Virus record (IMG/VR): IMGVR_UViG_3300040979_000011
Coordinates: 1-60,531 of that record
Length of the DNA: 60,531 nt
Direction: 5' to 3' (one strand)
From: a virus
Lineage: Duplodnaviria > Caudoviricetes
The notes under the pieces were generated by a model. The model searched no databases and was not told the origin of the DNA. It saw only the letters and a list, made by a program, of their open reading frames with translations. The position numbers and the translations under genes were made by a program. Positions 1-60,531 of this stretch are shown here, piece after piece (position 1 is the stretch's first letter; each line of letters opens with the position of its first letter).

Positions 1-61
1 CCAAAGAGCTTATGAATTTCGATTTTGAACTGCATTAACTCCTCATGGACATCCTCTGGTG

Positions 62-532
62 TCATTCGACACCTCCTTCCATCAGCTTGATGCATTCGGG
101 ACCAATTCCAAGGTCTATGCTTTCCGGTACCGTCAGCGTGCGACCACAGCGGCCGCAGCGTCCCTCGTGTCTGACCACGAGCTCAGCCGGTAGGGCTCGC
201 GAGCGCCAGAAATACAAGAAAGCCTTATAGGAAGGCGCATCCAAAAAACGGCCGCTAGCCTTGGTAAGAGCAAAATTGCCGTTACGGATCATGCCCAGAT
301 AGATCCACTCACCTTCATCAGCCGAGCCGCCAGTCAACACCTTGACAAAATAGGTCTCGTCGCTATTGGCGTAGCCCTTGGCGGCCGATTTCTCAGGGTT
401 TGGCTTGGTGACCTTGTAAGTAAAATGGGCCCCAGTCTTAAGCGACTGAAGCGTAATGATCGCATTGCCGGCCAGGGTGAATGCCCTGGCGTCTTCGATG
501 GTGGCGAATCGGTGTTCAGTGGTTGCTTCCAT
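62..532 (-). CDS. Phage protein with C-terminal DUF6011-like zinc-finger motif
   Basis: C-terminal CGRCGRTLTVPESIDLGIGPEC matches the DUF6011 pattern; conserved promoter motif directly upstream. Confidence 0.75.
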   Translation of the reverse strand: MEATTEHRFATIEDARAFTLAGNAIITLQSLKTGAHFTYKVTKPNPEKSAAKGYANSDETYFVKVLTGGSADEGEWIYLGMIRNGNFALTKASGRFLDAPSYKAFLYFWRSRALPAELVVRHEGRCGRCGRTLTVPESIDLGIGPECIKLMEGGVE

Positions 533-540
533 ATCACACA

Positions 541-586
541 GTATCGGCCATTCACTTGATAAATCAAGCGAATAATCAAAAGAAGT
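541..586 (-). promoter_or_regulatory. Conserved promoter/operator motif, copy 1
   Basis: ATCGGCCATTCACTTGATAAATCAAGCGAATAATCAAA lies 10 nt from the ATG of 62..532; near-identical motifs at about 1556 and 44527. Confidence 0.7.
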
Positions 587-715
587 GCTACTTCCAGAAA
601 TGAAGCAGGAGGATTGCGGCGAGCAGGCCGAGTACCGCGATCCGATAGGAAAGCGGGATTGTGAACTTGAATAGGTTTGTGCTATTTTTCATGTGGTATC
701 GTTCATCTATGGTCA

Positions 716-750
716 GGCGGGCCCGTTGTGCGGCGGGCCCGTCGCTTTTT
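716..750. terminator. GC-rich hairpin, probable intrinsic terminator
   Basis: ggcgggcccgttg/cggcgggcccgtc stem followed by a T-run, at the end of ORF 749..1012. Confidence 0.6.
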
Positions 751-1012
751 ATTCCTGGTCAAGGTTAAATTGTTTGACGACTTCAGGTTTGACGAACACT
801 CCGTCCTCTCTGAATTCCAGGAACGGATAGCAGCGATAAACTGTAGCCGCATTAGTCTTGATTGGCTGACGGAGGTGAATTGCGCGCAGGTAAGCAATCT
901 GTGCCTTGGTTGCCTGAAACCTCGAGGATTGCTGGTAGAATCGCTTCATGAGCATCAGGAGTCCCGGCGAGAGAAAATCAAATAAATCGGGACCATAACG
1001 CCAGCCACGCAT
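749..1012 (-). CDS. Hypothetical phage protein
   Basis: ORF ending at a terminator-like hairpin; start uncertain. Confidence 0.45.
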   Translation of the reverse strand: MRGWRYGPDLFDFLSPGLLMLMKRFYQQSSRFQATKAQIAYLRAIHLRQPIKTNAATVYRCYPFLEFREDGVFVKPEVVKQFNLDQE

Positions 1013-1109
1013 AAAGCCGTAACCAGATTGGGCGAGAGAATGGATAAAAGGATAAGGAGCAAGCTGAAAACGATCGCAGTCCGAGTGGGTTTTGGCTCTT
1101 GGTAAATGC

Positions 1110-1304
1110 TCATGATTTGGATAGGCTCACTTTCTTGCGAAGTTGGATGACTTCCTCGATGGCTTCTTCGTGTTGCTCAAGCAGGCTCTCGTAGCCAGCG
1201 GCTAGGGTGTAATAGGCGGTGGCGTAATCACGCTTGCTGGCGAAGCTTTTGGCCACGTCCAGCTGAAGCTGGAATTCGTCGATTGGGTCGTGGGTTTCGT
1301 CCAT
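1110..1304 (-). CDS. Hypothetical protein (start probably MDETHDP)
   Basis: ATG immediately after the stop of the upstream gene; helical acidic composition. Confidence 0.55.
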   Translation of the reverse strand: MDETHDPIDEFQLQLDVAKSFASKRDYATAYYTLAAGYESLLEQHEEAIEEVIQLRKKVSLSKS

Positions 1305-1306
1305 AA

Positions 1307-1546
1307 TTAGACAGCCTCTTTCAGCTCCCGGATGGTCTGGGCTTCCTTGTGGAAATAGGCATCTTCCAGCGCGAACGCGGCGGTTTCCAGAATCGGTTCG
1401 CCGCTCCATTGGAAAAACTTCGAGATCAGAAGGCCGAGGGCCTCGGCATCGGTGGCGGCGTAGCTTTTAATGAAGTACTGGTCTTTAACTGCCGCAATCA
1501 GAGGGCTAAACGCAGCGCGAACGCTTTCAACAGTGATTTTTTGCAT
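1307..1546 (-). CDS. Hypothetical protein (start probably MQKITVES)
   Basis: ATG at 1546 sits at the same distance from the conserved promoter motif as in the other two copies. Confidence 0.6.
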   Translation of the reverse strand: MQKITVESVRAAFSPLIAAVKDQYFIKSYAATDAEALGLLISKFFQWSGEPILETAAFALEDAYFHKEAQTIRELKEAV

Positions 1547-1552
1547 ACATTT

Positions 1553-1600
1553 AATATCGGCCATTTACTTTGATTAGTAAAGTAAATAATCAAACTATTT
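1553..1600 (-). promoter_or_regulatory. Conserved promoter/operator motif, copy 2
   Basis: ATCGGCCATTTACTTTGATTAGTAAAGTAAATAATCAAACTATTT, containing the TTTACTTT/AAAGTAAA dyad. Confidence 0.7.
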
Positions 1601-2039
1601 TGAGGGCTTGAGTAAGCAGGACATGTCATCGGGGAAAAAGCGGGACAATGTCATCAGGCCAAAAAGGGTCAAATTTACGTAAGTAGTTGAGCTATCAGCC
1701 GAAAACCCCAAATTGGGGTGTGCACACCGTTGCGCATTTTTAGGGGTCTGGCAGGGTCGCAATCCAGACGCAGAAAATGGCGGTAGCGATCAGTACTAAA
1801 ATGCAGAAAGCTTGCATCGCAGCGATCAGGCAGCTGATCGGCATCATCGCCGCTACCAACGGTTGGACCGCAGCTCGGACAATCACCTCTGGGCTTCGAG
1901 GATCAGTAGGGCGCTCGTTCTGGGGCACGCTCCAGTTTTGCCACGCGCGAGAACAGGAGTGCCAGCTCTTTTTCTAAGCGTTCGATCCGCAGCTCGAGGC
2001 CAGCCTGATAAAGCGCGCTATGATAGGCAAAGCGTTTGG

Positions 2040-2282
2040 TCAAACTATCCCGCTTTCTCCCAGAAATCGGCGCGGCAGTCTCGCCAGGGCCTCTCTGATC
2101 TGTTCGCGGTTTCGGGCGTTCTCCAGTTCTCGGATGACTTCCTCCACTAGCGCTTTGCTAGGATCATCCTCGAAACGATGGCAAGCCCCACAGTAGCGAT
2201 GCTGCGCGTCATTGGGATTGTGGCTTTTCCGGCCACAATGCGGGCAGCTGTAACTTTGTTCGCTACCGTGCTGGCTACTCAT
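2040..2282 (-). CDS. Small zinc-ribbon phage protein
   Basis: CPHC...SHNPND...YCGACH motif common in small phage proteins. Confidence 0.6.
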   Translation of the reverse strand: MSSQHGSEQSYSCPHCGRKSHNPNDAQHRYCGACHRFEDDPSKALVEEVIRELENARNREQIREALARLPRRFLGESGIV

Positions 2283-2460
2283 TTGGATTGGATATTCTCG
2301 GGAGCTTTGCCGGCAAATGCCCGAGCGCTTTGTCGCTTAAGCGCTCCATCAATAGGTCATAGGCTCGTGCGGTGTAATTGACATCCTCCGGGCAGGCGTG
2401 AGAGCCGGTCTTGACTGGACAGTCATCCAGGTGATTGGGTAATTCTACCAAATCTGGCAA
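2275..2460 (-). CDS. Hypothetical protein
   Basis: Short ORF overlapping the start of the next gene. Confidence 0.4.
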   Translation of the reverse strand: MPDLVELPNHLDDCPVKTGSHACPEDVNYTARAYDLLMERLSDKALGHLPAKLPRISNPNE

Positions 2461-2466
2461 TGTGGC

Positions 2467-3018
2467 ATGAGTGAAGAAAGAGAGATAGACGAGCTAGTTG
2501 ACTTTATCAAGGCGAGCTCTAAGCCTACTCATAAAGAGCTCAAGCGTCGCACAACTTTAGCTCCAGACGCGCCGGCGCCGCACCTAGAGGCCGTCATAGC
2601 CACTCAGGGCTTGGAGCCTACTACCAAGGCTCTGGAGGCCTGGAACGCGCGTCTAGCTGGGCATCCGATCATCGATATCGCTCATGATATGGGCGTCAGT
2701 ATTGAGCTCGCCAAAAAGCTCGTGAGCGAGGTGCACACCGCGATTTATGAAGACCTCAAAACCAACATGGACCTCAACCGTCAACTGGACCTGGGGCGGA
2801 TCGACTCGATCATTCGAGGACATCTTCCAAGTGCCCAGGCAGGGGATACTGACAGTGCAAATGTCGTCATCCGGGCATTATCACATCGAGCTCGTCTCAC
2901 CGGCTGCGAGCAGCCTAGCGATCCAGCCCGCGATGGTTCACCCCGGAATGTGATGATCTGGCTCACTAACCAGTTACCGTCGATCAATAAAATCGTCGAT
3001 GCTTTACCGCCAGAATGA
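2467..3018 (+). CDS. HTH protein, possible terminase small subunit
   Basis: HTH-like IIDIAHDMGVS, then RIDSIIRGHLPSAQAGDTDSANVVIRALSHRARLTG, resembling phage small-terminase-like proteins. Confidence 0.5.
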   Translation: MSEEREIDELVDFIKASSKPTHKELKRRTTLAPDAPAPHLEAVIATQGLEPTTKALEAWNARLAGHPIIDIAHDMGVSIELAKKLVSEVHTAIYEDLKTNMDLNRQLDLGRIDSIIRGHLPSAQAGDTDSANVVIRALSHRARLTGCEQPSDPARDGSPRNVMIWLTNQLPSINKIVDALPPE

Positions 3019-3725
3019 GCAACGATTTTGTTCCTTTCGATCCGAGCTTAGTGGATTTCATTCGCCGGATTTTATCAGTGGCTGAAACCGGTAAGCCCGA
3101 ATGGGATCCGAGCGCAGTTTATGTGTACGCCGATGACAATCGGTTTAAGCCGTCACGCAAACAGGTCACGCTCTCGATTGGATTTACTGAAGGCGGCAGC
3201 AATTTGAGAAAAGTGTTGCAACGCTATGTGGATAAAGGCGGCGCGTTGGCGGTGAGTTTCGCTGGTTATCTGCCAACCATCGGCAGCGGACCAACGCTAG
3301 CCAGTGATCAGAAATTTATTGGCCTGCTCAAAGAAGCCGGTAAAGAGCCAGCGATGGCGAACGCGCAAAAGGAATGTTTCGAAGAGTTCTATTTAGGACC
3401 AGCGTTCGCTTGGGCAAAGAAACACGGGTTCACCCAGCCGCTCTCATTCTTAGTGATTGCTGATTCTTATCTGCACTCAGGCTCGATGCTGGGCTTTTTG
3501 ATGGACAAATTCGCGGAGAAAAAACCGGTCGATGGTGGCGACGAGCAAGCGTGGATCAAAGCCTACTTGAACGCACGTAAAGCGTGGCTCGCGAATCATT
3601 CCAACAGCGTCTTGCGCGGCACAGTTTACCGCGCCAACTGTTATATCGCTGAAACCAATCGCGACAACTGGCTACTGGCGCAAGCGCCGGTTAACATGCA
3701 TGGCACCAATGTGAGTATGGCTTAA
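3015..3725 (+). CDS. GH46 chitosanase/lysozyme-fold protein, probable endolysin
   Basis: ILSVAETG...YADD...TLSIGFTE and IADSYLHSG motifs typical of GH46-like phage lysins. Confidence 0.7.
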   Translation: MSNDFVPFDPSLVDFIRRILSVAETGKPEWDPSAVYVYADDNRFKPSRKQVTLSIGFTEGGSNLRKVLQRYVDKGGALAVSFAGYLPTIGSGPTLASDQKFIGLLKEAGKEPAMANAQKECFEEFYLGPAFAWAKKHGFTQPLSFLVIADSYLHSGSMLGFLMDKFAEKKPVDGGDEQAWIKAYLNARKAWLANHSNSVLRGTVYRANCYIAETNRDNWLLAQAPVNMHGTNVSMA

Positions 3726-3852
3726 GATCGGAAGAGGTGCGGGACGGCTTTTGAGGGCCGAGTAGCCCGTTCCAGACCTGAACACACGTTGCCGTGCCTC
3801 AGCGGATACGCTACTGCTATCCCGCATAAGAGAAACAACAGAGTAACAAACC

Positions 3853-4035
3853 ATGGCACGCAAGGTTATTCAACTCGCAAGCGTTCCGAACGAAGCCGAT
3901 CAGACTGTCACCCTCTTCGGTCTAGCCGATGACGGCACCATGTGGTACAAGCTCAAAGCCACTAAAGACGTCCTGCATAACCCCAATCAGAGCGAAGCCG
4001 GCTGGCAACAAATCCCCAATATCCCCCAGACATGA
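3853..4035 (+). CDS. Small hypothetical phage protein
   Basis: RKVIQL...LFGLADDGTMW...WQQIPNIPQ pattern seen in small phage proteins. Confidence 0.6.
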   Translation: MARKVIQLASVPNEADQTVTLFGLADDGTMWYKLKATKDVLHNPNQSEAGWQQIPNIPQT

Positions 4036-4108
4036 AGCTTCTCTTTGTTAGCTGTTGGCCACTGGCTAGTCGACACTTTGGCCCTGGAGTGATACAACAA
4101 AAAGAGCC

Positions 4109-4378
4109 ATGAACCGCCGCAGCTTTTTTAGCCTCGCAGGGCTGGGCGCTCTCGCCGCCCTGTTCAAGCCCATGCCACGCCGCTCGATTCTGGATCTAGA
4201 GCCCCTGGATCTGGGCCAACTCAAGCCGCTCACGCCTCAAGAGAAACTCCAGGCCCAGATGATTAGCGACTTCGATGCCTGGGCCCAGAAGTATCAGCAC
4301 CTCATGCCCAGCAGCCAGAGCCACACGATCTATGACCCTGGCCACTACTGCGAGCGCCGACCGATCAGGTTGCTATGA
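4109..4378 (+). CDS. Protein with twin-arginine-like N-terminus
   Basis: MNRRSFFSLAGLGALAAL. Confidence 0.55.
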   Translation: MNRRSFFSLAGLGALAALFKPMPRRSILDLEPLDLGQLKPLTPQEKLQAQMISDFDAWAQKYQHLMPSSQSHTIYDPGHYCERRPIRLL

Positions 4379-4394
4379 TGATTCAGGCGACCAA

Positions 4395-4691
4395 ATGAGA
4401 CAAACAAAACTCATCGACAAACTCCAAGAGCTGCGCCAAGTCCACGGCGATATCCTAGCCCAGAGCCATGAGCGTTTGCGCACACTGGAAGAAGCGCACG
4501 CCAATTTCGTGAGTGGCATGTTGACCCGGATGAGCGCAGTCGAACAGTCTATGGATGAACTCATCAAGGGGATGCGCGCACTGCAGGCTGAGTTAGCGCC
4601 TTTGATCCATCCGGCTCAGAGCGCCCAGAGCTTCACAAATAACACGCAAAAAGCACTAAGCTATACTCGCCCAAAATCAAAATGGGATTAG
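4395..4691 (+). CDS. Coiled-coil hypothetical protein
   Basis: Heptad-rich ORF within a tight operon; start uncertain. Confidence 0.5.
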   Translation: MRQTKLIDKLQELRQVHGDILAQSHERLRTLEEAHANFVSGMLTRMSAVEQSMDELIKGMRALQAELAPLIHPAQSAQSFTNNTQKALSYTRPKSKWD

Positions 4692-4915
4692 GCACACGCT
4701 TCGAAGAATTGAGCTATGGCGAGCTACGGCTACTCAGTAGCTCCTTACAGGCTTATCGGACTTCTGTCCTGCTGGATGGAGCAAGCCCTCAACAGATCGC
4801 GACCGCGCTCCGGATCCTTGATCAATTAATAACCGATGTGGGCTTGGCTCGCCAGGAATTGATCATGGCTCAAAAGTACCCGCTCGAGCCAATCGACATA
4901 GAAATCCTCGACTAA
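4682..4915 (+). CDS. Hypothetical protein
   Basis: Coupled start/stop with neighbours. Confidence 0.5.
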   Translation: MGLGTRFEELSYGELRLLSSSLQAYRTSVLLDGASPQQIATALRILDQLITDVGLARQELIMAQKYPLEPIDIEILD

Positions 4916-5266
4916 ATGGAAGAGGATCCCCGAAACCACTCCAAAACCGCAGAGCAAAGAGATGAAGCTGCTGCCCATGACCAATCAGCGATCGTGCCAG
5001 AAGTTACTACGCTCGAGTTTGATAAAGACCAAAACGCCGATGGCGACTGGCTCGATTATGGCGACTTCAGAATGACCTTGGAGGAGTTTGTCACCTACCA
5101 GCAAAAAGCGCTTGCCAAGTTCGCTCGCTTCTGGGCTCAGTCCGGCCAGCCCCAGCTTCAGGAACCAGAACAGTGGCAGAATTTCCTAATCGACTACTGC
5201 GATCACCAACCCCAATATAATGTCGGCTCCTGGCCGCTGAATCCTGACCCTCCACTCGAGTATTGA
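4916..5266 (+). CDS. Acidic hypothetical protein
   Basis: Starts directly after the upstream stop. Confidence 0.55.
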   Translation: MEEDPRNHSKTAEQRDEAAAHDQSAIVPEVTTLEFDKDQNADGDWLDYGDFRMTLEEFVTYQQKALAKFARFWAQSGQPQLQEPEQWQNFLIDYCDHQPQYNVGSWPLNPDPPLEY

Positions 5267-5269
5267 ACA

Positions 5270-5650
5270 ATGAGCATCCTGCCCCAAGATGATGAACTGC
5301 ACAAACTCTTGACCACCACGAGCGAATACAAGGAGAGTGAGGATTTTGACTTAGCCCTTGAGATCTACGTAGACGTGATCATCGAAGAAAAGGAAGTAGC
5401 CCGGATGAGTCTAGATTATGTTCCTGATACCGATGGTGCCCGCTGCATGCGAATCCATTTCCATCCGCCTGAAGAAGGCGATGAGCCAGGAACTCTTGAT
5501 CAATGGACAGCCGAGTTGCGCGCCATCACCAGGATTATGGAAGTGGCTCGACCCATCCTGGAAGCAGTCGAAACCAAATTGCGCCACGCAGGCCGAGAGG
5601 CTTGGGAAAACCAATCTAACCCCAGCTCAGAGCTCTTTGGTTATAAGTAA
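5270..5650 (+). CDS. Acidic hypothetical protein
   Basis: Operonic spacing. Confidence 0.55.
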   Translation: MSILPQDDELHKLLTTTSEYKESEDFDLALEIYVDVIIEEKEVARMSLDYVPDTDGARCMRIHFHPPEEGDEPGTLDQWTAELRAITRIMEVARPILEAVETKLRHAGREAWENQSNPSSELFGYK

Positions 5651-5658
5651 AAGCTCCA

Positions 5659-5850
5659 ATGCGCACCCATTTCGATCTCCACTCCCAACCTTGGCTCCCA
5701 GCTTTCTTTCAACAGGTCGCTGACTCCTACTCAGAAGGCGACTTCATCAAGCTCCAAGCCCTAGCTAACCTCCAGGAAACCCTAGAGGAGAACTCAAACG
5801 CTCAAGCTTCTCTCCAGGCCAAATTCCGTTTACTCTGCCATACGCGATGA
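5659..5850 (+). CDS. Hypothetical protein
   Basis: ATGA overlap with the next gene. Confidence 0.5.
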   Translation: MRTHFDLHSQPWLPAFFQQVADSYSEGDFIKLQALANLQETLEENSNAQASLQAKFRLLCHTR

Positions 5851-6038
5851 AGAGCCACGGCCAACCCTCTCGCTATGTGAAGTGCGGTTGGTGTCGCCAA
5901 CCACTCAAAGCTCGTGCCTCCGAAATTAAACGCCGCCACGCCCTCTTCTGTACCCGCCGCTGCTATTTGCTCGCTTGGCGAGACTACCTTAAAACTTACG
6001 CGGAGAGGCGCGACGAAGAGCTGAAAACTGCTGCTTAA
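5847..6038 (+). CDS. Small zinc-finger protein
   Basis: CGWC...FCTRRC motif. Confidence 0.6.
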   Translation: MKSHGQPSRYVKCGWCRQPLKARASEIKRRHALFCTRRCYLLAWRDYLKTYAERRDEELKTAA

Positions 6039-6576
6039 CCGCTGTTGTTTGGGCGGGCCCTTGGTTTGCAGGCTGCGGAGCGCGGCTCGGGCGCGATGAC
6101 ATGACGCCACGCGCCATGATGTCATGTCAGTAAGGCTGAGGCGCTCCAACTGTATCAGAAGAGCTCTGGGAGCTGTATCAGAGGCCGCTCTCTCCCTGGG
6201 GCGCGATCGTCCTCCGGGGACGAGCTCGGCGTTAACGCTCGCCGGCCCTCCTCCCCTATAGCGCCGGGCCCTCCCCGCATTAAACGGCATTAGTCGGGGG
6301 GTATTGCCCGCTGCAAGAGGAGGTGGAAAGCATTGCGCCACCCCCTCAAGTGGTGGGCCTAGTTTTTCCAAAAGGGTGGTCAGAGACGCGGGTAATTTTC
6401 CAGGAGATCTGGCCTAAGAGATAACCTTCATCGATACGGTGGCGCAAGATATCGAGAGCGACCTCGCGAGCGGGCCAATGGTTGAGGTTGTCGGCATTGA
6501 TGGTGAACTCTACGGAGACAAAGAATTTAGGCATTACGGTATTGATGCATTACATCTTTTATGCAAAGCTGCAACT

Positions 6577-6921
6577 ATGAAAGCCATCACTGTGCGTTTA
6601 AGCGAAGATGAATATGAGAAGTTACGCTTTGAAGCGTATGAAGCGCGAGAGAGCGTAGGGAGGAGGGCGGGGGTGCTACTGGGGAAGGAGCTGATGAAGT
6701 TGGGCAAAGCGGAGGTGCGTCAGCGCACTGGTGAGGTCCTGAGGCACGCCGTCACTGATTCACCCAGTCAGGGCGTCAAAGATGCGTTGCCGAAGAAGGG
6801 AGTTGAAGTATCGTTAATGGAACCGGTGAATACGGTGGAAGAAGCGACGCGGAGGGCGGCGGAACTTAAACGGTTGCAGGCGGCGCGCAAAGACATGGAG
6901 AAGCGCTATGGGGCGAAATAA
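6577..6921 (+). CDS. Ribbon-helix-helix (CopG-like) DNA-binding protein
   Basis: N-terminus MKAITVRLSEDEYEKLRFEA. Confidence 0.55.
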   Translation: MKAITVRLSEDEYEKLRFEAYEARESVGRRAGVLLGKELMKLGKAEVRQRTGEVLRHAVTDSPSQGVKDALPKKGVEVSLMEPVNTVEEATRRAAELKRLQAARKDMEKRYGAK

Positions 6922-7498
6922 AATAGCCCAAGGGAGACAGAATCTGTCGACATTTCGAGCGACCCCGGAAGAGGCCCGTAAATTAGATCAATGCTTGGAA
7001 AAGCTAGGTATCGGCACCCGATCAAATTTTTTCCGATGTATCAGCAATCAGTTTATTGGGCAGGTGCAAGCCGGGGAATTGCCTTGGCCGCCAAGGTTTA
7101 AAGATCAGTCCAGTCGGAAAGAATCACCAAAGAAAAATGGGGGCTCAGGGTTCACTCTAACTCCGCCACCAACCCTGATGGCTAAAGCGGATGGGGAGCT
7201 ATATGCAGAAGTAGGTGCGTCGATTGGGGAGAAGCGAAGAGTTATAGGCAAAGAAGTCATTGAGAAACTGGGGAAAGTAATACTGCGGGATCGAATCAGT
7301 ATGAGCGAGCTAGCGGCGGCGAGCGGGGTCCAACTACCGACATTGCGCAATTGGTTTGCTGGTAAGCACGTGCCGACCACTAAGAAGCTGCAGCCCCTCT
7401 GTGATTATCTATCAGAAAGATGGACTGAGGCGGATGAAGTGGAATTGGAGCACTACAGGAGACTGATCTTCGGCCAGGAAAGAGGAGCGAAGCTTTGA
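6908..7498 (+). CDS. Transcriptional regulator with RHH-like N-terminus and XRE-type HTH
   Basis: STFRATPEEARKLD...RSNFFR and ISMSELAAASGVQLPTLRNWFAGKHVP. Confidence 0.65.
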   Translation: MGRNKIAQGRQNLSTFRATPEEARKLDQCLEKLGIGTRSNFFRCISNQFIGQVQAGELPWPPRFKDQSSRKESPKKNGGSGFTLTPPPTLMAKADGELYAEVGASIGEKRRVIGKEVIEKLGKVILRDRISMSELAAASGVQLPTLRNWFAGKHVPTTKKLQPLCDYLSERWTEADEVELEHYRRLIFGQERGAKL

Positions 7499-7749
7499 GA
7501 AAGAAAGTGCCCGAACGCAAATTCCAAGGGATACCGGTCAGGGAGGCGCGAGCGGCCATGCACGTTCAGCCCAACAAACGCGACACCGCCGAGCAAATTC
7601 ATGTCAACCGAGATTAGCCCTAGGGCTCGAAAGTCGCCGCGAGGGACGGCACTGCGCGTTGGCCCGGTTGACGAACCGGGGGCTTGGTAGCAACTCCGCG
7701 CGCTCCAGGGCCTGCTCGCCGTGGCAGGCCCATCCCTCCGCTTACTTTT

Positions 7750-8580
7750 ATGAAATCCTCTAAAGAGCTGGTAAAACTCCCTAAAGAGTTGGTGAAAGAG
7801 ACTCAGAGCGTCCTGATCGATAAGCTGATGCAGGACTACGAGCTGAAGAAAGAGCATGTGGCCGAAGCGGTCGAGTTGTACTACGACGCGCAGAAATTGC
7901 GGATAATGCACGCCAATAAACTGCGCAGCGAAGGGCAGAGCGAGTTGACGACTTGGTTCGCGAAGTGGCTGGAGTACGGCGAGAAACTCTTGTACAAAAA
8001 ACTCGAAGGCTGGGTCAACGGCCCGGAAGCGCCCGCGGAGACCAAGTGGGCAATTGAACAGTACGGCATCGGGCCGATCATTGCTGCGGGGCTCGCCGCG
8101 CACATCGACGTGACACGCGCCCGGACGGTCAGCGCGCTCTGGCGGTTTGCCGGTCAGGATCCGACTGCGGATAAGAAGGTCAAAGGCCAGAAGCTGCAGT
8201 ACAACGCGCGGCTGAAAACCCTCTGCAGCTATAAGCTAGCGGAGAGTTTCGTCAAGGTCAGCGCTAAAGAGGGCGCTCGCTATGGGATTTTGTACGCGGA
8301 GTTCAAACGCGAGGAGCTCGAGCGCAACGAAAGCGGCCGCTACGCTCTAGCGGCCAAACGGGAGCTAGCGGCCAAGAACTTTAAGAAACCCGAAATTAAA
8401 AAGCTCTTGGAAAGCGGAAAGTTGCCCGATGGGCATTTGCACTCACGGGCCAAACGTCGAGCGGTAAAGATCTTCTTACAACATTACTGGCTCAAAGCGC
8501 GTGAGGCGCGTGGGCTGGAAATCAACGAGCCCTATGCGATGGCGATCCTAAAGCATTCGGGCCAGATCAAAGCGGCTTGA
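7750..8580 (+). CDS. tasA: Nop/IS110-C-terminal-domain RNA-binding protein with no evident nuclease domain, TasA-like (TIGR-associated)
   Basis: Coiled coil (AVELYYDAQKLRIMHANKL), then GIGPIIAAGLAAHID...SALWRFAG...YNARLK and HSRAKRRAVKIFL; no DEDD RuvC or HNH; directly followed by a dual-repeat array. Confidence 0.8.
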   Translation: MKSSKELVKLPKELVKETQSVLIDKLMQDYELKKEHVAEAVELYYDAQKLRIMHANKLRSEGQSELTTWFAKWLEYGEKLLYKKLEGWVNGPEAPAETKWAIEQYGIGPIIAAGLAAHIDVTRARTVSALWRFAGQDPTADKKVKGQKLQYNARLKTLCSYKLAESFVKVSAKEGARYGILYAEFKREELERNESGRYALAAKRELAAKNFKKPEIKKLLESGKLPDGHLHSRAKRRAVKIFLQHYWLKAREARGLEINEPYAMAILKHSGQIKAA

Positions 8581-8583
8581 AGC

Positions 8584-9220
8584 GAGCAACCCCCATAATG
8601 AGCACGAGCGAGCCCAGATAAGCGAGTAACCCATGGAAAACGAGCGAGCCACAGCAGGCGAGTAACCCACGTAGGCTGAGCGAGCCATATGATAAGAGCA
8701 ACCCAGGACATTAGAGCGAGCCACATTAGAAGAGAAACCCATATAGGGAGAGCGAGCCATAATAAAAGAGAAACCCACGAAGCACGAGCGAGCCATCCGG
8801 ATAGATAAATCCAAACATGAAGAGCGAGCCATAGTGCGTGAGAAACCCAGCAACGTTGAGCGAGCCAATGAGCGCGAGCAACCCATTCGCGATGAGCGAG
8901 CCACATCAAGCGAGTAACCCAAGATAACGGAGCGAGCCCTTGACACTGAGCCACCCAATAAATAAGAGCGAGCCAGACTAGCTGAGCAACCCATATCGTT
9001 AGAGCGAGCCAGAACTCATGAGAAACCCATACTTGAAGAGCGAGCCCAATTTCCAGAGTAACCCATGGAAAACGAGCGAGCCACATAACGGAAGTAACCC
9101 ACAAGAACAGAGCGAGCCCTAACGTGGTGAGTAACCCATCGGCAAAGAGCGAGCCACACAACGGGAGTAAACCCATGAGAGTTGAGCGAGCCATAAGACA
9201 TGAGCAATCCAGTAAATAAC
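8584..9220 (+). repeat. TIGR-like tandem interspaced guide RNA array: 17 units of 36-37 nt plus a partial leading unit
   Basis: GAGCGAGCC-N9-GAG(T/C/A)AACCC-N9 units begin at 8606, 8642, 8678 and so on to 9110 (exact 36-nt period), then 9147 and 9184; spacers nearly all distinct. Confidence 0.9.
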
Positions 9221-9598
9221 GAGCGAAAAGAACTCGAAGACCAAGTGCGAGCCGAGCTGCAGGAGCTCGGCCGCGACATCAAAGCGAGCCTGCCAGAGGA
9301 GTTCGGTTTCGCGTTACTAGTGACCGCTGCCGAGCCGGGTGCGGCGCTGCTGTATTGTTCGACGCTTGATCGAGGCGATGTCCTGCAAATGATGCGGGAG
9401 TTCATTGCCACTAACCGGGAGGAACGGGTCTGGCAACGGGAGATGCCGGAGGTAGAGCTAAGTGAAGAGTTTGAGGCTTGGTGGGAAGCACAGCTTAAGC
9501 GCAAAGGGATGGCGGCACCAATGCCCGGTCGACCAGTGGCCGACCAAATCTACGAATGGACCAGGGACGCCTTTACCGCTGGGAGGGCGAGCGCATGA
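9200..9598 (+). CDS. Hypothetical phage protein
   Basis: LPEEFGFALLV...YCST..R.DV motif; ATG lies inside the last array unit. Confidence 0.65.
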   Translation: MSNPVNNERKELEDQVRAELQELGRDIKASLPEEFGFALLVTAAEPGAALLYCSTLDRGDVLQMMREFIATNREERVWQREMPEVELSEEFEAWWEAQLKRKGMAAPMPGRPVADQIYEWTRDAFTAGRASA

Positions 9599-10044
9599 AG
9601 AATCGCCTCAGGGAACAACTCGAGCTCATTGGCGAGCTGGAGCCAGCCTTACGGAAGTTGGCCGCTTCCATGGGGATCCGGCACGCCGTGTTAACTGAAG
9701 ACGGCGAGGTAATGGAATGCTCGTTTCTTACCTGGGCCCGGTGGTTAGACAAAAACCGCTCACACCGGATCATCGCGCAGGAGAAGTTGGAAGGCGGCTA
9801 CTTTCTTTCCACCGTGTTCCTCGGGCTCAATCATCAGTACGCGCCGGGAGCGCGGCCGCTCTGGTTTGAGACCATGCTCTTTAGCCCGCCCACGGGCTCA
9901 AAGAGTATGATCACTGGCAAAGAGCACTCGCTGGGCAATGAATGCTTTTGCCAGCGCTACGCGACATTAGCCGAAGCATTGGCTGGGCACGAGCAAGCAC
10001 TGAAAGAGTTCAGTGCTAAGGTTCGCCCTCGGCCGTCCGATTAG
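9595..10044 (+). CDS. Conserved phage hypothetical protein
   Basis: STVFLGLNH...PLWFETMLF...RYATLAEALAGH motif; ATGA coupling. Confidence 0.7.
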   Translation: MKNRLREQLELIGELEPALRKLAASMGIRHAVLTEDGEVMECSFLTWARWLDKNRSHRIIAQEKLEGGYFLSTVFLGLNHQYAPGARPLWFETMLFSPPTGSKSMITGKEHSLGNECFCQRYATLAEALAGHEQALKEFSAKVRPRPSD

Positions 10045-10112
10045 TATCCTCGTCCCCTTCCTCTCTTTCTTTTGTCAAGCTCGCTAACAACTCTTTCCAA
10101 TCAATCCAAGGC

Positions 10113-10334
10113 ATGGCGTCTACTCCTTCTTCTTGTTGCTTGTGGATACTTTACCGGATAGAGGCCAAACATTTTGTGGCCGGGCTGGTGGTTGATTCTA
10201 GTATCAACAAAGTTATCAGCGCTGCCCCGATCTTGGCCTGGAGTCTGGGTAAACATTGGCCCGATGTTATGGACGCGCTTTACCGGGCTAATTATCAAAT
10301 TGAATTTATTGGATCCTTGGACGGCTGGTTGTAG
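10113..10334 (+). CDS. Hypothetical protein
   Basis: HFVAGLVV...AAPIL.W motif seen in small phage proteins. Confidence 0.5.
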   Translation: MASTPSSCCLWILYRIEAKHFVAGLVVDSSINKVISAAPILAWSLGKHWPDVMDALYRANYQIEFIGSLDGWL

Positions 10335-10345
10335 GGCTGGTGGGG

Positions 10346-10540
10346 CTAGTTGCCGCTAAAATCCGATATCATGATCTCGTTTGGCTGCCGGCTGTACTGG
10401 TTAGCCCGCTGGCAGATTTCCCAAGCTTCTGATTCGGTGTACCGGCCAGCCTTATGTAAGTCGGTGGTGTAGCCGCTTCGCTGTGGCGTCCACCAAGCGT
10501 TATGCTCATAGCTCCAGATTAAAAAAAGATTTTCACTCAT
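10346..10540 (-). CDS. Small conserved phage protein
   Basis: IWSYEHNAWW...GYTTDLHKAGRY motif. Confidence 0.6.
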   Translation of the reverse strand: MSENLFLIWSYEHNAWWTPQRSGYTTDLHKAGRYTESEAWEICQRANQYSRQPNEIMISDFSGN

Positions 10541-10692
10541 TGTTCCTCGCCTCCCCGGCTATCCTCATGCCAGGTATCGAGTCAGCTCGATCAAGACCAT
10601 TATGGCTAGCAGTGCCAATGCCAACAAAATCAGTTTGTAGAGCCAGGGCAGTGGCTTGTCGTCGGGCTCGTGCTTCTTTTCGGACTTCATAG

Positions 10693-12564
10693 CTAAGGCG
10701 CGCTAAAGACTACATCGACCCAGTAGCTGCGCGAAACTTCGGTGGCCGGAAATTTTGTCTCGTTGCCATAACTGTATCCACCACGGGTCGCGCTCAGCGG
10801 GCCATTGGTGTAGGCGGTCGCAAAAAAGTCTTGGCTGACTGAGTAATGCCCGCCTGGCGCGTGATAGCTGACCCAGTAGGCTTGGCCGGCGCTGATTAGC
10901 ACCGGAGCATCCAGCGCGATTTCTTGCCAGCCGTAGTCGGTCTCATTGCAGAATGTTACCGCAGCCAATTGTTTGCCGCTTGCGTCCCAAAGAGCTCCGG
11001 TGTGGTTTCCGCCATTACCGGGGCCGCCTTTATAGAAGCGGATCGCTACGACCCGGCCATCGATATCGGAGATGAACTGGGTGCCGAGCTCGACACTCTT
11101 TGAATCGCTCTGCATCGCAATCTCTGGAGTCGGGCTAAAGAGCCGAACCAGCGCAAAAGGCTCTGGAGTTGGCGTCGGCCTCGGTGGGCTCGGAGTCGCA
11201 GTCGGCTCCGGAGTTGGGGTCGGGCTGGGTGGGCTTGGAGTTGGGCTTGGAGTCGGCGTCGGAACCGCACCGCTGACCAGCGGATGGGGATAAGCCAGCG
11301 GCCGATAGCTAGTCACCGGCGGATTGTACAAATGATAAGGGTAAGCGGAACTGCTCGGCGGCGAACCCGGTTGTGGGTAGCTGGGAGAGTGGACCGTTTC
11401 GCTTGGTGGCGCCAAAAAATAGTCGCGATCTTTCTGCACAAAAATTCCGTCATTGGGGTTCCAAGTACCGAAATTTCCAGGCTGTTGTGGGGCTCCGCCA
11501 AACTCGTTGTCCCAAAAGTAACAATTATTTAATTGTGCCTCAGCTGGCCAGCTGGTGCGCAAGGGATTAAATATATCGGTCCGATAACCTTCCTCATCGG
11601 TCATTGCCACTCCACGCGGCATGCTACCGCTCAGCACGGAGAACTGGTTGCGGGCAATGATCCATCTACCCCCACGCAGATAGATGAACCGATAGCCATT
11701 GTACATCTTAAAGACGCAATCGGTGAGCTCGCCCTGGATTGTGCCCTGATAGCTGCCAGCATCACGCCAGTAACCCTGGGTCCCATGGCTGCCAAAGGGG
11801 CCATCGTTGGAGCCCTTGTAAGCGCTGGTATCAAAGACACAGTGTCGGCACACGATTACTCCGGCTTGATCAAAATCGGTCAGCCCGCTCTGGCCGCCTG
11901 GACTGTAGCCCGAATCAAGCAAAAAAGTGCAATCCTCGCAGTAGACGGCGTTGCGGGTACCGAAACTGGGCGGCGCGCGCAGTTGGGGATCCCCGTTGCC
12001 ACTGACCATCCAAGCGGTTTCCTGGCCCGCATTGCGCAAGGTGCAATGGTCCATCACGCCAAAGGCGTTGTAATGCCAGTAAATCTGTCTTTTTCCGGCA
12101 TTAAAATAGCAGTGGTCGATCCGGATATTGGTCCAGCTGCCATCCATGGTCTCGGCTCGGCCGGGACCGAAAATGGCTACACAAGGTCGATCGCTGGAGG
12201 GTTTGATCACCACGTTGTCGATGTAGAAGCCCGTGACCCGGATGAAGGGATCGCCGCTTGCCCCGGCGATTGTGATCATCGCGCCGCTATAACTCGAGCT
12301 GCGAACGATCTTGGTTTCATCCATTCCGGCCCCTTGCAGAGTCAGGGCTTTAGAAATCGAGATCCCACTGCTCCAGGTCGCGGTGCCAGCCGGCACCACA
12401 ACGGTATCACCGGCTGCAGCCGAGTTAATGGCCGAGACCACATCATTCAGATTAGGGCTGGCCGCGTTGAGGGTTGCGCCTAGGAGGGCCTCAAGTGGAG
12501 CCAACAGAATTGCGGTCAGAGCCGCCGGGACCAGGAACAGATTGAGCAGGATTTTTTGGTGCAT
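10693..12564 (-). CDS. Secreted pectin-lyase-like beta-helix protein with Pro/Thr linker and C-terminal DUF4082-like domain
   Basis: Signal peptide; AINSAAAGDTVVVPAGT; RIDHCYF and DHCT beta-helix turns; (PT)n linker; VELGTQF...AIRFYKG...YWVDVVF. Confidence 0.75.
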   Translation of the reverse strand: MHQKILLNLFLVPAALTAILLAPLEALLGATLNAASPNLNDVVSAINSAAAGDTVVVPAGTATWSSGISISKALTLQGAGMDETKIVRSSSYSGAMITIAGASGDPFIRVTGFYIDNVVIKPSSDRPCVAIFGPGRAETMDGSWTNIRIDHCYFNAGKRQIYWHYNAFGVMDHCTLRNAGQETAWMVSGNGDPQLRAPPSFGTRNAVYCEDCTFLLDSGYSPGGQSGLTDFDQAGVIVCRHCVFDTSAYKGSNDGPFGSHGTQGYWRDAGSYQGTIQGELTDCVFKMYNGYRFIYLRGGRWIIARNQFSVLSGSMPRGVAMTDEEGYRTDIFNPLRTSWPAEAQLNNCYFWDNEFGGAPQQPGNFGTWNPNDGIFVQKDRDYFLAPPSETVHSPSYPQPGSPPSSSAYPYHLYNPPVTSYRPLAYPHPLVSGAVPTPTPSPTPSPPSPTPTPEPTATPSPPRPTPTPEPFALVRLFSPTPEIAMQSDSKSVELGTQFISDIDGRVVAIRFYKGGPGNGGNHTGALWDASGKQLAAVTFCNETDYGWQEIALDAPVLISAGQAYWVSYHAPGGHYSVSQDFFATAYTNGPLSATRGGYSYGNETKFPATEVSRSYWVDVVFSAP

Positions 12565-12791
12565 CGTTAGTTTTGGTATGACCCAATGTCTTAGCCCAAG
12601 GCAAGCAGCTTCTCTTTTTTTTGCGCAACGATTTTGGTGGAGCAGAAGTGTGCGCCAGTTGGAACCAAAACCCGTGATTTAAGGTGCAGTAGCCCGCCAC
12701 ATCCAGATGACCAGCGCGATCAAGAGAATGATCACAACCCAACCGAGGATGCAGAGCATCAAAACATAGAACGCGTTGGATGGTCTCAGTC

Positions 12792-13031
12792 TCAAGGTGG
12801 AATAATGATTTGTGGTTCAGGTGGTTTGGTGCGCAGAGCCGCCAGTGTGATCTCGATTTTGAACGAGCCATCCTCGCTGTTGTAATGGACGTCGCCACGC
12901 ACGGGTACAATGCGCAGATCGGCGCTCTCAAATTCGATCCACTCGCCGGCGCGCAATTGTGCTTGGCCGCTCACGCCACCTTTAAGGTCGATGATCAGTT
13001 CACTTGGCATTTGAATCCGACTCATAAGCAA
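12792..13031 (-). CDS. Hypothetical protein
   Basis: Operonic ORF. Confidence 0.45.
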   Translation of the reverse strand: MLMSRIQMPSELIIDLKGGVSGQAQLRAGEWIEFESADLRIVPVRGDVHYNSEDGSFKIEITLAALRTKPPEPQIIIPP

Positions 13032-13169
13032 TCCAGTAGTAACTGCCGGCTTCGAATTGATAATGGCCGAAAGGATGATCGGGAACTTTTAAAATGATAT
13101 TCTGGGTCAAATGAATCGGATTACGGCCATCGAGTGGTCCATCGACAAAATTGACGTAACGCCATCCTG

Positions 13170-13652
13170 GTGGCAGCGGCGGTTCATCCATTTGTTTGTT
13201 CAATTGAATTTCTCTTGGATAGTACAGATGGATCTGGAAGCAACTCTTTCTTAATGAAGAAGCCAACAATTAAGCAAGCGGGCCGAATCGTGTGCGAAGG
13301 CCAACTGCAACTGCGGTTCTGGGCCCGGGCGCTCGGGCTCGAGAAAACCGTCGCGCGCGCGCAGGAATTGATGAGTCAAAAGCCACCGCGCAAATGGGGC
13401 ATGGTGCCCATCGTCAGCGAGTACCGAGTCGATGAGCGCTTGGTCTTTTTGTTCGTGCTCCTAGTCGATATCGACGGGCTTGGAATTCAAAACGGCACTG
13501 GTGTCATCCTTTACGCTAGCCCGGAGCGCGAGAACGAAGTCCGCAAAATCCGCGACGAGATGGCGGACGATATCCTAAAGAATATCTCGAAAGAAGCCTG
13601 GAACGAGACCGTCCCGATCGACGAGGGGCGCGAAACCGATCGCCTCGATTAA
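13170..13652 (+). CDS. Hypothetical protein (true start probably MKKPTIK)
   Basis: Long ORF with globular composition. Confidence 0.5.
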   Translation: MAAAVHPFVCSIEFLLDSTDGSGSNSFLMKKPTIKQAGRIVCEGQLQLRFWARALGLEKTVARAQELMSQKPPRKWGMVPIVSEYRVDERLVFLFVLLVDIDGLGIQNGTGVILYASPERENEVRKIRDEMADDILKNISKEAWNETVPIDEGRETDRLD

Positions 13653-13813
13653 GGGATCATTCCGCCGCCGCCGGTTCCGCCCAGTCCGACAAGGCCTGAA
13701 CCTAAGGTCGGCAATTTCGGTTTAGCTGGTGGTCGGAAATTCTTCGAGCGGGCGGCCGCTTTCTTGCTGCCGGCTGCTTTGCGTTTGGGTGGAGCTTTCT
13801 TTTTGCTGGCCAT
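13649..13813 (-). CDS. Small Lys/Ala-rich basic protein
   Basis: MASKKKAPPKRKAAGSKKAAARSK. Confidence 0.5.
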   Translation of the reverse strand: MASKKKAPPKRKAAGSKKAAARSKNFRPPAKPKLPTLGSGLVGLGGTGGGGMIP

Positions 13814-13814
13814 A

Positions 13815-13967
13815 TTATTTCTTTTTCTTTTTGTAACCACCTTTAGGCTTCTGCGCCATCTCGTGTAGTTTCTTTGCGCCCATACCGGTGACTGTCGCTT
13901 TACCGGCCCGAGCGCGGGCGAGATCCGCCCCCATGAGCTTTTGTTGTTTTGGGCTTTTAGCTGGCAT
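13815..13967 (-). CDS. Small basic phage protein
   Basis: MPAKSPKQQKLMGADLARARAGK pattern common in phages; ATG overlaps the upstream stop. Confidence 0.6.
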   Translation of the reverse strand: MPAKSPKQQKLMGADLARARAGKATVTGMGAKKLHEMAQKPKGGYKKKKK

Positions 13968-14314
13968 TAGGAGCTGAAGAGGTAAGCGGGTTTGGGGGTG
14001 TGCGAGAGATCGAGCATGCCGTCGACCCCATCTAAGAAAATGGCATCCTGGCCAGCGCCTAAGCTCGCCACCCAGGCCGGGCAAAAGAGAGTGTTGGGAG
14101 CGCCCACTTGGCCTGTCATGCCGGGCAACGGATTTTGCGCGAGCACGAAAGGATCAAATTTGCGTTTAAGTGCGCGCAAGGTGTTATGGGCTGTACCACT
14201 CGCAGCCGGGTTGGCATTGGCGTCAGCGGGTTGGAGATAGCCTGCCGCGAGCTTTTGATCGCCCAGGATAATGAGAAGATCCTGTAGGGTGTTCACTCTG
14301 AATGAGGGTAGCAA
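13967..14314 (-). CDS. Hypothetical protein
   Basis: Operonic ORF; start uncertain. Confidence 0.5.
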   Translation of the reverse strand: MLPSFRVNTLQDLLIILGDQKLAAGYLQPADANANPAASGTAHNTLRALKRKFDPFVLAQNPLPGMTGQVGAPNTLFCPAWVASLGAGQDAIFLDGVDGMLDLSHTPKPAYLFSS

Positions 14315-14416
14315 GAAAAGAGCCGCTCCGATTAGGTGAGTTTTAACTCGCCCTCGGGCAAAAAGCCATCTACTTTTGCGCTCAAGAGCGCTCTTCTTCC
14401 GTGGTAACCCACGGCA

Positions 14417-16033
14417 TTGTCACAATTTAAAGGCGGCTTCCAAACTTACGCGCAGCTTCCCGTCATCGACGGGAGCGCAGCTTCTGTCGGCGACATGGCT
14501 TACACCGTCGACGACGGTGGATTCTGGGAAGCGTCGCCCCCTCCCGGTGGAACTGGTAACGGGCAATGGGCGTGGGTCGATACTCTAAAAGGCCCGCCAG
14601 GGCCTGAGGGTCCAGTAGGAGTCGGTTTACCCGGGCCAGCTGGTCAGATAGGGCCGCCTGGAATGCGAGGCGCTCAAGGGCCGCAAGGGCCGCCAGGACG
14701 CAACCTTTTCTGTTACCTGACCCAGCCCTTTAGCGTACCGGATTGCGGTGATCCGCCGATCCTGGCGTTCGTGACTGACTCCTCCTGGATGCAGCCCGGG
14801 CAATTGGTCTTTATCCCGGGTGGAGGCACCTTCACCGTGATCGGCAGCCCACCGACCGGCGGCAGCGTTTACCTCGCCAGCTCTTGTGATCCCAATAACG
14901 CGGCGGCCGGAACAGTCATCAGCGCTGGCACGATGGTCTCGCCTGCTAATTTGCGCGGGCCGATCGGCGGCCAAGGACCTCCCGGGCCGACCGGGCCACC
15001 TGGACCGCAGGGCGCAGCTGGCACTAGCGTTTACACGACGCTGAAACAGGATTTCACCATTCCGCCCGCCGATAACACGGCCCTGGCTTTCGTGATCGAT
15101 GCCGCTCCGTTCGGTGTCGGGCAGATCGTCTACATGCCAGAAGGCAACTACTTCAATGTCACCGCGACCGATACGACTCTTGACACCCTGACCTTAAATA
15201 ATCTGGGCTACCCAGGCACCGAAAGCCCAGGAACGGTTGTGCCAGTCGGAAGCTCGGTCTCAGGCACCGGCCCGCGCGGACCTCAGGGCGAAATCGGGCC
15301 AGCTGGTCCAATTGGGCCACAAGGCGCCATCGGCCAGATGCCGACCGGAGTCATCATGGCTTACGGCGCTCTGACGCCGCCAGGAGGCTGGCTCTTGTGC
15401 GATGGTAGAGCGGTTTCCCGGACGACTTATTCGGGGCTTTTCAGCATTATTTCAACCAACTGGGGCCCAGGCGATGGGGTTACGACCTTTAATCTGCCGG
15501 ATCTGCGCGGCCGCGTGCCGATCGGCATGGGAACCGGCGCGAGTGGCACCGCCTACGCGCTGGCCCAAGTCGGCGGCGAGGAGAAGCACAAGCTCGTTCT
15601 GGGCGAGATTGCTGCTCACGCCCACACTTTAACTGATCCGGGTCATACCCACCTCCAGAATGCGCATACGCACACGTTATCGGACCCCAGCCACAACCAT
15701 ACCATAAGTCAAAGCGGTCATACCCATGGCATCAATGATCCTAAACACGTTCACATGGACAAGAGCGGGGTCGCGAGTTTGGGCGGCGGCGGTACTCAGG
15801 CGGTGGCCGCCAGCGACAATGTAGCCACCTCACCCGCTGCAACCGGAATCACAATTCAGGAAGCCAACGCTAATATTGCCCTAGCAGGTGCGCTGACTGG
15901 CGTGACTGCTCTAGCCGCTACTGCAGTGAACCAGTCGCACACGACCGGAATCACCGTGGTCAGTGTAGGCGGGGACGGTTTTCACAACAATATGCAGCCT
16001 TACTTGGCTGTGCCGTGGATTATTAAAACATAA
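14417..16033 (+). CDS. Collagen-like tail fibre with phage tail-collar domain
   Basis: (G-X-Y)n runs; PTGVIMAYG...GWLLCDG.AVSRTTY..LF...TTFNLPDLRGR collar motif; HNNMQPY end. Confidence 0.9.
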   Translation: MSQFKGGFQTYAQLPVIDGSAASVGDMAYTVDDGGFWEASPPPGGTGNGQWAWVDTLKGPPGPEGPVGVGLPGPAGQIGPPGMRGAQGPQGPPGRNLFCYLTQPFSVPDCGDPPILAFVTDSSWMQPGQLVFIPGGGTFTVIGSPPTGGSVYLASSCDPNNAAAGTVISAGTMVSPANLRGPIGGQGPPGPTGPPGPQGAAGTSVYTTLKQDFTIPPADNTALAFVIDAAPFGVGQIVYMPEGNYFNVTATDTTLDTLTLNNLGYPGTESPGTVVPVGSSVSGTGPRGPQGEIGPAGPIGPQGAIGQMPTGVIMAYGALTPPGGWLLCDGRAVSRTTYSGLFSIISTNWGPGDGVTTFNLPDLRGRVPIGMGTGASGTAYALAQVGGEEKHKLVLGEIAAHAHTLTDPGHTHLQNAHTHTLSDPSHNHTISQSGHTHGINDPKHVHMDKSGVASLGGGGTQAVAASDNVATSPAATGITIQEANANIALAGALTGVTALAATAVNQSHTTGITVVSVGGDGFHNNMQPYLAVPWIIKT

Positions 16034-16044
16034 ACGGAGGCAAA

Positions 16045-18306
16045 GTGAGTAGCGGCACCGAATACTTCATTGCGCCGAGAGTACCAGGAGTAAGACCCGT
16101 TGACGACCCTGATTACGACGGGATCACTTTTGTCTATGTCTTCACCCGGATCCTGGATGTCTGGACCGTCCCGCCGATTACAGGCAATGTCGACGTCGTC
16201 GTTGATAACAGCCAAGGATTCGTTCCCGGGATGACGATCGCAGTGGAGGGTGCCGGATATTATCAGGTGGTTCAGACAACCGCTTTGAACCGGATGACGA
16301 TCGAGAATTTGCCTCATGGCGATAACGCGTTTCCCGGCAGCTCGATTCCACCAGGGAACATAACGACAACCAGTCTGCCTGGACCAAAGGGTGACAAGGG
16401 TGATCAGGGCATTCAGGGTTTGGCCGCCACCGTCGATGTCGGTACGACCGTTACCAGTCCCGCCGGTCAGAACGCCAATGTAGTCAATGCGGGTACACCG
16501 CAGGCTGCCATTCTAAATTTTACGATCCCGCGCGGGCTAGTCGGCCCCCAAGGGCCGCAAGGCGCGCCCGGCCAAGCGTTCAATGCGACTACGGGCGCAG
16601 ATTTTACCGCAGCGAATCCACCCACAGTACAAGTCCTTACCCTCAACACTACGACCGGACTTTTTCAGGGCGTTGTCCTCAACATCGATCCGATCGGTTA
16701 TTACCAAGTTCAGGACGTCATTTCGCCGACTCAATGCCACGTCGTCAATACCGGGACCGCAACCAATGCGCCAGCCGGAACCGTTTCTCCGAGCGGTTCT
16801 AATGTCTTGGGCACCGGCCCCGAAGGTCCGCCCGGAACTGCCGCCACCATCGCTGCCGGGAATACCACCACACTGCCGCCCGGTAATGCGGCCAGTGTTA
16901 CCCAGCGCGGAACTCCTGATGCAGCGATATTTGATTTCGGTATTCCCCAAGGTGTAGTCGGCCCACAAGGTAACGATGGCGCGCCGGGTGCGCCGGGCGC
17001 GGCGGGCAACGATGGAGTGACACCGACTGTTGATGCCGGGACTACCTCTACTCTCTCGCCCGGTCAGCCAGCTGCGGTTACCCAGCGCGGAACTCCGACT
17101 GCAGTTATTTTTGATTTTGCGATCCCGGAAGGTGATGTCGGCGCGACTGGCCCGGCTGGTGCCCAAGGCCCACAGGGTACACCGGGAGCCGCTGCGACCA
17201 TCACTGCCGGGAACACCAGCACCAGCGCGCCTGGAAGTAACGCTCTAGTTACCCAGCGGGGCACCGCACAAGCCGCGATCTTCGATTTTGCTATCCCCCG
17301 AGGCGATGTCGGTGCCACTGGCCTAAACGCCTTTACCATCACAAGCGGCCCCTTCACAGTCCCCGCAGTTGGCAGCACAGTCGTTGTCACTGTCAATGAC
17401 GCCAGCTTTGTCGTGGTCGGTCAGATGCTGGCGGTTCAAGGTGCGGGCGGCACCGGAATTGCCGGTTCGTTCTTGGTACAGTCGAAAACTGGTAACCAGC
17501 TGACGTTGCTCAATCCGGCAACATCCCAAATTCCATTAGCGGATTCGACTCACACCGGACTGCTCAAACAACTAAGTGGAAACACCACCGATTACGTTGA
17601 TGGCACCAATAACTCGCATCCGCTTGCCAACGTTCTCGGTCCGGCTCTGATCACCGGTAACCCGGATGCACCTTGGATCTATGGAGCGTACGACGATCAT
17701 TTCGATGGTAGCGTTTTAGCTGCGAAATGGGTACCGACAGACACGGCTGGCTATGCCAGTGTTTCTCGCGGCGTCAGTGCTAGCCGGTACTGGATTGTAG
17801 CTAGCGCGCCAGCTGATGCAACTTCGCGTATGGCTCAGATCGTTCAGGCGGTCAGCTTAACGCCACCAGTTTCAATCCGAATCAAGATCCAAGCGTTTGC
17901 CTCCTGGGCGACTGGTGTCGGCGCGGTCGAGAATTTCTTTATCAGTCTCTATGGAGGAAGTGCCTCTAGCTCTCGTTATCGATTCGGCTTCGTCAACTCA
18001 ACCACCTATAATGCGACCGCTAACGTGCAGCAATTAATCAGTGAGGCCGGTGCTAATTATGGCACTTTGGTCCAAAGCGTAGGCACTTGCGGACCGCTGC
18101 CCCCCTATTGGCGACTAGATTATAATGCGGATAAGAGCACACAGTTTTTTATTTCCTTCGATGGATTTAACTGGTGCGCACTAGCAAGCTGTTCGGCCGC
18201 CCAGACTCTGTTTGCCACCACGCCTCCAGATCACTTTGTGATTGGTTTAATGACCCAACAGAGCAGTGTCTCCCACCTTGATGTCGACTGGGTCAGATTC
18301 CAATAA
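16045..18306 (+). CDS. Collagen-like tail fibre / receptor-binding protein
   Basis: G-X-Y runs; four copies of a G.T.T..PG..A.V...GT...AI.(D/N)F.IP.G repeat; beta-rich C-terminal head (DDHFDG...DVDWVRF). Confidence 0.85.
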   Translation: MSSGTEYFIAPRVPGVRPVDDPDYDGITFVYVFTRILDVWTVPPITGNVDVVVDNSQGFVPGMTIAVEGAGYYQVVQTTALNRMTIENLPHGDNAFPGSSIPPGNITTTSLPGPKGDKGDQGIQGLAATVDVGTTVTSPAGQNANVVNAGTPQAAILNFTIPRGLVGPQGPQGAPGQAFNATTGADFTAANPPTVQVLTLNTTTGLFQGVVLNIDPIGYYQVQDVISPTQCHVVNTGTATNAPAGTVSPSGSNVLGTGPEGPPGTAATIAAGNTTTLPPGNAASVTQRGTPDAAIFDFGIPQGVVGPQGNDGAPGAPGAAGNDGVTPTVDAGTTSTLSPGQPAAVTQRGTPTAVIFDFAIPEGDVGATGPAGAQGPQGTPGAAATITAGNTSTSAPGSNALVTQRGTAQAAIFDFAIPRGDVGATGLNAFTITSGPFTVPAVGSTVVVTVNDASFVVVGQMLAVQGAGGTGIAGSFLVQSKTGNQLTLLNPATSQIPLADSTHTGLLKQLSGNTTDYVDGTNNSHPLANVLGPALITGNPDAPWIYGAYDDHFDGSVLAAKWVPTDTAGYASVSRGVSASRYWIVASAPADATSRMAQIVQAVSLTPPVSIRIKIQAFASWATGVGAVENFFISLYGGSASSSRYRFGFVNSTTYNATANVQQLISEAGANYGTLVQSVGTCGPLPPYWRLDYNADKSTQFFISFDGFNWCALASCSAAQTLFATTPPDHFVIGLMTQQSSVSHLDVDWVRFQ

Positions 18307-18312
18307 ACACTT

Positions 18313-19251
18313 ATGCCTCCTCCAGTCCCAGGAATAGTTGTCGGAGCCAATGCTCAGGTCGGTCCAGGTGGTGATACCGGTTCGACTGCCGCTACTCCAT
18401 TAGCTGATACGACTCAAGACGGGCTGCTGCGCAAGGTCAGCGGCACTGCCACCGATTACGTCGATGCCACTAACAATTCCCGGCCACTTTCCAATATCAT
18501 CAGTACCGATGCCGGTAACGCCTTGGTCGTTGGCATTGATAACCGGATTAAGGCGGGCGGCCCGACGTCGCACTACTACGATTACGATGATTTGACTAAT
18601 GTGTTTGGCGTTACCGGTGGTGGTTTTGCGAGCAAATTACTAGTAATCAATAATAGCGGTGCCGCCGGAGCTGTTAGTACTAGCTATGCGGGTGATTCGG
18701 GTGACGGTCACCATGGTGTTGTTCAATTAGCGCCTGGAACTGTGGCTAATGCTTGGGCCAGAGCATATATAAGTAGTCCGATTTTCTTGCGGGCATCGAC
18801 CTTTACTTGGCGGACGTGGTTTATACCCTATAACGTTGCCGCCGGATCCACTAGCCAGCACATAATTGGATTTTCGAGAGATCCATCTTTAACGATAAGC
18901 GCGACCAGTTACTATATCGTTTTTTATTTGATTCCGAGTAGCAGCGTCAATTGGCACGCCCGGGTTAGCAGTGCTGCTGCCGTAACCGATCAGGATACCG
19001 GAGTCAACGGAATGACTCACGGGTGGTTCGATCTAAAGATCGTGGCAAACGCGACTCAAGTGAAATTCTATATTAATGGGAACCTGACTAACACGATCAC
19101 CACCAATATTCCGCCCTCGACCCAAGTTCTCTATGCTGCCGCTTGGATGAACGCAAGCACGGACCTTACCAACTATTTTTCTCTCTTGGACTATGCCGAG
19201 ATCGATATTGATACCGGCATTGCCGGCCGTTTTAGCAGATCACCTTTATGA
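18313..19251 (+). CDS. Putative second receptor-binding/tail spike protein
   Basis: Shares a PLAD...GLL...SG..TDYVD.TNNS.PL module with the upstream fibre; lectin-like beta C-terminus. Confidence 0.65.
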   Translation: MPPPVPGIVVGANAQVGPGGDTGSTAATPLADTTQDGLLRKVSGTATDYVDATNNSRPLSNIISTDAGNALVVGIDNRIKAGGPTSHYYDYDDLTNVFGVTGGGFASKLLVINNSGAAGAVSTSYAGDSGDGHHGVVQLAPGTVANAWARAYISSPIFLRASTFTWRTWFIPYNVAAGSTSQHIIGFSRDPSLTISATSYYIVFYLIPSSSVNWHARVSSAAAVTDQDTGVNGMTHGWFDLKIVANATQVKFYINGNLTNTITTNIPPSTQVLYAAAWMNASTDLTNYFSLLDYAEIDIDTGIAGRFSRSPL

Positions 19252-19745
19252 GTGCATCACCTGATACCCTAGTAACTCCTGAACTCCAGGCCGGTGTAGG
19301 CAGTCAAGCCTTCCCGACTTGGCCGCCGCCCAGTGGCGGCGCACCCGTAACAGCCTGGGAAATGGGCCCGATTCTGAATCCCTATCCCTACGGCTCACCT
19401 CAACCAGCCAATATCTCAACCAGTCCGCCAGCACCAGCTCATCCCTGGAGCAGCACCTTCTTTCCTAAGAAGATGGCGGCGACTACCGGACAGAACCAGC
19501 CCGGTGGCACCCTGCCCGCGTGGCCACACTCGCGTGTGTGCGTCTTACCGGATAAGGCGAGTCCTGCCCTATCAGCGATCAGTCCGCCGCCTCGGTTTGG
19601 TCCAGGCCCGCAAAGCTTATCCTGGGAAGCTGGCCCAGATCCCGGTAACCCGGCTCCGAGACGGACATTCCCAGCGGGCAGTTACATTGATGGGATGGGT
19701 AACGTTATCACGCCAACCCGCATCGTTGGAGGCCTAGGAAACTAA
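19248..19745 (+). CDS. Pro-rich putative virion protein
   Basis: ATGA coupling in the structural operon. Confidence 0.55.
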   Translation: MSASPDTLVTPELQAGVGSQAFPTWPPPSGGAPVTAWEMGPILNPYPYGSPQPANISTSPPAPAHPWSSTFFPKKMAATTGQNQPGGTLPAWPHSRVCVLPDKASPALSAISPPPRFGPGPQSLSWEAGPDPGNPAPRRTFPAGSYIDGMGNVITPTRIVGGLGN

Positions 19746-19746
19746 A

Positions 19747-20160
19747 ATGGGTAATCCTCCTTTTCTGCCGCCCAAGTTCGCTTCCGGGCCGCCGACCGCA
19801 CAGGTAGGCGTCTGGGAAGATGGCCCAGGCGTGTTCCTTAACCCGCCTAATACGGGCCAGCCGGTTCGCTACAACGGCCAGGATCAGGTCACTAGGATTA
19901 ATGTGGCTCAGCCAATGCCCGCCTGGGAGTTGGGCTGCGGGGCATGTGACCCGAATATCAGCAAGGTCAACGTCCAGGCTCCGAGCGGCAGTGGGTATGC
20001 GGCCAAAGGAGTCGGCGAGGTCGGTACCATTAATGCCGGGGCTAATATTCCGATCACTTCGCCCGGATTCACAGCCCAGATCGCGCGGCTATATGTCGGA
20101 GCCGATGGCAAACTGCATGCCTTTGAGAATCAAACCAGCCAGGATTTCGTCCTCACCTAA
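19747..20160 (+). CDS. Putative virion protein
   Basis: Operonic spacing. Confidence 0.55.
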   Translation: MGNPPFLPPKFASGPPTAQVGVWEDGPGVFLNPPNTGQPVRYNGQDQVTRINVAQPMPAWELGCGACDPNISKVNVQAPSGSGYAAKGVGEVGTINAGANIPITSPGFTAQIARLYVGADGKLHAFENQTSQDFVLT

Positions 20161-20178
20161 AAGATAGAAAGAGAACCT

Positions 20179-20367
20179 ATGGCCAAAGAAAAATGGATGC
20201 AGGAAGCATTCAAAAATGCGAGGGGCCAATTGCGTCGGAAAATGGGCGCAAAACCCGGTAAACCGATTGCTAGCGGGAAACTGGAAAAAGCGACTCACTC
20301 CCAAAGTCTCAAGACTAAACGGCAAGCGGTCTTAGCTAAAACCGCGAGGCGTTCTGCCGGAAAATGA
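20179..20367 (+). CDS. Small basic phage protein
   Basis: KWMQEA...GQLRRKMG...KRQAVLAKT pattern common in phage head regions. Confidence 0.65.
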   Translation: MAKEKWMQEAFKNARGQLRRKMGAKPGKPIASGKLEKATHSQSLKTKRQAVLAKTARRSAGK

Positions 20368-20531
20368 ACTTGATCATCCTCCTTATTATTCTGGTCGCCC
20401 TGATCTGTCTGACGATCGGCCCGGCCTTTGGGGTCGCCATCACGCGCGGGTTTTGGGTCTTTATCTTTATCGCCCTGGTGGTTGCTGTCATTCTTACCCT
20501 GGTTCCGTTGGTCGGAATCGGCGCTAAATAA
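20364..20531 (+). CDS. 55-aa two-TM membrane protein, holin candidate (not in ORF track)
   Basis: MNLIILLIILVALICLTIGPAFGVAITRGFWVFIFIALVVAVILTLVPLVGIGAK; start and stop overlap both neighbours. Confidence 0.6.
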   Translation: MNLIILLIILVALICLTIGPAFGVAITRGFWVFIFIALVVAVILTLVPLVGIGAK

Positions 20532-20764
20532 TGCAAAGGGAACCGACCATCGTAGCGCCCTATTGCGGCCAAAATCAGCAGCAGAGTATCGTCCAGCCGC
20601 TCTCGATTCAGTACCAGAGCTGGGATGGCGAAGAAGGCCCTTGGGTGATGCCGCCTTATGCGAACCTTTATCCGCCGGCAACCCAAGGGCCCGGCGAAGC
20701 CTGGGTGCCGCCGCCGGTGAGCCAGACCGATATCTTCTTGGCTCAGCAAACGTGGCCTTTGTAG
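20531..20764 (+). CDS. Hypothetical protein
   Basis: Coupled to the upstream stop. Confidence 0.5.
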   Translation: MQREPTIVAPYCGQNQQQSIVQPLSIQYQSWDGEEGPWVMPPYANLYPPATQGPGEAWVPPPVSQTDIFLAQQTWPL

Positions 20765-20773
20765 TTTGTCGCT

Positions 20774-21064
20774 ATGGAAAATGAGGGGAAGGGCAATAAC
20801 AACGCAAAGACGAACCTTCTCAGCCAACTGCTTGGTGGCGGTGATCAGACCGTCAAACTCATTACCCTAGCCGCAGTGGTCATCACCGGTGGCAGTAATT
20901 TCTGGGCAACCAAGGATGTTGCCAGACTCACTGATCAAGAAGCCCAGCGAGCGGTACGACAACTCGATGATCTCCATGAGCGTTTGGATACGACGATCCA
21001 ACGACAAAAGGAGATGTACGAGATGCTCAAAAAATTGAGCGAGGAAAAGAAACCCTCGAGTTGA
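20774..21064 (+). CDS. Membrane-anchored coiled-coil protein
   Basis: Hydrophobic segment followed by heptads. Confidence 0.6.
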   Translation: MENEGKGNNNAKTNLLSQLLGGGDQTVKLITLAAVVITGGSNFWATKDVARLTDQEAQRAVRQLDDLHERLDTTIQRQKEMYEMLKKLSEEKKPSS

Positions 21065-21152
21065 CTCGCCAAAAGCCTCCCCCTAAGATAAAGGCTTCTT
21101 GTCAGGGACCACTCAGCTTGAGTCAGCTGAGAGGAGGTCGATCATCACTTAA

Positions 21153-21184
21153 GCCCGCCGTGAGTGCGGCGGGCGCTTTTTTTT
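21153..21184 (+). terminator. Intrinsic terminator
   Basis: gcccgccg-tgagtg-cggcgggc followed by a T-run. Confidence 0.75.
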
Positions 21185-21602
21185 ACTTCTTTAGGCGTCT
21201 CCGATCAAAAATGCGACGGCATTCGCGGCAATGTCGGTGACCTCTCCATATATAGGTGTTTTCCTCATCGAATGGATGACCAGCCGGACAATGAGTCCGG
21301 CGTGCTTGCTGGGCGATAAAGTTCTCTCCGCGAAGCGTATTGATTCTATTGCTAACGAATTCCAAATGGAACGGGTTTACGCAGCAACGAGTTCGGCAAA
21401 GATGGTCAGTCGTTAATCTAGGCGGTCGGCTTTTGCCGAGCGCATTGCAGACGACAAGATGCGCTACTGTGGATTTTCCAGAAATACCTATTCGACCGTA
21501 GCCTTTGTAATCGATATAGCCGGTCCAGAGCCAGCATCCCGAATTGGGCTCGATAAAGATCTTTTGCTGTAACCTTGTAGGCAGGGCATTGAAACTCAGC
21601 AT
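21183..21602 (-). CDS. HNH homing endonuclease
   Basis: GCWLWTG...GYG...DHLCRTRCCVNPFHLE...N and THCPAGH. Confidence 0.9.
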   Translation of the reverse strand: MLSFNALPTRLQQKIFIEPNSGCWLWTGYIDYKGYGRIGISGKSTVAHLVVCNALGKSRPPRLTTDHLCRTRCCVNPFHLEFVSNRINTLRGENFIAQQARRTHCPAGHPFDEENTYIWRGHRHCRECRRIFDRRRLKK

Positions 21603-21775
21603 TTTTAGATTGCAGTTTGGTAACTAAAGTTCTTTAGTGTCAATCGCAGTTCAGGAGCCTCCTGCACTATTGAGGTTCCAAAGCTCGCCACCGGAGTCAA
21701 TCGGGTGCCGAAACCCACCGGAAGCGTTCCAGCTACCGGCAAACCCGTATTTTCCTAACCCCCTTCTTTTATCCT

Positions 21776-23017
21776 ATGGGTGATTGCATCGTAACCCCTA
21801 TTCAAGCAACAGACTTTGCCAACAGGGACAATAATAGATTAGTCGGCCAGATCACGACTCTAATTATGCGGCGGGCCCCGTTCAACGACACGTTGGATGG
21901 CGGCGTTTTCGAAAACGCGATCAGTGATCAACAGCGCAACGTGGTCGTTGAGCGACCGATTCTCGGTCAATCGTTGGTACTTCCTGAGTACATTAACGAT
22001 ACCGACAGTTGCGGCACCTTCGGCCAGATCGCTCAGGTCGGAACGACCGAGTACATCACTCGGCTTGGCACCCTGCGCGGGCGCGGTCCAAAAGTTTGTG
22101 TAAAACAAATGCGGTCCGCGTTCCAGAACTCGTACGCGGCAGTTCAAGATTCTCTCCAAAAACAGTTGCTCTACCTTGCCAATTGCGACGTTCGAAGCCA
22201 GCTCTTCCTCCACTCAGGAGTGAAGGTCAAAATCAATCAGGGCAGGACTTTCGAACAAATGGTCAACGGCGACGTGCAGATGATTGACGTTCCGATGAAC
22301 GATTCGACTCCGCCGGATGCCAACCTCACCTTCAGCTTTCTCCAATACCTGCTCGTGTTCGCGCACGAGACACTGCTATGCGAATCCTTCGAATCAGAGA
22401 GGGGTACAGTAGCCAAGTTCATTGGCTCGCAGAATCAGTTGAACGTTTTCCGCGACGAACTGAATGTTCACCAGGATCTGCAGTACCTGACCACGGGTCG
22501 GTACGAGGTCGGCACCGAGAGTTTGACCGGGTACAGTTGGGAAGGTCCCTATCGGGGCATTGCCTTTGGTATCGATCAGCAACCATTGAGGTTCAACGCC
22601 TTCACTGTGTTGAACGGGCAATTGATTCCGCAATTCATCGAACCGGAGATTGCGGTTCCTGTCACTACTGGTTTTGGAGCGAGGACTAATCCGGCTTGGC
22701 TCTATGCCCAGTATGAAGTTGGATTTTTGATCTTCGCCAACTCTTTCCGCCGGTTGGTTCCCGAGCAATATTTGGGAGTCGGTGATTGGAAATTCCCGGC
22801 CCAGTTCGCCCAAGGCGAGCTCGAGTTCACGGTCATCCGGGATAACGATTGCAACACCTACGGCGACTACGGATACCACATCTATCAGATGATCAGAGCC
22901 TATCGGCCTGAGCGTCCGCATTCCGTTATTCCGATCGCTTACAAGCGTTGCAACCCGACCTTTAATTTCCTGACCTGCCCGTCCTATCCTGGCACGGCTT
23001 CAGGCTACTCCATGTAA
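21776..23017 (+). CDS. Probable major capsid protein
   Basis: 413 aa, long upstream leader, strong downstream terminator, followed by tail genes; no diagnostic motif verified. Confidence 0.65.
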   Translation: MGDCIVTPIQATDFANRDNNRLVGQITTLIMRRAPFNDTLDGGVFENAISDQQRNVVVERPILGQSLVLPEYINDTDSCGTFGQIAQVGTTEYITRLGTLRGRGPKVCVKQMRSAFQNSYAAVQDSLQKQLLYLANCDVRSQLFLHSGVKVKINQGRTFEQMVNGDVQMIDVPMNDSTPPDANLTFSFLQYLLVFAHETLLCESFESERGTVAKFIGSQNQLNVFRDELNVHQDLQYLTTGRYEVGTESLTGYSWEGPYRGIAFGIDQQPLRFNAFTVLNGQLIPQFIEPEIAVPVTTGFGARTNPAWLYAQYEVGFLIFANSFRRLVPEQYLGVGDWKFPAQFAQGELEFTVIRDNDCNTYGDYGYHIYQMIRAYRPERPHSVIPIAYKRCNPTFNFLTCPSYPGTASGYSM

Positions 23018-23023
23018 TAAGCG

Positions 23024-23054
23024 AAAAAGGGCTGCCTTCTGGTGGCCCTTTTTT
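23024..23054 (+). terminator. Intrinsic terminator after capsid gene
   Basis: aaaaagggctgcc-ttct-ggtggccctttttt. Confidence 0.8.
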
Positions 23055-23180
23055 CTCTCACTTTCCACCGGGAGGGGCCGACGACTTTTCTGTGCACTCT
23101 TAATATCAACCTCAGGAAGAAGAGCCTGCGCCAATGGCACTGAAGAGATGCCTTAAGGGTTGCTCGGTCCCTCAATTTTT

Positions 23181-23513
23181 ATGAGTCATACCAAACCGAT
23201 CGAGTTAGGCCGCAGCTTTGATGAGCTGGCCATTCCGATCATGGAATCGGCCAGAGATAAAAAGCATTACCCAGATCTTTTTCTGAGTGACGTCGACGAT
23301 GAGCGCATTCTCGATCTGCCTGACGAAGGCGTAGCCGAGATCCACTTCAAGGTGATCTCGCGCACCCATCGAGAAGAAAACGGCGATGGCAAAAAGAAAC
23401 GGCGCTCATGCTCGTTGCGGCTCGAGATCTATTCCATCGAGCCCGGTCACGACCCGAAGTTCAACGGCAACGGCAAGAAGAAGAAAACCCACTGGGAGAT
23501 GTTCAATAAATGA
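23181..23513 (+). CDS. Hypothetical protein
   Basis: ATG at 23181; ATGA overlap with the next gene. Confidence 0.6.
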   Translation: MSHTKPIELGRSFDELAIPIMESARDKKHYPDLFLSDVDDERILDLPDEGVAEIHFKVISRTHREENGDGKKKRRSCSLRLEIYSIEPGHDPKFNGNGKKKKTHWEMFNK

Positions 23514-25924
23514 TTGTTGTCTCTGACGTCATTGATCAGGTGGGCCGGGTGCTCGGAACCTGCGAACCTTCCTACACCTATGACGTCCTGACGCGCGCGG
23601 TCGAACTGCTGGCCAACAAACCCACCAAAACCAATGTGGTGTGGGATCCACTGATTTGTTACGTCGATCTGCCCGTAGTTAACGGCTACTACGTCTGTCT
23701 CCCACCGCATGTCTTAAAGCCGATCAAAATCAATCTGAATAAAGCGCCGGCCTTCACTCGCAACCAGTTCTTCGAGTTCAGTATGAACGGGCCCGGCTCG
23801 ATTGATCCCGAGGCTGGCTGGAGCTGGCAAGATCGTGGCTGGAAAGCGTTGCAGAAACCGTGGCCGCCCGGCGGCGCGCCTTACATTATGATGTCGAGCG
23901 ACTCAGCCGATCTCAATACAATCATTAAAGTCCACGTCGTTAACGAAGATCAATCCACCAGTTGGCTCGATGTCTTTATTGGTCAGCCTTACGAGACGAA
24001 GATCTACGGGATACTGGAAGCCTCCAAGCCCGACACCAAGGGCACGATCTCGGTCTACTCTAATCACTTCGTCTTAGAGAGTGCTCTGGTAGCCCAATGG
24101 GCTCCAGAAGTGCATTACCCGCAGTTTGAGTGGATCAAGCTTTCTCAGAACGCTGTTGCCTGCAAAATGCTTTGTCGGCGGCGCACCTACAAACTGACCC
24201 TGCCCACCGATGTCATCCCTCTCTCCAATCGGCAAGCGATCATCACCGCCTGCCTCGCCATCAAAGCCTACGACACCCTCAACTGGGACGACGGAGCTAC
24301 CGCTGAACAAAACGCTCTTCGATTCCTCGAAGAAGACCAAGGGGCGCGCAACCTCTTCCAGCGTGTTAGCAACATTGCTGAGACGAGCCCGACGCTTAAC
24401 CTGACGATCAACACGCGCGATTCGATTATCGCCGCCGATCTCTACGACTTTGCTTGCGACGTCTTCGGACCAATCGGCCAGCAGAAGATTTTTGATCGCA
24501 TGACTGAGGCGATCGAGCTCTTGGCTAACCTCGGGCCGATGTGGGATCCAATGATCGGTTATGTCGATATCACGACCTGGGACAGCTTCTATGTAACCTT
24601 ACCTCAGTACGTTGATCAGGTTTTGGCCATCAATGTGAATCACTCGATCGGCACCTTCAGGAACCAATGGTTCGAGTTTCACATGAACGGACTGGGCCAG
24701 GATAACGATCAGGCTGATGCAGTCGGCTCCAACCGGCCCTGCGGCGGCTGGGAAGAGATCGGCGAGATGCCGTGCGCTTTCCCTTTAATAGCTCCTTCGT
24801 ACGTAGTAGCGGCTCCTGTTAGTGCCACTGACAACGGTACCCCTATTCGGGTGTGGGGCATCGACATTAACGACCTGCCGATCTACGGCCCTGATGGTCT
24901 GCTCGGGATTCCAATAACTTGTGAACAAAACAGCTACGATATCACTAACCAGCAAAATCCTATTAAGCGAATCGACCGGATTGTTATCGAAGGCAGCCCT
25001 CAAAGCTTCATTCAGCTTTATGCTACGGACGGCACCCAATACCTGCAGAACTTAGGCACCTTCTGGCCCAATGTGGCCGAACCGAAGTTCCGCGTTATCA
25101 AGATCGGCCAGAAAGCCGTGACGGTGCGGCTCCGTTACAAGAAACGCCTACTCAAAATTACTTCGCTCACCGATCCGCTACACATGCGCTCGCGTAGCGC
25201 GCTCATGAACGCACTGCGCTCAATTGAGACGGCTACCATGGATGCGGCCAGTGCGGGAGCCCTTCTCCAGAGTGCCAGCATGTTGCTCCAGCAGGAATGG
25301 CGCGCCACCCATCCACACGAGACCCTCGGGATGCAGGTCGATCCGTCTACTTGGGGGGCATCGTTCGTTCAGATGCCAGCTCTATGTCCAATCCTTCTTC
25401 TTTCGTCGATTCAAGGCTTGTTCCCGATAAGTAGCCCAGTGCGCATTTCCTGGCTCATAGCCCCGATTGTTATCTATGCGCTCAAGAGTCAGCCGTGGTT
25501 CAGGAGGTTCGCCAACAGCGCGATAAAAACTCTCAAAAGAGTTTTCCCATTCAGGGCACACGGTAATTCTGCGCATCTGATAATTGCGAACTTCCTTTAT
25601 TCTCTTGGAACCCTTTGTGCGCAGTTTCATATTCATCCACGCCAAATAGACTTTCGATCTAGTCATGCCATGAGTGCGTCTCTTGGCTCCAGTCACCTCG
25701 CGACGCAAACAACCACAGCTCTTGGTGCCGTGACGCCTCAATGCTTGCCCCGTTGCGGTAATCTCTTTTCCACAGTCGCAGACACAAAGCCAAAGAGCTT
25801 TTCGGCGGACATTGGTTCCGACACGCCTCACTACAATGAGGCGATCAAAACGCTGTCCAAGCAGGTTAATCGCCGTGTTCATCCCGGCTCTGATCTGATT
25901 TTGGTTGGGGTGACGCATTTGTGA
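23510..25924 (+). CDS. Putative head-tail adaptor/tail tubular protein with an internally duplicated domain; last 180 codons are antisense to an HNH gene
   Basis: Two homologous halves of about 300 aa (ELLAN...WDP.I.YVD...YV.LP...RNQ.FEF.MNG.G); position after the capsid gene. Confidence 0.65.
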   Translation: MIVVSDVIDQVGRVLGTCEPSYTYDVLTRAVELLANKPTKTNVVWDPLICYVDLPVVNGYYVCLPPHVLKPIKINLNKAPAFTRNQFFEFSMNGPGSIDPEAGWSWQDRGWKALQKPWPPGGAPYIMMSSDSADLNTIIKVHVVNEDQSTSWLDVFIGQPYETKIYGILEASKPDTKGTISVYSNHFVLESALVAQWAPEVHYPQFEWIKLSQNAVACKMLCRRRTYKLTLPTDVIPLSNRQAIITACLAIKAYDTLNWDDGATAEQNALRFLEEDQGARNLFQRVSNIAETSPTLNLTINTRDSIIAADLYDFACDVFGPIGQQKIFDRMTEAIELLANLGPMWDPMIGYVDITTWDSFYVTLPQYVDQVLAINVNHSIGTFRNQWFEFHMNGLGQDNDQADAVGSNRPCGGWEEIGEMPCAFPLIAPSYVVAAPVSATDNGTPIRVWGIDINDLPIYGPDGLLGIPITCEQNSYDITNQQNPIKRIDRIVIEGSPQSFIQLYATDGTQYLQNLGTFWPNVAEPKFRVIKIGQKAVTVRLRYKKRLLKITSLTDPLHMRSRSALMNALRSIETATMDAASAGALLQSASMLLQQEWRATHPHETLGMQVDPSTWGASFVQMPALCPILLLSSIQGLFPISSPVRISWLIAPIVIYALKSQPWFRRFANSAIKTLKRVFPFRAHGNSAHLIIANFLYSLGTLCAQFHIHPRQIDFRSSHAMSASLGSSHLATQTTTALGAVTPQCLPRCGNLFSTVADTKPKSFSADIGSDTPHYNEAIKTLSKQVNRRVHPGSDLILVGVTHL
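25382..25918 (-). CDS. HNH-type homing endonuclease
   Basis: WLCVCDCG...KSCGC...THG...VCPEW..SFESF...LERIDNNRGYEPGN.HWAT...NRR. Confidence 0.85.
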   Translation of the reverse strand: MRHPNQNQIRAGMNTAINLLGQRFDRLIVVRRVGTNVRRKALWLCVCDCGKEITATGQALRRHGTKSCGCLRREVTGAKRRTHGMTRSKVYLAWMNMKLRTKGSKRIKEVRNYQMRRITVCPEWENSFESFYRAVGEPPEPRLTLERIDNNRGYEPGNAHWATYREQALNRRKKKDWT

Positions 25925-25934
25925 GGATTATACT

Positions 25935-27758
25935 ATGGGAGCGCAGTCCTACAAAATTCTCATGGACGGCCAATGGTCGGGCGGGGTCGACAGTTATCTT
26001 TACCCGACCGATCTGGTTCAGGGCACTTACGCCTGGGCAGTTAACGCTGTTAACCGTGGCGGTGTAGTTCAGACCCGGCCGGCCAAACGTCGGGTCAAGA
26101 GTTTTTGTGGCCATCGGGCACAAGGTCACTTCTGGGTGCGGACAATGGATGACCGCAACTACGAACTGGTGGCGATCGACGGCAAAGTCTACTGGTCGCC
26201 CTTTCCTTTTACTGACTGGACACCGATGGAAGGCGTTAACCTTCGTCCTGATGCCGAGCGGATCTGGTTCTGTAACGCCGAACAGGCAATCCAGTACGAT
26301 AGCAGCAATTTTATTACTACGATCGAGCCGAAGAACGTCGTCTTCATGCAGGACGGCTCGAGCCTTCCCTGTTACTGGGATACGAGCGATTTTTCCAGCG
26401 GCGTCGTCAACCTGAATTATGTCACCGGCGAACCAGCAAAGCCGATGCCGACCGGCACGGCCATGCTCTGGCAAGACAACCGCCTCTGGTTAGTGATCGG
26501 TAACTTGGTGTTCGCTTCCGATCTGCTTTATCCGCAGAGTTTCAGTGAAGAGACGTATTTGGCCGAACAGACGGGTTTCCGTTTCCCACGGCCGGTAGTC
26601 AATCTCTGGCCTTCACCGGTCCAAGGCATCCTGGTCTTGACCAACTCGAGTATGCATTCGCTCCAGAGTCAGGTTCAGGACCGCACCCAGTGGCAAACTA
26701 CGCCCAATTTCCAGGCCGACGTTAACCTGGAAGTAGGACTAATCGCGCCATTTGCTATCGCTAATTTGCACGGGATGCCATGGATTCTCACCGCGCGCGG
26801 GCTGATCAGCTACGACCGCGCTCTGACACAAAACTTGAGCACCGTTCTGCTCACGGTCGACGCTGAGATGCAGCGGAGCAAAAACTTAATTGCGCCCGAT
26901 GTGACTCATGCGGCAATCGGCTTCTGGGAAAATGTGCTGATGGTGGCGATGCCCGCCAGCTCGCCCTTTAACCGGCACACATGGATCATGGACGGCGGCA
27001 TAGCCGAAAAACTCAATAACACTCAAGGGATGTGCTGGGTGGGAATCTGGACTGGCAGCTATCCGGTACAGTTTACTTCTCCGATCATTAATGGAACCCA
27101 GCACAACTATGAATTGGCTTACTCGAGCGGCTTTCTGTCGCTCAACTACGGCGATAGTCCATCGCCACAGCCTGAGACCACGATGCCGCCGCAGGCCTAC
27201 ATCCACTTGTACGAGAACTATACGCCTAATCAGTTCCAGGATGTTGAAAACCCGATTCATTGCTCGCTAGAGACCAAAGCTTTCACGCTGGAGACCGACG
27301 ATTACTACCGGTTTGTCTTTGCCGAGTTCATGCTTGTCAACCTCAAAGGCATTGTGCCGGTCCAGGTCTACGTGACTGGGCTGGGTGGCAATTACCAAAA
27401 GCTCTTTTCTACGACTTTGCGTGCCGACGTTGGCCCTTGGGGTAACCCCAGCCAGGACACCAAGCTCTATTATGTGGCTGAGGGTAAGACGACCCGGTTC
27501 GAGAACTATCGTCGGCAGGTCCGGCACATGCGGACCCAGGAATTTATCGTACACGAGAGCGCCGATGAAGCCGCCTGCCTCGAGATCGGGCGCTTGGACG
27601 GAGTCGATAAAGGTTTCCAGCTCATGATCCAGTGGCAAGGCCGGATGGGTGTGCGCGCGATCAAATTCTTCTACGACCGGCAGCTCCAGAGTCCGCAAGG
27701 GACTTGTCCGACTGATGAAACTCAAAGCCAGCACATCGTGCTCGAAGCAACTGCATGA
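25935..27758 (+). CDS. Tail tubular B / DNA stabilisation-like protein
   Basis: 607-aa beta-rich protein (W.GG.D...AVNAVNRGG) after the adaptor, podovirus-like gene order. Confidence 0.6.
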   Translation: MGAQSYKILMDGQWSGGVDSYLYPTDLVQGTYAWAVNAVNRGGVVQTRPAKRRVKSFCGHRAQGHFWVRTMDDRNYELVAIDGKVYWSPFPFTDWTPMEGVNLRPDAERIWFCNAEQAIQYDSSNFITTIEPKNVVFMQDGSSLPCYWDTSDFSSGVVNLNYVTGEPAKPMPTGTAMLWQDNRLWLVIGNLVFASDLLYPQSFSEETYLAEQTGFRFPRPVVNLWPSPVQGILVLTNSSMHSLQSQVQDRTQWQTTPNFQADVNLEVGLIAPFAIANLHGMPWILTARGLISYDRALTQNLSTVLLTVDAEMQRSKNLIAPDVTHAAIGFWENVLMVAMPASSPFNRHTWIMDGGIAEKLNNTQGMCWVGIWTGSYPVQFTSPIINGTQHNYELAYSSGFLSLNYGDSPSPQPETTMPPQAYIHLYENYTPNQFQDVENPIHCSLETKAFTLETDDYYRFVFAEFMLVNLKGIVPVQVYVTGLGGNYQKLFSTTLRADVGPWGNPSQDTKLYYVAEGKTTRFENYRRQVRHMRTQEFIVHESADEAACLEIGRLDGVDKGFQLMIQWQGRMGVRAIKFFYDRQLQSPQGTCPTDETQSQHIVLEATA

Positions 27759-27955
27759 AACCGAAGACAACGCCGCCGCCACAGCCTAATTCCCAGGTCC
27801 CGATCGGGCTCGCCCCTCAGACCGGTATGCCCGCGATTTATTCGAGCCGATCACGCGAGCTGCTTTACGACACGCTCATGCACGAGCCGCTTTTTGTGAT
27901 GAACCCATTTGGGCCTCAGGTCTTACCTGCTTCACGTAAAAACCATCACTGGTAA
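27755..27955 (+). CDS. Hypothetical protein
   Basis: Coupled to both neighbours. Confidence 0.5.
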   Translation: MKPKTTPPPQPNSQVPIGLAPQTGMPAIYSSRSRELLYDTLMHEPLFVMNPFGPQVLPASRKNHHW

Positions 27956-29452
27956 ATGCCCCAACAACAGATACCGCTGACGATTGCGATTGCGCCCTTC
28001 CCGGAAGGTTTCCAGGGCGACATGGACGAGACCTTCCAACAGGCCGTCCAGAACATGGAGGCCTATATCGAAGGCAACTTCCTGACTGGATTGATCCTGC
28101 CAGCTGGTTCGACCTTACCTACGACTGATCAAGGCCCCGTCGCGATGGGCGATCAATGGTACTTCTGGAATGACGCTACCCAGAGCTACCAGCCGCAAAC
28201 GGTATCGACCAAGGTAGCGACTAACTTCGCGAAGAATTCTGCTTATCAAGTCCAGCAGACTGGTGCCGCTTTTAATCCGCCCAACGGAGTCAGCAAGACC
28301 TATGATCTGACACTGTTCCGCAATACTCAGGCTGCAGGGTTTGTGGCTATTAATGCCGATACCGGGCCGATAGCTGGAGCTGACAACGATCCCATTCCGT
28401 CAGCCATTCGTTATACGGTTGGCCCTTCTCTTTTGCCCAGCCCGGCCGCAACCGATCTAGTAACTCATGAGCATGTTTTTGAAGGGATCGATATCTCGCC
28501 TCTAATCGGACAGGCATTGAGTCTGTCTTTCAGTTTCTGGACCAATACGCCGGGTGATTACTCAGCTTATCTAACCAGTGCCGGGCGCGATGTCTCGATT
28601 GTTCTTCCATTCCAGATCGTTACGCCCGATGTATGGACTCGAATCAAGTTTCCAGGCCTTCCGCCGCTACCCACTGGTCAAGGCACCTGGAACTTTGGTG
28701 AAGGAGTGACCGGACTCTATTTCGGGTTGCCCCTCGCGATCGGCAGTCAATGGCAAACAGCCAGTGCTAATAGCTGGCAGAACCAGTTTGTCGGCGGCAC
28801 TAGCGCCAACATTAATCTGTTATCGATTGCCAACAACCAAATCAAACTCACTGGCCTAAAACTCGAGGCTGCCCCCAGTGTTAGCTATTACTCGATGCCG
28901 GTCTTTGACGCCGATTACTGGCAGGCCACTCGCTATTACTGGACCGGGTTCGGCTACCAGAGTCAGACCCCATCGATTCCAAGCTTTGGCCAATGCCAGC
29001 TTGATGGTCGATGGATGATCGCACAGCTCTTTGCTCATCGGATGTGCAACGCTCCGAATGTCGTGCCCTACAGTTATGTGACTCCGGCTAATCCGGGTTT
29101 CATCAGCGATCTCTCGACGGGCTATGAAATTGCCAAGGCTACCCTGGCAGCCATGCGCAAGGGCATGAATGATTCGGCAACTCTGACGGCCGTTTCTGTT
29201 ACTGGCAATATAACCAGCGGCAGCGCTACGGTTACTGCCGTATCGAGCACAGCCAATCTCAAGGCCCTCATGCCGGTCACTGGAGCTGGGATCCCATTCG
29301 GGACCGTGATCCGTAGCGTGGACTCAGGCACTCAAATCACCTTAAGCCAAGCCGCAGGGACTACCGCGACCGCCGTTGCTCTCACCGTTAACCAGACCCG
29401 CCGGGGCGATACCCTGGCCTGTTACCTCGTTGCCGATGCACGCCTTAGCTGA
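27956..29452 (+). CDS. Tail-associated protein with carbohydrate-binding-like domain
   Basis: LSLSFSF...WTRI...LTGLKLE...TRYY motif typical of phage tail proteins. Confidence 0.6.
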   Translation: MPQQQIPLTIAIAPFPEGFQGDMDETFQQAVQNMEAYIEGNFLTGLILPAGSTLPTTDQGPVAMGDQWYFWNDATQSYQPQTVSTKVATNFAKNSAYQVQQTGAAFNPPNGVSKTYDLTLFRNTQAAGFVAINADTGPIAGADNDPIPSAIRYTVGPSLLPSPAATDLVTHEHVFEGIDISPLIGQALSLSFSFWTNTPGDYSAYLTSAGRDVSIVLPFQIVTPDVWTRIKFPGLPPLPTGQGTWNFGEGVTGLYFGLPLAIGSQWQTASANSWQNQFVGGTSANINLLSIANNQIKLTGLKLEAAPSVSYYSMPVFDADYWQATRYYWTGFGYQSQTPSIPSFGQCQLDGRWMIAQLFAHRMCNAPNVVPYSYVTPANPGFISDLSTGYEIAKATLAAMRKGMNDSATLTAVSVTGNITSGSATVTAVSSTANLKALMPVTGAGIPFGTVIRSVDSGTQITLSQAAGTTATAVALTVNQTRRGDTLACYLVADARLS

Positions 29453-29468
29453 ACCAGACAAAAGCGGT

Positions 29469-29843
29469 ATGTCGCTCATCCAGATCAATAACGAACGCGA
29501 GATCGCTCAATTCGGTATTGACCGAATTGCCGAACAGCTGTGGGGCGGCCAGGTTAGTCGCCAGTTCCCGATCTATCTGGTGCTGCATAAGGGACGAGTC
29601 TGCGGCTTTTTCCAAGCAATCCAGCAGACCTGTATCTACCCGGCGCTGCATCCTGAGATGATGTCCTCACGGGAGTTCGTGAAGGTCGCCAAGAGCTTGG
29701 CCACCGAATTGAAGCGGCACATCGGCAACCCAGTTTTCATGCTCTGCAAAAAGGCAACCGAGATAGGACCCAAAGGTATGCGAATGGTGCGACTCAAGAA
29801 AGCGCCCGAAGAGGCCTACATCTACACCGAGGAGGCTGGTTAA
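29469..29843 (+). CDS. Hypothetical protein
   Basis: Start probably MSLIQIN; position typical of small genes preceding ejection proteins. Confidence 0.5.
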   Translation: MSLIQINNEREIAQFGIDRIAEQLWGGQVSRQFPIYLVLHKGRVCGFFQAIQQTCIYPALHPEMMSSREFVKVAKSLATELKRHIGNPVFMLCKKATEIGPKGMRMVRLKKAPEEAYIYTEEAG

Positions 29844-29844
29844 T

Positions 29845-31296
29845 ATGGGCGGCGGCGGTGGTGGCGGCGGCTCTACTCAATTCAGGGCTCAGGGAGCGCC
29901 CCCGAGCTTTACCTATCTTACGCCCGAGAGCCTTCAGCAGATGGCGGTCGGTGGCGATATCCAATCCTACGCGCTGAGCGATCGGGATTTCGCTAACCGT
30001 TACCCTTCATTACAGAGCGCCTACGATCAGTACCAAGCTAACCTTGGCCAGCAGGTTGGGATCGTCGGCCAGGGCCAAGTTGGGCAAGGGGCTTTGATGC
30101 AGGGCCTGGGCGGCCAGATCGCCGGACGCTGGGCTACACCAACCACCAGCGACATCACCGGGATCCGTAACGCGGCGGCCACTGCCGCGCAGGCGACTCA
30201 ACCAATCTATTCGCTGGGCCAATCCCAGGCCGGGTTAGCTCAACCACTGATTGGTCTTGGTCAGCAGCAGGCCGGGATCGGACAGGGTATCGCCGGGCTC
30301 GGCAGCCAATTAGCCGGTAGATCTCAGGTTCCCTGGCAGACCGGGATGAACCTGCTCAATGCGCCGATTGATCCGCAGGTCCAGCAGCAAATGATGCGCG
30401 CTGGCTTGGGCACGACTGCCGGCGCGCTTGGCGCAGCTTCGCTGGGTCAAGGTATGGCCGGGCAGGCTGCTGCCGCCCGACAGTTGGGCTTGAACACGAT
30501 GCAGTACGGCCAACAACGGCGTGCCGAGGCCATGCAGGACATCAACCAGTATGCCTCGATGCTCGGGCAGGCCGGTCAATTGCGAGGTCTAGGCGCGCAG
30601 ACGATCGGTGCCGGTGGCCAGACCATCGGGTTGGGTGGTCAGCAGCTGCAACAGGGTGCGCAAACCTATGCGCTCGGTGGCCAGAGCGCTGCGGTCGCGG
30701 GCGGCCTTTCGCAAGCGGCTCAAACTGCTCAGGAGCAGTACGGCATGGATACCGCTCAAATGGCCCAGATTTATGGCGGGCTCCAGGGCCAGCAAGCGCA
30801 GAACCTCCTTGGTTCTATTGCCAATGCGGGCCAGCAGTTTGCTAAACGTCCATTCGGCCTGGGCGGCACCAATATCGCCCAGGCCGAGCTGGGCCAGATC
30901 GGAGCCTACAATTCGTTCCAACAGGCCAACTATGCGACGATGAACGGCATTGCCTTCAACGCCGCTCAGATGAACGCTCAGCAGCAGCAGCTCCAGGCCC
31001 AGCAGAGTGCCGGTATGGCCAGTGCCGCAGTTGGTGTGGGAACGAGTGCTGCAACGACCGGCGCGACCATTGCCGCCCTGAGCTGCTGGGTGGCGCGCGC
31101 AGTTTACGGCGAGGGCCACCAGATGCGTACTTTCCGTCATTGGCTTTTAAACAAAGCGCCCAGAATCATTCGTCGGACCTACCTGCGTCACGGCAAAACT
31201 TTTGCCGAGATAGTGCGCGCTCACAAAGTTGTCCGAGCCATGGTCAAACTTTTGATGGATCCTGTCATCGAAAGGACCGTCTATGTCAGACTCTGA
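29845..31296 (+). CDS. Gly/Gln/Ala-rich internal virion (ejection) protein with C-terminal CWVARAVYG domain
   Basis: MGGGGGGG start, low complexity, C-terminal SCWVARAVYG...FRHWL...Y..HG. Confidence 0.7.
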   Translation: MGGGGGGGGSTQFRAQGAPPSFTYLTPESLQQMAVGGDIQSYALSDRDFANRYPSLQSAYDQYQANLGQQVGIVGQGQVGQGALMQGLGGQIAGRWATPTTSDITGIRNAAATAAQATQPIYSLGQSQAGLAQPLIGLGQQQAGIGQGIAGLGSQLAGRSQVPWQTGMNLLNAPIDPQVQQQMMRAGLGTTAGALGAASLGQGMAGQAAAARQLGLNTMQYGQQRRAEAMQDINQYASMLGQAGQLRGLGAQTIGAGGQTIGLGGQQLQQGAQTYALGGQSAAVAGGLSQAAQTAQEQYGMDTAQMAQIYGGLQGQQAQNLLGSIANAGQQFAKRPFGLGGTNIAQAELGQIGAYNSFQQANYATMNGIAFNAAQMNAQQQQLQAQQSAGMASAAVGVGTSAATTGATIAALSCWVARAVYGEGHQMRTFRHWLLNKAPRIIRRTYLRHGKTFAEIVRAHKVVRAMVKLLMDPVIERTVYVRL

Positions 31297-32554
31297 AACC
31301 AAAACTCGTTCCCAAATTCGCGCTGAGACCGCCCAAGCGATCAACAGTCTTTCCAGGGCTGAGCTGCTCAAGAACTTTGCCATCTCACGCGTAGCGGAAC
31401 TGACCGGCCTGGACTCGATCGGCGTGCCCGTCTTTACTTGTGTCCGGGCCCTTTCTGACACGATCAGCATCCACGGCGGCAAAGGTCTGGAACGAGATTA
31501 TGCGCGCTGCGGCGCGATTCTTGAGGGCATTGAATTTGAAGCGGCTGAACATCCGCAAGGCGATTTCATCGTTGGACGACCAACTGATATCCCGGCCGAG
31601 GATCGACTCGCGATTGAGGATTGTTTTCCAACCAGAGCCAGCACATTCAATGATTTCACTCAGCTAGCCTGGGAAGAGGTGACCAACGCCCAGAACGGTA
31701 AAAGCACTCTTATACCCAGTGACCTGATCTGGATGACGTCAAGGTTAAAGAACCAGCCGCTAATGTTTGTCCAGATGGGCTCCAATGGCCTTGCCAGTGG
31801 CGGCACCAAGGAAGACGCGATTTTAAGTGGGCTTTATGAGATCATCGAACGCGATGCCTGGACCTTGAATCAGTTCCTGTTGGATAACTGTGGGGTCTTA
31901 CCAACGCGCAGCCCGCTGATTAACTTGAGCGAGCGCATGGAAGGTCTCGTGCGCAAAATCGAGGCAGCTAAAGTTAAGCTCTACCTCTTTGATATCACGA
32001 CCGACGATTTTCGGGTGCCGGTCTTTAGCGCCATTCTGTTGGACTTGAGCGGCCATGTGGCTGGCACCTTTGGCGGATTCGGTTGTCACCTTAATGCCGA
32101 GGTCGCGGCTATCCGCGCCATCACTGAAGCGGTTCAGGCGCGTGCCTGTTACATCTCGGGCGCGCGCGATGATCTGTTCCGGCGGCAGTTCCTTCTCATG
32201 AAACACATGGATCAGCACAAGCTGGATTCGATGTTCAGCGAGCTGCCGGTTGGTAGTCCACTCAGCGATTATCGGGTAACCAAGTTTCCCGATATCCGCA
32301 CCGAACTTCGTTACCTGCTCAAATTGATCCGGCAATCGGGCGTTTCGGAGGTCTTTGTTAAACCGATGGGTGTCTTTCTGGACGGCGCGGTCCATGTAGT
32401 CAGAGTCTTCAGTCCCCAATGCGAGCCTTTCCGATTCGACCACTGGACTCCCGGTTTGCGCTGCCTCTCTTACGCCACGCGCAAGATGGAAACCTTGGCT
32501 GAGAAAGCGCCACCAGCCAATAACGAGGAGGGCGAACAATGGAAAAAGGAATGA
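31283..32554 (+). CDS. ycaO: YcaO-family ATP-dependent backbone-modifying enzyme
   Basis: TGLDSIGVPV, GKG, EGIE, SNGLASG, EIIERDA, GFGCH, RAITEAVQAR, ISGARDD motifs. Confidence 0.95.
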   Translation: MSDSETKTRSQIRAETAQAINSLSRAELLKNFAISRVAELTGLDSIGVPVFTCVRALSDTISIHGGKGLERDYARCGAILEGIEFEAAEHPQGDFIVGRPTDIPAEDRLAIEDCFPTRASTFNDFTQLAWEEVTNAQNGKSTLIPSDLIWMTSRLKNQPLMFVQMGSNGLASGGTKEDAILSGLYEIIERDAWTLNQFLLDNCGVLPTRSPLINLSERMEGLVRKIEAAKVKLYLFDITTDDFRVPVFSAILLDLSGHVAGTFGGFGCHLNAEVAAIRAITEAVQARACYISGARDDLFRRQFLLMKHMDQHKLDSMFSELPVGSPLSDYRVTKFPDIRTELRYLLKLIRQSGVSEVFVKPMGVFLDGAVHVVRVFSPQCEPFRFDHWTPGLRCLSYATRKMETLAEKAPPANNEEGEQWKKE

Positions 32555-33879
32555 TCCTCGTTTATCTGGGTCCGAGTCTGCCGGTAGCTAAGGCACGCGA
32601 GATTTTACCCAATGCCATTTACCGGCCGCCCGCGCGCCAGGGCGACATTGTCACCGATGTTGTCACCTACTCTCCCTCGAGAATCATCCTAATTGACGGC
32701 GAATTTCGGCAGAATTTGTCAGTCTGGCACAAGGAGCTGGTTTACGCCCTCCAATACCCTGGGATCGAAGCTATTTACGGTGCCAGCTCGATTGGTGCCT
32801 TGCGAGCGGCTGAACTGGATTACCTCGGCATGATCGGCATCGGCCAGATCTACGAATGGTACCGGGACGGAGTGACCGAAGACGATAGCGAGGTAGCTCT
32901 TTCCTATGCGGCTCGCGATTCACTCGATGGGCCAGTCTATTTCCCTTCGACGGTACCGTTAGTTAACATTCGGGCTGCGGTTGAGCATTATGAGCGGGAA
33001 TTCCCGGGCGAACCGGTCGCGATCGCCGCCAGAGAGTTCTTGGAAAGCGCACGCAAAATCTTTTACATGGACCGAACTCCGCAAATCTGCGACCAGCTTT
33101 GGGAAGCGCGTTTCGGAATCAGTTTTCCTTCGATCGATCAGAAACGAATCGATGCGGTTCATGCGCTGACGGATTTCTCCACCTATCAGCCCAAAATAGT
33201 CGAAACGCCTAAGCCGGAATACCTCTCGGGGTTTTTCCAGGCTCTTTACGACCGGGACCGGCGAATCAATGTAAACGGCACCCCGGTCCCACAGCAGCAC
33301 ATCGATTCCTACGTGCTCTTACACAACCCGGAATGGGAACGGATCTGTTGGGATAGCGCTAACCAAGAGTTGGCGCTGATGCTCTGTAATCTCTTTAGCG
33401 TCACCGTATCGATCGAAGAGATCGGCCGGGAAAGCGCACGTTTTCAGAAAAAGAGCGAGATCGTTACCGAGGCCGATTTCCACGCCTTCTTAGAAAACAA
33501 CGGCTGGAGCGTGCCCGAATACGATCGGTTGATGATTCAGAATGCGCGGATTCGCAAACTTCAGCACCACATAACTGTTAGCAAAGGCTATCAGCGCAAC
33601 ACGCGCTCAATAATCGATTATCTGCGTACCCATCAGGCCTTTGATTACTGGGCGGTTCAAGCCGCACGCGAGGAAGAGAAACTCAAAAGCTCGGGCGTGG
33701 ACGATTGGCTCACGATTAATCTGGAGAAAACTGCGCTCGACCAGTTGGCTGAACACTTTGAAAAGGAGGGACTAGAACTCAAAAGCACACCCGAAGAATA
33801 CCTGTTGGAAACCGGATTCTCGAATTTTACCGAGCTGAGTGTAGCGCTACAACGCACCGCTGCAGCTGGGGAGGAATGA
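32551..33879 (+). CDS. tfuA: TfuA-like protein with C-terminal extension
   Basis: VYLGPSL, PPARQGD, IDGEF, VWHKE, GASSIGALRAAEL, GMIGIG, DDSEVAL motifs. Confidence 0.95.
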   Translation: MILVYLGPSLPVAKAREILPNAIYRPPARQGDIVTDVVTYSPSRIILIDGEFRQNLSVWHKELVYALQYPGIEAIYGASSIGALRAAELDYLGMIGIGQIYEWYRDGVTEDDSEVALSYAARDSLDGPVYFPSTVPLVNIRAAVEHYEREFPGEPVAIAAREFLESARKIFYMDRTPQICDQLWEARFGISFPSIDQKRIDAVHALTDFSTYQPKIVETPKPEYLSGFFQALYDRDRRINVNGTPVPQQHIDSYVLLHNPEWERICWDSANQELALMLCNLFSVTVSIEEIGRESARFQKKSEIVTEADFHAFLENNGWSVPEYDRLMIQNARIRKLQHHITVSKGYQRNTRSIIDYLRTHQAFDYWAVQAAREEEKLKSSGVDDWLTINLEKTALDQLAEHFEKEGLELKSTPEEYLLETGFSNFTELSVALQRTAAAGEE

Positions 33880-33883
33880 AACT

Positions 33884-35761
33884 ATGGCCACCGAAGCGAG
33901 TTGGGGCAATCTAAAAAACGTCTTTGGCTTAGACGATACTCAAATCCAGTCACTGCAAAAAGCTGGCTATACCGCTGATCAGGCGACCCAGCTTATGAAT
34001 TTGTCGGTAGGCGGCGGCGGCACAGCGACAACTGGCACCGGCGGCAGCAGCACGCGCAGTTACGCTACTCTTCCCACCATCGGCGGCAGCGGCCTTACGC
34101 CCAGTATGCTGGCTACTTTAGCCACTTTGCTTGGGAGAGGCGGCGGCGGGAATCAAGCTCAAGCTCAAGCCGGCCCGCGAATTGTTAGCGGCATTGGCGC
34201 GCCCGATAACCCGCAGGTGGCTGGCCAAGGCGCTCAAGGCGGCAACCAACTGGCTAGTAACCTCAGTGGTCAAGGCAACCAACTGATTACTGGCGGCAGT
34301 CAAGTCGGCGGCGGTCCAGGCGGCACTCAACAGGTTACTGGCGGCGCGATTGACCCTAATCAGGTAATGATCAATCTGGGTGCGCGGGCGCTAAACGAGC
34401 GCGCCGTTTATCCGCCGACACCGGGTCCAGCCGATCCGACCAGTGGTGTTTCAAGCGGTATCGGGCAGTCTAGCGCAACTGGAGCCACTCCCACTGTTGT
34501 TACGGCTGGCGTGCCAACGGCCCGGAATGTCGGACTAGCAGGCAGAAACCTTGGACCCTGGGCAACTACGCCGGGCGTTTTTACTAGGGTTCAAGCCCTG
34601 CAGCCATCGACCCCAATCGGCACGAGCCCTTTTACGCCCACGCCTCAAGCGACCGGGACTCAAGTCGCTCGGCCGCAGCCTTGGGCCACAGCGCCACCGG
34701 CTCCAGGAGTTAACGTCCAGGGAGTGGTGCCACCAGCTGCCCCCGGTGTAGCTCCTTCAGGTCAGGTTCCAACTCAGCCTGGATTCGATGCAGCTCATAA
34801 CTTGGCATTAACTCATGCCGGGATGAGCTTATATGCTCATTACGGTGGCAATCCCTTTTCTGCCAGCCCTGCGGATATCGCTGGCTTTCACGGTGAACTG
34901 CAGGAGGCACTAAAAGGAGGAAAACCCATTAAGATGCGCTCCGGCGGATTAGTGCCCGGTAGCGGAAACAAGGATAACGTTCCAGCACTCCTGACTCCTG
35001 GTGAGTATGTGCTCACTAAAGAGCAGGCAGCGCAACTCTTCGATGGGAGAACCCCGGTTAAAATGCAATCTGGAGGTTCAGTAACCGACGATGATGACCA
35101 ACCGTCTGAGGTTCCGAGGCCTACCCCGGAATCAGATACCGGCGCGGTCACGGCTCAAGGCAAATCCTACCAAGTCACCCCGCCATCAGAAGCTCCCAGA
35201 AGTAGCAGGCAGAAGTCCAGCTCTACCCCGCCAGCCGCTCCAGGTGGCAGTTCCCAAGATTATGCTAACTGGGCTAATCAACCGCAAAATCAGCAACGGC
35301 CTGCAGCCATCTACGATGCCCAGGGCAATGTGTGGGATAGCGATCCAAAATCGATCGCGCAAGATGTCGGCGGCAAAGGCGCGTACATGGGCCCAGGCGG
35401 TGAAGTTTATGATGCCAGTCATAATCTGGTTACTTCCAATGCGGACCTAACCGCGCAAGCCGCTGCTGGCCCAGGCGCAACGATGACTGGCAATCCGATG
35501 ATCGGCGATGGCGCTGGCGGTACCTCGAATGTCGGCAGGAATGTCGGCAGCGCGCTCGGCGGCCTTGCTTCAGCGGTCTCTCAAGCCGCCCAGACTTACG
35601 CTAACTCAATTCAACCCTGGACTTGGCAGAAGTCAGCAATCCCAAATCCGCCGAGTAGTCAAGGGCAACAGCCAGCTGCTCAATTGAGTCAGGTTCGAGC
35701 GCAGCCCAGTAGGCGACAGCAGACGATTTCCCCATTTACCCCTTATTATCCGTACACATAG
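33884..35761 (+). CDS. Gly/Pro-rich internal virion protein
   Basis: SGGLVPGSGNKDNVPALLTPGEYVL motif typical of ejection/tape-measure-like proteins. Confidence 0.7.
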   Translation: MATEASWGNLKNVFGLDDTQIQSLQKAGYTADQATQLMNLSVGGGGTATTGTGGSSTRSYATLPTIGGSGLTPSMLATLATLLGRGGGGNQAQAQAGPRIVSGIGAPDNPQVAGQGAQGGNQLASNLSGQGNQLITGGSQVGGGPGGTQQVTGGAIDPNQVMINLGARALNERAVYPPTPGPADPTSGVSSGIGQSSATGATPTVVTAGVPTARNVGLAGRNLGPWATTPGVFTRVQALQPSTPIGTSPFTPTPQATGTQVARPQPWATAPPAPGVNVQGVVPPAAPGVAPSGQVPTQPGFDAAHNLALTHAGMSLYAHYGGNPFSASPADIAGFHGELQEALKGGKPIKMRSGGLVPGSGNKDNVPALLTPGEYVLTKEQAAQLFDGRTPVKMQSGGSVTDDDDQPSEVPRPTPESDTGAVTAQGKSYQVTPPSEAPRSSRQKSSSTPPAAPGGSSQDYANWANQPQNQQRPAAIYDAQGNVWDSDPKSIAQDVGGKGAYMGPGGEVYDASHNLVTSNADLTAQAAAGPGATMTGNPMIGDGAGGTSNVGRNVGSALGGLASAVSQAAQTYANSIQPWTWQKSAIPNPPSSQGQQPAAQLSQVRAQPSRRQQTISPFTPYYPYT

Positions 35762-35772
35762 CAATTTAACTT

Positions 35773-38472
35773 ATGGCCGATCCAGCTACCCAATTCCAAA
35801 CCGCCAGTCTTCAAGCCTCAGGCTATACACCAGTTACTGGTGGAAACCTTGGTGGCTCCCATCTATTCGGAGGCGCTGGAGCGCTCTGGGCACAGGTTGG
35901 CAAGACAGCTCTGGAGGCCGGTGAAGCGATCCAAAAATCACCTCTCAATCCGGCGGTGAGAGCGCAGATACAATATAATGTTGATCAGTACAAGCGTGGT
36001 CAGGAACTAATCGCAAAGCAGCGTCAGATGGGCGATTGGGGCTACCTGCTGGGACAAACCGGTCCGCAAGGCTACAGTCAAATTGCTCCAGGACAAATCA
36101 CTGATCCTACTCTGGCGCAACAGTATCTAAATAGACTGATACCTGGGTATCCCTCAGCAGGAGGAGGCGGCACAGGACCACCGCCAGCTGTCAACACAGA
36201 CACTGGCGAAGGGGGAGGACAGCCTGCGCCACAAGCACCACCTGCAACACCACCAGGAGGACCACCACCTGGAACTTTTTTAAGTCCCGCCACCGGAAGT
36301 TACGAGCCGTTGCAGCAGCCTGAGCAGCCGCCGCAGAAGAAACCAGAGGAGAAGAAGGAGAAGAAGAAGCCGCCTACCGCAAAGGAAATGGGACGTGGTA
36401 CCGCACAGGTCACTCCTGCGACGACTAACATGTTCGCTGCCGCGACCGGAGCACAAGCTCCTTCTCCAACTGACTTCCAGGGACCAACTCAAGCTCAAAC
36501 AGATGTAGCGGTTCGAGAAGCCTTAGGTCGCAACCAGTTCGTTTCTAGTGAACGAGGTGTTCCGGCTGGTTACCAGCCGCCATCGGGTTATTTCCTTAAT
36601 CCGGCTACGGGAAGTTACGAGCAATTGCAAGCGCAACAACCGCAAGCGCAACAACAACCCCAGGATCAGGATCAGACACCGCTGGGCAAACAGCTGATGA
36701 GCCAGTGGCAAAATCAGAACGCGCACCCGGTTGCGCCGGTCAGTGAAGCGCTCAAATGGGGCAAGAACAATTTTGATACCCGGATTCAGGATGCGACCTA
36801 TCTGCCGCATGGCGGCCCACTGAATCAGCCTGCTTACGCCTTCCATATGAAGGGAGGTGGGACAAATTTGGTCCCACTCTCGCAGATGGTACGAAACGGG
36901 TTCGCGCCTAATGTAGCCGGAAACCAGACCTCGATAACTTTGAGTCAGGCCGACGCAATGCAGCCGCAAGCGGACCAAGGTCAGATGCAGCCCACTGGGG
37001 CAGTGAGCGGTCAAGCGCTAGCGCTGCAACAGGGGCAGGGCGCTCAGCCTGCTGTCCAGATGCAGCCAACCGGCAATGTGGGCCAGCCGCAGCCGCCGCC
37101 GGCTGCGCCCGGAGCTGCGCCAGGAGCGATTGCCGGGGGGCTAGCCGGTGCGCCAGCGGCTCCAGGCGGTCAAGAGCTGAGGGATATCTACGGGAATCCT
37201 CTCAGTGCTTATACCGGCCTTCCGTCTAGAGGTGGCCCAGGCCCTGAGCAGTTAACTGCTCAAACGGGACCGGCAGGCACACGTATTGAGCCCGCGCCAT
37301 CACCCACTATTCCTAACGTCTCCAAAGCGGATCAAGATCTGGTCCAAGGCTTGGCAGACAAGACGGCGAAAGACGCTCCCGTTGATAAAATAAGTGGTGA
37401 TCGCAGAGTGGAAGGTACTCCGGCCGGAGGTCCGACTTATTATATAGACGACAACCCCGATTCACCCAGTCGAGGGCGTGTTTACACAGTTCTGCCAGGA
37501 CAGAAAGGATCCTATTATGATCAGGACCGTTGGTATTTAGGTAGAAACGAATACAGAACGTATTCGCTGCCTACATCTGTGATGCGGCAGCATATGGAGG
37601 ACTACTGGGTCAAAGCTGGTCAGCTTACGCCAGCGGAGATCAAAAAGATGAGTCCAGAGGAGATGAAGCCGTGGCTGGAGCGGGCTTGGCAGAATAACAA
37701 TTATACACGGTCTCCTGCAGAGACGGGCACCAATCTCAGCCTTGATACGTTGGAGGATCTCCATAAAACCACTGCGCAAATTAAGGATATACTTAAAACA
37801 GTGGCCAAGCATGGGTACCCAAAGTTGAACTCGATGGATAGAGGTAATGCTGCAATACAGAATGCAGAAACATCTATTGGGCTTCGTGGGGAATGGCTCC
37901 GCTTCATGGAGCCGAGTGTTGCTGAGGCCGTCCGCACCTTGGATCAGAAACTCGATCATGCACGTATTTTGATCAAAGAACATCCAGAATTACTAGTTAG
38001 TCTTGGTACGGCCCAAGGATTAGGATTGCCTAGCCTTCCTGTGCCAATGGTAGGAAATGTAGAACTGCCGAGCATACCGAAGTCAGATGTCCTTAGTGAT
38101 TCAGCTTTTTCCGGCCAAGATGTGGATGCCAAATTAAAGGCCCTAGATGGTTACCAGAAAGCCGTTGATACTCGCTACAAGAACTTGGTTAGCGGAGCCC
38201 AGACGCAGTGGCAAAAAATCGATGATAGACATGCAGCGAACCTGATTAGGTTAGATCAAGGCAAGGAGATACCTGACGAGACCAATCTTTATAGTAGCCG
38301 CGAGCTTCCGACGGTAAGCGAAGCCAAACCGACTGCTCAACCATCACCAACACCTATGGTACATGTTAACAGTCCATCGGAGTTCGAGGCATTCAAAAAG
38401 AAATATCCTTCTGGAACACATTTTATGGGTCCAGACGGCAGTGGTGGCGTCAGAGAGTGGGTAACACCATAG
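35773..38472 (+). CDS. Large internal virion protein
   Basis: 899 aa, Pro/Gln-rich, in the ejection operon. Confidence 0.65.
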   Translation: MADPATQFQTASLQASGYTPVTGGNLGGSHLFGGAGALWAQVGKTALEAGEAIQKSPLNPAVRAQIQYNVDQYKRGQELIAKQRQMGDWGYLLGQTGPQGYSQIAPGQITDPTLAQQYLNRLIPGYPSAGGGGTGPPPAVNTDTGEGGGQPAPQAPPATPPGGPPPGTFLSPATGSYEPLQQPEQPPQKKPEEKKEKKKPPTAKEMGRGTAQVTPATTNMFAAATGAQAPSPTDFQGPTQAQTDVAVREALGRNQFVSSERGVPAGYQPPSGYFLNPATGSYEQLQAQQPQAQQQPQDQDQTPLGKQLMSQWQNQNAHPVAPVSEALKWGKNNFDTRIQDATYLPHGGPLNQPAYAFHMKGGGTNLVPLSQMVRNGFAPNVAGNQTSITLSQADAMQPQADQGQMQPTGAVSGQALALQQGQGAQPAVQMQPTGNVGQPQPPPAAPGAAPGAIAGGLAGAPAAPGGQELRDIYGNPLSAYTGLPSRGGPGPEQLTAQTGPAGTRIEPAPSPTIPNVSKADQDLVQGLADKTAKDAPVDKISGDRRVEGTPAGGPTYYIDDNPDSPSRGRVYTVLPGQKGSYYDQDRWYLGRNEYRTYSLPTSVMRQHMEDYWVKAGQLTPAEIKKMSPEEMKPWLERAWQNNNYTRSPAETGTNLSLDTLEDLHKTTAQIKDILKTVAKHGYPKLNSMDRGNAAIQNAETSIGLRGEWLRFMEPSVAEAVRTLDQKLDHARILIKEHPELLVSLGTAQGLGLPSLPVPMVGNVELPSIPKSDVLSDSAFSGQDVDAKLKALDGYQKAVDTRYKNLVSGAQTQWQKIDDRHAANLIRLDQGKEIPDETNLYSSRELPTVSEAKPTAQPSPTPMVHVNSPSEFEAFKKKYPSGTHFMGPDGSGGVREWVTP

Positions 38473-38483
38473 AGCTTTATTAA

Positions 38484-41400
38484 ATGCCTACGGCTGCAGA
38501 GCGCGTGTCTTTGGAGGAGGCCAGTCGATATGCCGGGAGCCCAACGCCATGGACATCTGAAAACGCTCCAGATGTTGGCCTTGATCCGAACAAAGGATTT
38601 ACCAATCCACAATTTGGAGTCTCGCAGCCAGTCCAGTCCACTCTGCCGCCGGAAACAACTCCGCCTCCTTCGATGGCACCGGGGCTGGGAACGATAGGCG
38701 GAGCGCCTCTTGCTGAGCCGACAAAAGAAAAATGGACCCCGGCTGATGCTGGTGCAAAGCCAGTTAGTGATCAGAGCAAGGCAGAGACCGCAACTGACAA
38801 CAAGCCCAGCGATAAACCTGCAGGGAAATCATGGACTCCGGCTGATGTCGGTGCAAAGCCAGTCGATCAGACCGCAGCTTCACAGCCCACAGAGAAATCA
38901 TGGACCCCAGCTGATGGCGGTGCTAAGCCAGTCACCACCGAGGCCCAGCCACAGCCGCAGCCACAGCCGCAACCCCAGCCGCAGGCCAAGCAACCGTTAG
39001 TCGTCCCAGCCCCGACACCTCAAGGACCGACGACCACCGAACAACTGCCCGAAGGGCAAGAAGATCAGCATACCCGGATCAATGACCTGATTACTTCCGG
39101 GAAAAGTCCGGGTGAAGCCCAGGCCATCGTCAGTGGCAAGGAGCCTAAGACAATCTCAGGAGCACCGCCGAAGGTAGTCAAACCCGAGGAACCTAAAGCG
39201 CAGGCCGAGCCCGAGGCTCCTCAAGTGCCCCTGGAGGAAGATCCTGTCTTGAAGCACTACCGGGAGGTGGCTCGGCAAAGGGCTCAGGCAGAAGCTCAAC
39301 CCCAGACAACGCAACCGCAGCAGCCTCCCCAGATGATTGAGTACTCGGCTAACCCCAATGCTTATAGCAAGGGCCGGGGCGGTAACCATATCCAGAACAT
39401 TATCCTGCATTCCAGTGATGGCAGCGAAAAGGGCGATGTTAACCAGCTGACTCAACACCTCTCGTCCCATTACTATGTCACCCGGGATGGACGGATCTAT
39501 CACTTCGTTAATGACAACGACAGCGCGTGGCATGCCGGAAAAACCATCAATAATAACACCTACGGCAATTCGGCTACCATTGGCATTGAACAGGAGCACG
39601 TCGACGGCAAACAGGATTGGCCCGAGGCCCAGGTGCGAGCCACTGCTCGATTAACATCCTACCTGCAAAACAAATATGGTCTCAGTAATAGCAACGTCCT
39701 GAAACATTCGGATATCGCACCGGAACGCAAAGTCGATCCGATCGATTATCCCTGGGATAACTTCTATAAATATGTGGCCGAATCCGGCGGCGGCGTCGGC
39801 AAAGGCATAGCTGGTCACGGCGGCGGCGCACTACTGCCGAAGTCCACGGCTGGACTCAATGTCACTCATTTCGGTTACAAGACTGATCCGAATCTCGATC
39901 CCGAAAGCGCCAAAGGTCATGGCAAGTACGTCGACCACATGATTGCTGGCTACGATGTGGCACTGAATAAGGCAGGAGCAGCAAAAGTTGGGAACCCTAA
40001 GCCCGGCGCAAAATTTATTTATGATGGCAGAGAATTTCGTTACGCAGACGCCGTTCCAGAGAAATATGCTGATGCGCGCTTTGACGTGTTTGACCCCAAT
40101 TTCGGCGGTCGCGAAGCAGAGGGCGGCAAAGCTGTCGCTGGTGCCGGTAAAGGCGGCAAAGCTCTCCCCGGTGGAGGTGAAGGCGGGAAACCATCACTCG
40201 AAGGCGGCGGAGGTGCTCCAATTCTCGGCGGTGGTCCGATGGTTTCGGTAGGCTATGCCGGGCCTAGTGGTTCTGCGCAAGCAGAGCAGCAGCAAAGCCC
40301 TTTTTATGCCGGAGGTGGCCGTGGTGGTGGTGGTGCGACCGAAGCTGCACCGGGCGGTGGCGAGTTTTCCATTTCTTACCCTCCCTCACTTGGAGGCGTT
40401 GTTATTGTTGGTGATGGAAAAACCAAAGCGAAACGAATTGCTTCAAAAGAAGAAGAGGAAGAGGAAGAAGATCCCGTGGTCACAGCGCTGATGACTCGTG
40501 GGTTTACACGCCCACAAGCTCTTAAGTTTGCCCTGAGCAGTCGGGCTCTCATTTCCCCTATAGGTGTTCGGGGTGTTCGGACGCAACCTCCAGCTGCTCC
40601 GATACAGCCTTCGACCGCCAAGCCTTTGGCGCTCCCTCCGCCTGCGCCGGCTGCGGCAACGGCGACAGGCGTCAAGCCTTCTCCCGAGGTTACGCTCCCG
40701 TCAAAGCAACCGCAGATCCCTGCTCGGAAAGTTCCACCAACTGCTGCACCGTCAACTGCTGCGTCAGCCGATAAACAGGCGGTAGTCCAGGCTTTAGTGG
40801 GCATGGGTATCAAGAAAGCGCATGCTCAACAGCTCGTAGCCAATGTGCATGGCGCTAACGTAGATGAGCTATTGCGAAACGCTTTAAGAGCGCACGCCCA
40901 GGCCGTCAGGGGAGTTGAGGGCGGCTCCTTCAGGCCACCGCAGCAAACTCCTCCTCCAGCGCCGCCGACACCTAAGCCTCAGGAGCAACGGACCACTGCG
41001 CCAGAGCCGGTGTTGCATAAAGCGCCAGTTCCTGAGCCAGAACCACGACCGGCTGAGGAACCGACTCCGTATCCTACGACAGGTGGAACCCATGGTGTAG
41101 CAAACCCGCCATCATTCGCGAAGCTTACACCAGGACTGAAGTTGTCTGACGCGGTGAAGGAGCACGCTACACTGGTCTCTGAGGATGACCCGCGCGTCAA
41201 GAAACAGGCTGACGGCATGACCAAGGGCGAGCACTTCGTCCCAGGAGATCCGATTCATGATCAGCTGCTTAATGGGTTGCCCGAAGGCCAAGGCGGACGC
41301 CAGCATCAGATACTAGGCGAAGCTGAGCAAGCAATCGCGGAAAAGCGACCAATGCATATCAGCTATCTTTCCGCGCCCAAAGAAGCCCAGCGTTACCCAA

Positions 41401-44225
41401 CCCGCGAATCGCGAATGGTTCAATATGACGAGCACAGCCCTGAGGCGCGTCTCATGGGTACAACAGTGGGCCAACTAGTGGGGCACAGTTTCATCCCGAC
41501 TGCGATTGGCATCAAGCTTCCTACCAAAGCCGATGAACCCCACCAGAGCTATATCCAGGGCATCTCAACTAACATTCTGGCCAACAATTTCCAGCACCTC
41601 AATGAGAAGCTGGCCTCGATGGGTGTGGAAACACCTTACAAGAGTCTCGGACACAAATTCTTTAACGATTTAGAAGGTTATTTTTCTAATTTGAATGCCG
41701 GACATAGCGGCACCGGACGCGGTTATGCGATTGGCACCGAACACCACCCCAGCGAACCGGACACCTCACATGTGCCCTATAAGCTGACTCATAAGGAAAC
41801 TGATTTTATCAATACGGTGATTAATAACACCGCAGCATTTGCCAAACACGAGGACGCGCAGAAGCTGCGGGACTTGGCCAGAGCCAATGGCACTCTGATC
41901 ACAGAGGAAGGTGAGACCAACCGCATGCGGCACAATATCGAACAGCACGAGCCCGGTTGGCGGCAACGAGTGCTGGAGCCAAGTATCCGAACTTTTAAGA
42001 CCGGCCTGATCGTTGCTCACCATGCAGGTGAGCAGAATATGCCGCAGACCATCCGGCCCGGTAAAGAGTTCCAGGATCTGACGCGAGCCATACAACGCAC
42101 CAGTGAGCGGGGTCGACCGGATGTGCCGATCAGTGTTTCGCTCCATCATAGCTTCCACGACAATCGATTAATCAACAAGATCGAACGTGAGTTCTCCGAA
42201 AACCGGATCGACGAGGCAGAGGCACGCAGACAGTTAGAAGCCATGGGTGAAGATCCCAATGAATACCGTTTTCACGGCGGCAGCGGTGGCTTGATCACGC
42301 CTTATGAAGAGGACCCGGAATCGATCACGCCGGAGGAACACACCCAGATGCGGGATAACCTGCGCAAACAATGGGTGAGCGGAAAACTGAATATCGAGGA
42401 CTACCGCAGAAAAGCTGCCGAAGTTCCGTTACCCTCAAAGCCGTCCCAGGCAGCTGCGCCCAAGCCAATCTCAGAGCCCGAAGAGCCTGAGACACCCGAA
42501 GAAACGCCGGGAACGCCCACTGCCGTGCCGAAAACTGCCGCCCCTATTCCCAGGCCTAAACCGGTACCAGAAGCGCCCCCAGAGCCTACAGAGAAACCGC
42601 AGATACCAAAGAAACCCGGCACTGAAGAACTTGCTAAGCCCCAGAAAGCTCAACCACCGGCACTGGGCGAAGCGCCCAAGGCAGAGGCCAAACCTGAAGC
42701 TGAGGGTGCCCCATCTAGCCGTGAAGCAGGCGAGGCATATCGGCCACCTGTAGAGCCGCCGCCGGCACCGGGTGAGGTGCCCACCCCGACCAAGGCGAAA
42801 GCCTTAACCAAGCCTGCCCCCAGCGCCGCGCAAGGCCTAGAGAAACCCAAGTGGGAGCGCGCAACCGAGAAACAGCGGCAAGCTTATTTAAAACAGCGAG
42901 TAGCTCAGACCCTCGAAGAGCAGCATTCCGATGCCATGCCGCTCAAGCCGATCATGGACGAAAAAGGTGGTTATTCTTATGATCCGCAAGGCAATCCGCG
43001 CTTTGAGCAGCCCGATTATAATCTGGTTAATTCGCCATTATTAAAGAAGAAAGCCCTTGGGCAGATTGAGGGCGCGGACGACCACGAGGACCAATTGAGC
43101 GAGGATGAGCATAACCACCTCAACTTCGTTGAGCGACGGCGCTTGAGCGCAATGCGCAAGACTAGCGCCGTCAAAACCATGGGCGATCGGATCGTCCAAA
43201 ACTACAATCAGATCAAAGACATTCCCGAGATCGCTGCCGGTAAAGGCTGGTACTCGCGGATGCGTGAGAAGCTCCAGCAACATCTGGGCGATGATCGTGA
43301 GATGTTCGCTCAACTGCTGGGAGCCACCAGTGCTAAAACGCCGGTGCGTCACAACTTCATCCAGGCTCTGGACGCTTATGAGCAATGGAAACGTGGCGAT
43401 TTCGATAACCACATCCAGAAGTATCTGGAGGCCCATAACCAGCTCCAGCAAGGCGGCAAAGGCGCGCTGACTAAGTACATGCGCGAGAAAGGCATCCTGG
43501 GTGAGAACGATCCTGATCATAAGAGTGATGCAGCGGCCATGGCCCACTGGATTGATCATCACGGGATCTTGCCTAAGCAGCAGAACGGATCCAAGTACAA
43601 TGCCAATAGCGATCAGGTCTTGAAGGTGCTCGCCGGTACATGGCTCAAGGAAGTCGGCGCACCCAAGACGCCCAACTTCGCCGGGAACCTATCCGGGCGC
43701 ACGCTCCAGGCGACAATCGATGTCTGGGCTGCACGGCACTTGCGTCGACTCGGCTACGAGGGCCAGACCGGCGACGAACCCTGGCGGCATCAGCCGCGCG
43801 GCGAACCGGGCGTGAGTGGCCTCGATTTCGCCTTCAGTCAGGACGCGATGAAGCATGCGGCCGACAAGATCGGCGTTAACCCAGACGATCTCCAGGCTAT
43901 CCTCTGGTACGCTGAGAAACATCACTGGGACCAGCAAGGCTGGACCCGGGGTGAGGGCTCCAAGAAAGCATCCTTTGACGATGTCTTTGATAAAGTCTTT
44001 TCTAAGACTGGTGAGCCGATGAGTTCAAATGATCTCCGGGCCCATTATGCGGCGGAAGCCGAAAAGGCTAAGCGCGTCACTAAAGCCCAGGAATACATGA
44101 CTCACGCTGATCCTAAGATGCGGGCCAAGCTCGAACCCTACATGGCCAAGCACGGGCTCGCACACGAGGACCTGCGGGCGGCTGCGCCGCAAGAAGAAGA
44201 GCAGGGCCTCGAAGAAGCGGCTTGA
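38484..44225 (+). CDS. 1913-aa multi-domain virion protein with N-acetylmuramoyl-L-alanine amidase (Amidase_2) domain
   Basis: IILHSS...SSHYYV...AWHAG...NSATIGIE...HSDIAPERKVDP; further folded domains separated by Pro-rich linkers. Confidence 0.85.
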   Translation: MPTAAERVSLEEASRYAGSPTPWTSENAPDVGLDPNKGFTNPQFGVSQPVQSTLPPETTPPPSMAPGLGTIGGAPLAEPTKEKWTPADAGAKPVSDQSKAETATDNKPSDKPAGKSWTPADVGAKPVDQTAASQPTEKSWTPADGGAKPVTTEAQPQPQPQPQPQPQAKQPLVVPAPTPQGPTTTEQLPEGQEDQHTRINDLITSGKSPGEAQAIVSGKEPKTISGAPPKVVKPEEPKAQAEPEAPQVPLEEDPVLKHYREVARQRAQAEAQPQTTQPQQPPQMIEYSANPNAYSKGRGGNHIQNIILHSSDGSEKGDVNQLTQHLSSHYYVTRDGRIYHFVNDNDSAWHAGKTINNNTYGNSATIGIEQEHVDGKQDWPEAQVRATARLTSYLQNKYGLSNSNVLKHSDIAPERKVDPIDYPWDNFYKYVAESGGGVGKGIAGHGGGALLPKSTAGLNVTHFGYKTDPNLDPESAKGHGKYVDHMIAGYDVALNKAGAAKVGNPKPGAKFIYDGREFRYADAVPEKYADARFDVFDPNFGGREAEGGKAVAGAGKGGKALPGGGEGGKPSLEGGGGAPILGGGPMVSVGYAGPSGSAQAEQQQSPFYAGGGRGGGGATEAAPGGGEFSISYPPSLGGVVIVGDGKTKAKRIASKEEEEEEEDPVVTALMTRGFTRPQALKFALSSRALISPIGVRGVRTQPPAAPIQPSTAKPLALPPPAPAAATATGVKPSPEVTLPSKQPQIPARKVPPTAAPSTAASADKQAVVQALVGMGIKKAHAQQLVANVHGANVDELLRNALRAHAQAVRGVEGGSFRPPQQTPPPAPPTPKPQEQRTTAPEPVLHKAPVPEPEPRPAEEPTPYPTTGGTHGVANPPSFAKLTPGLKLSDAVKEHATLVSEDDPRVKKQADGMTKGEHFVPGDPIHDQLLNGLPEGQGGRQHQILGEAEQAIAEKRPMHISYLSAPKEAQRYPTRESRMVQYDEHSPEARLMGTTVGQLVGHSFIPTAIGIKLPTKADEPHQSYIQGISTNILANNFQHLNEKLASMGVETPYKSLGHKFFNDLEGYFSNLNAGHSGTGRGYAIGTEHHPSEPDTSHVPYKLTHKETDFINTVINNTAAFAKHEDAQKLRDLARANGTLITEEGETNRMRHNIEQHEPGWRQRVLEPSIRTFKTGLIVAHHAGEQNMPQTIRPGKEFQDLTRAIQRTSERGRPDVPISVSLHHSFHDNRLINKIEREFSENRIDEAEARRQLEAMGEDPNEYRFHGGSGGLITPYEEDPESITPEEHTQMRDNLRKQWVSGKLNIEDYRRKAAEVPLPSKPSQAAAPKPISEPEEPETPEETPGTPTAVPKTAAPIPRPKPVPEAPPEPTEKPQIPKKPGTEELAKPQKAQPPALGEAPKAEAKPEAEGAPSSREAGEAYRPPVEPPPAPGEVPTPTKAKALTKPAPSAAQGLEKPKWERATEKQRQAYLKQRVAQTLEEQHSDAMPLKPIMDEKGGYSYDPQGNPRFEQPDYNLVNSPLLKKKALGQIEGADDHEDQLSEDEHNHLNFVERRRLSAMRKTSAVKTMGDRIVQNYNQIKDIPEIAAGKGWYSRMREKLQQHLGDDREMFAQLLGATSAKTPVRHNFIQALDAYEQWKRGDFDNHIQKYLEAHNQLQQGGKGALTKYMREKGILGENDPDHKSDAAAMAHWIDHHGILPKQQNGSKYNANSDQVLKVLAGTWLKEVGAPKTPNFAGNLSGRTLQATIDVWAARHLRRLGYEGQTGDEPWRHQPRGEPGVSGLDFAFSQDAMKHAADKIGVNPDDLQAILWYAEKHHWDQQGWTRGEGSKKASFDDVFDKVFSKTGEPMSSNDLRAHYAAEAEKAKRVTKAQEYMTHADPKMRAKLEPYMAKHGLAHEDLRAAAPQEEEQGLEEAA

Positions 44226-44231
44226 AATTTT

Positions 44232-44516
44232 TCAGGCGGAACGCTGTTGTTGTGCTTTCTGCCTTCGGATTTTACGCTTAGCTAGTCCCAAAAAGAAGCC
44301 GATAACCATGAGTAAGATGACAGCGGTGAAAAATAAAAATGGCTGATATTGCAACGCTGCCATTATCACGAACACCAGGGCTATCAGGATCCAGATCCCG
44401 ATCTGGATAGCAGCAGGGGTGATAAAGATGATGAAGAGCCAAGCACCTAAACTCATCGGCTCCTCCGTATAGCCTGTCAGGTTGCCGTCTTTGTCGTAGG
44501 TTTTCAAGGTTCTCAT
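44232..44516 (-). CDS. Small multi-TM membrane protein
   Basis: Two to three hydrophobic segments; preceded by promoter motif copy 3. Confidence 0.65.
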   Translation of the reverse strand: MRTLKTYDKDGNLTGYTEEPMSLGAWLFIIFITPAAIQIGIWILIALVFVIMAALQYQPFLFFTAVILLMVIGFFLGLAKRKIRRQKAQQQRSA

Positions 44517-44524
44517 ACACTATA

Positions 44525-44570
44525 TAATCGACCGTTTACTTGAAAGATCAAGTAAATAATCCAACTATTT
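44525..44570 (-). promoter_or_regulatory. Conserved promoter/operator motif, copy 3
   Basis: ATCGACCGTTTACTTGAAAGATCAAGTAAATAATCCAACTATTT with a perfect TTTACTTGA/TCAAGTAAA dyad. Confidence 0.7.
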
Positions 44571-44625
44571 TCCCCTTACGATAACATAGACTTGAAACCT
44601 ACGCAACGCTGCGTATGTTTAAAGC

Positions 44626-44847
44626 GTGAAGAAACTTCTGTTGGTAGGACTTTTGGCAGGGACGAGCGCATTCGCTGGAGACCTCTGGGAATGGGCTCCA
44701 GGCCATTATACTTACACCGATAACCATGGCCGAGTGAGCAACGGGTGGACCTGGGCTCCCGGGCACACCAGCTGGACCGATTCTTGCGGGCATACCCGTG
44801 ATGTTTGGGAATGGGCTCCAGGGCACTTCTCGATCAGCGGAGACTGA
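44626..44847 (+). CDS. Small secreted protein with three WxWAPGH repeats
   Basis: Signal peptide MKKLLLVGLLAGTSAFA; WEWAPGH, WTWAPGH, WEWAPGH. Confidence 0.7.
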   Translation: MKKLLLVGLLAGTSAFAGDLWEWAPGHYTYTDNHGRVSNGWTWAPGHTSWTDSCGHTRDVWEWAPGHFSISGD

Positions 44848-44870
44848 AACAGTCGCGGCGAATCACTGAT

Positions 44871-45347
44871 ATGTTGCCACGTACCAGAGCAGAATCTTCG
44901 CCGGAAGCTGAAGCGACCATCGCTTCACTGCGGCGTGAATACCAGAAGCAGTCCAAACGCCACTTTAGCTGGGGTCCGATTATGGCCGCCTTGGCTATCG
45001 GTTGGGTTGGAGCCATCCTGTTTATGAGCCGGACCAAAAATGCTGACCCACTGGCTGATGCCCGGCTCAATAACGCGCCGGCGGTGGCAGCCGCGCCGAC
45101 TCCGACAGTGCCGCGTGCGCAATTGGTTAATCACTTCGCGCCGCGTCCGATCGGCGGTGCTGCACGGGTACAATTACCAGATGGACGCATTCTCTGGACC
45201 AAGGTATGTGTGGGAGTAAAGTCGCTAACCGATCTACCGCGAAGCGGCAACTTGATTGGCGATATGCGGTACGTCAGCGGGACCAACGCTTTTTGGGTGT
45301 GGACAACACCGATTAGCGGCGGCCTCCCAACCTGGATTGATCCCTAA
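44871..45347 (+). CDS. Single-TM membrane protein
   Basis: TM segment, Pro/Ala linker, small C-terminal domain; start uncertain. Confidence 0.55.
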   Translation: MLPRTRAESSPEAEATIASLRREYQKQSKRHFSWGPIMAALAIGWVGAILFMSRTKNADPLADARLNNAPAVAAAPTPTVPRAQLVNHFAPRPIGGAARVQLPDGRILWTKVCVGVKSLTDLPRSGNLIGDMRYVSGTNAFWVWTTPISGGLPTWIDP

Positions 45348-45880
45348 TGCCTAAAGAACAACAACCACAGCAACCGCAGCAGCAGGAGCAACCTCCGCAG
45401 CAGGACCAAACCCATCCGATCGCTGATCAGTTCAGCGATGACGAGATGGAGCAAGTCCAGCGTTACGGTCAAGCCCTCTCCACTCCGAGCGATTTCTCTG
45501 ATGAAGTTGAGAAGGAGCTTAATAAGCGCGGCGCTTACGAACGGCACCGTGAAGCTGGTGCACAGAAAATGCATCAAGCTCAGACCTCTGGTTCTGAAGG
45601 CCTGGGGCCGAGCGAGGCCGAACAAAAACTCAGTCAACAGAGAAACGCGCTGCTCCAGCGGCAGGCTCAGACCGGCACAGCTGGTGCTGCCCAGGCCCAG
45701 CAAGGCCGATCCGGCTCACCCACTCCCCCGCCAGCACCCACCGGCCCTCAGGGCGTCACCCAGCCATACTCGTCCCAGGCCGGTGCGGTCGGCGGAGCTG
45801 GCCAAGCCCCGCAACCCCAGGCGCAACCGCAAGGGCCACCAGCTGCGCCTGAAGGCGAAGCGCCACCAGAACAAACTTGA
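45347..45880 (+). CDS. Gln/Pro-rich hypothetical protein
   Basis: TAATG coupling to the upstream gene. Confidence 0.55.
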   Translation: MPKEQQPQQPQQQEQPPQQDQTHPIADQFSDDEMEQVQRYGQALSTPSDFSDEVEKELNKRGAYERHREAGAQKMHQAQTSGSEGLGPSEAEQKLSQQRNALLQRQAQTGTAGAAQAQQGRSGSPTPPPAPTGPQGVTQPYSSQAGAVGGAGQAPQPQAQPQGPPAAPEGEAPPEQT

Positions 45881-45933
45881 TTTATTCCGTGATCAAGGTT
45901 AAGAGTAAAGAGTCCCGAAAGGGGCGAAAACGT

Positions 45934-46179
45934 TCATATACGAGCCGTCCGGGGCCTAAAAACTCCGGGCGGTCTTTTTGTGACTAGTGGCCTATGGCCG
46001 ATGATCAGCGATCGGCTCTGATCGTATTCTGCGTGCACGATCCGTTCGCGATCGGTGTAGGGTAGGGCTAGGTATTCGGCGGGCGTTAGTTTTCTGATTT
46101 TCTCACGCCAGCGGCCATTGATTCTGACCGAGAGCGAGCCGCCTTGGTGGAAGACGACTTTGTTAGGTTTGTGGTTCAT
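45934..46179 (-). CDS. Hypothetical protein
   Basis: ORF divergent from the ParB-like gene. Confidence 0.45.
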   Translation of the reverse strand: MNHKPNKVVFHQGGSLSVRINGRWREKIRKLTPAEYLALPYTDRERIVHAEYDQSRSLIIGHRPLVTKRPPGVFRPRTARI

Positions 46180-46325
46180 GTGCGTGCAGTAATTTACCAC
46201 ACGCACTTTCTGCGAAGCCTCTGTTTAAGCCGTTTCGCTGGTCGTTTCCCTGGGAGCGAAAAAATAATTTGACATGATTATTCACTTTGACTTATCAAGT
46301 GTGGTTTGCATTCGATGTCGGTCAA

Positions 46326-47527
46326 TGAAACTTGAGCCTCATCCAATCGCACTCTGCTATCCGCCCTTGAGCGAGGTGGATTTTTGCGACTTGAAGGAGA
46401 GCATCCAGAAAAACGGCCAACTCAATCCCATTACCTTATATGAAGGCAAGGTGTTGGACGGCACTCAACGTCAGCGTGCTTGTAATGAGCTTGGGATCGA
46501 GTCCAAGACAATCAGTCCCCAAATTGATGATCCAGTTGCTTATGTTGTTAATCAGAACGAACGACGACGTCATTTAACCAAACTCCAAAGAACTGAAGTG
46601 GCTGCACGCCTCGTAGGGCTTAAATGGGGGACTAATCAGTATGCGCAAAAAGTGGAGTCCTCGCGTGAGGACTCCACTTTTCCATTTACAAAAGCAGCTA
46701 AACTGATGGGCGTTAGCGAGCCGCAGGTGTCGCGATTTAGAAAGGTGCTTAAGTCGGGTGTACCGGAGTTGATGCAAGCGGTGAAAGAGAAACGAGTCAA
46801 CCTTGATATCGCGAGCAAAATCGCCAAAGCCTCTCCCGATCAACAGCGGCTAGAGCTGACACGACCTCCCAATGTTCTTAGGGCACAATTCTCACCGCGA
46901 AATAAAAAGGAAGTTAAGGTAATTGATCCCAAGCAAGATGAGCTTTTGGCTGAGATCAACGCGCCCAGCATTTTCCCAAAAGGGTTGCCGCTCCCGGTTC
47001 ATCCGACCAGACCTGACCACACGAAAATCATTCAGGAGGCGATCCTGACTCTGCAAAGAAACGAGCCGGAGATTGCGCGGTTGCAATCGCGGAAACAACT
47101 CAACGAAAAGATCTGGGTCTACACGCAATGTATCCAGACTTATGCGCTCAAGATGGAGGATAGAACGACCGGCCCGATCGATCTGTCCTGGATTCGCTGG
47201 GCTCAATCGGTTGCCGACAAATACCGGCGACGAGAAGAGATGTTTCTTCGGCAGGAACGGAGGGCCGGGACGCTGAGTAAAGAGCGGCAACCAGAACCGC
47301 CAAAGAGACGCTTCGTAGAAAAGGGTTATCAGGGCCGATTCAAACGCTTAAGTATCGAATACAAGCGCTTGCTACGAAAAATGGGTTTCAGTTTGGCTGA
47401 CGAAACTCAGCTCCTAGGCGACATCCAAAAGCTGACCAAAAGTTATTTCGAAGCATTTCGGGGACCGCAGGATCGCAATGGTTCTGTGCCCGCCTCGCAA
47501 CCATCGGAGCTATGTGCTCCGCATTAA
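46326..47527 (+). CDS. ParB N-terminal domain + HTH protein
   Basis: HPIA...LKESIQKNGQLNPI...LDGTQRQRAC...N.RRRHLT..QR; HTH AAKLMGVSEPQVSR. Confidence 0.85.
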
Positions 47528-47547
47528 AAAAATGGAGCTAGAAGCTC

Positions 47548-48450
47548 ATGAAAGACCCAAAGGATCCAAAAGATCCCAACGATATTCCGCCGGAAGCGGA
47601 ATCACCACCACCTCTGATAGATTTACCTCCTCCTCCGCCCGAATTTCGAAGCGGTCCAGAGAAGTTCGATCCAGAGCGGTGTGGGGAGCTGGTTAAGCAT
47701 GGGAGTAGGTATCAACGTCCGCCAAGCATGGCGACGGTACGGAGATACGCTCGCGATCTCCGTAACGGAAGATGGCGCTGGAATGCAGCCCCAATCCGTT
47801 TTGATGGAGTCGATGAACACGGACATCCAAAGATGGTGGACGGATTTCATCGCTGTATGGCAGTTATAGAAGCAAACGTTACCGTTTACTTCTTTTGCAC
47901 CTATGGCATCAGCTTGGAAGCGATGCATACGACTGACACAGGCCGTACGCGTTCGCTGGCTCAGCAGTTTTACCTAAACGGCGTACAAGCGCCGAAAGTG
48001 GCTGCTGATATCATCAAGTTGTTGGCGGTTTATCGTCTCAACCCCAAGCGCGGATTCTCTGGTCCATTATCGAGTGATTCAGAGTATCACGAGTGCCTAG
48101 AGGCTAATCCTGGAGTACGGGATATCGCCAAAGAGTATGTGCGTCAATTACCGAAAAATTTGTCGGATGGCCTGATCGGCTGCGCTCACTACCTGTTCGC
48201 AGAAAAAGATCCGGTTGCCGCCAAAAGCTTCTGTGATGCCGTTGTTTCGGGTGAACATCTCGCTATCGGCGAACCAGCCTACGAATTCCGCGAGTGGGTA
48301 ATCTCGCTGGATAAAAAGACCGAAAGAGTCAGTACGGCCAAGATCGGTAATGTGTTGGTCGATTGCTGGAACAAATTCGCTGAAGGCAAACGCGTTACTC
48401 GAATCAGGATCCCGCGCCAGTGTCCCGAGATCCTTAGCCCCCAACATTAA
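47548..48450 (+). CDS. Second, unrelated-subfamily ParB-like protein
   Basis: QRP.S...VRRYARDL..GRW..N..PI.F...VDGFHRC.AV...DTG..RS. Confidence 0.75.
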   Translation: MKDPKDPKDPNDIPPEAESPPPLIDLPPPPPEFRSGPEKFDPERCGELVKHGSRYQRPPSMATVRRYARDLRNGRWRWNAAPIRFDGVDEHGHPKMVDGFHRCMAVIEANVTVYFFCTYGISLEAMHTTDTGRTRSLAQQFYLNGVQAPKVAADIIKLLAVYRLNPKRGFSGPLSSDSEYHECLEANPGVRDIAKEYVRQLPKNLSDGLIGCAHYLFAEKDPVAAKSFCDAVVSGEHLAIGEPAYEFREWVISLDKKTERVSTAKIGNVLVDCWNKFAEGKRVTRIRIPRQCPEILSPQH

Positions 48451-48576
48451 GCCTCGGTAAAACCCCGCCTCTTCTCGGACTAAACGGGAAGAGGCGGCTG
48501 CTAACGATCGATTGGCAAAAATCCAAGTCCTCAAATGAGGACTTGAAAATCTCACGCGCAAAAGAGGCAATCCTAA

Positions 48577-48888
48577 ATGCTGGTCACTGAAGAAAGTTTC
48601 AAGCTTGATCCTTCAAGGACGCAGGAACGTATCGAAGCCTACTTGGAAATAGGTTTGAGTCTCGAGGAGGCGAAGAAAGCGGCTGAGAACGATAACCTCG
48701 ATTTTTTTGAGACTAGGTTTCCCTACCCAGATAGCTGCCCGTGCTGTGGGAAAAAAGTCACCGTGCCTTTCGTTTACTGGAATATGTCTATTGCTGAAGG
48801 AGGCATTTCCTTGCATTTGGAATGTGCCAGCCATCTTGGAAGTAATCTCCTGCTCGATGTGGCGAGGGATAAAGTGAAGCGCCGCTAG
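48577..48888 (+). CDS. Hypothetical zinc-binding protein
   Basis: CPCC...LHLECA. Confidence 0.55.
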   Translation: MLVTEESFKLDPSRTQERIEAYLEIGLSLEEAKKAAENDNLDFFETRFPYPDSCPCCGKKVTVPFVYWNMSIAEGGISLHLECASHLGSNLLLDVARDKVKRR

Positions 48889-49157
48889 CGGTCGCGACGA
48901 CCCATCTGGCGAGAAAGGAGTTCTTGCCACCACTGCGAGACCAGCTCGCGCCGGAAACGCCATTTGCCACCTTTCTCGTTTTGGAAAGCGCCGTCGATTC
49001 TGCCTTTCCGCACCCAATCGCGCAGAGTCGTAATGCTGATCCCAGAGAGTTCAGCCAGCTCATAAAGATCGATACTCTTGCGGTGATCACCGGGCGGGAA
49101 AAGCGCAGGGATTTGCTGGTCGAGCCCCTTCGAATCGAAATGAAATTTCCTTGGCAT
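48885..49157 (-). CDS. Excisionase-like HTH protein
   Basis: ELAELSGISITTLRDWVRKGRI...GGKWRF; divergent from the integrase. Confidence 0.75.
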   Translation of the reverse strand: MPRKFHFDSKGLDQQIPALFPPGDHRKSIDLYELAELSGISITTLRDWVRKGRIDGAFQNEKGGKWRFRRELVSQWWQELLSRQMGRRDR

Positions 49158-49402
49158 GAGGGTGTTCTATCACGCTTTCGCACTGCCGCAACTTCTCGCA
49201 GATTTGGTATCAGCTTCTGTATCAAATCGGGGCGCTAAAAGCCCTTTCTCCTGGGGAACAGCTCGTCCCTCCGGGACGAGCGGACACCAAAAATTGCCCC
49301 AGGCAAGCTCTGTCTCCTAGGAGCGGTGAAAATTCTGTATATAAAAAGTGTGAATCCTGTTGATCTTTGACCGATCATACTGTATCATCTGCACAATCGT
49401 AT

Positions 49403-50662
49403 ATGAAAAGACTGACTGCTAAAGTTCTCGACTTCACCCAAGAGGGTTCACGCCAACGCTATCAGGTAGTGATCCCTGGCTACCTCAACAGCGGCAAACG
49501 ATGGTTTCGCCGCTTTATCAGCAAAGACGACGCGATCGCCTTTGCCGAAGATCTGACCCGTGACCCGGCTGGTACCATTGCCGAGCTGCGCGGGCTCGCC
49601 GCTGGCAGCCGCCCTGCACCCTTTACCCGCATCGATCGCAACGACGCCGAGTATCTGCTCAGAGGTTTTCGCGAGAAGTTCGGCACTGCCGATATCACCG
49701 TGGGACTCAAGGCTTTTGACGAGTATTACCGGACGCATATCGCCACCGTTCAGATTTCAGTAGCCGATGCCGTCAAGGAGTACTTCGAGCATCGCAAGCT
49801 GGTGGCGCTCAACCCGGCCACGATCTCTGATGACCAATACCGACTGGCTAAGTTCGTCGCCAAGTTCGGGCATCTGCCACTGGCCAGCGTCACGACCAAT
49901 GACCTGCGCCAATACCTCAACGGCATTCCACTGACCGACGAGGGCAAAGCTTCTAATCGCATCGGAGCCCGCAAAAAAATTGGGCCGTTCTACACCTGGG
50001 CGGTCAATGAGCGCAAATATCTGAAGGAAAATCCGATCCTGGCGATCAGCAAGAAAAGCCTGGGCGAGATGGGAGTGAACAATGAGTTCTACGCAGTCGA
50101 GAAATTTGAGCACATGCTCAGCGCCGTCTGGACGATGCCGGAATTCCGCGAGACGCTTTTTCCTTGGTTCATCGTCTCGGCTTTCGGTGGGGTGCGCAGC
50201 GATGAAGTTGCCCGCCAGAGCAAGGATGCCGATGCGCTGCGCTGGAGCGATATCTATTGGAATGCGGAAACGCCGAACATCCACATCCGCAAGGAAGTCG
50301 GCAAGGGTGGTAAGGAGCGGCACATTGACGCGAGCTGGGCGACGGAGTGCCTGCAAGCGTGGCTGGCCTTCGCCCCTCGCTCCAACGGTGAGTTTGTGTG
50401 CGCGACTCAAAGTCAGATTGATTCGGCGAAAGCGCGTTTCACCAACCTAACCGGCATCAAGTTAAACCCTAACGGGTTTCGTAATTCCTTCGCCACCTAC
50501 GGTTGTGCGTTGACTGGCAGCGTCTCAATCGTCTCGAAGCAAATGGGCAATAGTCCTCAAGTCGCCGAGCGCCATTACATCAAGTCGTTGCCAAGCGGAC
50601 GCGGAAAAGCGTTCTTCGGCCTTCGTCCTTTGAAATTGGTTACCGAAGAAGCGGCGGCCTAA
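49403..50662 (+). CDS. int: Tyrosine recombinase / phage integrase
   Basis: GGVRSDE, KGGKER, NGFRNSFATY, MGNS, ERHY catalytic motifs; SAM-like N-terminal region. Confidence 0.9.
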   Translation: MKRLTAKVLDFTQEGSRQRYQVVIPGYLNSGKRWFRRFISKDDAIAFAEDLTRDPAGTIAELRGLAAGSRPAPFTRIDRNDAEYLLRGFREKFGTADITVGLKAFDEYYRTHIATVQISVADAVKEYFEHRKLVALNPATISDDQYRLAKFVAKFGHLPLASVTTNDLRQYLNGIPLTDEGKASNRIGARKKIGPFYTWAVNERKYLKENPILAISKKSLGEMGVNNEFYAVEKFEHMLSAVWTMPEFRETLFPWFIVSAFGGVRSDEVARQSKDADALRWSDIYWNAETPNIHIRKEVGKGGKERHIDASWATECLQAWLAFAPRSNGEFVCATQSQIDSAKARFTNLTGIKLNPNGFRNSFATYGCALTGSVSIVSKQMGNSPQVAERHYIKSLPSGRGKAFFGLRPLKLVTEEAAA

Positions 50663-51036
50663 CTCCAGCCGTGATTCTCGGTCCCAGGTCGAGGAGTGGC
50701 GACATCCCACTCCTCGTCTCCCATCCAAATAATACCGTAAGTAGTCGCAACACTGTAGGGCCCGGCCGAGCTGGGTCCTTTGACTGTGAACTGGCCAGCT
50801 TGAGTCGGTTTGTAGGGAGTTGTTCGGTGCACGATAGCGATCTGGGCAACGCGCGGCAGAGCTTTGTAGGTCTTAGAGTACCGGTCGACGCAATAAAGCG
50901 GCTGGAGGCGATTCTGAGCGGGCCAGACGGTTCCCGGCGCTTTCACGCAAGGCGCTTTAGGCCAGCCAGAGAATTTGCCGCAGCCTGAGTACGGACTCTT
51001 AAAGAGGATGCTCTGGATTATCGGTACTTCGTTCAT
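50659..51036 (-). CDS. Hypothetical protein
   Basis: Coupled to the upstream gene. Confidence 0.5.
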   Translation of the reverse strand: MNEVPIIQSILFKSPYSGCGKFSGWPKAPCVKAPGTVWPAQNRLQPLYCVDRYSKTYKALPRVAQIAIVHRTTPYKPTQAGQFTVKGPSSAGPYSVATTYGIIWMGDEEWDVATPRPGTENHGWS

Positions 51037-51759
51037 ACTCTGAGAAGTCGGCGCGCAGCTTCGCGGCCGTCGCGAGTTTTAATCCCGTGAAAGAGCGCTG
51101 GCCTGACGCCATTTTTCTGGATCGTAAGCAACTCTTCATAAGTCATCCCATGCCGGTTCCAATGCTGGAAAATCAGATTAGAATCAACCGACATAGCCAA
51201 GAACCGGTCGCGGAAGAAATAATCCCAGCCCTGACATCCACTGCCGACGATCCAAGTCGGATGTTCATCAAAGAACGTTGTTCTGAAAACGGCGTTGCCG
51301 TTCATGTGAAGGCCGTCTGGCCCCAGGTCGTGCCAATGACCAAAGGCTTCTTTGCCAAGGGCGCAGACTCGGTCCCACTCGGCGCTGAGTTGGTCAATCC
51401 AATTGCGCGCCATCGGGATGCAGTCAGGTTCGAACAACAAAAACCCGGAGTTCTGACAAAGGCCTTCGCGGCGCAGCAAGGTCATTTCGATAAAGGCGCT
51501 GGCCGCTAACATATTGCAGCCACCCTGCTTACGGCCAGCCTTCGTCATAATTGCGTGCCTGCCTAGCAGCAACTCGCTCAAAATGACGACCGGCTAGCTT
51601 TTCAAACTCCTTCCCAAGCCACAATGGGCAGTCTTTTCGATAAATGAGGAAAAACTCGGTTCCTTCGCGTCTCTTGGGCTCGCACCAGCAGATGAGCTGG
51701 GTGAGCTCGGCGGTCGCATCCATGTCAAAGGGACTGCACTGTAAACACAAACTGATCAT
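51033..51759 (-). pseudogene. Glycosyltransferase-like gene apparently split by a stop and frameshift near 51530
   Basis: 5' ORF ends ...DEGWP-TAA and the reading continues in another frame as GGCNMLA...LLFEPDCIP...W. Confidence 0.5.
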
Positions 51760-51941
51760 CGCCGGATCTAAAAGTCTTCTGTTTGCTGGTTCAGTCTATC
51801 GATAACCTTACGTCCGTTATCCCAGAGACGTTTGTGCTCAAGTGAGCAGAATTTGTAAATGCGGTCTCCGACTTTCAGGGGTTCGCGCATCGGTTCTCCG
51901 CAGAGCATGCACGTGCGGATATATTCAGCTTGTTTAGTCAT

Positions 51942-53420
51942 TTAAGTTACAAGCACATCATGTCCATGATGACCAGCTGCGACCGATTCTGGGGGGAACG
52001 GCGAAAAGTTCTTGTAGCCGAGCTGGCGTAGGTAACCATAGAAATCCTCTTCACTAATTCCGGCGGCAGCGAAAGCGCTTGGCTGAGTTTCGATAAAGAG
52101 CGCCGGGCGCTCCTTAAGCAGGAGCTTCTCGGCACCTTTGAGCACGCCCAGTTCGCCGCCTTCAACATCGATCTTGATGAAGCTGACCGACCTATCCAAA
52201 GGCACACTGTCCAAGGTAACTACATCAACTGAGAACCCATTCCTGTCACCGAACAGGTTCCCGAGCAAGCTCGCTCCCGCGATGTTACTGGGGTTACAGT
52301 AAAGTTTGGTTTTTCCATTGGTTGCTCCGACCGCCTTCTGGACACGCACAACGCGAGCTAGGTCGCTATCTTCGTTGGCAGCTTTTTTTACGTTGGCTTC
52401 CAGGCAATCGAAGACGACTGGAAAAGGTTCAAAGGAAATCACGATACCGGTCGGGCCCAACGCGCGCGCCATCGGCACAGTGAAATTTCCGATATGGGCT
52501 CCGACATCGATAGCAAGCGAGCCGGGTGTCAGATAAGGCCGAATAAATTCTTGCGGTGAACCACTGGGATCGACGTCCAGCTTGCCGCCGCGAATCACGA
52601 ACCCACTGTGACCTTCAGGATCGCCACTGAGAACAGTCCAGCCTTCTTGAGTCATCATTTTGGTGGGTGGCCCGGTCAACATTCGATCGAACTCAGCTTG
52701 TCGCTCCAAGCTCCAGTCACTCCAGCTATGGTACTGCTTGACTGGCCAGTTCGGCGCTTCAGTAACGGAGCGCAGAACGTAGCGGTCAGGCTCATGAAGA
52801 GCGGCATAAAATCCGATCACGTTATGCTCAGAAATCTTGAACGGATGGTGAAAAAAGTTAGCCGGATTATATGGGGTATCGCTATAGAGGCTGTCGAGCA
52901 GGTTGTAGCCGGTCCTGGCTGTGATCAGCCGGCGCACCGCAGCGATCGTGGAAGCCCGGTAGAGAAAAGGGAAACGCTGCATATAATCGGCGCGCGGTTT
53001 AACCCGCAGCCAATACTCCATGCGCGGGCCCCACATCTGTTGAGCCATAGTGGGGGCGCTATCATCATAAGACCGAAAGTAGATGATGGGTTTGCCATCC
53101 TGCATCTGATCACTAGCCCGCATGGGCTCAAAGAGCATCGTGTCAGAATCAAAGACCGCGAAGAGCTCGGCGTCACTAAAGTGATCGGCCAAGAGCGTCA
53201 AGAAACACTGGAACTGATTTCCATCAGGCCAGGGATGAGCGTAGAAATATTTAACTCGCGAGCTAAAGCCCCAGCTCTGGATTACCTCCTGACACTGGGG
53301 CTCAGCTAGTACGATGATTTGCGAATTGGGCTCTAACCAATTGCGTTCCAAAAAACGCAAGCAATACGAAACCCAACAGAGGTCATTCCACCAAGTTTTG
53401 ATGAGGACATCGCATCTCAT
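51942..53420 (-). CDS. Glycosyltransferase-like domain fused to FkbM-family methyltransferase
   Basis: N-terminal FDSD (DxD); C-terminal IDVGAHIG, FEPFP, FIKIDVEGGE. Confidence 0.85.
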   Translation of the reverse strand: MRCDVLIKTWWNDLCWVSYCLRFLERNWLEPNSQIIVLAEPQCQEVIQSWGFSSRVKYFYAHPWPDGNQFQCFLTLLADHFSDAELFAVFDSDTMLFEPMRASDQMQDGKPIIYFRSYDDSAPTMAQQMWGPRMEYWLRVKPRADYMQRFPFLYRASTIAAVRRLITARTGYNLLDSLYSDTPYNPANFFHHPFKISEHNVIGFYAALHEPDRYVLRSVTEAPNWPVKQYHSWSDWSLERQAEFDRMLTGPPTKMMTQEGWTVLSGDPEGHSGFVIRGGKLDVDPSGSPQEFIRPYLTPGSLAIDVGAHIGNFTVPMARALGPTGIVISFEPFPVVFDCLEANVKKAANEDSDLARVVRVQKAVGATNGKTKLYCNPSNIAGASLLGNLFGDRNGFSVDVVTLDSVPLDRSVSFIKIDVEGGELGVLKGAEKLLLKERPALFIETQPSAFAAAGISEEDFYGYLRQLGYKNFSPFPPESVAAGHHGHDVLVT

Positions 53421-53434
53421 CGTATTGAGGGGAT

Positions 53435-54145
53435 TTATCTCTGCGGAATCGGGACCTGGAACGTTTTGCCAGGACCAAGTGAGACGTGGATCGTGACGGT
53501 ACCCGGCGGCAACACAATCGGATGCTCTGGGGTGAGTCCGTCACCTCCACCTTCTTCCGGCGGCAATACGATCGGATGAGAAGGACTAATCGGTATGTAA
53601 ATGGGATGCTCAGGCGTCCCTTCCGGCGGAATGACGATCGGATGTTCCGGCGCGATTGGGACGTAAATCGGATGCTCGGGTTTACCGATTGGCAGATAAA
53701 TCGGATGTTCGGGGCCGATGGGCGGCAGCACGATCGGATGAGTCGGAAAAACTGGATTATAAATCGGATGTTCAGGGCTTCCCGGCGGTAACGCGATTGG
53801 ATGAGTCGGTACTCCTGGGGCAGCTCCTTCCGGCGGCAGTACGATCGGATGAGCGGGCTCGACTGGAATATAAATCGGATGAGTCGGATCACCCGGCGAA
53901 GGCAAGTAGATCGGATGTTCGGCGGTCGGCGGCACGATCACAATCGGATGCGAGGGGTAAATCGGAATGTAAATCGGATGGCTCGGTTCGCCACCACTGG
54001 GCGGCACGATCGGGATATAGATCGGATGAGCGGGGTGTCCGGGCGACGGCCAGATCTCTGGAGGCGGCCCACCGGGTGCGATGGGATGAGTTGGGAGTGC
54101 CGGAGGTCCTTCTACCCAGGTAATAATGCAGGGTTTGGATGGCAT
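53435..54145 (-). CDS. Pro-rich protein with 16 HPI repeats
   Basis: Repeated P(E/T/S/A)HPI(Y/V/A)xP. Confidence 0.75.
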   Translation of the reverse strand: MPSKPCIITWVEGPPALPTHPIAPGGPPPEIWPSPGHPAHPIYIPIVPPSGGEPSHPIYIPIYPSHPIVIVPPTAEHPIYLPSPGDPTHPIYIPVEPAHPIVLPPEGAAPGVPTHPIALPPGSPEHPIYNPVFPTHPIVLPPIGPEHPIYLPIGKPEHPIYVPIAPEHPIVIPPEGTPEHPIYIPISPSHPIVLPPEEGGGDGLTPEHPIVLPPGTVTIHVSLGPGKTFQVPIPQR

Positions 54146-54170
54146 GATTTTTCTTTCGCTTTTTTATTTT

Positions 54171-55571
54171 TTAGAAAGCCGCCACAGGGGCGGTGTGTTC
54201 GGGCATGAACGCAACGTTGCCCACATGCCCGCATACTAATTGCGTATCCAGCCAAATAGGAATTGAGCAAGCTTTAATTCGCGTACAGAAGGCTTCATCT
54301 TCACCTTCGTCACCGATCGGTTGAAAGAAACGCCAGGGGCCGTACTCGACTTGCGGCGCAAGCTCGGGGAAACGCCGTTGCACTTCCACAAAGACTTCCC
54401 GGTGCACCAGCGCACAACCGAATCCGATCCAATCTACTTCGACCAGTCCGCGCGCGGTGCCTTTCCTCAAATCGTTACAAAGAAGTTTATCTTCATGACT
54501 ACGTGGCCGAATTTCGGGTTGAATAACCAGTTGACCGTGCCAACGGCGCGAAGCATAAACTCCACCAATGACGGCTTTGTTGTGCCCAGTTAGTCGCGCT
54601 AACACATCGTACCGACAGGCTTCATCTGGTATGGTAGTGCTGCCGGTAATCCACCGGTACCACTCGGCATTAGCAAGTGGGGGCACCATGTCGCTGTCTA
54701 ACCACAAACTCCACAGCGCTCCGCTATTAAGGAACCGCTGCGCTAGCATGTTGCGCGATCGATGGATCACGGTGTCAGATTGAATATCGAACCCCAGCTC
54801 GTATTTCTTAGCCAAGTAGACCAGCGCCCACATAAAGGGCAGTGTCGGCTGGCCCAGAATAGGAGAGCAGACCACTACATTGGTCTTGCCCCGGTTGGGC
54901 AAACTCTGGATTCCATTGCGATCGTGGACAGCGAAATGGGGCTCAAGTTCATCGGCTATCATCTCGGCCACACCGGGCCGTTTATGGAGGAATTTGTTGA
55001 TCGCCTGCAACGGGATAGCAGCTGGGTTCTTGAGCCAATTCTTCATGGTCGCGGCCGAGCGATCATAAAACTTCTGAGCACCCTCGCTATCTTCCCCGCC
55101 CAACTCGAAGATGTGATCCAAGAGCAGTTGGGCCAGATCGACTTTCTTCTTCTTTTCCGGCTTCGGCGGCTCAACCGGCGGCTCCGCCGTGCCAGTCGGC
55201 ACTTCGGGCTGGGTTGCCACCATCGGGTTGGAAGTAGTGCGACTGATCGGGCTCGCCGACTGCTCCACAAAGGTCCCGATACTGGTTCGGTTCGTCGGCT
55301 GGGGCGGCACCACAGCCATCGAAGGCGTTGGCATACCGCCCTCCTCTTTGGGCGGTACAACCGCCATGGACGGCGCTGGCTGACCACGTCCAACCAATTG
55401 CTGAATGATTACTCCAGGCGGGACCTCCTGGCCCTTCGGGATCTGGCCTTGCTGCTGGGCTGGCGGCGGCTTACCGCTTCCCGGATAATAGAATTCAGCC
55501 TCTTTGGTCGGCTCCGCTGTGGCGGCCTTTCCGTAGCGCGCCTCTAAACTATTTGCGTCAACTGTGATCAT
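54171..55571 (-). CDS. GT-A fold glycosyltransferase with Pro-rich N-terminus
   Basis: RSRNMLA, WLDSDM, GFGCALVHREVF, GEDEAFC, CGHVG. Confidence 0.8.
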   Translation of the reverse strand: MITVDANSLEARYGKAATAEPTKEAEFYYPGSGKPPPAQQQGQIPKGQEVPPGVIIQQLVGRGQPAPSMAVVPPKEEGGMPTPSMAVVPPQPTNRTSIGTFVEQSASPISRTTSNPMVATQPEVPTGTAEPPVEPPKPEKKKKVDLAQLLLDHIFELGGEDSEGAQKFYDRSAATMKNWLKNPAAIPLQAINKFLHKRPGVAEMIADELEPHFAVHDRNGIQSLPNRGKTNVVVCSPILGQPTLPFMWALVYLAKKYELGFDIQSDTVIHRSRNMLAQRFLNSGALWSLWLDSDMVPPLANAEWYRWITGSTTIPDEACRYDVLARLTGHNKAVIGGVYASRRWHGQLVIQPEIRPRSHEDKLLCNDLRKGTARGLVEVDWIGFGCALVHREVFVEVQRRFPELAPQVEYGPWRFFQPIGDEGEDEAFCTRIKACSIPIWLDTQLVCGHVGNVAFMPEHTAPVAAF

Positions 55572-55995
55572 ATGATCTTCTTGCCCTTTCTCGGGCGCAT
55601 GTTTTGCACTCCCGGTGTCCCGAGGAGTAACGATTTTCTTCGGTCAATGCATGACCGCGTTTGCAAAATTGCTTTTTTTGGAGACGCGGCCTTGGATTAT
55701 CTTGCCACCCAACCAATGCATTTCGGCTTCTGGTAACTTGCTCCAGATGGTCTGGATTGCAGCATGCACGTGTCCGACAGCGGTGATGCATGTTAGGCAG
55801 GTCAATCCGTCCCTTTAAGAGCCGGTAAACCGCACGATGAACCAGCCGCTCGCCAAGAATAGCGTAACGGTTCCAAAATCTGCCATAGCCATTCCAGTTC
55901 CAATCCCTGAGCCAGAGCCAACAGCCAGTGTTGGGCTCGATATAGATCCACTCGTGAAGCTCGAGAGGTAAATCACCTATTGCTGCCGCCTTCAT
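55558..55995 (-). CDS. HNH homing endonuclease
   Basis: IEPNTGCWLW...GYG...HHRCRTRACCNPDHLE...N, FCKRGH; paralog of 21183..21602. Confidence 0.85.
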   Translation of the reverse strand: MKAAAIGDLPLELHEWIYIEPNTGCWLWLRDWNWNGYGRFWNRYAILGERLVHRAVYRLLKGRIDLPNMHHRCRTRACCNPDHLEQVTRSRNALVGWQDNPRPRLQKKQFCKRGHALTEENRYSSGHRECKTCARERARRSYDHS

Positions 55996-57298
55996 TCCAG
56001 TCAAATTGCTCAAATGCTTTGCGGACGTCCAAATCCTTAATGCTTAAGCTCTCGCCAGTTTTCTTACCAGCGCTTGGCGGCGGAGTGCCGGTAGTGTGAG
56101 AAATCTTACGCCGTGCGCCAGCGATCTTATCCAGCTCGGATTTGTAGCGGTCCCGTTCAGCCTTGACGCCTTTCAGTTCGTCGGTCAGCTCCTTGTACTG
56201 CATCTCCAGGTACATCGCTCTGGTTGCTTCCACGCTCGCTCTGACCCAGCCGCGCGGACCTTTGCTCGAAATGTCCTTCATCGTTTCCACGAAGTGATTG
56301 TTCAACTTTTGGAAGCGTTCGTTGTGAGCCTCGATCGCGGCGCGTTCCTCGGTTGTTTTCGCGCTCTCGGGATCGCGAGGCAGCACTTCGGAAATCCGTT
56401 TTTCCTGTTCGCCGATTTCCGACATGATCTCTTCTTGCACCCGGGTAGCAGTTGTCTGGGTTTTCTCCTGGATCCAATTATCAAAAGCGCTTTTGTCGGA
56501 TGTGCGTCGGCTGATCTCTTGGTCTCGTTCGCGCTGGCTTTTGAGTAGCTCAGTGACACTGGAGAGCAAGCTGGCGCGATCCAATTCATTAGGGACTTTG
56601 GCAACAACCGAGTTCAGCCACCATTCGCGCGAGAGCTGATCAGGCTGATAGTTTTGAACGATATGGTTAGCCCAGGCGGTTGCGGCTTCCTTGTCCGGCA
56701 GTGCCTGGATTGCTTCGTTCAAGACCGATTCAAATTGGGTCCTAACCGGCGCATGCCATTTCTGGATGAACTCTGGATCACTGACAAAATCGAATCGGCG
56801 ACGAACACTGGCGGCATGTTCGTAATCGGCTTTTTGTTCGGGAGTCCACGCATTTTTACGGGTCTCGGCCAGTTCCGACTCGAGCTTCGCGGCGCGATCC
56901 TGAGCGGCCTTAGTTTCCGCGCGATCTTTAAGCCAAAGACTTTTGACTCGCTTAAAATCATCGACGTGCTCTGGCCGCGCATTGGGCGGCAAAGTCATCC
57001 GCTCGATCTCGGCATCACTTGGCGAAGTGGACTCTGTACTTGGTGGAGTGGGCTCTTTAGTTGGCGGAGTGACCGGCTTAAGTTCGGGCTTAGACTCCTT
57101 AGTTTCCTGGGCTGCCCCTTCACCAGCGCCTTCGCCGGGCGCAGCTGGGGCCGGTTCGGTGCTCTTAGTTGTCCCGTCTTGATCCGCCCAAAAGTCGGCA
57201 AATTCTTTGTTCAGATCTCCGAGCTGTTCTTTATCGGCACCAGTCTCAATAGTTACGGTCTCGGGAACTTCGGTAGAGATCGGAGGATTATCGGCCAT
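55973..57298 (-). CDS. Acidic coiled-coil protein, probable capsid scaffold
   Basis: Disordered acidic N-terminus and long helices, downstream of the portal. Confidence 0.55.
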   Translation of the reverse strand: MADNPPISTEVPETVTIETGADKEQLGDLNKEFADFWADQDGTTKSTEPAPAAPGEGAGEGAAQETKESKPELKPVTPPTKEPTPPSTESTSPSDAEIERMTLPPNARPEHVDDFKRVKSLWLKDRAETKAAQDRAAKLESELAETRKNAWTPEQKADYEHAASVRRRFDFVSDPEFIQKWHAPVRTQFESVLNEAIQALPDKEAATAWANHIVQNYQPDQLSREWWLNSVVAKVPNELDRASLLSSVTELLKSQRERDQEISRRTSDKSAFDNWIQEKTQTTATRVQEEIMSEIGEQEKRISEVLPRDPESAKTTEERAAIEAHNERFQKLNNHFVETMKDISSKGPRGWVRASVEATRAMYLEMQYKELTDELKGVKAERDRYKSELDKIAGARRKISHTTGTPPPSAGKKTGESLSIKDLDVRKAFEQFDWNEGGSNR

Positions 57299-57308
57299 AG
57301 GACTTTTT

Positions 57309-57572
57309 TCAATCGCGCGTAGGGTCTATAGATTTCACGCCGGCAATCTCGCCCGTTGCCGCAAAGCGAGTGGCAGCGATCTCAGCGAAAAACGATTCAT
57401 ATCCAGCACTGTATGCACCGGTCATCGCCGCGCGCTCGGTCCCTGCTGAGAGGTCGACCCTCGGTTTACGGGTCAGTAGCACACCCATCCATTTGCGTCC
57501 GACTGGCGTGTTGAGAAAGTCATTGACCGCCGCAGCTTCAGACGGGCTCCACTCGATTCCTGGCAAAGGCAT
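57309..57572 (-). CDS. Small protein following the portal
   Basis: FLNTPVGRKW motif; typical position between portal and scaffold. Confidence 0.55.
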   Translation of the reverse strand: MPLPGIEWSPSEAAAVNDFLNTPVGRKWMGVLLTRKPRVDLSAGTERAAMTGAYSAGYESFFAEIAATRFAATGEIAGVKSIDPTRD

Positions 57573-60071
57573 TTAACCAGCACCTCCTCCTGCCATTGCT
57601 GCGGCCATAGCGCCGTTACCACCACCGAGGCCCGGCGGAGCTCCGCCCATGCCGGCTGCGTTACCGCCCATCGGTAATCCCATCGGCCCGGTGTTAGTGG
57701 AACCACCACCGCCTGGGCCACCCATTCCGGGCATAGCCATGCCAGCTAAACCGCCATTCTGCTGAGCCATCATTTGCATCTGAGCCGCCTGCATCTCGGC
57801 CTGAGTCACCTTGGTGTTCAGTTCGTTATGCATCTTCTCCAGATCTTTGAGCTGGAGGATTTGCGGCTTAAGCTGGCGTTTGTTCGCGCCCTGCTGCATC
57901 ATGGCCTGAACGTGCGCTTCGGCGTGAGTGACGCCGAGTTTGCACGCTTGCAATAGATCTTTGGGCACCTGGATCGGCGGCATTTGCATCCCGATCTTTA
58001 AGTGGTCGGCTACCGCCGGAACAATCGTCTGAAAATGCTGCATGTGCGGATCGCGTTGACTAACCTGCACACCGATTCCACCCAACATGGTAGTCCACTC
58101 GAGCTGCTGGGCTCGCTGGGCCTCGATATCGGATGTCTGAGAGGGCTGGGGTACAAACAGCTCCTTAGTGGCTTTAAATCCGATGAGTCGGTTCCCTGCT
58201 TGTTCATCGAGCCTGGATTGATCGAAGTTAGGATTGTTTTTCGCCATCTGGTAAAACTGCAAAAACATCATGTCGTCATCCCGGCCAGCATGAGAAGTAA
58301 ATTCAGTGGCTGGCTCGTGAGCTAGTAGAATGATCTCCTGAATCGAAAGACCGTCGTCTAACAGATTGATAATGGTCTCGACACTAGCTTCATCGGCTTG
58401 CCCGATATCAGGCGCTTTAACAAACTGTTTGTCGGTATCGGTATCGACCTCATGCATCGCTTTGTAAAGGTCGGCATTGATCAACGTCTTGCCGGTATCG
58501 GCCGCTTTGAGCCGGGCTTTGCGTTGGTCAAGGGCGGCGCGCAAATTGGTCTTAGAATAGATCCGCCGCTGCATGCTCGAGACGCCCTTAGTGAACTGAA
58601 CCCACCACCGATTCATCATGCCCTGCTTCACTTCTTCTTCCTTGACCACGTCGATGCTGGACTGGGTCGCGGTCTGGATCTGTTGCCCGTTATTGGAAAT
58701 CTGTTGCTGATCGGGCAGGAACGCGCCGGCAATGACTTCGGCGGTATTGAGAAGTTTCTGATCCAGGCCCAACCAGTTGTTGATATCGACCCGGAACTGT
58801 TGCGCCATCAACGCGAAACCTTCGGGCACGATCATGAAGGGCGAACGAATGTGCGGCTGCAAGCGCCCGATGATCGCTTCCTCGGCTTGGCCGACTAGCA
58901 TCCCGCTAATCCACATCGCATCCACAAAGGCCATCCGAGTCTTTTCCAAAGCTAGGGAAATGTTGTATAGAAGCCGACCGATTCCCTTGGAACCAAAGAG
59001 TCTATTATTACCGGCTTGAAAACTGAACAGAGTGATGATGTCAGCCATCGAGACCGCGACTGCTTCGCCATAGAAGAGTTCGTAAGGATCATTCTCCATT
59101 GGCCTGGGTTGATCGCCGCTTGGATCAAAGGCGGGAGCACTCGAGCGTTTCTGACGATAGGCAGATTCTTTGTTCGAGCGCTTAGACCCGTTCCGATTTA
59201 CCCACCAATGATCAACGGTGTTATCATAACATTTGCAAAAGACGTGCACCGTTTCGAGCATCTTGCTTGAGCGATGAAAGGAATAATAGAGATTGCCTTC
59301 CCGGACCATGTCGGACAACTGTCGCGGGTTGTACACGAACGAATCATAAGGTGGAGCGGCCTTCTCGATAGCGGCCTGGATGTTTTTGACGTTGTATCCG
59401 GCTTCCTCGGCGGCCTCGGCATCCTCAATGATGGCGATCGCCTCATGAATGTAGTAGTTGGCTTTGACGACAAAAACCGGCACCTTTTCGGAGAGCTGCG
59501 GAGTTTGTTCGTCAAAAAGGAGGTCCTCTTGCCGGAAGGTTTGGGGCCGCCATTCATATTCGTCCATCTGAACGGAACCAGTGTATCCGTACAAAACGTT
59601 CTCCGTCGCCACCTGCTCGACGTAATCAATCCAACCGCTCCAACTGCGGATCTGTTCGGTGGTTCGTTCCCTGAATTTCTGAGTCTTGTTAACGGCGTCG
59701 ATAAAGCTGTCGGGAAGCTCGCTGGCGGTGAGGTACTTCATAGCGTGTACCGCATCGGTAAGACGGGGAGTAACGCGGTCAACGAACGTAGCCAGGACCA
59801 GGGTACTGAAATTGGCGCGCCAGCCTTCCCCATTGGCATCGAGTTTTTTCTGATCAAAGGGGCTGCCGCCATTGTAGCTATCAGTGATGAGCTTATTACG
59901 GTTGGCTCGAGCCAAGTTATCGCGCTGGAGCCGTTGAAAAACTTCGAAGGCTTGATAGGCGCTGGCGATCGGCCGGTTGGTTACCTTGGTGGTCCCTTCT
60001 TTGAATTCAGGCGTGTTGAAGCGCCCCATTTGTTCGCCACCGAATGAAGCTGAAATATTATCGCTAGCCAT
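57573..60071 (-). CDS. Probable portal protein
   Basis: 832 aa; TATQ motif; D.H..H...H; Gln/Met/Gly-rich tail as in P22-like portals. Confidence 0.7.
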   Translation of the reverse strand: MASDNISASFGGEQMGRFNTPEFKEGTTKVTNRPIASAYQAFEVFQRLQRDNLARANRNKLITDSYNGGSPFDQKKLDANGEGWRANFSTLVLATFVDRVTPRLTDAVHAMKYLTASELPDSFIDAVNKTQKFRERTTEQIRSWSGWIDYVEQVATENVLYGYTGSVQMDEYEWRPQTFRQEDLLFDEQTPQLSEKVPVFVVKANYYIHEAIAIIEDAEAAEEAGYNVKNIQAAIEKAAPPYDSFVYNPRQLSDMVREGNLYYSFHRSSKMLETVHVFCKCYDNTVDHWWVNRNGSKRSNKESAYRQKRSSAPAFDPSGDQPRPMENDPYELFYGEAVAVSMADIITLFSFQAGNNRLFGSKGIGRLLYNISLALEKTRMAFVDAMWISGMLVGQAEEAIIGRLQPHIRSPFMIVPEGFALMAQQFRVDINNWLGLDQKLLNTAEVIAGAFLPDQQQISNNGQQIQTATQSSIDVVKEEEVKQGMMNRWWVQFTKGVSSMQRRIYSKTNLRAALDQRKARLKAADTGKTLINADLYKAMHEVDTDTDKQFVKAPDIGQADEASVETIINLLDDGLSIQEIILLAHEPATEFTSHAGRDDDMMFLQFYQMAKNNPNFDQSRLDEQAGNRLIGFKATKELFVPQPSQTSDIEAQRAQQLEWTTMLGGIGVQVSQRDPHMQHFQTIVPAVADHLKIGMQMPPIQVPKDLLQACKLGVTHAEAHVQAMMQQGANKRQLKPQILQLKDLEKMHNELNTKVTQAEMQAAQMQMMAQQNGGLAGMAMPGMGGPGGGGSTNTGPMGLPMGGNAAGMGGAPPGLGGGNGAMAAAMAGGGAG

Positions 60072-60072
60072 T

Positions 60073-60531
60073 TTACTTTGAGCCTTTCCAACAAACAGCC
60101 GGTGCTTGTTGTTCGCTAGTTGAGTGAGTGTCAGTCAGCCAAACCGCAACCTCGTTTACGTGCCCAAAGATCCGGCAGACAAATAGGTTGCGATCATAAG
60201 GGGTGCGCAAACTTCCCTTGGCGTTCTGGGTCCGAACCAGGACCGTGTCGTTACAGGGAGCGCAAGGAGTGGCCCACTGGACGTTCTGCGGACACTGCGC
60301 GCAAATCTGGGCCCGTTGGCTGGCTAATGCCGAATCTATCTTCTGGATGCTTATGTTTCCGATTTTTGCCAGCCAGTCGGCAGCGCGGTCGATGGGGCGC
60401 TGATAATTGGTGATACCAATTCCGACCCGGGCCGTGACAGCAGGACTGGTCGGGGCATCGGCGCAGTTCTGCCGGAAATGCTTACAAAAGTAATTCTTTA
60501 AATCAGCGCGACAGGCTTCGATCGTGGCTTT
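60073..60531 (-). CDS. Partial Cys-rich protein (5' end outside window, not in ORF track)
   Basis: Open for 153 codons to the window edge: ...RAQICAQCPQN...CAPC...CRIFGH...CWKGSK*. Confidence 0.7.
   Translation of the reverse strand, partial: KATIEACRADLKNYFCKHFRQNCADAPTSPAVTARVGIGITNYQRPIDRAADWLAKIGNISIQKIDSALASQRAQICAQCPQNVQWATPCAPCNDTVLVRTQNAKGSLRTPYDRNLFVCRIFGHVNEVAVWLTDTHSTSEQQAPAVCWKGSK

Follow-up and report, generated by a model that had tools for sequence, protein, structure and literature searches.

A further TIGR-TasA locus in a temperate soil phage: a nuclease-free Tas protein and its dual-repeat array

Introduction

TIGR-TasA systems were first described in 2025, and work on nuclease-free Tas proteins suggests how they may act. 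FpTIGR-TasA of Flavonifractor plautii was found to carry 36-nt RNAs (Faure et al., PMC12045711), and MbTasA has been reported to repress in a guide-dependent manner and to bind DNA in EMSA experiments (Xu et al. 2026 preprint, 10.64898/2026.09.09.750476). In the nuclease-bearing relative SpTasH, the residues Y289 and H296 are catalytic for the metal-independent processing of pre-tigRNA (PMC13421893). In total, some 20,000 tas loci have been catalogued, together with 4,126 dual-repeat arrays (10.64898/2026.09.09.750476).

Here we describe a locus at positions 7750–9226 of the IMG/VR virus record IMGVR_UViG_3300040979_000011, whose analysed stretch of 60,531 nucleotides (about 82% complete as a record) is referred to throughout as the window. 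The original prediction, made from the sequence alone, had placed in a phage an RNA-guided system composed of a Nop-domain protein and an array of short guides. The contig is indeed viral and encodes tail-fibre, tail and integrase genes, and the host of the locus is a temperate soil phage. That 7750–9226 holds a TIGR-TasA system is, in our judgement, almost certain. It is a further case of this kind and not a new type of system, so that its value – as one more example from a soil phage – is one of annotation and not of discovery.

The TasA protein

The gene upstream of the array, tasA (7750–8580, + strand), translates into the 276 residues originally predicted, and its longest possible open reading frame would begin at a TTG at 7684 and add 22 residues. 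Among PDB sequences, the product matches TIGR-TasR (9mty, E 6.6e-22) and TasH (E 8.9e-13); among PHROGs, it matches phrog_4285 (E 1.9e-37). The AlphaFold model of the protein (pLDDT 87.2, pTM 0.82) leads to the same family, since Foldseek places only TasR and TasH chains among its top ten PDB matches (E 1.4e-8 to 3.7e-6, probability 1.00). The product is a Tas protein with a Tas-type Nop domain, and the comparison with Nop5, IS110 and TasR structures that had been proposed as a check comes out in favour of TasR and TasH, followed by IS110-family recombinases with TM scores of about 0.43–0.50 when normalised to the query and 0.39–0.44 when normalised to the target. Identity with an IS110-family transposase was considered and rejected, because the protein has no DEDD domain and IS110 folds match it less well than those of TasR and TasH; the Pfam family Transposase_20 stays below threshold (14.4 bits against a cut-off of 21.3).

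The predicted absence of a RuvC/DEDD or HNH domain also holds. Pfam yields no nuclease domain in the protein, only sub-threshold matches, and the alignment to TasR begins at TasR residue 116 – past the RuvC part – and at residue 39 of the query, so that a mere 38 residues precede the aligned region. With neither HNH nor RuvC fused to its Nop domain, the protein is of the TasA subtype.

Two further features connect it to characterised Tas proteins. A predicted helical hairpin at residues 34–90 (helices 34–61 and 65–90) aligns with the coiled-coil region of TasR and would, by homology, serve as a coiled-coil dimerisation element. Towards the C-terminus, Tyr262 and His269 align with Y289 and H296 of SpTasH at equal spacing, and an alignment of 37 homologues has the histidine of H269 throughout and the tyrosine of Y262 in at least 90% of them. 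TasA thus retains the Tyr/His pair with which SpTasH processes pre-tigRNA. Its first 40 residues have no match in the examined portions of the four supplementary files of PMC12045711, which does not imply absence from the catalogue.

Architecture of the array

The array occupies 8606–9219 on the + strand and is made of 17 head-to-tail units, the first 14 of exactly 36 nt and the last three of 37, 37 and 36 nt. The edge 9-mer GAGCGAGCC recurs in 17 identical copies from 8606 to 9184, spaced by 36 nt 14 times and then twice by 37 nt, just as the original reading of the unit number and period had it. Across 8624–9196, Tandem Repeats Finder calls periods of 36/37 and 72/73. The pattern AGCGAGCC was found 22 times in the window where 3.64 occurrences were expected, a count reached by none of 100 shuffles, and 17 of these lie within the array; for GAGNAACCCA, 12 of 13 matches (0.37 expected) do so.

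Each unit can be parsed into an edge repeat, GAGCGAGCC(A/C), an 8-nt spacer A, the loop repeat GAGNAACCCA and an 8-nt spacer B. In the 14 regular units, the base following CC is A in 11 edge repeats (C in the other three) and in all 14 loop repeats; since it is mostly A, the repeats are best taken as 10 nt long with a CCA end, leaving variable parts of 8 nt each. The format is therefore 10+8+10+8, with edge GAGCGAGCCA and loop GAGNAACCCA, and the 9+9-nt spacers initially proposed have to be given up. The accompanying description of the repeats – starting with GA and ending in CC(A) – stands, as both begin with GAG at the 5' end and close at the 3' end with CCA, which forms box C, while box D is AG in both. 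Nine of the ten loop positions are kept in nearly all units, and two units are irregular: unit 15, whose spacer A has 9 nt, and unit 16, whose loop repeat has 11 nt. Spacers are almost all unique, as had been noted: all 17 A spacers are distinct, and so are 16 of the 17 B spacers, the exception arising because TGGAAAAC sits in both units 1 and 13.

At its 5' end, the array does adjoin tasA and lies on the same strand, but it does not begin right after the stop codon at 8580, as had been thought: the first full edge repeat follows 25 nt on, and a degenerate edge/loop hybrid (8580–8605, + strand), read from the sequence, lies between. The first base of its edge-like AAGCGAGC (8580–8587) is also part of the stop codon TGA (8578–8580), and this edge-like sequence continues into the loop-like GAGCAACCCC (8584–8593), which agrees with the loop repeat at 9 of 10 positions and is followed by a stretch of 12 nt. 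At the 3' end, the stretch 9220–9226 on the + strand holds GAGCGA (9221–9226), read as a terminal, 3'-truncated edge repeat that would provide the last guide with its 3' half; arrays typically end in such a truncated edge repeat (PMC12045711). The last unit also overlaps the start of an open reading frame at 9200–9598, so here the array may be under coding constraint or in decay. Within the 5' part of that frame, at 9245–9291 on the + strand, lie two edge-like repeats, GTGCGAGCCG and AAGCGAGCCT, each matching at 8 of 10 positions and separated by 37 nt, which from their sequence may be decayed array units.

A scan of 6300–10800 gave no sigma-70-like promoter before tasA and no intrinsic-terminator-like site on the + strand after the array, with counts equal to those in shuffles in either case; the promoter type of the host may differ, and a terminator after the array is typical but not defining (PMC12045711). 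An Rfam search of 7400–9700 returned no match at E up to 1. The public runs named no RNA data set that contains the locus, a result with no bearing on its expression.

CRISPR-Cas is ruled out, in keeping with the original view, by the two alternating 10-nt repeats, the 8-nt spacers and the lack of Cas-family matches among the scanned open reading frames (36 against PHROGs, 17 against Pfam). The periodic region might instead be read as a protein-coding repeat of 12 codons on the minus strand, given that the period of 36 nt is divisible by three and that long minus-strand frames at 8532–9194 (220 aa) and 8548–8994 (148 aa) pass through the array. Such open frames, however, follow from composition: T accounts for 61 of the 273 spacer nucleotides, which leaves the minus strand poor in A and hence in stop codons. 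The 37-nt units, moreover, shift the frame and make the peptide motif vary along it, related arrays mix units of 36, 37 and 38 nt, and it is on the + strand that the repeats match published guide-RNA repeats (Table S1, PMC12045711). We regard the chance of a coding repeat as negligible, and the region is treated below as a guide array.

Targets and gene neighbourhood

The rule by which targets were sought combines the guide and target oligonucleotides of TaTasR (Table S3, PMC12045711) with the length of target that SpTasH unwinds, 16 bp (PMC13421893). Four arrangements were searched: the published one, in which spacer A precedes the reverse complement of B; its mirror, with the reverse complement of B in front of A; and, as controls, two with both spacers on the same strand. 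Allowing gaps of 0–4 nt and up to two mismatches, the 17 guides have no site of the published geometry in the window (a record about 82% complete); the seven matches obtained, one in the mirror order and six in the controls, are at chance level. Nor do 72 related loci (1.06 Mb) contain a published-geometry target at up to one mismatch, where about two were expected per arrangement and six matches appeared, one in an opposite-strand arrangement and five in the controls. The suggested check of spacer pairs as adjacent targets on opposite strands gave nothing above chance in either set. When all 135 guides of the clade were compared with 81 loci, counting exact matches only, three were found against about 0.3 expected per arrangement. 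In one of these three, a guide of the related locus L012 matches the window at 44528 in the correct order with a 1-nt gap; as the gap breaks the rule of a contiguous 16-bp site, this match was treated as chance. Lone 16-nt matches in collections of tens of gigabases would be meaningless, because many are expected by chance – a caution also voiced by Xu et al. (10.64898/2026.09.09.750476). Inspection by eye of both strands showed the 9-nt edge core to be absent from the 17 predicted sites, so that none of the guides looks self-referential.

These searches bear on whether the guides might control the phage's own genes, for instance in a lysis-lysogeny or timing switch, instead of acting on host or foreign DNA. 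tasA lies directly 3' of two putative regulators, at 6439–6921 (RHH-like, a weak match with E 0.009) and at 6908–7498 (HTH_3, Cro/CI-type, E 2.1e-5), and the phage has an integrase. The spacers are also AT-rich, with a GC content of 38.8% against 54.7% for the window – as low as in none of 5000 random samples – which would fit promoter regions. Against this reading stands the lack of any published-geometry site for the 17 guides in the 60,531 nt at up to two mismatches. In addition, no neighbour gene of tasA is conserved among its relatives, which argues that the module is not attached to any single regulatory region. We consider control of the phage's own genes improbable.

Somewhat less credible still is an accessory role, in which TasA would aid another DNA transaction – as an RNA-guided bender of DNA for the integrase or in the loading of a ParB-like protein – and would not be a repressor. 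Both ideas are raised in the Discussion of Faure et al., who also describe tasA-tasParB operons (PMC12045711), and the window encodes a ParB-like protein (46274–47524; phrog_4715, E 1e-12), relatives of which, with 28–33% identity, occur immediately 3' of tasA in two related loci (L076 and L080). In the window, however, the ParB-like gene lies about 38 kb away from tasA and outside any tasA operon, and no array or repeat is found near it or near the integrase. The portions of PMC12045711, PMC13421893 and the Xu et al. preprint that were consulted contain no experimental demonstration of such a role.

Proposed mechanism

We favour a mechanism with the binding or blocking of DNA as its function, and judge it probable as a whole. 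Our analysis contributes the anatomy of the array, the family and fold of the protein, the absence of a nuclease, the conservation of the processing pair and the contrast in relatives between conserved repeats and variable spacers, while transcription, processing, dimer formation, DNA binding and repression are inferred from published relatives.

The array shares its strand with tasA and follows it almost without a gap, which makes co-transcription of the two probable. Tyr262 and His269 would then cut within every edge repeat, the cut being placed between GAGCG and AGCCA on the model of the published TaTasR guide, and the released 36-nt guide would consist of AGCCA, the 8-nt spacer A, the 10-nt loop, the 8-nt spacer B and GAGCG. 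Such a guide would steer a TasA dimer to 16 contiguous bp of DNA in which, on one of the strands, the sequence of spacer A runs straight into the reverse complement of spacer B; the two spacers would thus pair with opposite strands, with no need for a PAM. The bound complex would bend the DNA and block transcription or replication and, since TasA has no nuclease domain, the DNA would be blocked rather than cut. As the 17 guides find no match in the phage's own 60.5 kb, host genes or competing mobile elements are their most likely aim. The role first suggested for the protein, as a repressor or a competition factor, stays putative: MbTasA, the repressor that has been tested experimentally, is a different TasA and belongs to a different lineage from the protein described here.

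Relatives and turnover of the array

Homologues of TasA number 1398 at E <= 0.001, and 70 IMG/VR loci were collected. A crude finder, which left out 30-nt arrays, detected a repeat array with a period of 33–37 nt in 45 of 72 related loci. Among the 11 closest (L004–L014, phage, 52–66% identity), ten carry the same edge repeat as the window on the strand of tasA, while in the more distant arrays of L002 and L003 box D is UG in both repeats, so that box D covaries between edge and loop. The related arrays are a mixture of 36-, 37- and 38-nt units. In 129 units, the A spacers comprise 120 different sequences and the B spacers likewise 120, and the only spacers common to different loci are those of the near-identical pair L011/L012.

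Comparisons between close relatives indicate where arrays change. L002 and L003 differ at eight positions in 15,170 nt, six of them inside one spacer; L017 and L020 differ at six positions in 12,769 nt, all of which fall inside one 8-nt spacer. The same pattern recurs in the lineage of the window, which has a relative from another soil study, with flanks about 95% identical, in which at least five of the eight bases of spacer B in unit 7 are changed, units 2 and 12 are missing, about two units are extra and some 90 nt across units 4–6 cannot be aligned. Arrays turn over fast through clean gain and loss of units, and in the two independent pairs of nearly identical phages, L002/L003 and L017/L020, one spacer has been rewritten at its original position. 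No donor copies of the rewritten spacers were found in their own loci outside the array.

The relative of the window also bears on whether the locus is a TIGR system that no longer functions and is decaying, as the degenerate first unit, the two 37-nt units, the edge-like remnants in the next open reading frame and the empty target searches could suggest. In it, the repeats are kept while the spacers and the unit content differ; in the window, the edge 9-mers are identical in 17 of 17 units, the loop retains 9 of 10 positions in nearly all of them, the frame of tasA is intact and the residues invariant in 37 homologues are retained. A relic is accordingly very unlikely.

The acquisition of spacers by TIGR arrays is called open in both PMC12045711 and the preprint by Xu et al. 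(10.64898/2026.09.09.750476). One tentative possibility, which we put forward with more doubt than confidence, is a spacer-precise renewal of guides, whereby a single spacer of 8–10 nt is rewritten between intact repeats, accompanied by clean gain and loss of whole units. Such renewal would differ from CRISPR, where acquisition takes place at the leader end, and a dedicated rewriting mechanism, if true, would explain how TIGR arrays gain spacers. The turnover seen in the lineage of the window and in two others bears on this question and may outweigh the locus itself in importance.

Comparison with known systems

The Nop-type RNA-binding fold is common to TasA, the IS110-family recombinases (IS621, ISCro4) and archaeal Nop5. 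Phage TasA lacks a DEDD/RuvC-like catalytic domain, however, and its locus contains neither a bridge RNA nor transposon ends but an array of multiple guides.

Closest to the proposed function are MbTasA and catalytically dead TasR (10.64898/2026.09.09.750476), both nuclease-free, guide-dependent DNA binders and repressors. They belong to a lineage other than that of phage TasA, and the structurally characterised proteins of the same preprint use stem-loop guides and lack the Tyr/His loop.

By sequence as well as by fold, the best PDB match of the phage protein is TasR of the TaTIGR-TasR system (Thermoproteota, 9mty). The edge core GCGAGCCA is common to the window array, TaTIGR and ParTIGR (Table S1, PMC12045711), and the loop sequence AACCCA to the window array and TaTIGR. 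Unlike the phage system, TaTIGR-TasR is archaeal, has an active RuvC domain and uses 9-nt repeats that start with UG and 9+9-nt spacers. FpTIGR-TasA (PMC12045711) offers the same combination of a nuclease-free TasA and a downstream dual-repeat array; its repeats are different, with an edge of the AGTGTACC type, and its source is a gut bacterium, not a soil phage.

In array format, the nearest system is SpTIGR-TasH of the Salicola phage CGphi29 (PMC12045711, PMC13421893; structures 9w03, 9w04 and 21kl), which is likewise phage-borne and likewise has 10-nt repeats, 8+8-nt spacers and a period of 36 nt (Table S1, PMC12045711). Its edge repeat, AAGCGAGCCA, is identical to that of the window at 9 of 10 positions, and box D is AG in both repeats of both systems, whereas the loop repeats differ (AGACAACCA in SpTIGR, AGNAACCCA in the window array). 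The main difference lies in the protein: SpTasH has an HNH nuclease at its N-terminus, with cleavage of both strands, while phage TasA has no nuclease domain. With an array of the SpTIGR format and an intact Tyr/His processing pair on its TasA, the locus described here offers a counterpart from nature, free of any nuclease, to the well-studied SpTasH.

A nuclease-free Tas protein

The gene at window positions 7750–8580 (plus strand) encodes a protein of 276 residues whose Pfam matches are all sub-threshold (ParB at E 0.029, Transposase_20 at E 0.051), and whose match among PHROGs, phrog_4285 (E 1.9e-37), carries the label 'transposase'. Of the sequences with solved structures, those of TIGR-TasR (chain 9mty, E 6.6e-22) and TasH (E 8.9e-13) match it best. 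The comparison of predicted structure with TasR and IS110 proteins that the original prediction had proposed points in the same direction: in a Foldseek search of the PDB with an AlphaFold model (37 homologues; mean pLDDT 87.2, pTM 0.82), the best ten matches (E 1.4e-8 to 3.7e-6) were exclusively chains of TasR or TasH, followed by IS110-family recombinases. The model also contains a long helical hairpin at residues 34–90, in the place occupied in TasR by the coiled-coil dimerisation element.

The alignment with TasR starts only at residue 116 of that protein and residue 39 of the window protein, which leaves no space for a RuvC or HNH domain, and the longest upstream extension of the open reading frame (ORF) adds only 22 residues. 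The protein was thus correctly described as lacking both nuclease domains and is a TasA. In SpTasH, the HNH-containing phage effector, Y289 and H296 are reported to serve in metal-independent maturation of its own precursor (PMC13421893). In a HMMER alignment, these residues correspond, with the same spacing, to Y262 and H269 of the window's TasA, of which H269 is invariant and Y262 at least 90% conserved across a 37-sequence alignment; on this basis, TasA would be expected to cut its own precursor.

Anatomy of the array

[quoted passage not shown] The 9-mer GAGCGAGCC recurs with fourteen 36-nt spacings followed by two of 37 nt, just as first described, and Tandem Repeats Finder reports the same periodicity. 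Within the window, the repeats are limited to this locus: AGCGAGCC has 22 matches against 3.64 expected (a count reached in 0 of 100 shuffles), 17 of them inside the array, and GAGNAACCCA has 13 against 0.37 expected, 12 of them inside.

The division into repeats and spacers differs from the 9+9-nt spacers originally proposed. Across the 14 regular units, positions 1–9 never vary, position 10 holds A in 11 cases and C in three, and GAGNAACCCA occupies positions 19–28, its final A (position 28) being present in all 14; the other 8+8 positions carry almost no information content. This column conservation gives repeats of 10 nt, each with a CCA end, and variable spacers of 8 nt each.

The first full edge repeat starts 25 nt past the tasA stop codon, the gap being filled by a degenerate edge/loop hybrid that has one base in common with the stop codon. 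At the other end, a truncated edge repeat, GAGCGA (9221–9226, plus strand), closes the array. The ATG at 9200 of a downstream ORF (9200–9598) falls within the last unit, and two edge-like repeats, 37 nt apart, lie at 9245–9291, within the first 90 nt of this ORF, as if the array had formerly been longer or the ORF had expanded over decayed units. Neither Pfam nor PHROGs has a match to this ORF, and it has no relative among the fetched loci.

Spacer composition and the search for targets

With a GC content of 38.8%, compared with 54.7% for the window (none of 5000 random samples was so low), the spacers do not resemble the phage's own DNA in composition. On the transcribed strand they are A-rich and T-poor (106 A against 61 T in 273 nt), and the two long minus-strand ORFs across the array are artefacts held open by this composition.

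In the TaTasR target strand, the reverse complement of spacer B comes immediately after spacer A (Table S3, PMC12045711). For SpTasH, an 8+8 system, a flanking duplex is described from position 17 onward (PMC13421893), which implies a contiguous 16-bp target. The search for spacer-pair targets that the original prediction had called for, run under the published rule and with relaxed gaps and using same-strand arrangements as controls, returned nothing above chance in the window's own 60,531 nt, in 72 related phage loci (1.06 Mb) or for 135 clade guides against 81 loci. One guide from L012, a close relative, has an exact match in intergenic DNA at window 44528–44544, in the right order – A, then the reverse complement of B – but with the halves separated by one additional base; this is at chance level for the comparisons made. 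With sites of only 16 nt, searching large collections would not be meaningful; a 2026 preprint (Xu et al., 10.64898/2026.09.09.750476) makes the same point about false positives.

Spacer turnover among close relatives

Another soil study yielded a contig of 16,779 nt whose flanks are about 95% identical to those of the window (63 differences in 1164 nt). In its array, units 2 and 12 of the window are cleanly missing, with 36 nt skipped each time; unit 9 contains about 73 additional letters, or roughly two units; about 90 nt across units 4–6 cannot be aligned at an 88% threshold; and spacer B of unit 7 is changed at five or more of its eight bases – counts that are lower bounds, drawn from 40 of 100 differences. 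A third data set contributes a contig of low depth in which unit 3 is joined straight to unit 16, with 12 units removed.

Half-guides also recur within the window array: spacer B in units 1 and 13 and in units 10 and 17, and spacer A in units 14 and 16, are identical or differ by one change, while their partner spacers are unrelated. Only 0.25 such pairs (at most one base different) are expected, and three were reached in 2 of 2000 column shuffles. Across the clade, counted without L011 (a duplicate of L012), such pairs account for 8 of 1349 comparisons within arrays and 6 of 9884 between arrays.

Two independent pairs of near-identical phage loci carrying tasA relatives show array change most clearly. 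L002 and L003 differ at eight positions in 15,170 nt, seven of them in the array and six in one spacer (L002:10646–10653); between L017 and L020, a single 8-nt spacer (L017:7222–7228) holds all six differences found in 12,769 nt, with the repeats intact. From these sequences, it looks as if one spacer had been rewritten in place in each pair; the loci themselves yielded no donor copy for these new spacers. The near-identical pairs L017/L018, L017/L019, L011/L012, L008/L075 and L059/L061 show no array differences. Between L011 and L012, 12 of the 13 differences fall within an 89-nt stretch outside the array (L011:4080–4168), a pattern that resembles a recombination patch or a hypervariable gene segment.

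Among the TIGR-Tas papers searched that mention spacers and duplication, none seems from its listing to have array evolution as its subject, and the 2026 preprint (10.64898/2026.09.09.750476) contains no word starting with 'duplicat'. The comparison of close relatives offers a concrete, testable lead on how TIGR spacers are renewed.

Distribution and phage setting

TasA has 1398 homologues at E <= 0.001, mostly of 260–300 residues, and 70 related IMG/VR loci. A crude period finder, which excludes 30-nt arrays, detected an array of 33–37-nt period in 45 of 72 related loci. Ten of the 11 closest loci (L004–L014) have the window-type edge repeat on the tasA strand; it was not found in L010. Spacers are never common to two loci, except in the near-identical pair L011/L012, and the genes flanking tasA show no conservation among relatives. 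With repeats kept, spacers not shared and neighbours unconserved, tasA and its array behave as a self-contained module.

The window is a linear IMG/VR virus record, estimated to be 82% complete, encoding tail-fibre and tail proteins, a 1913-residue amidase-domain protein, a ParB-like protein and an integrase; together with a weak RHH-like ORF and an HTH_3 ORF directly upstream of tasA, this gene content suggests that the phage is probably temperate. The 1913-residue ORF (38484–44225), whose amidase/endolysin-like domain spans residues 287–458, probably encodes either a cell-wall hydrolase associated with the virion or a giant protein of tape-measure type. A GH46 (chitosanase-family) ORF lies upstream of the TIGR module (3015–3725, plus strand); just past it, on the opposite strand, a DUF4082 and pectate-lyase-like protein (10693–12564, minus strand) may be a depolymerase or tail spike. 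The public runs in which the window stretch occurs are soil metagenomes, produced by two or more studies. TasA relatives lie on contigs binned with Chthoniobacterales, Acidobacteria, Solibacteraceae and Bryobacteraceae genomes, which hints at the type of host without being proof for this phage.

Comparison with known TIGR-Tas systems

The ParB-like protein, encoded at 46274–47524, 38 kb from tasA, is 28–33% identical to the products of genes directly following tasA in two distant relatives, L076 (10320–10670) and L080 (10502–11065), where the arrangement of tasA and the ParB-like gene resembles published tasA–tasParB operons.

The studied TIGR arrays are printed in Table S1 of Faure et al. (PMC12045711). 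There, SpTIGR shares the 10+8+10+8 layout of the window array, has AG as its box D and has an edge repeat, AAGCGAGCCA, identical to the window's at nine of ten positions; TaTIGR and ParTIGR share with the window array the edge core GCGAGCCA and a loop ending in AACCCA. The match to published repeats sets the orientation of the array on the strand of tasA, and identifies GAGCGAGCCA as the edge and the A-rich GAGNAACCCA as the loop. A synthetic TaTasR guide starts with AGCCA and ends with UGCG (Table S3, PMC12045711); by analogy, mature window guides would be 36 nt long and run from AGCCA through GAGCG.

A TIGR-TasA-like system was rightly recognised in the original prediction. As the family has been in print since 2025 and in a large-scale catalogue since 2026, the window locus is a further member of it, of modest importance as a new example of a known system.

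Follow-up and report, generated by a model that had tools for sequence, protein, structure and literature searches.

The presence of YcaO and TfuA genes in the genome of a phage raises the question of what such enzymes would modify there. Thioamidation of a whole protein by YcaO is known for McrA and uL16, the only two cases known (PMC13063428; PMC5589413). Both are cellular; the locus described here points to the possible thioamidation of a phage protein as well. The window (the whole 60,531-nt stretch of DNA that was analysed) comes from an IMG/VR record of a linear virus sequence with a completeness estimate of 82%. Since this record consists of one metagenomic contig, a misassembly had to be considered at the outset.

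The YcaO and TfuA genes

The two genes and the two parts of TfuA are located as follows.

31283..32554, plus strand: YcaO of the TfuA-associated, putatively thioamide-forming type, 423 aa (PF02624)
32539..33879, plus strand: TfuA, 446 aa (PF07812)
32539..33198, plus strand: TfuA catalytic-type N-terminal domain, residues 1-220 (PF07812; model compared with 6xp8)
33202..33879, plus strand: TfuA C-terminal all-helical extension, residues 222-446, including the stop codon (model and homologues)

The original prediction had read the motif sets of YcaO and TfuA as complete, and this was borne out. YcaO matches PF02624 over positions 2-324 of 325 (E 4.7e-55; 187.6 bits, cut-off 25.7), and TfuA matches the full PF07812 profile (1-119 of 119; E 2.7e-30; 105.1 bits, cut-off 30). 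The thioamide-forming MJ1094 (6pe3/6peu) is matched end to end by a YcaO family profile (E 8.4e-40), and the blocks GAILEAIEF, SNGLASG, YEVIERDAW and AIRAITEAAQAR align with their MJ1094 counterparts; by sequence comparison, this thioamide former is the closest solved relative of the phage enzyme. In an alignment with 34 homologues at 62-91% identity, 108 YcaO columns are invariant.

The N-terminal domain of TfuA was modelled with AF2 at a pLDDT of mostly 83-97, and residues 4-216 superimpose on the Methanosarcina acetivorans TfuA 6xp8 (VIA Z 24.2, rmsd 2.3 A over 200 residues; Foldseek E 1.1e-13). The C-terminal extension of about 225 residues (pLDDT 47-84) is kept in 40 homologues and is partly common to a 433-aa Prochlorococcus TfuA. 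Among solved structures no clear match to it was found, only weak SurA-like or trigger-factor matches (Z 6.7-6.9).

The archaeal McrA-thioglycine system (MJ1094, 6xp8) thus offers the same two families in the same adjacent pairing, with homology over the full length. The phage pair probably also acts on a whole protein rather than on a short leader-core peptide. The top NCBIfam models for YcaO and TfuA are likewise those of McrA-type thioamidation. However, identity is about 30-36% and both scores lie below the equivalog cut-offs (166.7 against 365 and 140.5 against 235.2), therefore the phage proteins are no orthologues of the McrA type, and it is from family membership only that their chemistry is assigned. 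The phage pair further differs in being encoded by a phage, within a virion operon and with no McrA in its context, and in the additional helical domain of TfuA.

The two genes probably constitute a functional thioamide-forming pair, as judged from these family relationships. YcaO would use ATP to activate a backbone amide carbonyl, and TfuA would supply the YcaO reaction with a sulfide equivalent from a thiocarboxylated ThiS-type carrier of the host, so that C=O in the protein backbone would become C=S. Sulfide delivery by TfuA with a ThiS-type carrier is described in PMC13063428. ThiS was not found in any of the four phage records searched, and the reaction would therefore depend on host ATP and a host ThiS-type carrier.

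Position within the virion module

The surrounding structural genes are listed below.

14417..18306, plus strand: two tail-fibre or tail proteins (PHROG tail/tail-fibre families, E down to 3.1e-32)
21776..23017, plus strand: major capsid protein, HK97 fold (AF2 model, pLDDT 72.4)
29469..29843, plus strand: small protein at the IVP-A position (124 aa counted from an internal Met; ORF open from 29376)
29845..31296, plus strand: G/A/Q-rich virion-module protein at the IVP-B position, 483 aa, candidate substrate
33884..35761, plus strand: G/A/P-rich 625-aa protein 3' of TfuA, IVP-C-like by position (composition)
35773..38472, plus strand: G/P/Q-rich 899-aa protein, IVP-like by position (composition)
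38484..44225, plus strand: 1913-aa protein, IVP-D-like by size, position and muralytic domain (Amidase_2 and DUF7178)

The best Foldseek matches of the capsid model are podophage capsids (cyanophage A4, Moo19, N4 and DEV; E 5e-9 to 4e-8). The pair had been described as flanked by Gly-rich internal virion genes, and the composition stood: G/A/Q/P-rich genes flank it, between the tail-fibre genes and the 1913-aa Amidase_2 protein. The designation of these genes as internal virion/ejection proteins is putative, given by position, size and composition only. Likewise, the genes were mapped onto IVP-A to IVP-D by position, size and the Atlas lead given below, without a sequence match to T7.

With this reading, the order resembles the podovirus IVP operon (T7 gp13-gp16; RIO-1 and HMO-2011 groups), for which Hardies et al. 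(2016; PMC4819975) describe a small non-structural protein followed by a small IVP and large helical IVPs with a muralytic domain, 3' of the tail genes. Enzymatic domains are hosted in such operons, and IVP-A is itself an enzyme-family (acetyltransferase) gene. The small protein at this position in the window had no Pfam match and is kept upstream of the 483-aa gene in the close loci and the sister clade. As a separate lead, it was linked with an Atlas score of 0.97 to viral clusters of 119-136 aa, some with GNAT domains.

Downstream of TfuA, the 625-aa protein matches phrog_35029 (E 9.6e-11) and, weakly, a tape-measure family (E 6.4e-4), and tblastn found it in 9 of 13 close loci at 33-45% identity over partial length. 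No family was matched by the 899-aa protein in Pfam or PHROG searches. The 1913-aa protein contains Amidase_2 (PF01510, E 5.7e-25; residues 301-419, nt 39384-39740) and DUF7178 (PF23802, E 2.6e-10), and its PHROG matches are amidase and endolysin.

Direct reading of the sequence confirmed the gene junctions as first described. With its ATG at 31283, YcaO overlaps the end of the upstream gene by 14 nt; that gene stops with TGA at 31294-31296. TfuA likewise starts before YcaO ends: its ATG is at 32539 (or at 32551, in an ATGA overlap), and the YcaO stop is at 32552-32554. TfuA stops at 33877-33879, and GGGGAGGA precedes the next ATG at 33884. YcaO and TfuA would be produced together with the late virion proteins. 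Because the genes overlap, no short ORF adjoins the pair, and none of the junctions from the upstream to the downstream gene has an ORF-sized gap for a short precursor, in agreement with the original prediction.

Distribution among viruses and cellular relatives

A survey for the pair at the same position in other phages had been proposed, and its outcome bears on whether the two genes are recent passengers, or bacterial DNA joined in by a chimeric assembly, and play no part in the phage. Such a passenger was expected to be absent from related phages and nearly identical to a bacterial locus; the reverse was found. The order capsid, 29376 gene, 29845 gene, YcaO is present in 13/13 independent, YcaO-selected close IMG/VR loci (capsid 93-96% identical among close relatives), and TfuA follows in all 12 whose sequence continues beyond YcaO. 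Searching with another marker gene gave these 13 contigs again, plus one that is truncated. In a sister clade (capsid 64-72% identical), 5/5 records keep the block from the 29376 gene through TfuA, with YcaO 35-37% identical. In a clade further removed (capsid 43-48%), none of the five complete genomes has the pair.

The best cellular YcaO relative found, among eight loci from GTDB representatives, is 37% identical. A quick tree placed both phage clades in a single group of 40 rows with SH-aLRT 99, separate from seven of the eight cellular loci; the eighth, from Prochlorococcus, sits unresolved just outside that group. This nearest cellular pair adjoins an ABC-transporter fragment. Moreover, G+C across the region is 0.54-0.59, like the surroundings, and overlapping start and stop codons tie the pair to both neighbours. 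The dN/dS in the closest pairs is 0.05-0.08 for YcaO and 0.08-0.11 for TfuA, both similar to the neighbouring structural gene (0.09-0.12). Conserved place, G+C, gene overlaps, dN/dS and the distant cellular homologue together refute a recent passenger or chimera, in favour of which nothing was found and to which we give almost no probability. In an uncultivated soil podophage lineage, the pair belongs to the virion/ejection-protein operon, is conserved there and is under selective constraint.

The order extends beyond close relatives. In a wider sample of 80 YcaO-bearing viral loci, TfuA follows YcaO in all 72 that extend beyond it, and the same arrangement (fibre, tail protein, YcaO, TfuA, giant protein) recurs in another lineage, of about 41 kb. 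YcaO and TfuA found no match in any of 50,697 GenBank phage records. A phage-encoded pair was not described in the literature searched, as first supposed, and the words phage, virus and viral do not occur in the main text of a survey of TfuA-YcaO in bacterial and archaeal genomes (PMC8120280).

Candidate substrates of the pair

The 483-aa protein encoded directly 5' of YcaO has no Pfam family. Its homologue holds this place in the 13 close loci and the five sister-clade records. Three of its segments are of interest.

29848..29871, plus strand: poly-Gly run, residues 2-9 (read directly)
31024..31083, plus strand: Ala/Gly-rich hydrophobic stretch, about residues 394-413, just before an invariant Cys (alignment)
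31084..31293, plus strand: C-terminal Cys-motif domain, residues 414-483, CFI-box-like (C-W-V-A-R-x-x-[F/Y]-G ... W-x-x-[F/Y]-R)

The poly-Gly run had been proposed as the modified segment. A run of 6-8 Gly is indeed present in 10/10 close homologues (interrupted by one Ser in one of them), but it is absent from the sister-clade homologues read, whose phages keep YcaO-TfuA, which makes it a poor general substrate. The Ala-rich stretch and the Cys-motif domain track YcaO better. A protein with this C-terminal motif ends just 5' of YcaO in 71/80 YcaO-bearing loci, and C, R, G, R and Y of the motif are invariant in 58 unique tails. In the 20 residues before the Cys, Ala accounts for 42% in YcaO-positive against 17% in YcaO-negative phages, and the residues at +5 to +7 of the motif are for the most part A-A-F beside YcaO against E-V-Y without it, both differences being confounded by phylogeny. 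The domain resembles NF041770 (CFI-box-CTERM), which is likewise C-terminal, spans some 69 residues and opens with Cys-aromatic-aliphatic-Ala before running on to aromatic-Gly; the whole profile is matched (1-69, E 1.8e-5), at 24.4 bits below the cut-off of 40. However, among 18 diverse phage tails no more than 4 match it at E <=0.01, and no papers on this family were found in a literature search.

The domain is not confined to phages with the enzymes. When 80 viral loci were selected by the motif, the domain was present in 79, yet YcaO is present in only 5 of the 67 that have at least 400 nt downstream, so the domain is no dedicated precursor. Cultured phage HMO-2011 shares the domain (C-terminal in gp25) and the gene order, without YcaO-TfuA.

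From the gene order, the chance that the substrate is a phage virion-module protein is about even, and the protein encoded directly upstream is a tentative choice with somewhat less than an even chance. Since the structural gene order is conserved by descent, neighbouring genes argue only weakly for an enzyme and its substrate. Our preferred reading, to which we give slightly less than even odds, is that the pair is inherited vertically as an accessory system for thioamidating a phage ejection protein, with the upstream protein as the likeliest target. The modification would lie in or beside the C-terminal Ala-rich stretch and the Cys-W-V-A-R...[Phe/Tyr]-Gly domain. It would be an optional adjustment to an ejection-protein module that is itself widespread, rather than the work of a dedicated precursor-enzyme pair.

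The invariant Cys could instead be the site of another YcaO-type reaction, with TfuA as an accessory: an azoline, or cleavage of the Ala-Cys backbone that removes the C-terminal domain. The superfamily is described as forming azolines, amidines and thioamides, with some proteolysis (PMC13063428), and natural domain-less homologues end exactly before the Cys position. However, the Cys is just as conserved in 74 tails from YcaO-negative loci and hence does not need YcaO. The constant company of TfuA, a mark of thioamide formers (PMC8120280), and the thioamide-forming closest solved relative also make this reading improbable.

Thioamitide cores are Ala-rich, and a possible Ala-rich hydrophobic target in the phage protein would resemble them. 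In a RiPP-like route, the upstream protein would serve through its C-terminal part as a precursor, or a small ORF that escaped recognition would do so, and the Ala-rich core would be thioamidated and released as an active peptide. Adjacent ycaO-tfuA genes are known mostly from clusters for thioamidated peptides (thioamitides and others; PMC8120280), the Ala-rich stretch is enriched in YcaO-positive phages, and the Prochlorococcus pair lies beside a transporter fragment. In contrast to such clusters, the phage operon contains no short precursor and, by ORF list, Pfam and PHROG, no protease, transporter or further tailoring gene. The supposed precursor would be a virion-module protein of 280-550 aa, conserved also in phages without the enzymes, and we consider this route to have a low probability.

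It is unlikely, though less so, that the pair modifies a host protein, in late-expressed takeover or counter-defence or after being packaged with the IVPs and delivered with them to the next cell. In that case co-packaging, rather than closeness to a substrate gene, would explain why the pair lies in the ejection operon. The E. coli-type YcaO acts on uL16, a protein of the central cellular machinery in Pseudomonadota, and is similar in having a folded-protein target with no precursor gene nearby; protein thioamidation thus exists outside methanogens (Rice et al., 2026; PMC13063428). However, this enzyme works without TfuA, with no TfuA encoded near it (same source), and the phage YcaO is only remotely related to it (4q84, E 4.8e-5, residues 161-280 only). 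Podovirus IVPs can carry cytoplasm-destined domains, such as the N4 virion RNA polymerase (PMC4819975), and dependence on host ATP and a host carrier fits a host target; neither a packaging signal nor an IVP fusion was seen here. The strict place after the same virion gene would also be unneeded for a host target. Exceptions to the usual arrangement speak for a host target. Seven phages (complete genome G002 and six loci) keep YcaO-TfuA with an upstream protein that lacks the Cys-motif domain and stops right after the Ala-rich stretch. In 3/80 loci the pair lies away from a Cys-motif-type gene; one exceptional locus has it between terminase and replication genes, and in one complete genome the domain protein is encoded about 16 kb from YcaO-TfuA.

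Setting of the YcaO-TfuA pair in the virion operon

The window, an IMG/VR virus record of 60,531 bases, is linear and is estimated to be 82% complete. It contains an unbroken run of plus-strand genes, from the tail-fibre genes through a gene for a 1913-aa protein, and the YcaO-TfuA pair lies inside this run together with the following features.

Plus-strand features of the window
14417-18306, plus strand: tail-fibre genes (PHROG tail families, E down to 3.1e-32)
21776-23017, plus strand: major capsid protein, 413 aa (HK97 fold; AF2 model, pLDDT 72.4)
29376/29469-29843, plus strand: IVP-A-like (by position, size and composition)
29845-31296, plus strand: upstream protein, 483 aa, IVP-B position (by position, size and composition)
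31283-32554, plus strand: YcaO, 423 aa
32539-33879, plus strand: TfuA, 446 aa
33884-38472, plus strand: IVP-C-like (by position, size and composition)
38484-44225, plus strand: 1913-aa protein with an Amidase_2 domain and DUF7178, IVP-D-like (by position, size, composition and muralytic domain)

The junctions around the pair were re-examined, and the start/stop overlaps are exactly those of the original prediction, with tfuA directly adjoining and overlapping ycaO. As the prediction had also observed, no short precursor gene adjoins the pair. The neighbouring genes overlap or stand 4 nt apart, and the adjacent precursor gene expected of a RiPP biosynthetic gene cluster is missing. The nearest small conserved ORF (27755-27955, 66 aa) is 3.3 kb upstream. 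This Pro-rich ORF lies between two large virion genes and is found in all 13 close relatives at 51-66% identity; no other small conserved ORF occurs in the vicinity of the pair. The pair may still yield a released thioamidated peptide.

The capsid model was matched by Foldseek to the capsids of the podophages cyanophage A4, Moo19, N4 and DEV (E 5e-9 to 4e-8, TM-scores 0.42-0.60). At the sequence level, searches with the capsid protein against Pfam, PHROGs, the PDB and the GenBank phages were all empty. Neither the 804-aa nor the 607-aa protein has a match among PDB sequences, and tblastn of the latter against GenBank phages was empty.

In the podovirus operon for internal virion proteins (IVPs, the ejection proteins), as described, IVP-A is small, non-structural and a member of the acetyltransferase family, IVP-B is likewise small, and IVP-C and IVP-D are large helical proteins that often carry muralytic or cytoplasm-directed domains (Hardies et al., PMC4819975). 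The window operon resembles this scheme in position, size, composition and muralytic domain. A further lead comes from the Atlas, where the product of 29376/29469-29843 reached a score of 0.97 against viral clusters whose members measure 119-136 aa, some of them GNAT-bearing. However, no match in Pfam, PHROGs or PDB sequences names the flanking genes as IVP-A to IVP-D of T7 or RIO-1, and the mapping is therefore one that we infer throughout. Given this mapping, YcaO-TfuA would have been inserted after the IVP-B position and ahead of the IVP-C position. The pair would add an enzyme class to the short list of catalytic genes in podovirus ejection-protein operons.

Enzyme families and conservation among relatives

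YcaO was found to match the Pfam domain PF02624 over profile positions 2-324 of 325 (187.6 bits, gathering threshold 25.7) and NCBIfam TIGR00702 (165.5 bits, cut-off 75.65). A profile of 34 YcaO homologues aligned end-to-end with the solved thioamide-forming MJ1094 (6pe3/6peu) at E 8.4e-40, whereas its matches to the azoline-forming MusD, LynD and TruD were far weaker (E about 1e-14); for E. coli YcaO the value was 4.8e-5. Residues E81, E84, N168, G169, E186, E189, R190, R278, E282, Q285 and R287 are invariant across the 34 homologues and sit within the blocks aligned to MJ1094. These residues, from the conserved acidic and basic motif blocks, would be the ATP/Mg ligands of published YcaO work. 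TfuA matched PF07812 (105.1 bits, gathering threshold 30), and residues 4-216 of its model superpose on M. acetivorans TfuA (6xp8) with Z 24.2, an rmsd of 2.3 Å over 200 residues and 36% identity. The equivalogs for McrA-glycine thioamidation scored below their cut-offs, both for YcaO (TIGR03266, 166.7 bits against 365) and for TfuA (the TfuA-related NF033432, 140.5 against 235.2), and the two proteins are therefore assigned by family rather than as McrA-type orthologues. Both appear intact and thioamide-forming in type.

TfuA residues 222-446 form a conserved all-helical extension, part of which is in common with a 433-aa TfuA from Prochlorococcus. Foldseek with the whole TfuA model returned matches to the N-domain only, and comparison of the extension with solved structures (VIA) gave no clear match, the SurA-like and trigger-factor hits at residues 267-348 having Z of 6.7-6.9, below the trust level. 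An Atlas search for the C-terminal domain found one TfuA cluster (score 0.75) and nothing else.

Searches of a large protein database gave 641 matches for YcaO, the best 120 of which are 62-100% identical and many of which lie on contigs of 60-80 kb. TfuA gave 2270 matches in a similar pattern, and overall hundreds of close homologues from contigs about 40-80 kb in length are present in the protein databases. In all 13 IMG/VR loci found through YcaO (63-69% identical), the gene order is capsid-23510-25935-27755-27956-29376-29845-YcaO (window coordinates). TfuA comes next in every one of the 12 loci that reach beyond YcaO, and in most loci the genes downstream of TfuA can be recognised in part. 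Since these loci had been picked by YcaO itself, the search was redone with the 607-aa gene as marker, and this recovered the same 13 contigs and one that ends inside the marker. A side observation in this group concerns the capsid, which is 93-96% identical across phages that share 50-80% identity in their other virion proteins.

Use of the capsid protein as query extended the comparison (400 relatives, the best 80 of which were examined). YcaO was present in 5/5 records of a sister clade with capsids 64-72% identical, which retain the block of 29376-like and 29845-like genes, YcaO and TfuA intact even though YcaO is 35-37% and TfuA 35-38% identical. It was absent from 5/5 complete genomes with capsids 43-48% identical, and tblastn found no TfuA in the four of these that were searched with it. 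For the closest pairs, dN/dS was 0.05-0.08 for YcaO and 0.08-0.11 for TfuA, compared with 0.09-0.12 for a neighbouring structural gene and 0.01-0.03 for the capsid.

A YcaO-pattern scan of one genome per GTDB species gave only eight loci, the best being 37% identical and located on a Prochlorococcus single-cell contig; tblastn of YcaO and TfuA against 50,697 GenBank phage records gave no match. In a quick maximum-likelihood tree, of which only the strongly supported forks were used, the two phage clades and 22 database representatives without genomic context group together in a single clade of 40 rows, with an SH-aLRT of 99. Of the eight cellular loci, seven fall apart from this clade, and the Prochlorococcus locus is placed just outside it, unresolved. 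The original prediction had named absence from related phages together with a nearly identical bacterial locus as evidence against it; the relatives were found to carry the pair, and the best cellular locus found is only 37% identical. YcaO-TfuA are not passenger genes. The closest cellular pair found, that of Prochlorococcus (locus L015, 336-2882, on a 3.7-kb contig), has the long form of TfuA followed by YcaO, and is flanked by a fragment of an ABC transporter and by a gene resembling glutamine amidotransferase.

The upstream protein and its C-terminal tail

The original prediction was that the phage may thioamidate its own structural or ejected proteins, for example at the poly-Gly N-terminus of the upstream protein, or may modify a host protein. 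The pair has proved to be real, conserved and constrained, and this interpretation has partial support, but the proposed site fared less well. The run (29848-29871, 6-8 Gly) is kept in all ten close homologues, from loci L002-L014, with one Ser interruption in L004; it is missing in the sister-clade homologues that were read, and was rejected as a general substrate for that reason. From these comparisons poly-Gly is unlikely to be a general modification site, although it may be a substrate within the close clade. Four of the ten homologues carry a hydrophobic, aromatic leader of 15-25 residues ahead of the run.

A different feature of the upstream protein emerged from a wider viral sample. Alignment of 23 representatives without genomic context yielded at least 85 IMG/VR stretches, and 80 of 85 matches were examined and scanned with profile HMMs built for this analysis. 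The sample includes a lineage whose contigs measure about 40-47 kb. One of its representatives repeats the arrangement of the window, encoding in turn a structural protein, a tail fibre, a tail-bearing protein, YcaO, TfuA, a 270-aa protein and a protein of at least 1450 aa. TfuA follows YcaO in 72/72 loci that extend far enough, and the remaining eight end within 117 nt past YcaO. In 71 of the 80 loci, the ORF ending just before YcaO has the same C-terminal feature as the 483-aa protein of the window, namely a hydrophobic stretch rich in Ala and Gly and, after it, C-W-[V/I]-A-R-x-x-[F/Y]-G, W-x-x-[F/Y]-R and further conserved positions. All 58 unique tails have the same C, R, G, R and Y. A YcaO reaction other than thioamidation may take place at the invariant Cys. 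Three loci have another context. In L225 (5923-8063) the pair has a terminase gene on one side and replication genes on the other (DnaB-like helicase, exonuclease, dNMP kinase), and in the complete genome G012, which contains locus L226, about 16 kb separate it from the tail-domain protein. Both are cases of a pair located outside the virion module.

The upstream homologue of seven YcaO-TfuA phages (the complete genome G002 and six loci) stops directly after the Ala-rich stretch and lacks the Cys domain. These proteins (L123 14833-15552, L170, L172, L174, L218, L220 and L222) end exactly at the would-be Cys position. This looks like clean domain loss, or else may mark the end of the mature protein.

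The association was then examined in the reverse direction, using a degenerate DNA pattern for the Cys motif that matched at least 120 IMG/VR stretches. Of the 80 motif-picked loci examined, 79 were HMM-positive for the domain. Among the 67 whose downstream flank is 400 nt or longer, only 5 have YcaO-TfuA. The idea of the Cys-motif domain as a dedicated YcaO-TfuA precursor was rejected on this reciprocal count. A cultured example is the marine podophage HMO-2011 (Puniceispirillum phage), where the domain ends gp25 and the order is tail fibres - gp25 - gp24 - gp23 - gp22 (1128 aa), with no YcaO. The reverse test and the tail-less phages together indicate that the Cys-motif domain is common in this class of podophage proteins, and that YcaO-TfuA is an accessory pair, in most lineages right behind the tail-bearing gene.

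Tails with and without YcaO differ in composition. Ala makes up 42% of the 20 residues before the Cys beside YcaO compared with 17% without it, and at motif positions +5 to +7 A-A-F predominates beside YcaO, where tails without YcaO have E-V-Y. The YcaO-negative tails are very uniform, with C-W-V-A-R-E-V-Y-G in 64 of 73 unique tails from the motif-picked loci. These sequence differences are suggestive but confounded by phylogeny and by the way in which each sample was chosen. None of the eight cellular YcaO loci has a Cys-motif tail.

The domain, about 70 residues long (window 31084-31293; also in loci L235-L314 and at L355 9001-9210), weakly resembles the NCBIfam family CFI-box-CTERM (NF041770). 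The window tail matched the whole profile at 24.4 bits, below the cut-off of 40, and was not assigned to the family; of 18 diverse tails, only 4 reach E 0.01 or better, with none shown above the cut-off. A literature search for the CFI-box or its motif found no papers. This widespread uncharacterised C-terminal domain of podophage proteins merits a study of its own.

Proposed reaction, significance and other genes of the phage

The biological role of protein backbone thioamides is still debated. By family, YcaO would use ATP to activate a backbone amide, and TfuA would pass sulfide from a thiocarboxylated carrier of the ThiS type, a delivery route stated in the Discussion of PMC13063428. ThiS (PF02597) was found in 0/4 phage records searched, so the host would have to supply the carrier. 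The whole-protein substrates described for YcaO are McrA and ribosomal uL16 (PMC13063428; PMC5589413), given as the only thioamidated proteins known (PMC13063428). A host protein may be the target of the phage pair. A phage late protein would nevertheless be the most economical substrate, because the pair is predicted to be co-transcribed with the ejection-protein genes, is translationally coupled to them, and belongs to a block that has been kept between deeply diverged phages. None of the sequencing runs listed as containing the stretch is an RNA run. One soil-metagenome run contains it in full and may be its source; the other runs contain small shares of it.

The best reading is a putative modification by the phage of its own virion protein, and the first candidate substrate would be the upstream protein. 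Its Ala-rich stretch is common to all YcaO-linked homologues, including the tail-less ones; candidate sites would be this stretch or the adjacent Cys-motif, with no preference between them. It is tentatively proposed, at a confidence somewhat short of probable, that YcaO-TfuA installs at least one backbone C=S in the C-terminal Ala-rich/Cys-motif region of the IVP-B-position protein.

If true, this would be the first thioamidated protein from a virus and only the third from any source. The modification would also represent a new class of virion post-translational modification, one that tunes the membrane-penetrating ejection device of several lineages of uncultivated podophages. A conserved, constrained pair in the virion operon of several phage lineages would carry protein thioamidation over to viruses, and it indicates a small set of candidate substrates amenable to co-expression and mass spectrometry. 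The enzyme families themselves are known; what is new is their viral setting, in a virion operon, and the class of substrate that this implies. A literature search found no paper with a title or abstract on phage-encoded YcaO or TfuA. Similarly, the words phage and virus are absent from the main text of a global TfuA-cluster survey (PMC8120280).

The window has no tRNA genes. Several large minus-strand ORFs (832, 441 and 466 aa) in 53435-60531 are without a Pfam match, the 832-aa ORF having no PHROG match either. With the libraries used, the replication module in this phage group yields essentially no annotation. The pattern-limited YcaO scan turned up no prophage copy among GTDB representatives. 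Past the downstream end of the virion module, 46274-47527 and 49367-50662 encode a ParB-like protein and an integrase of phrog_1 (E 4.2e-24), which hints at a temperate or plasmid-like lifestyle. The minus-strand loci 10693-12564 and 51942-53420 account for a 623-aa protein with a pectate-lyase-like domain and DUF4082, probably a tailspike or depolymerase, and a 492-aa protein with an FkbM-type methyltransferase domain.
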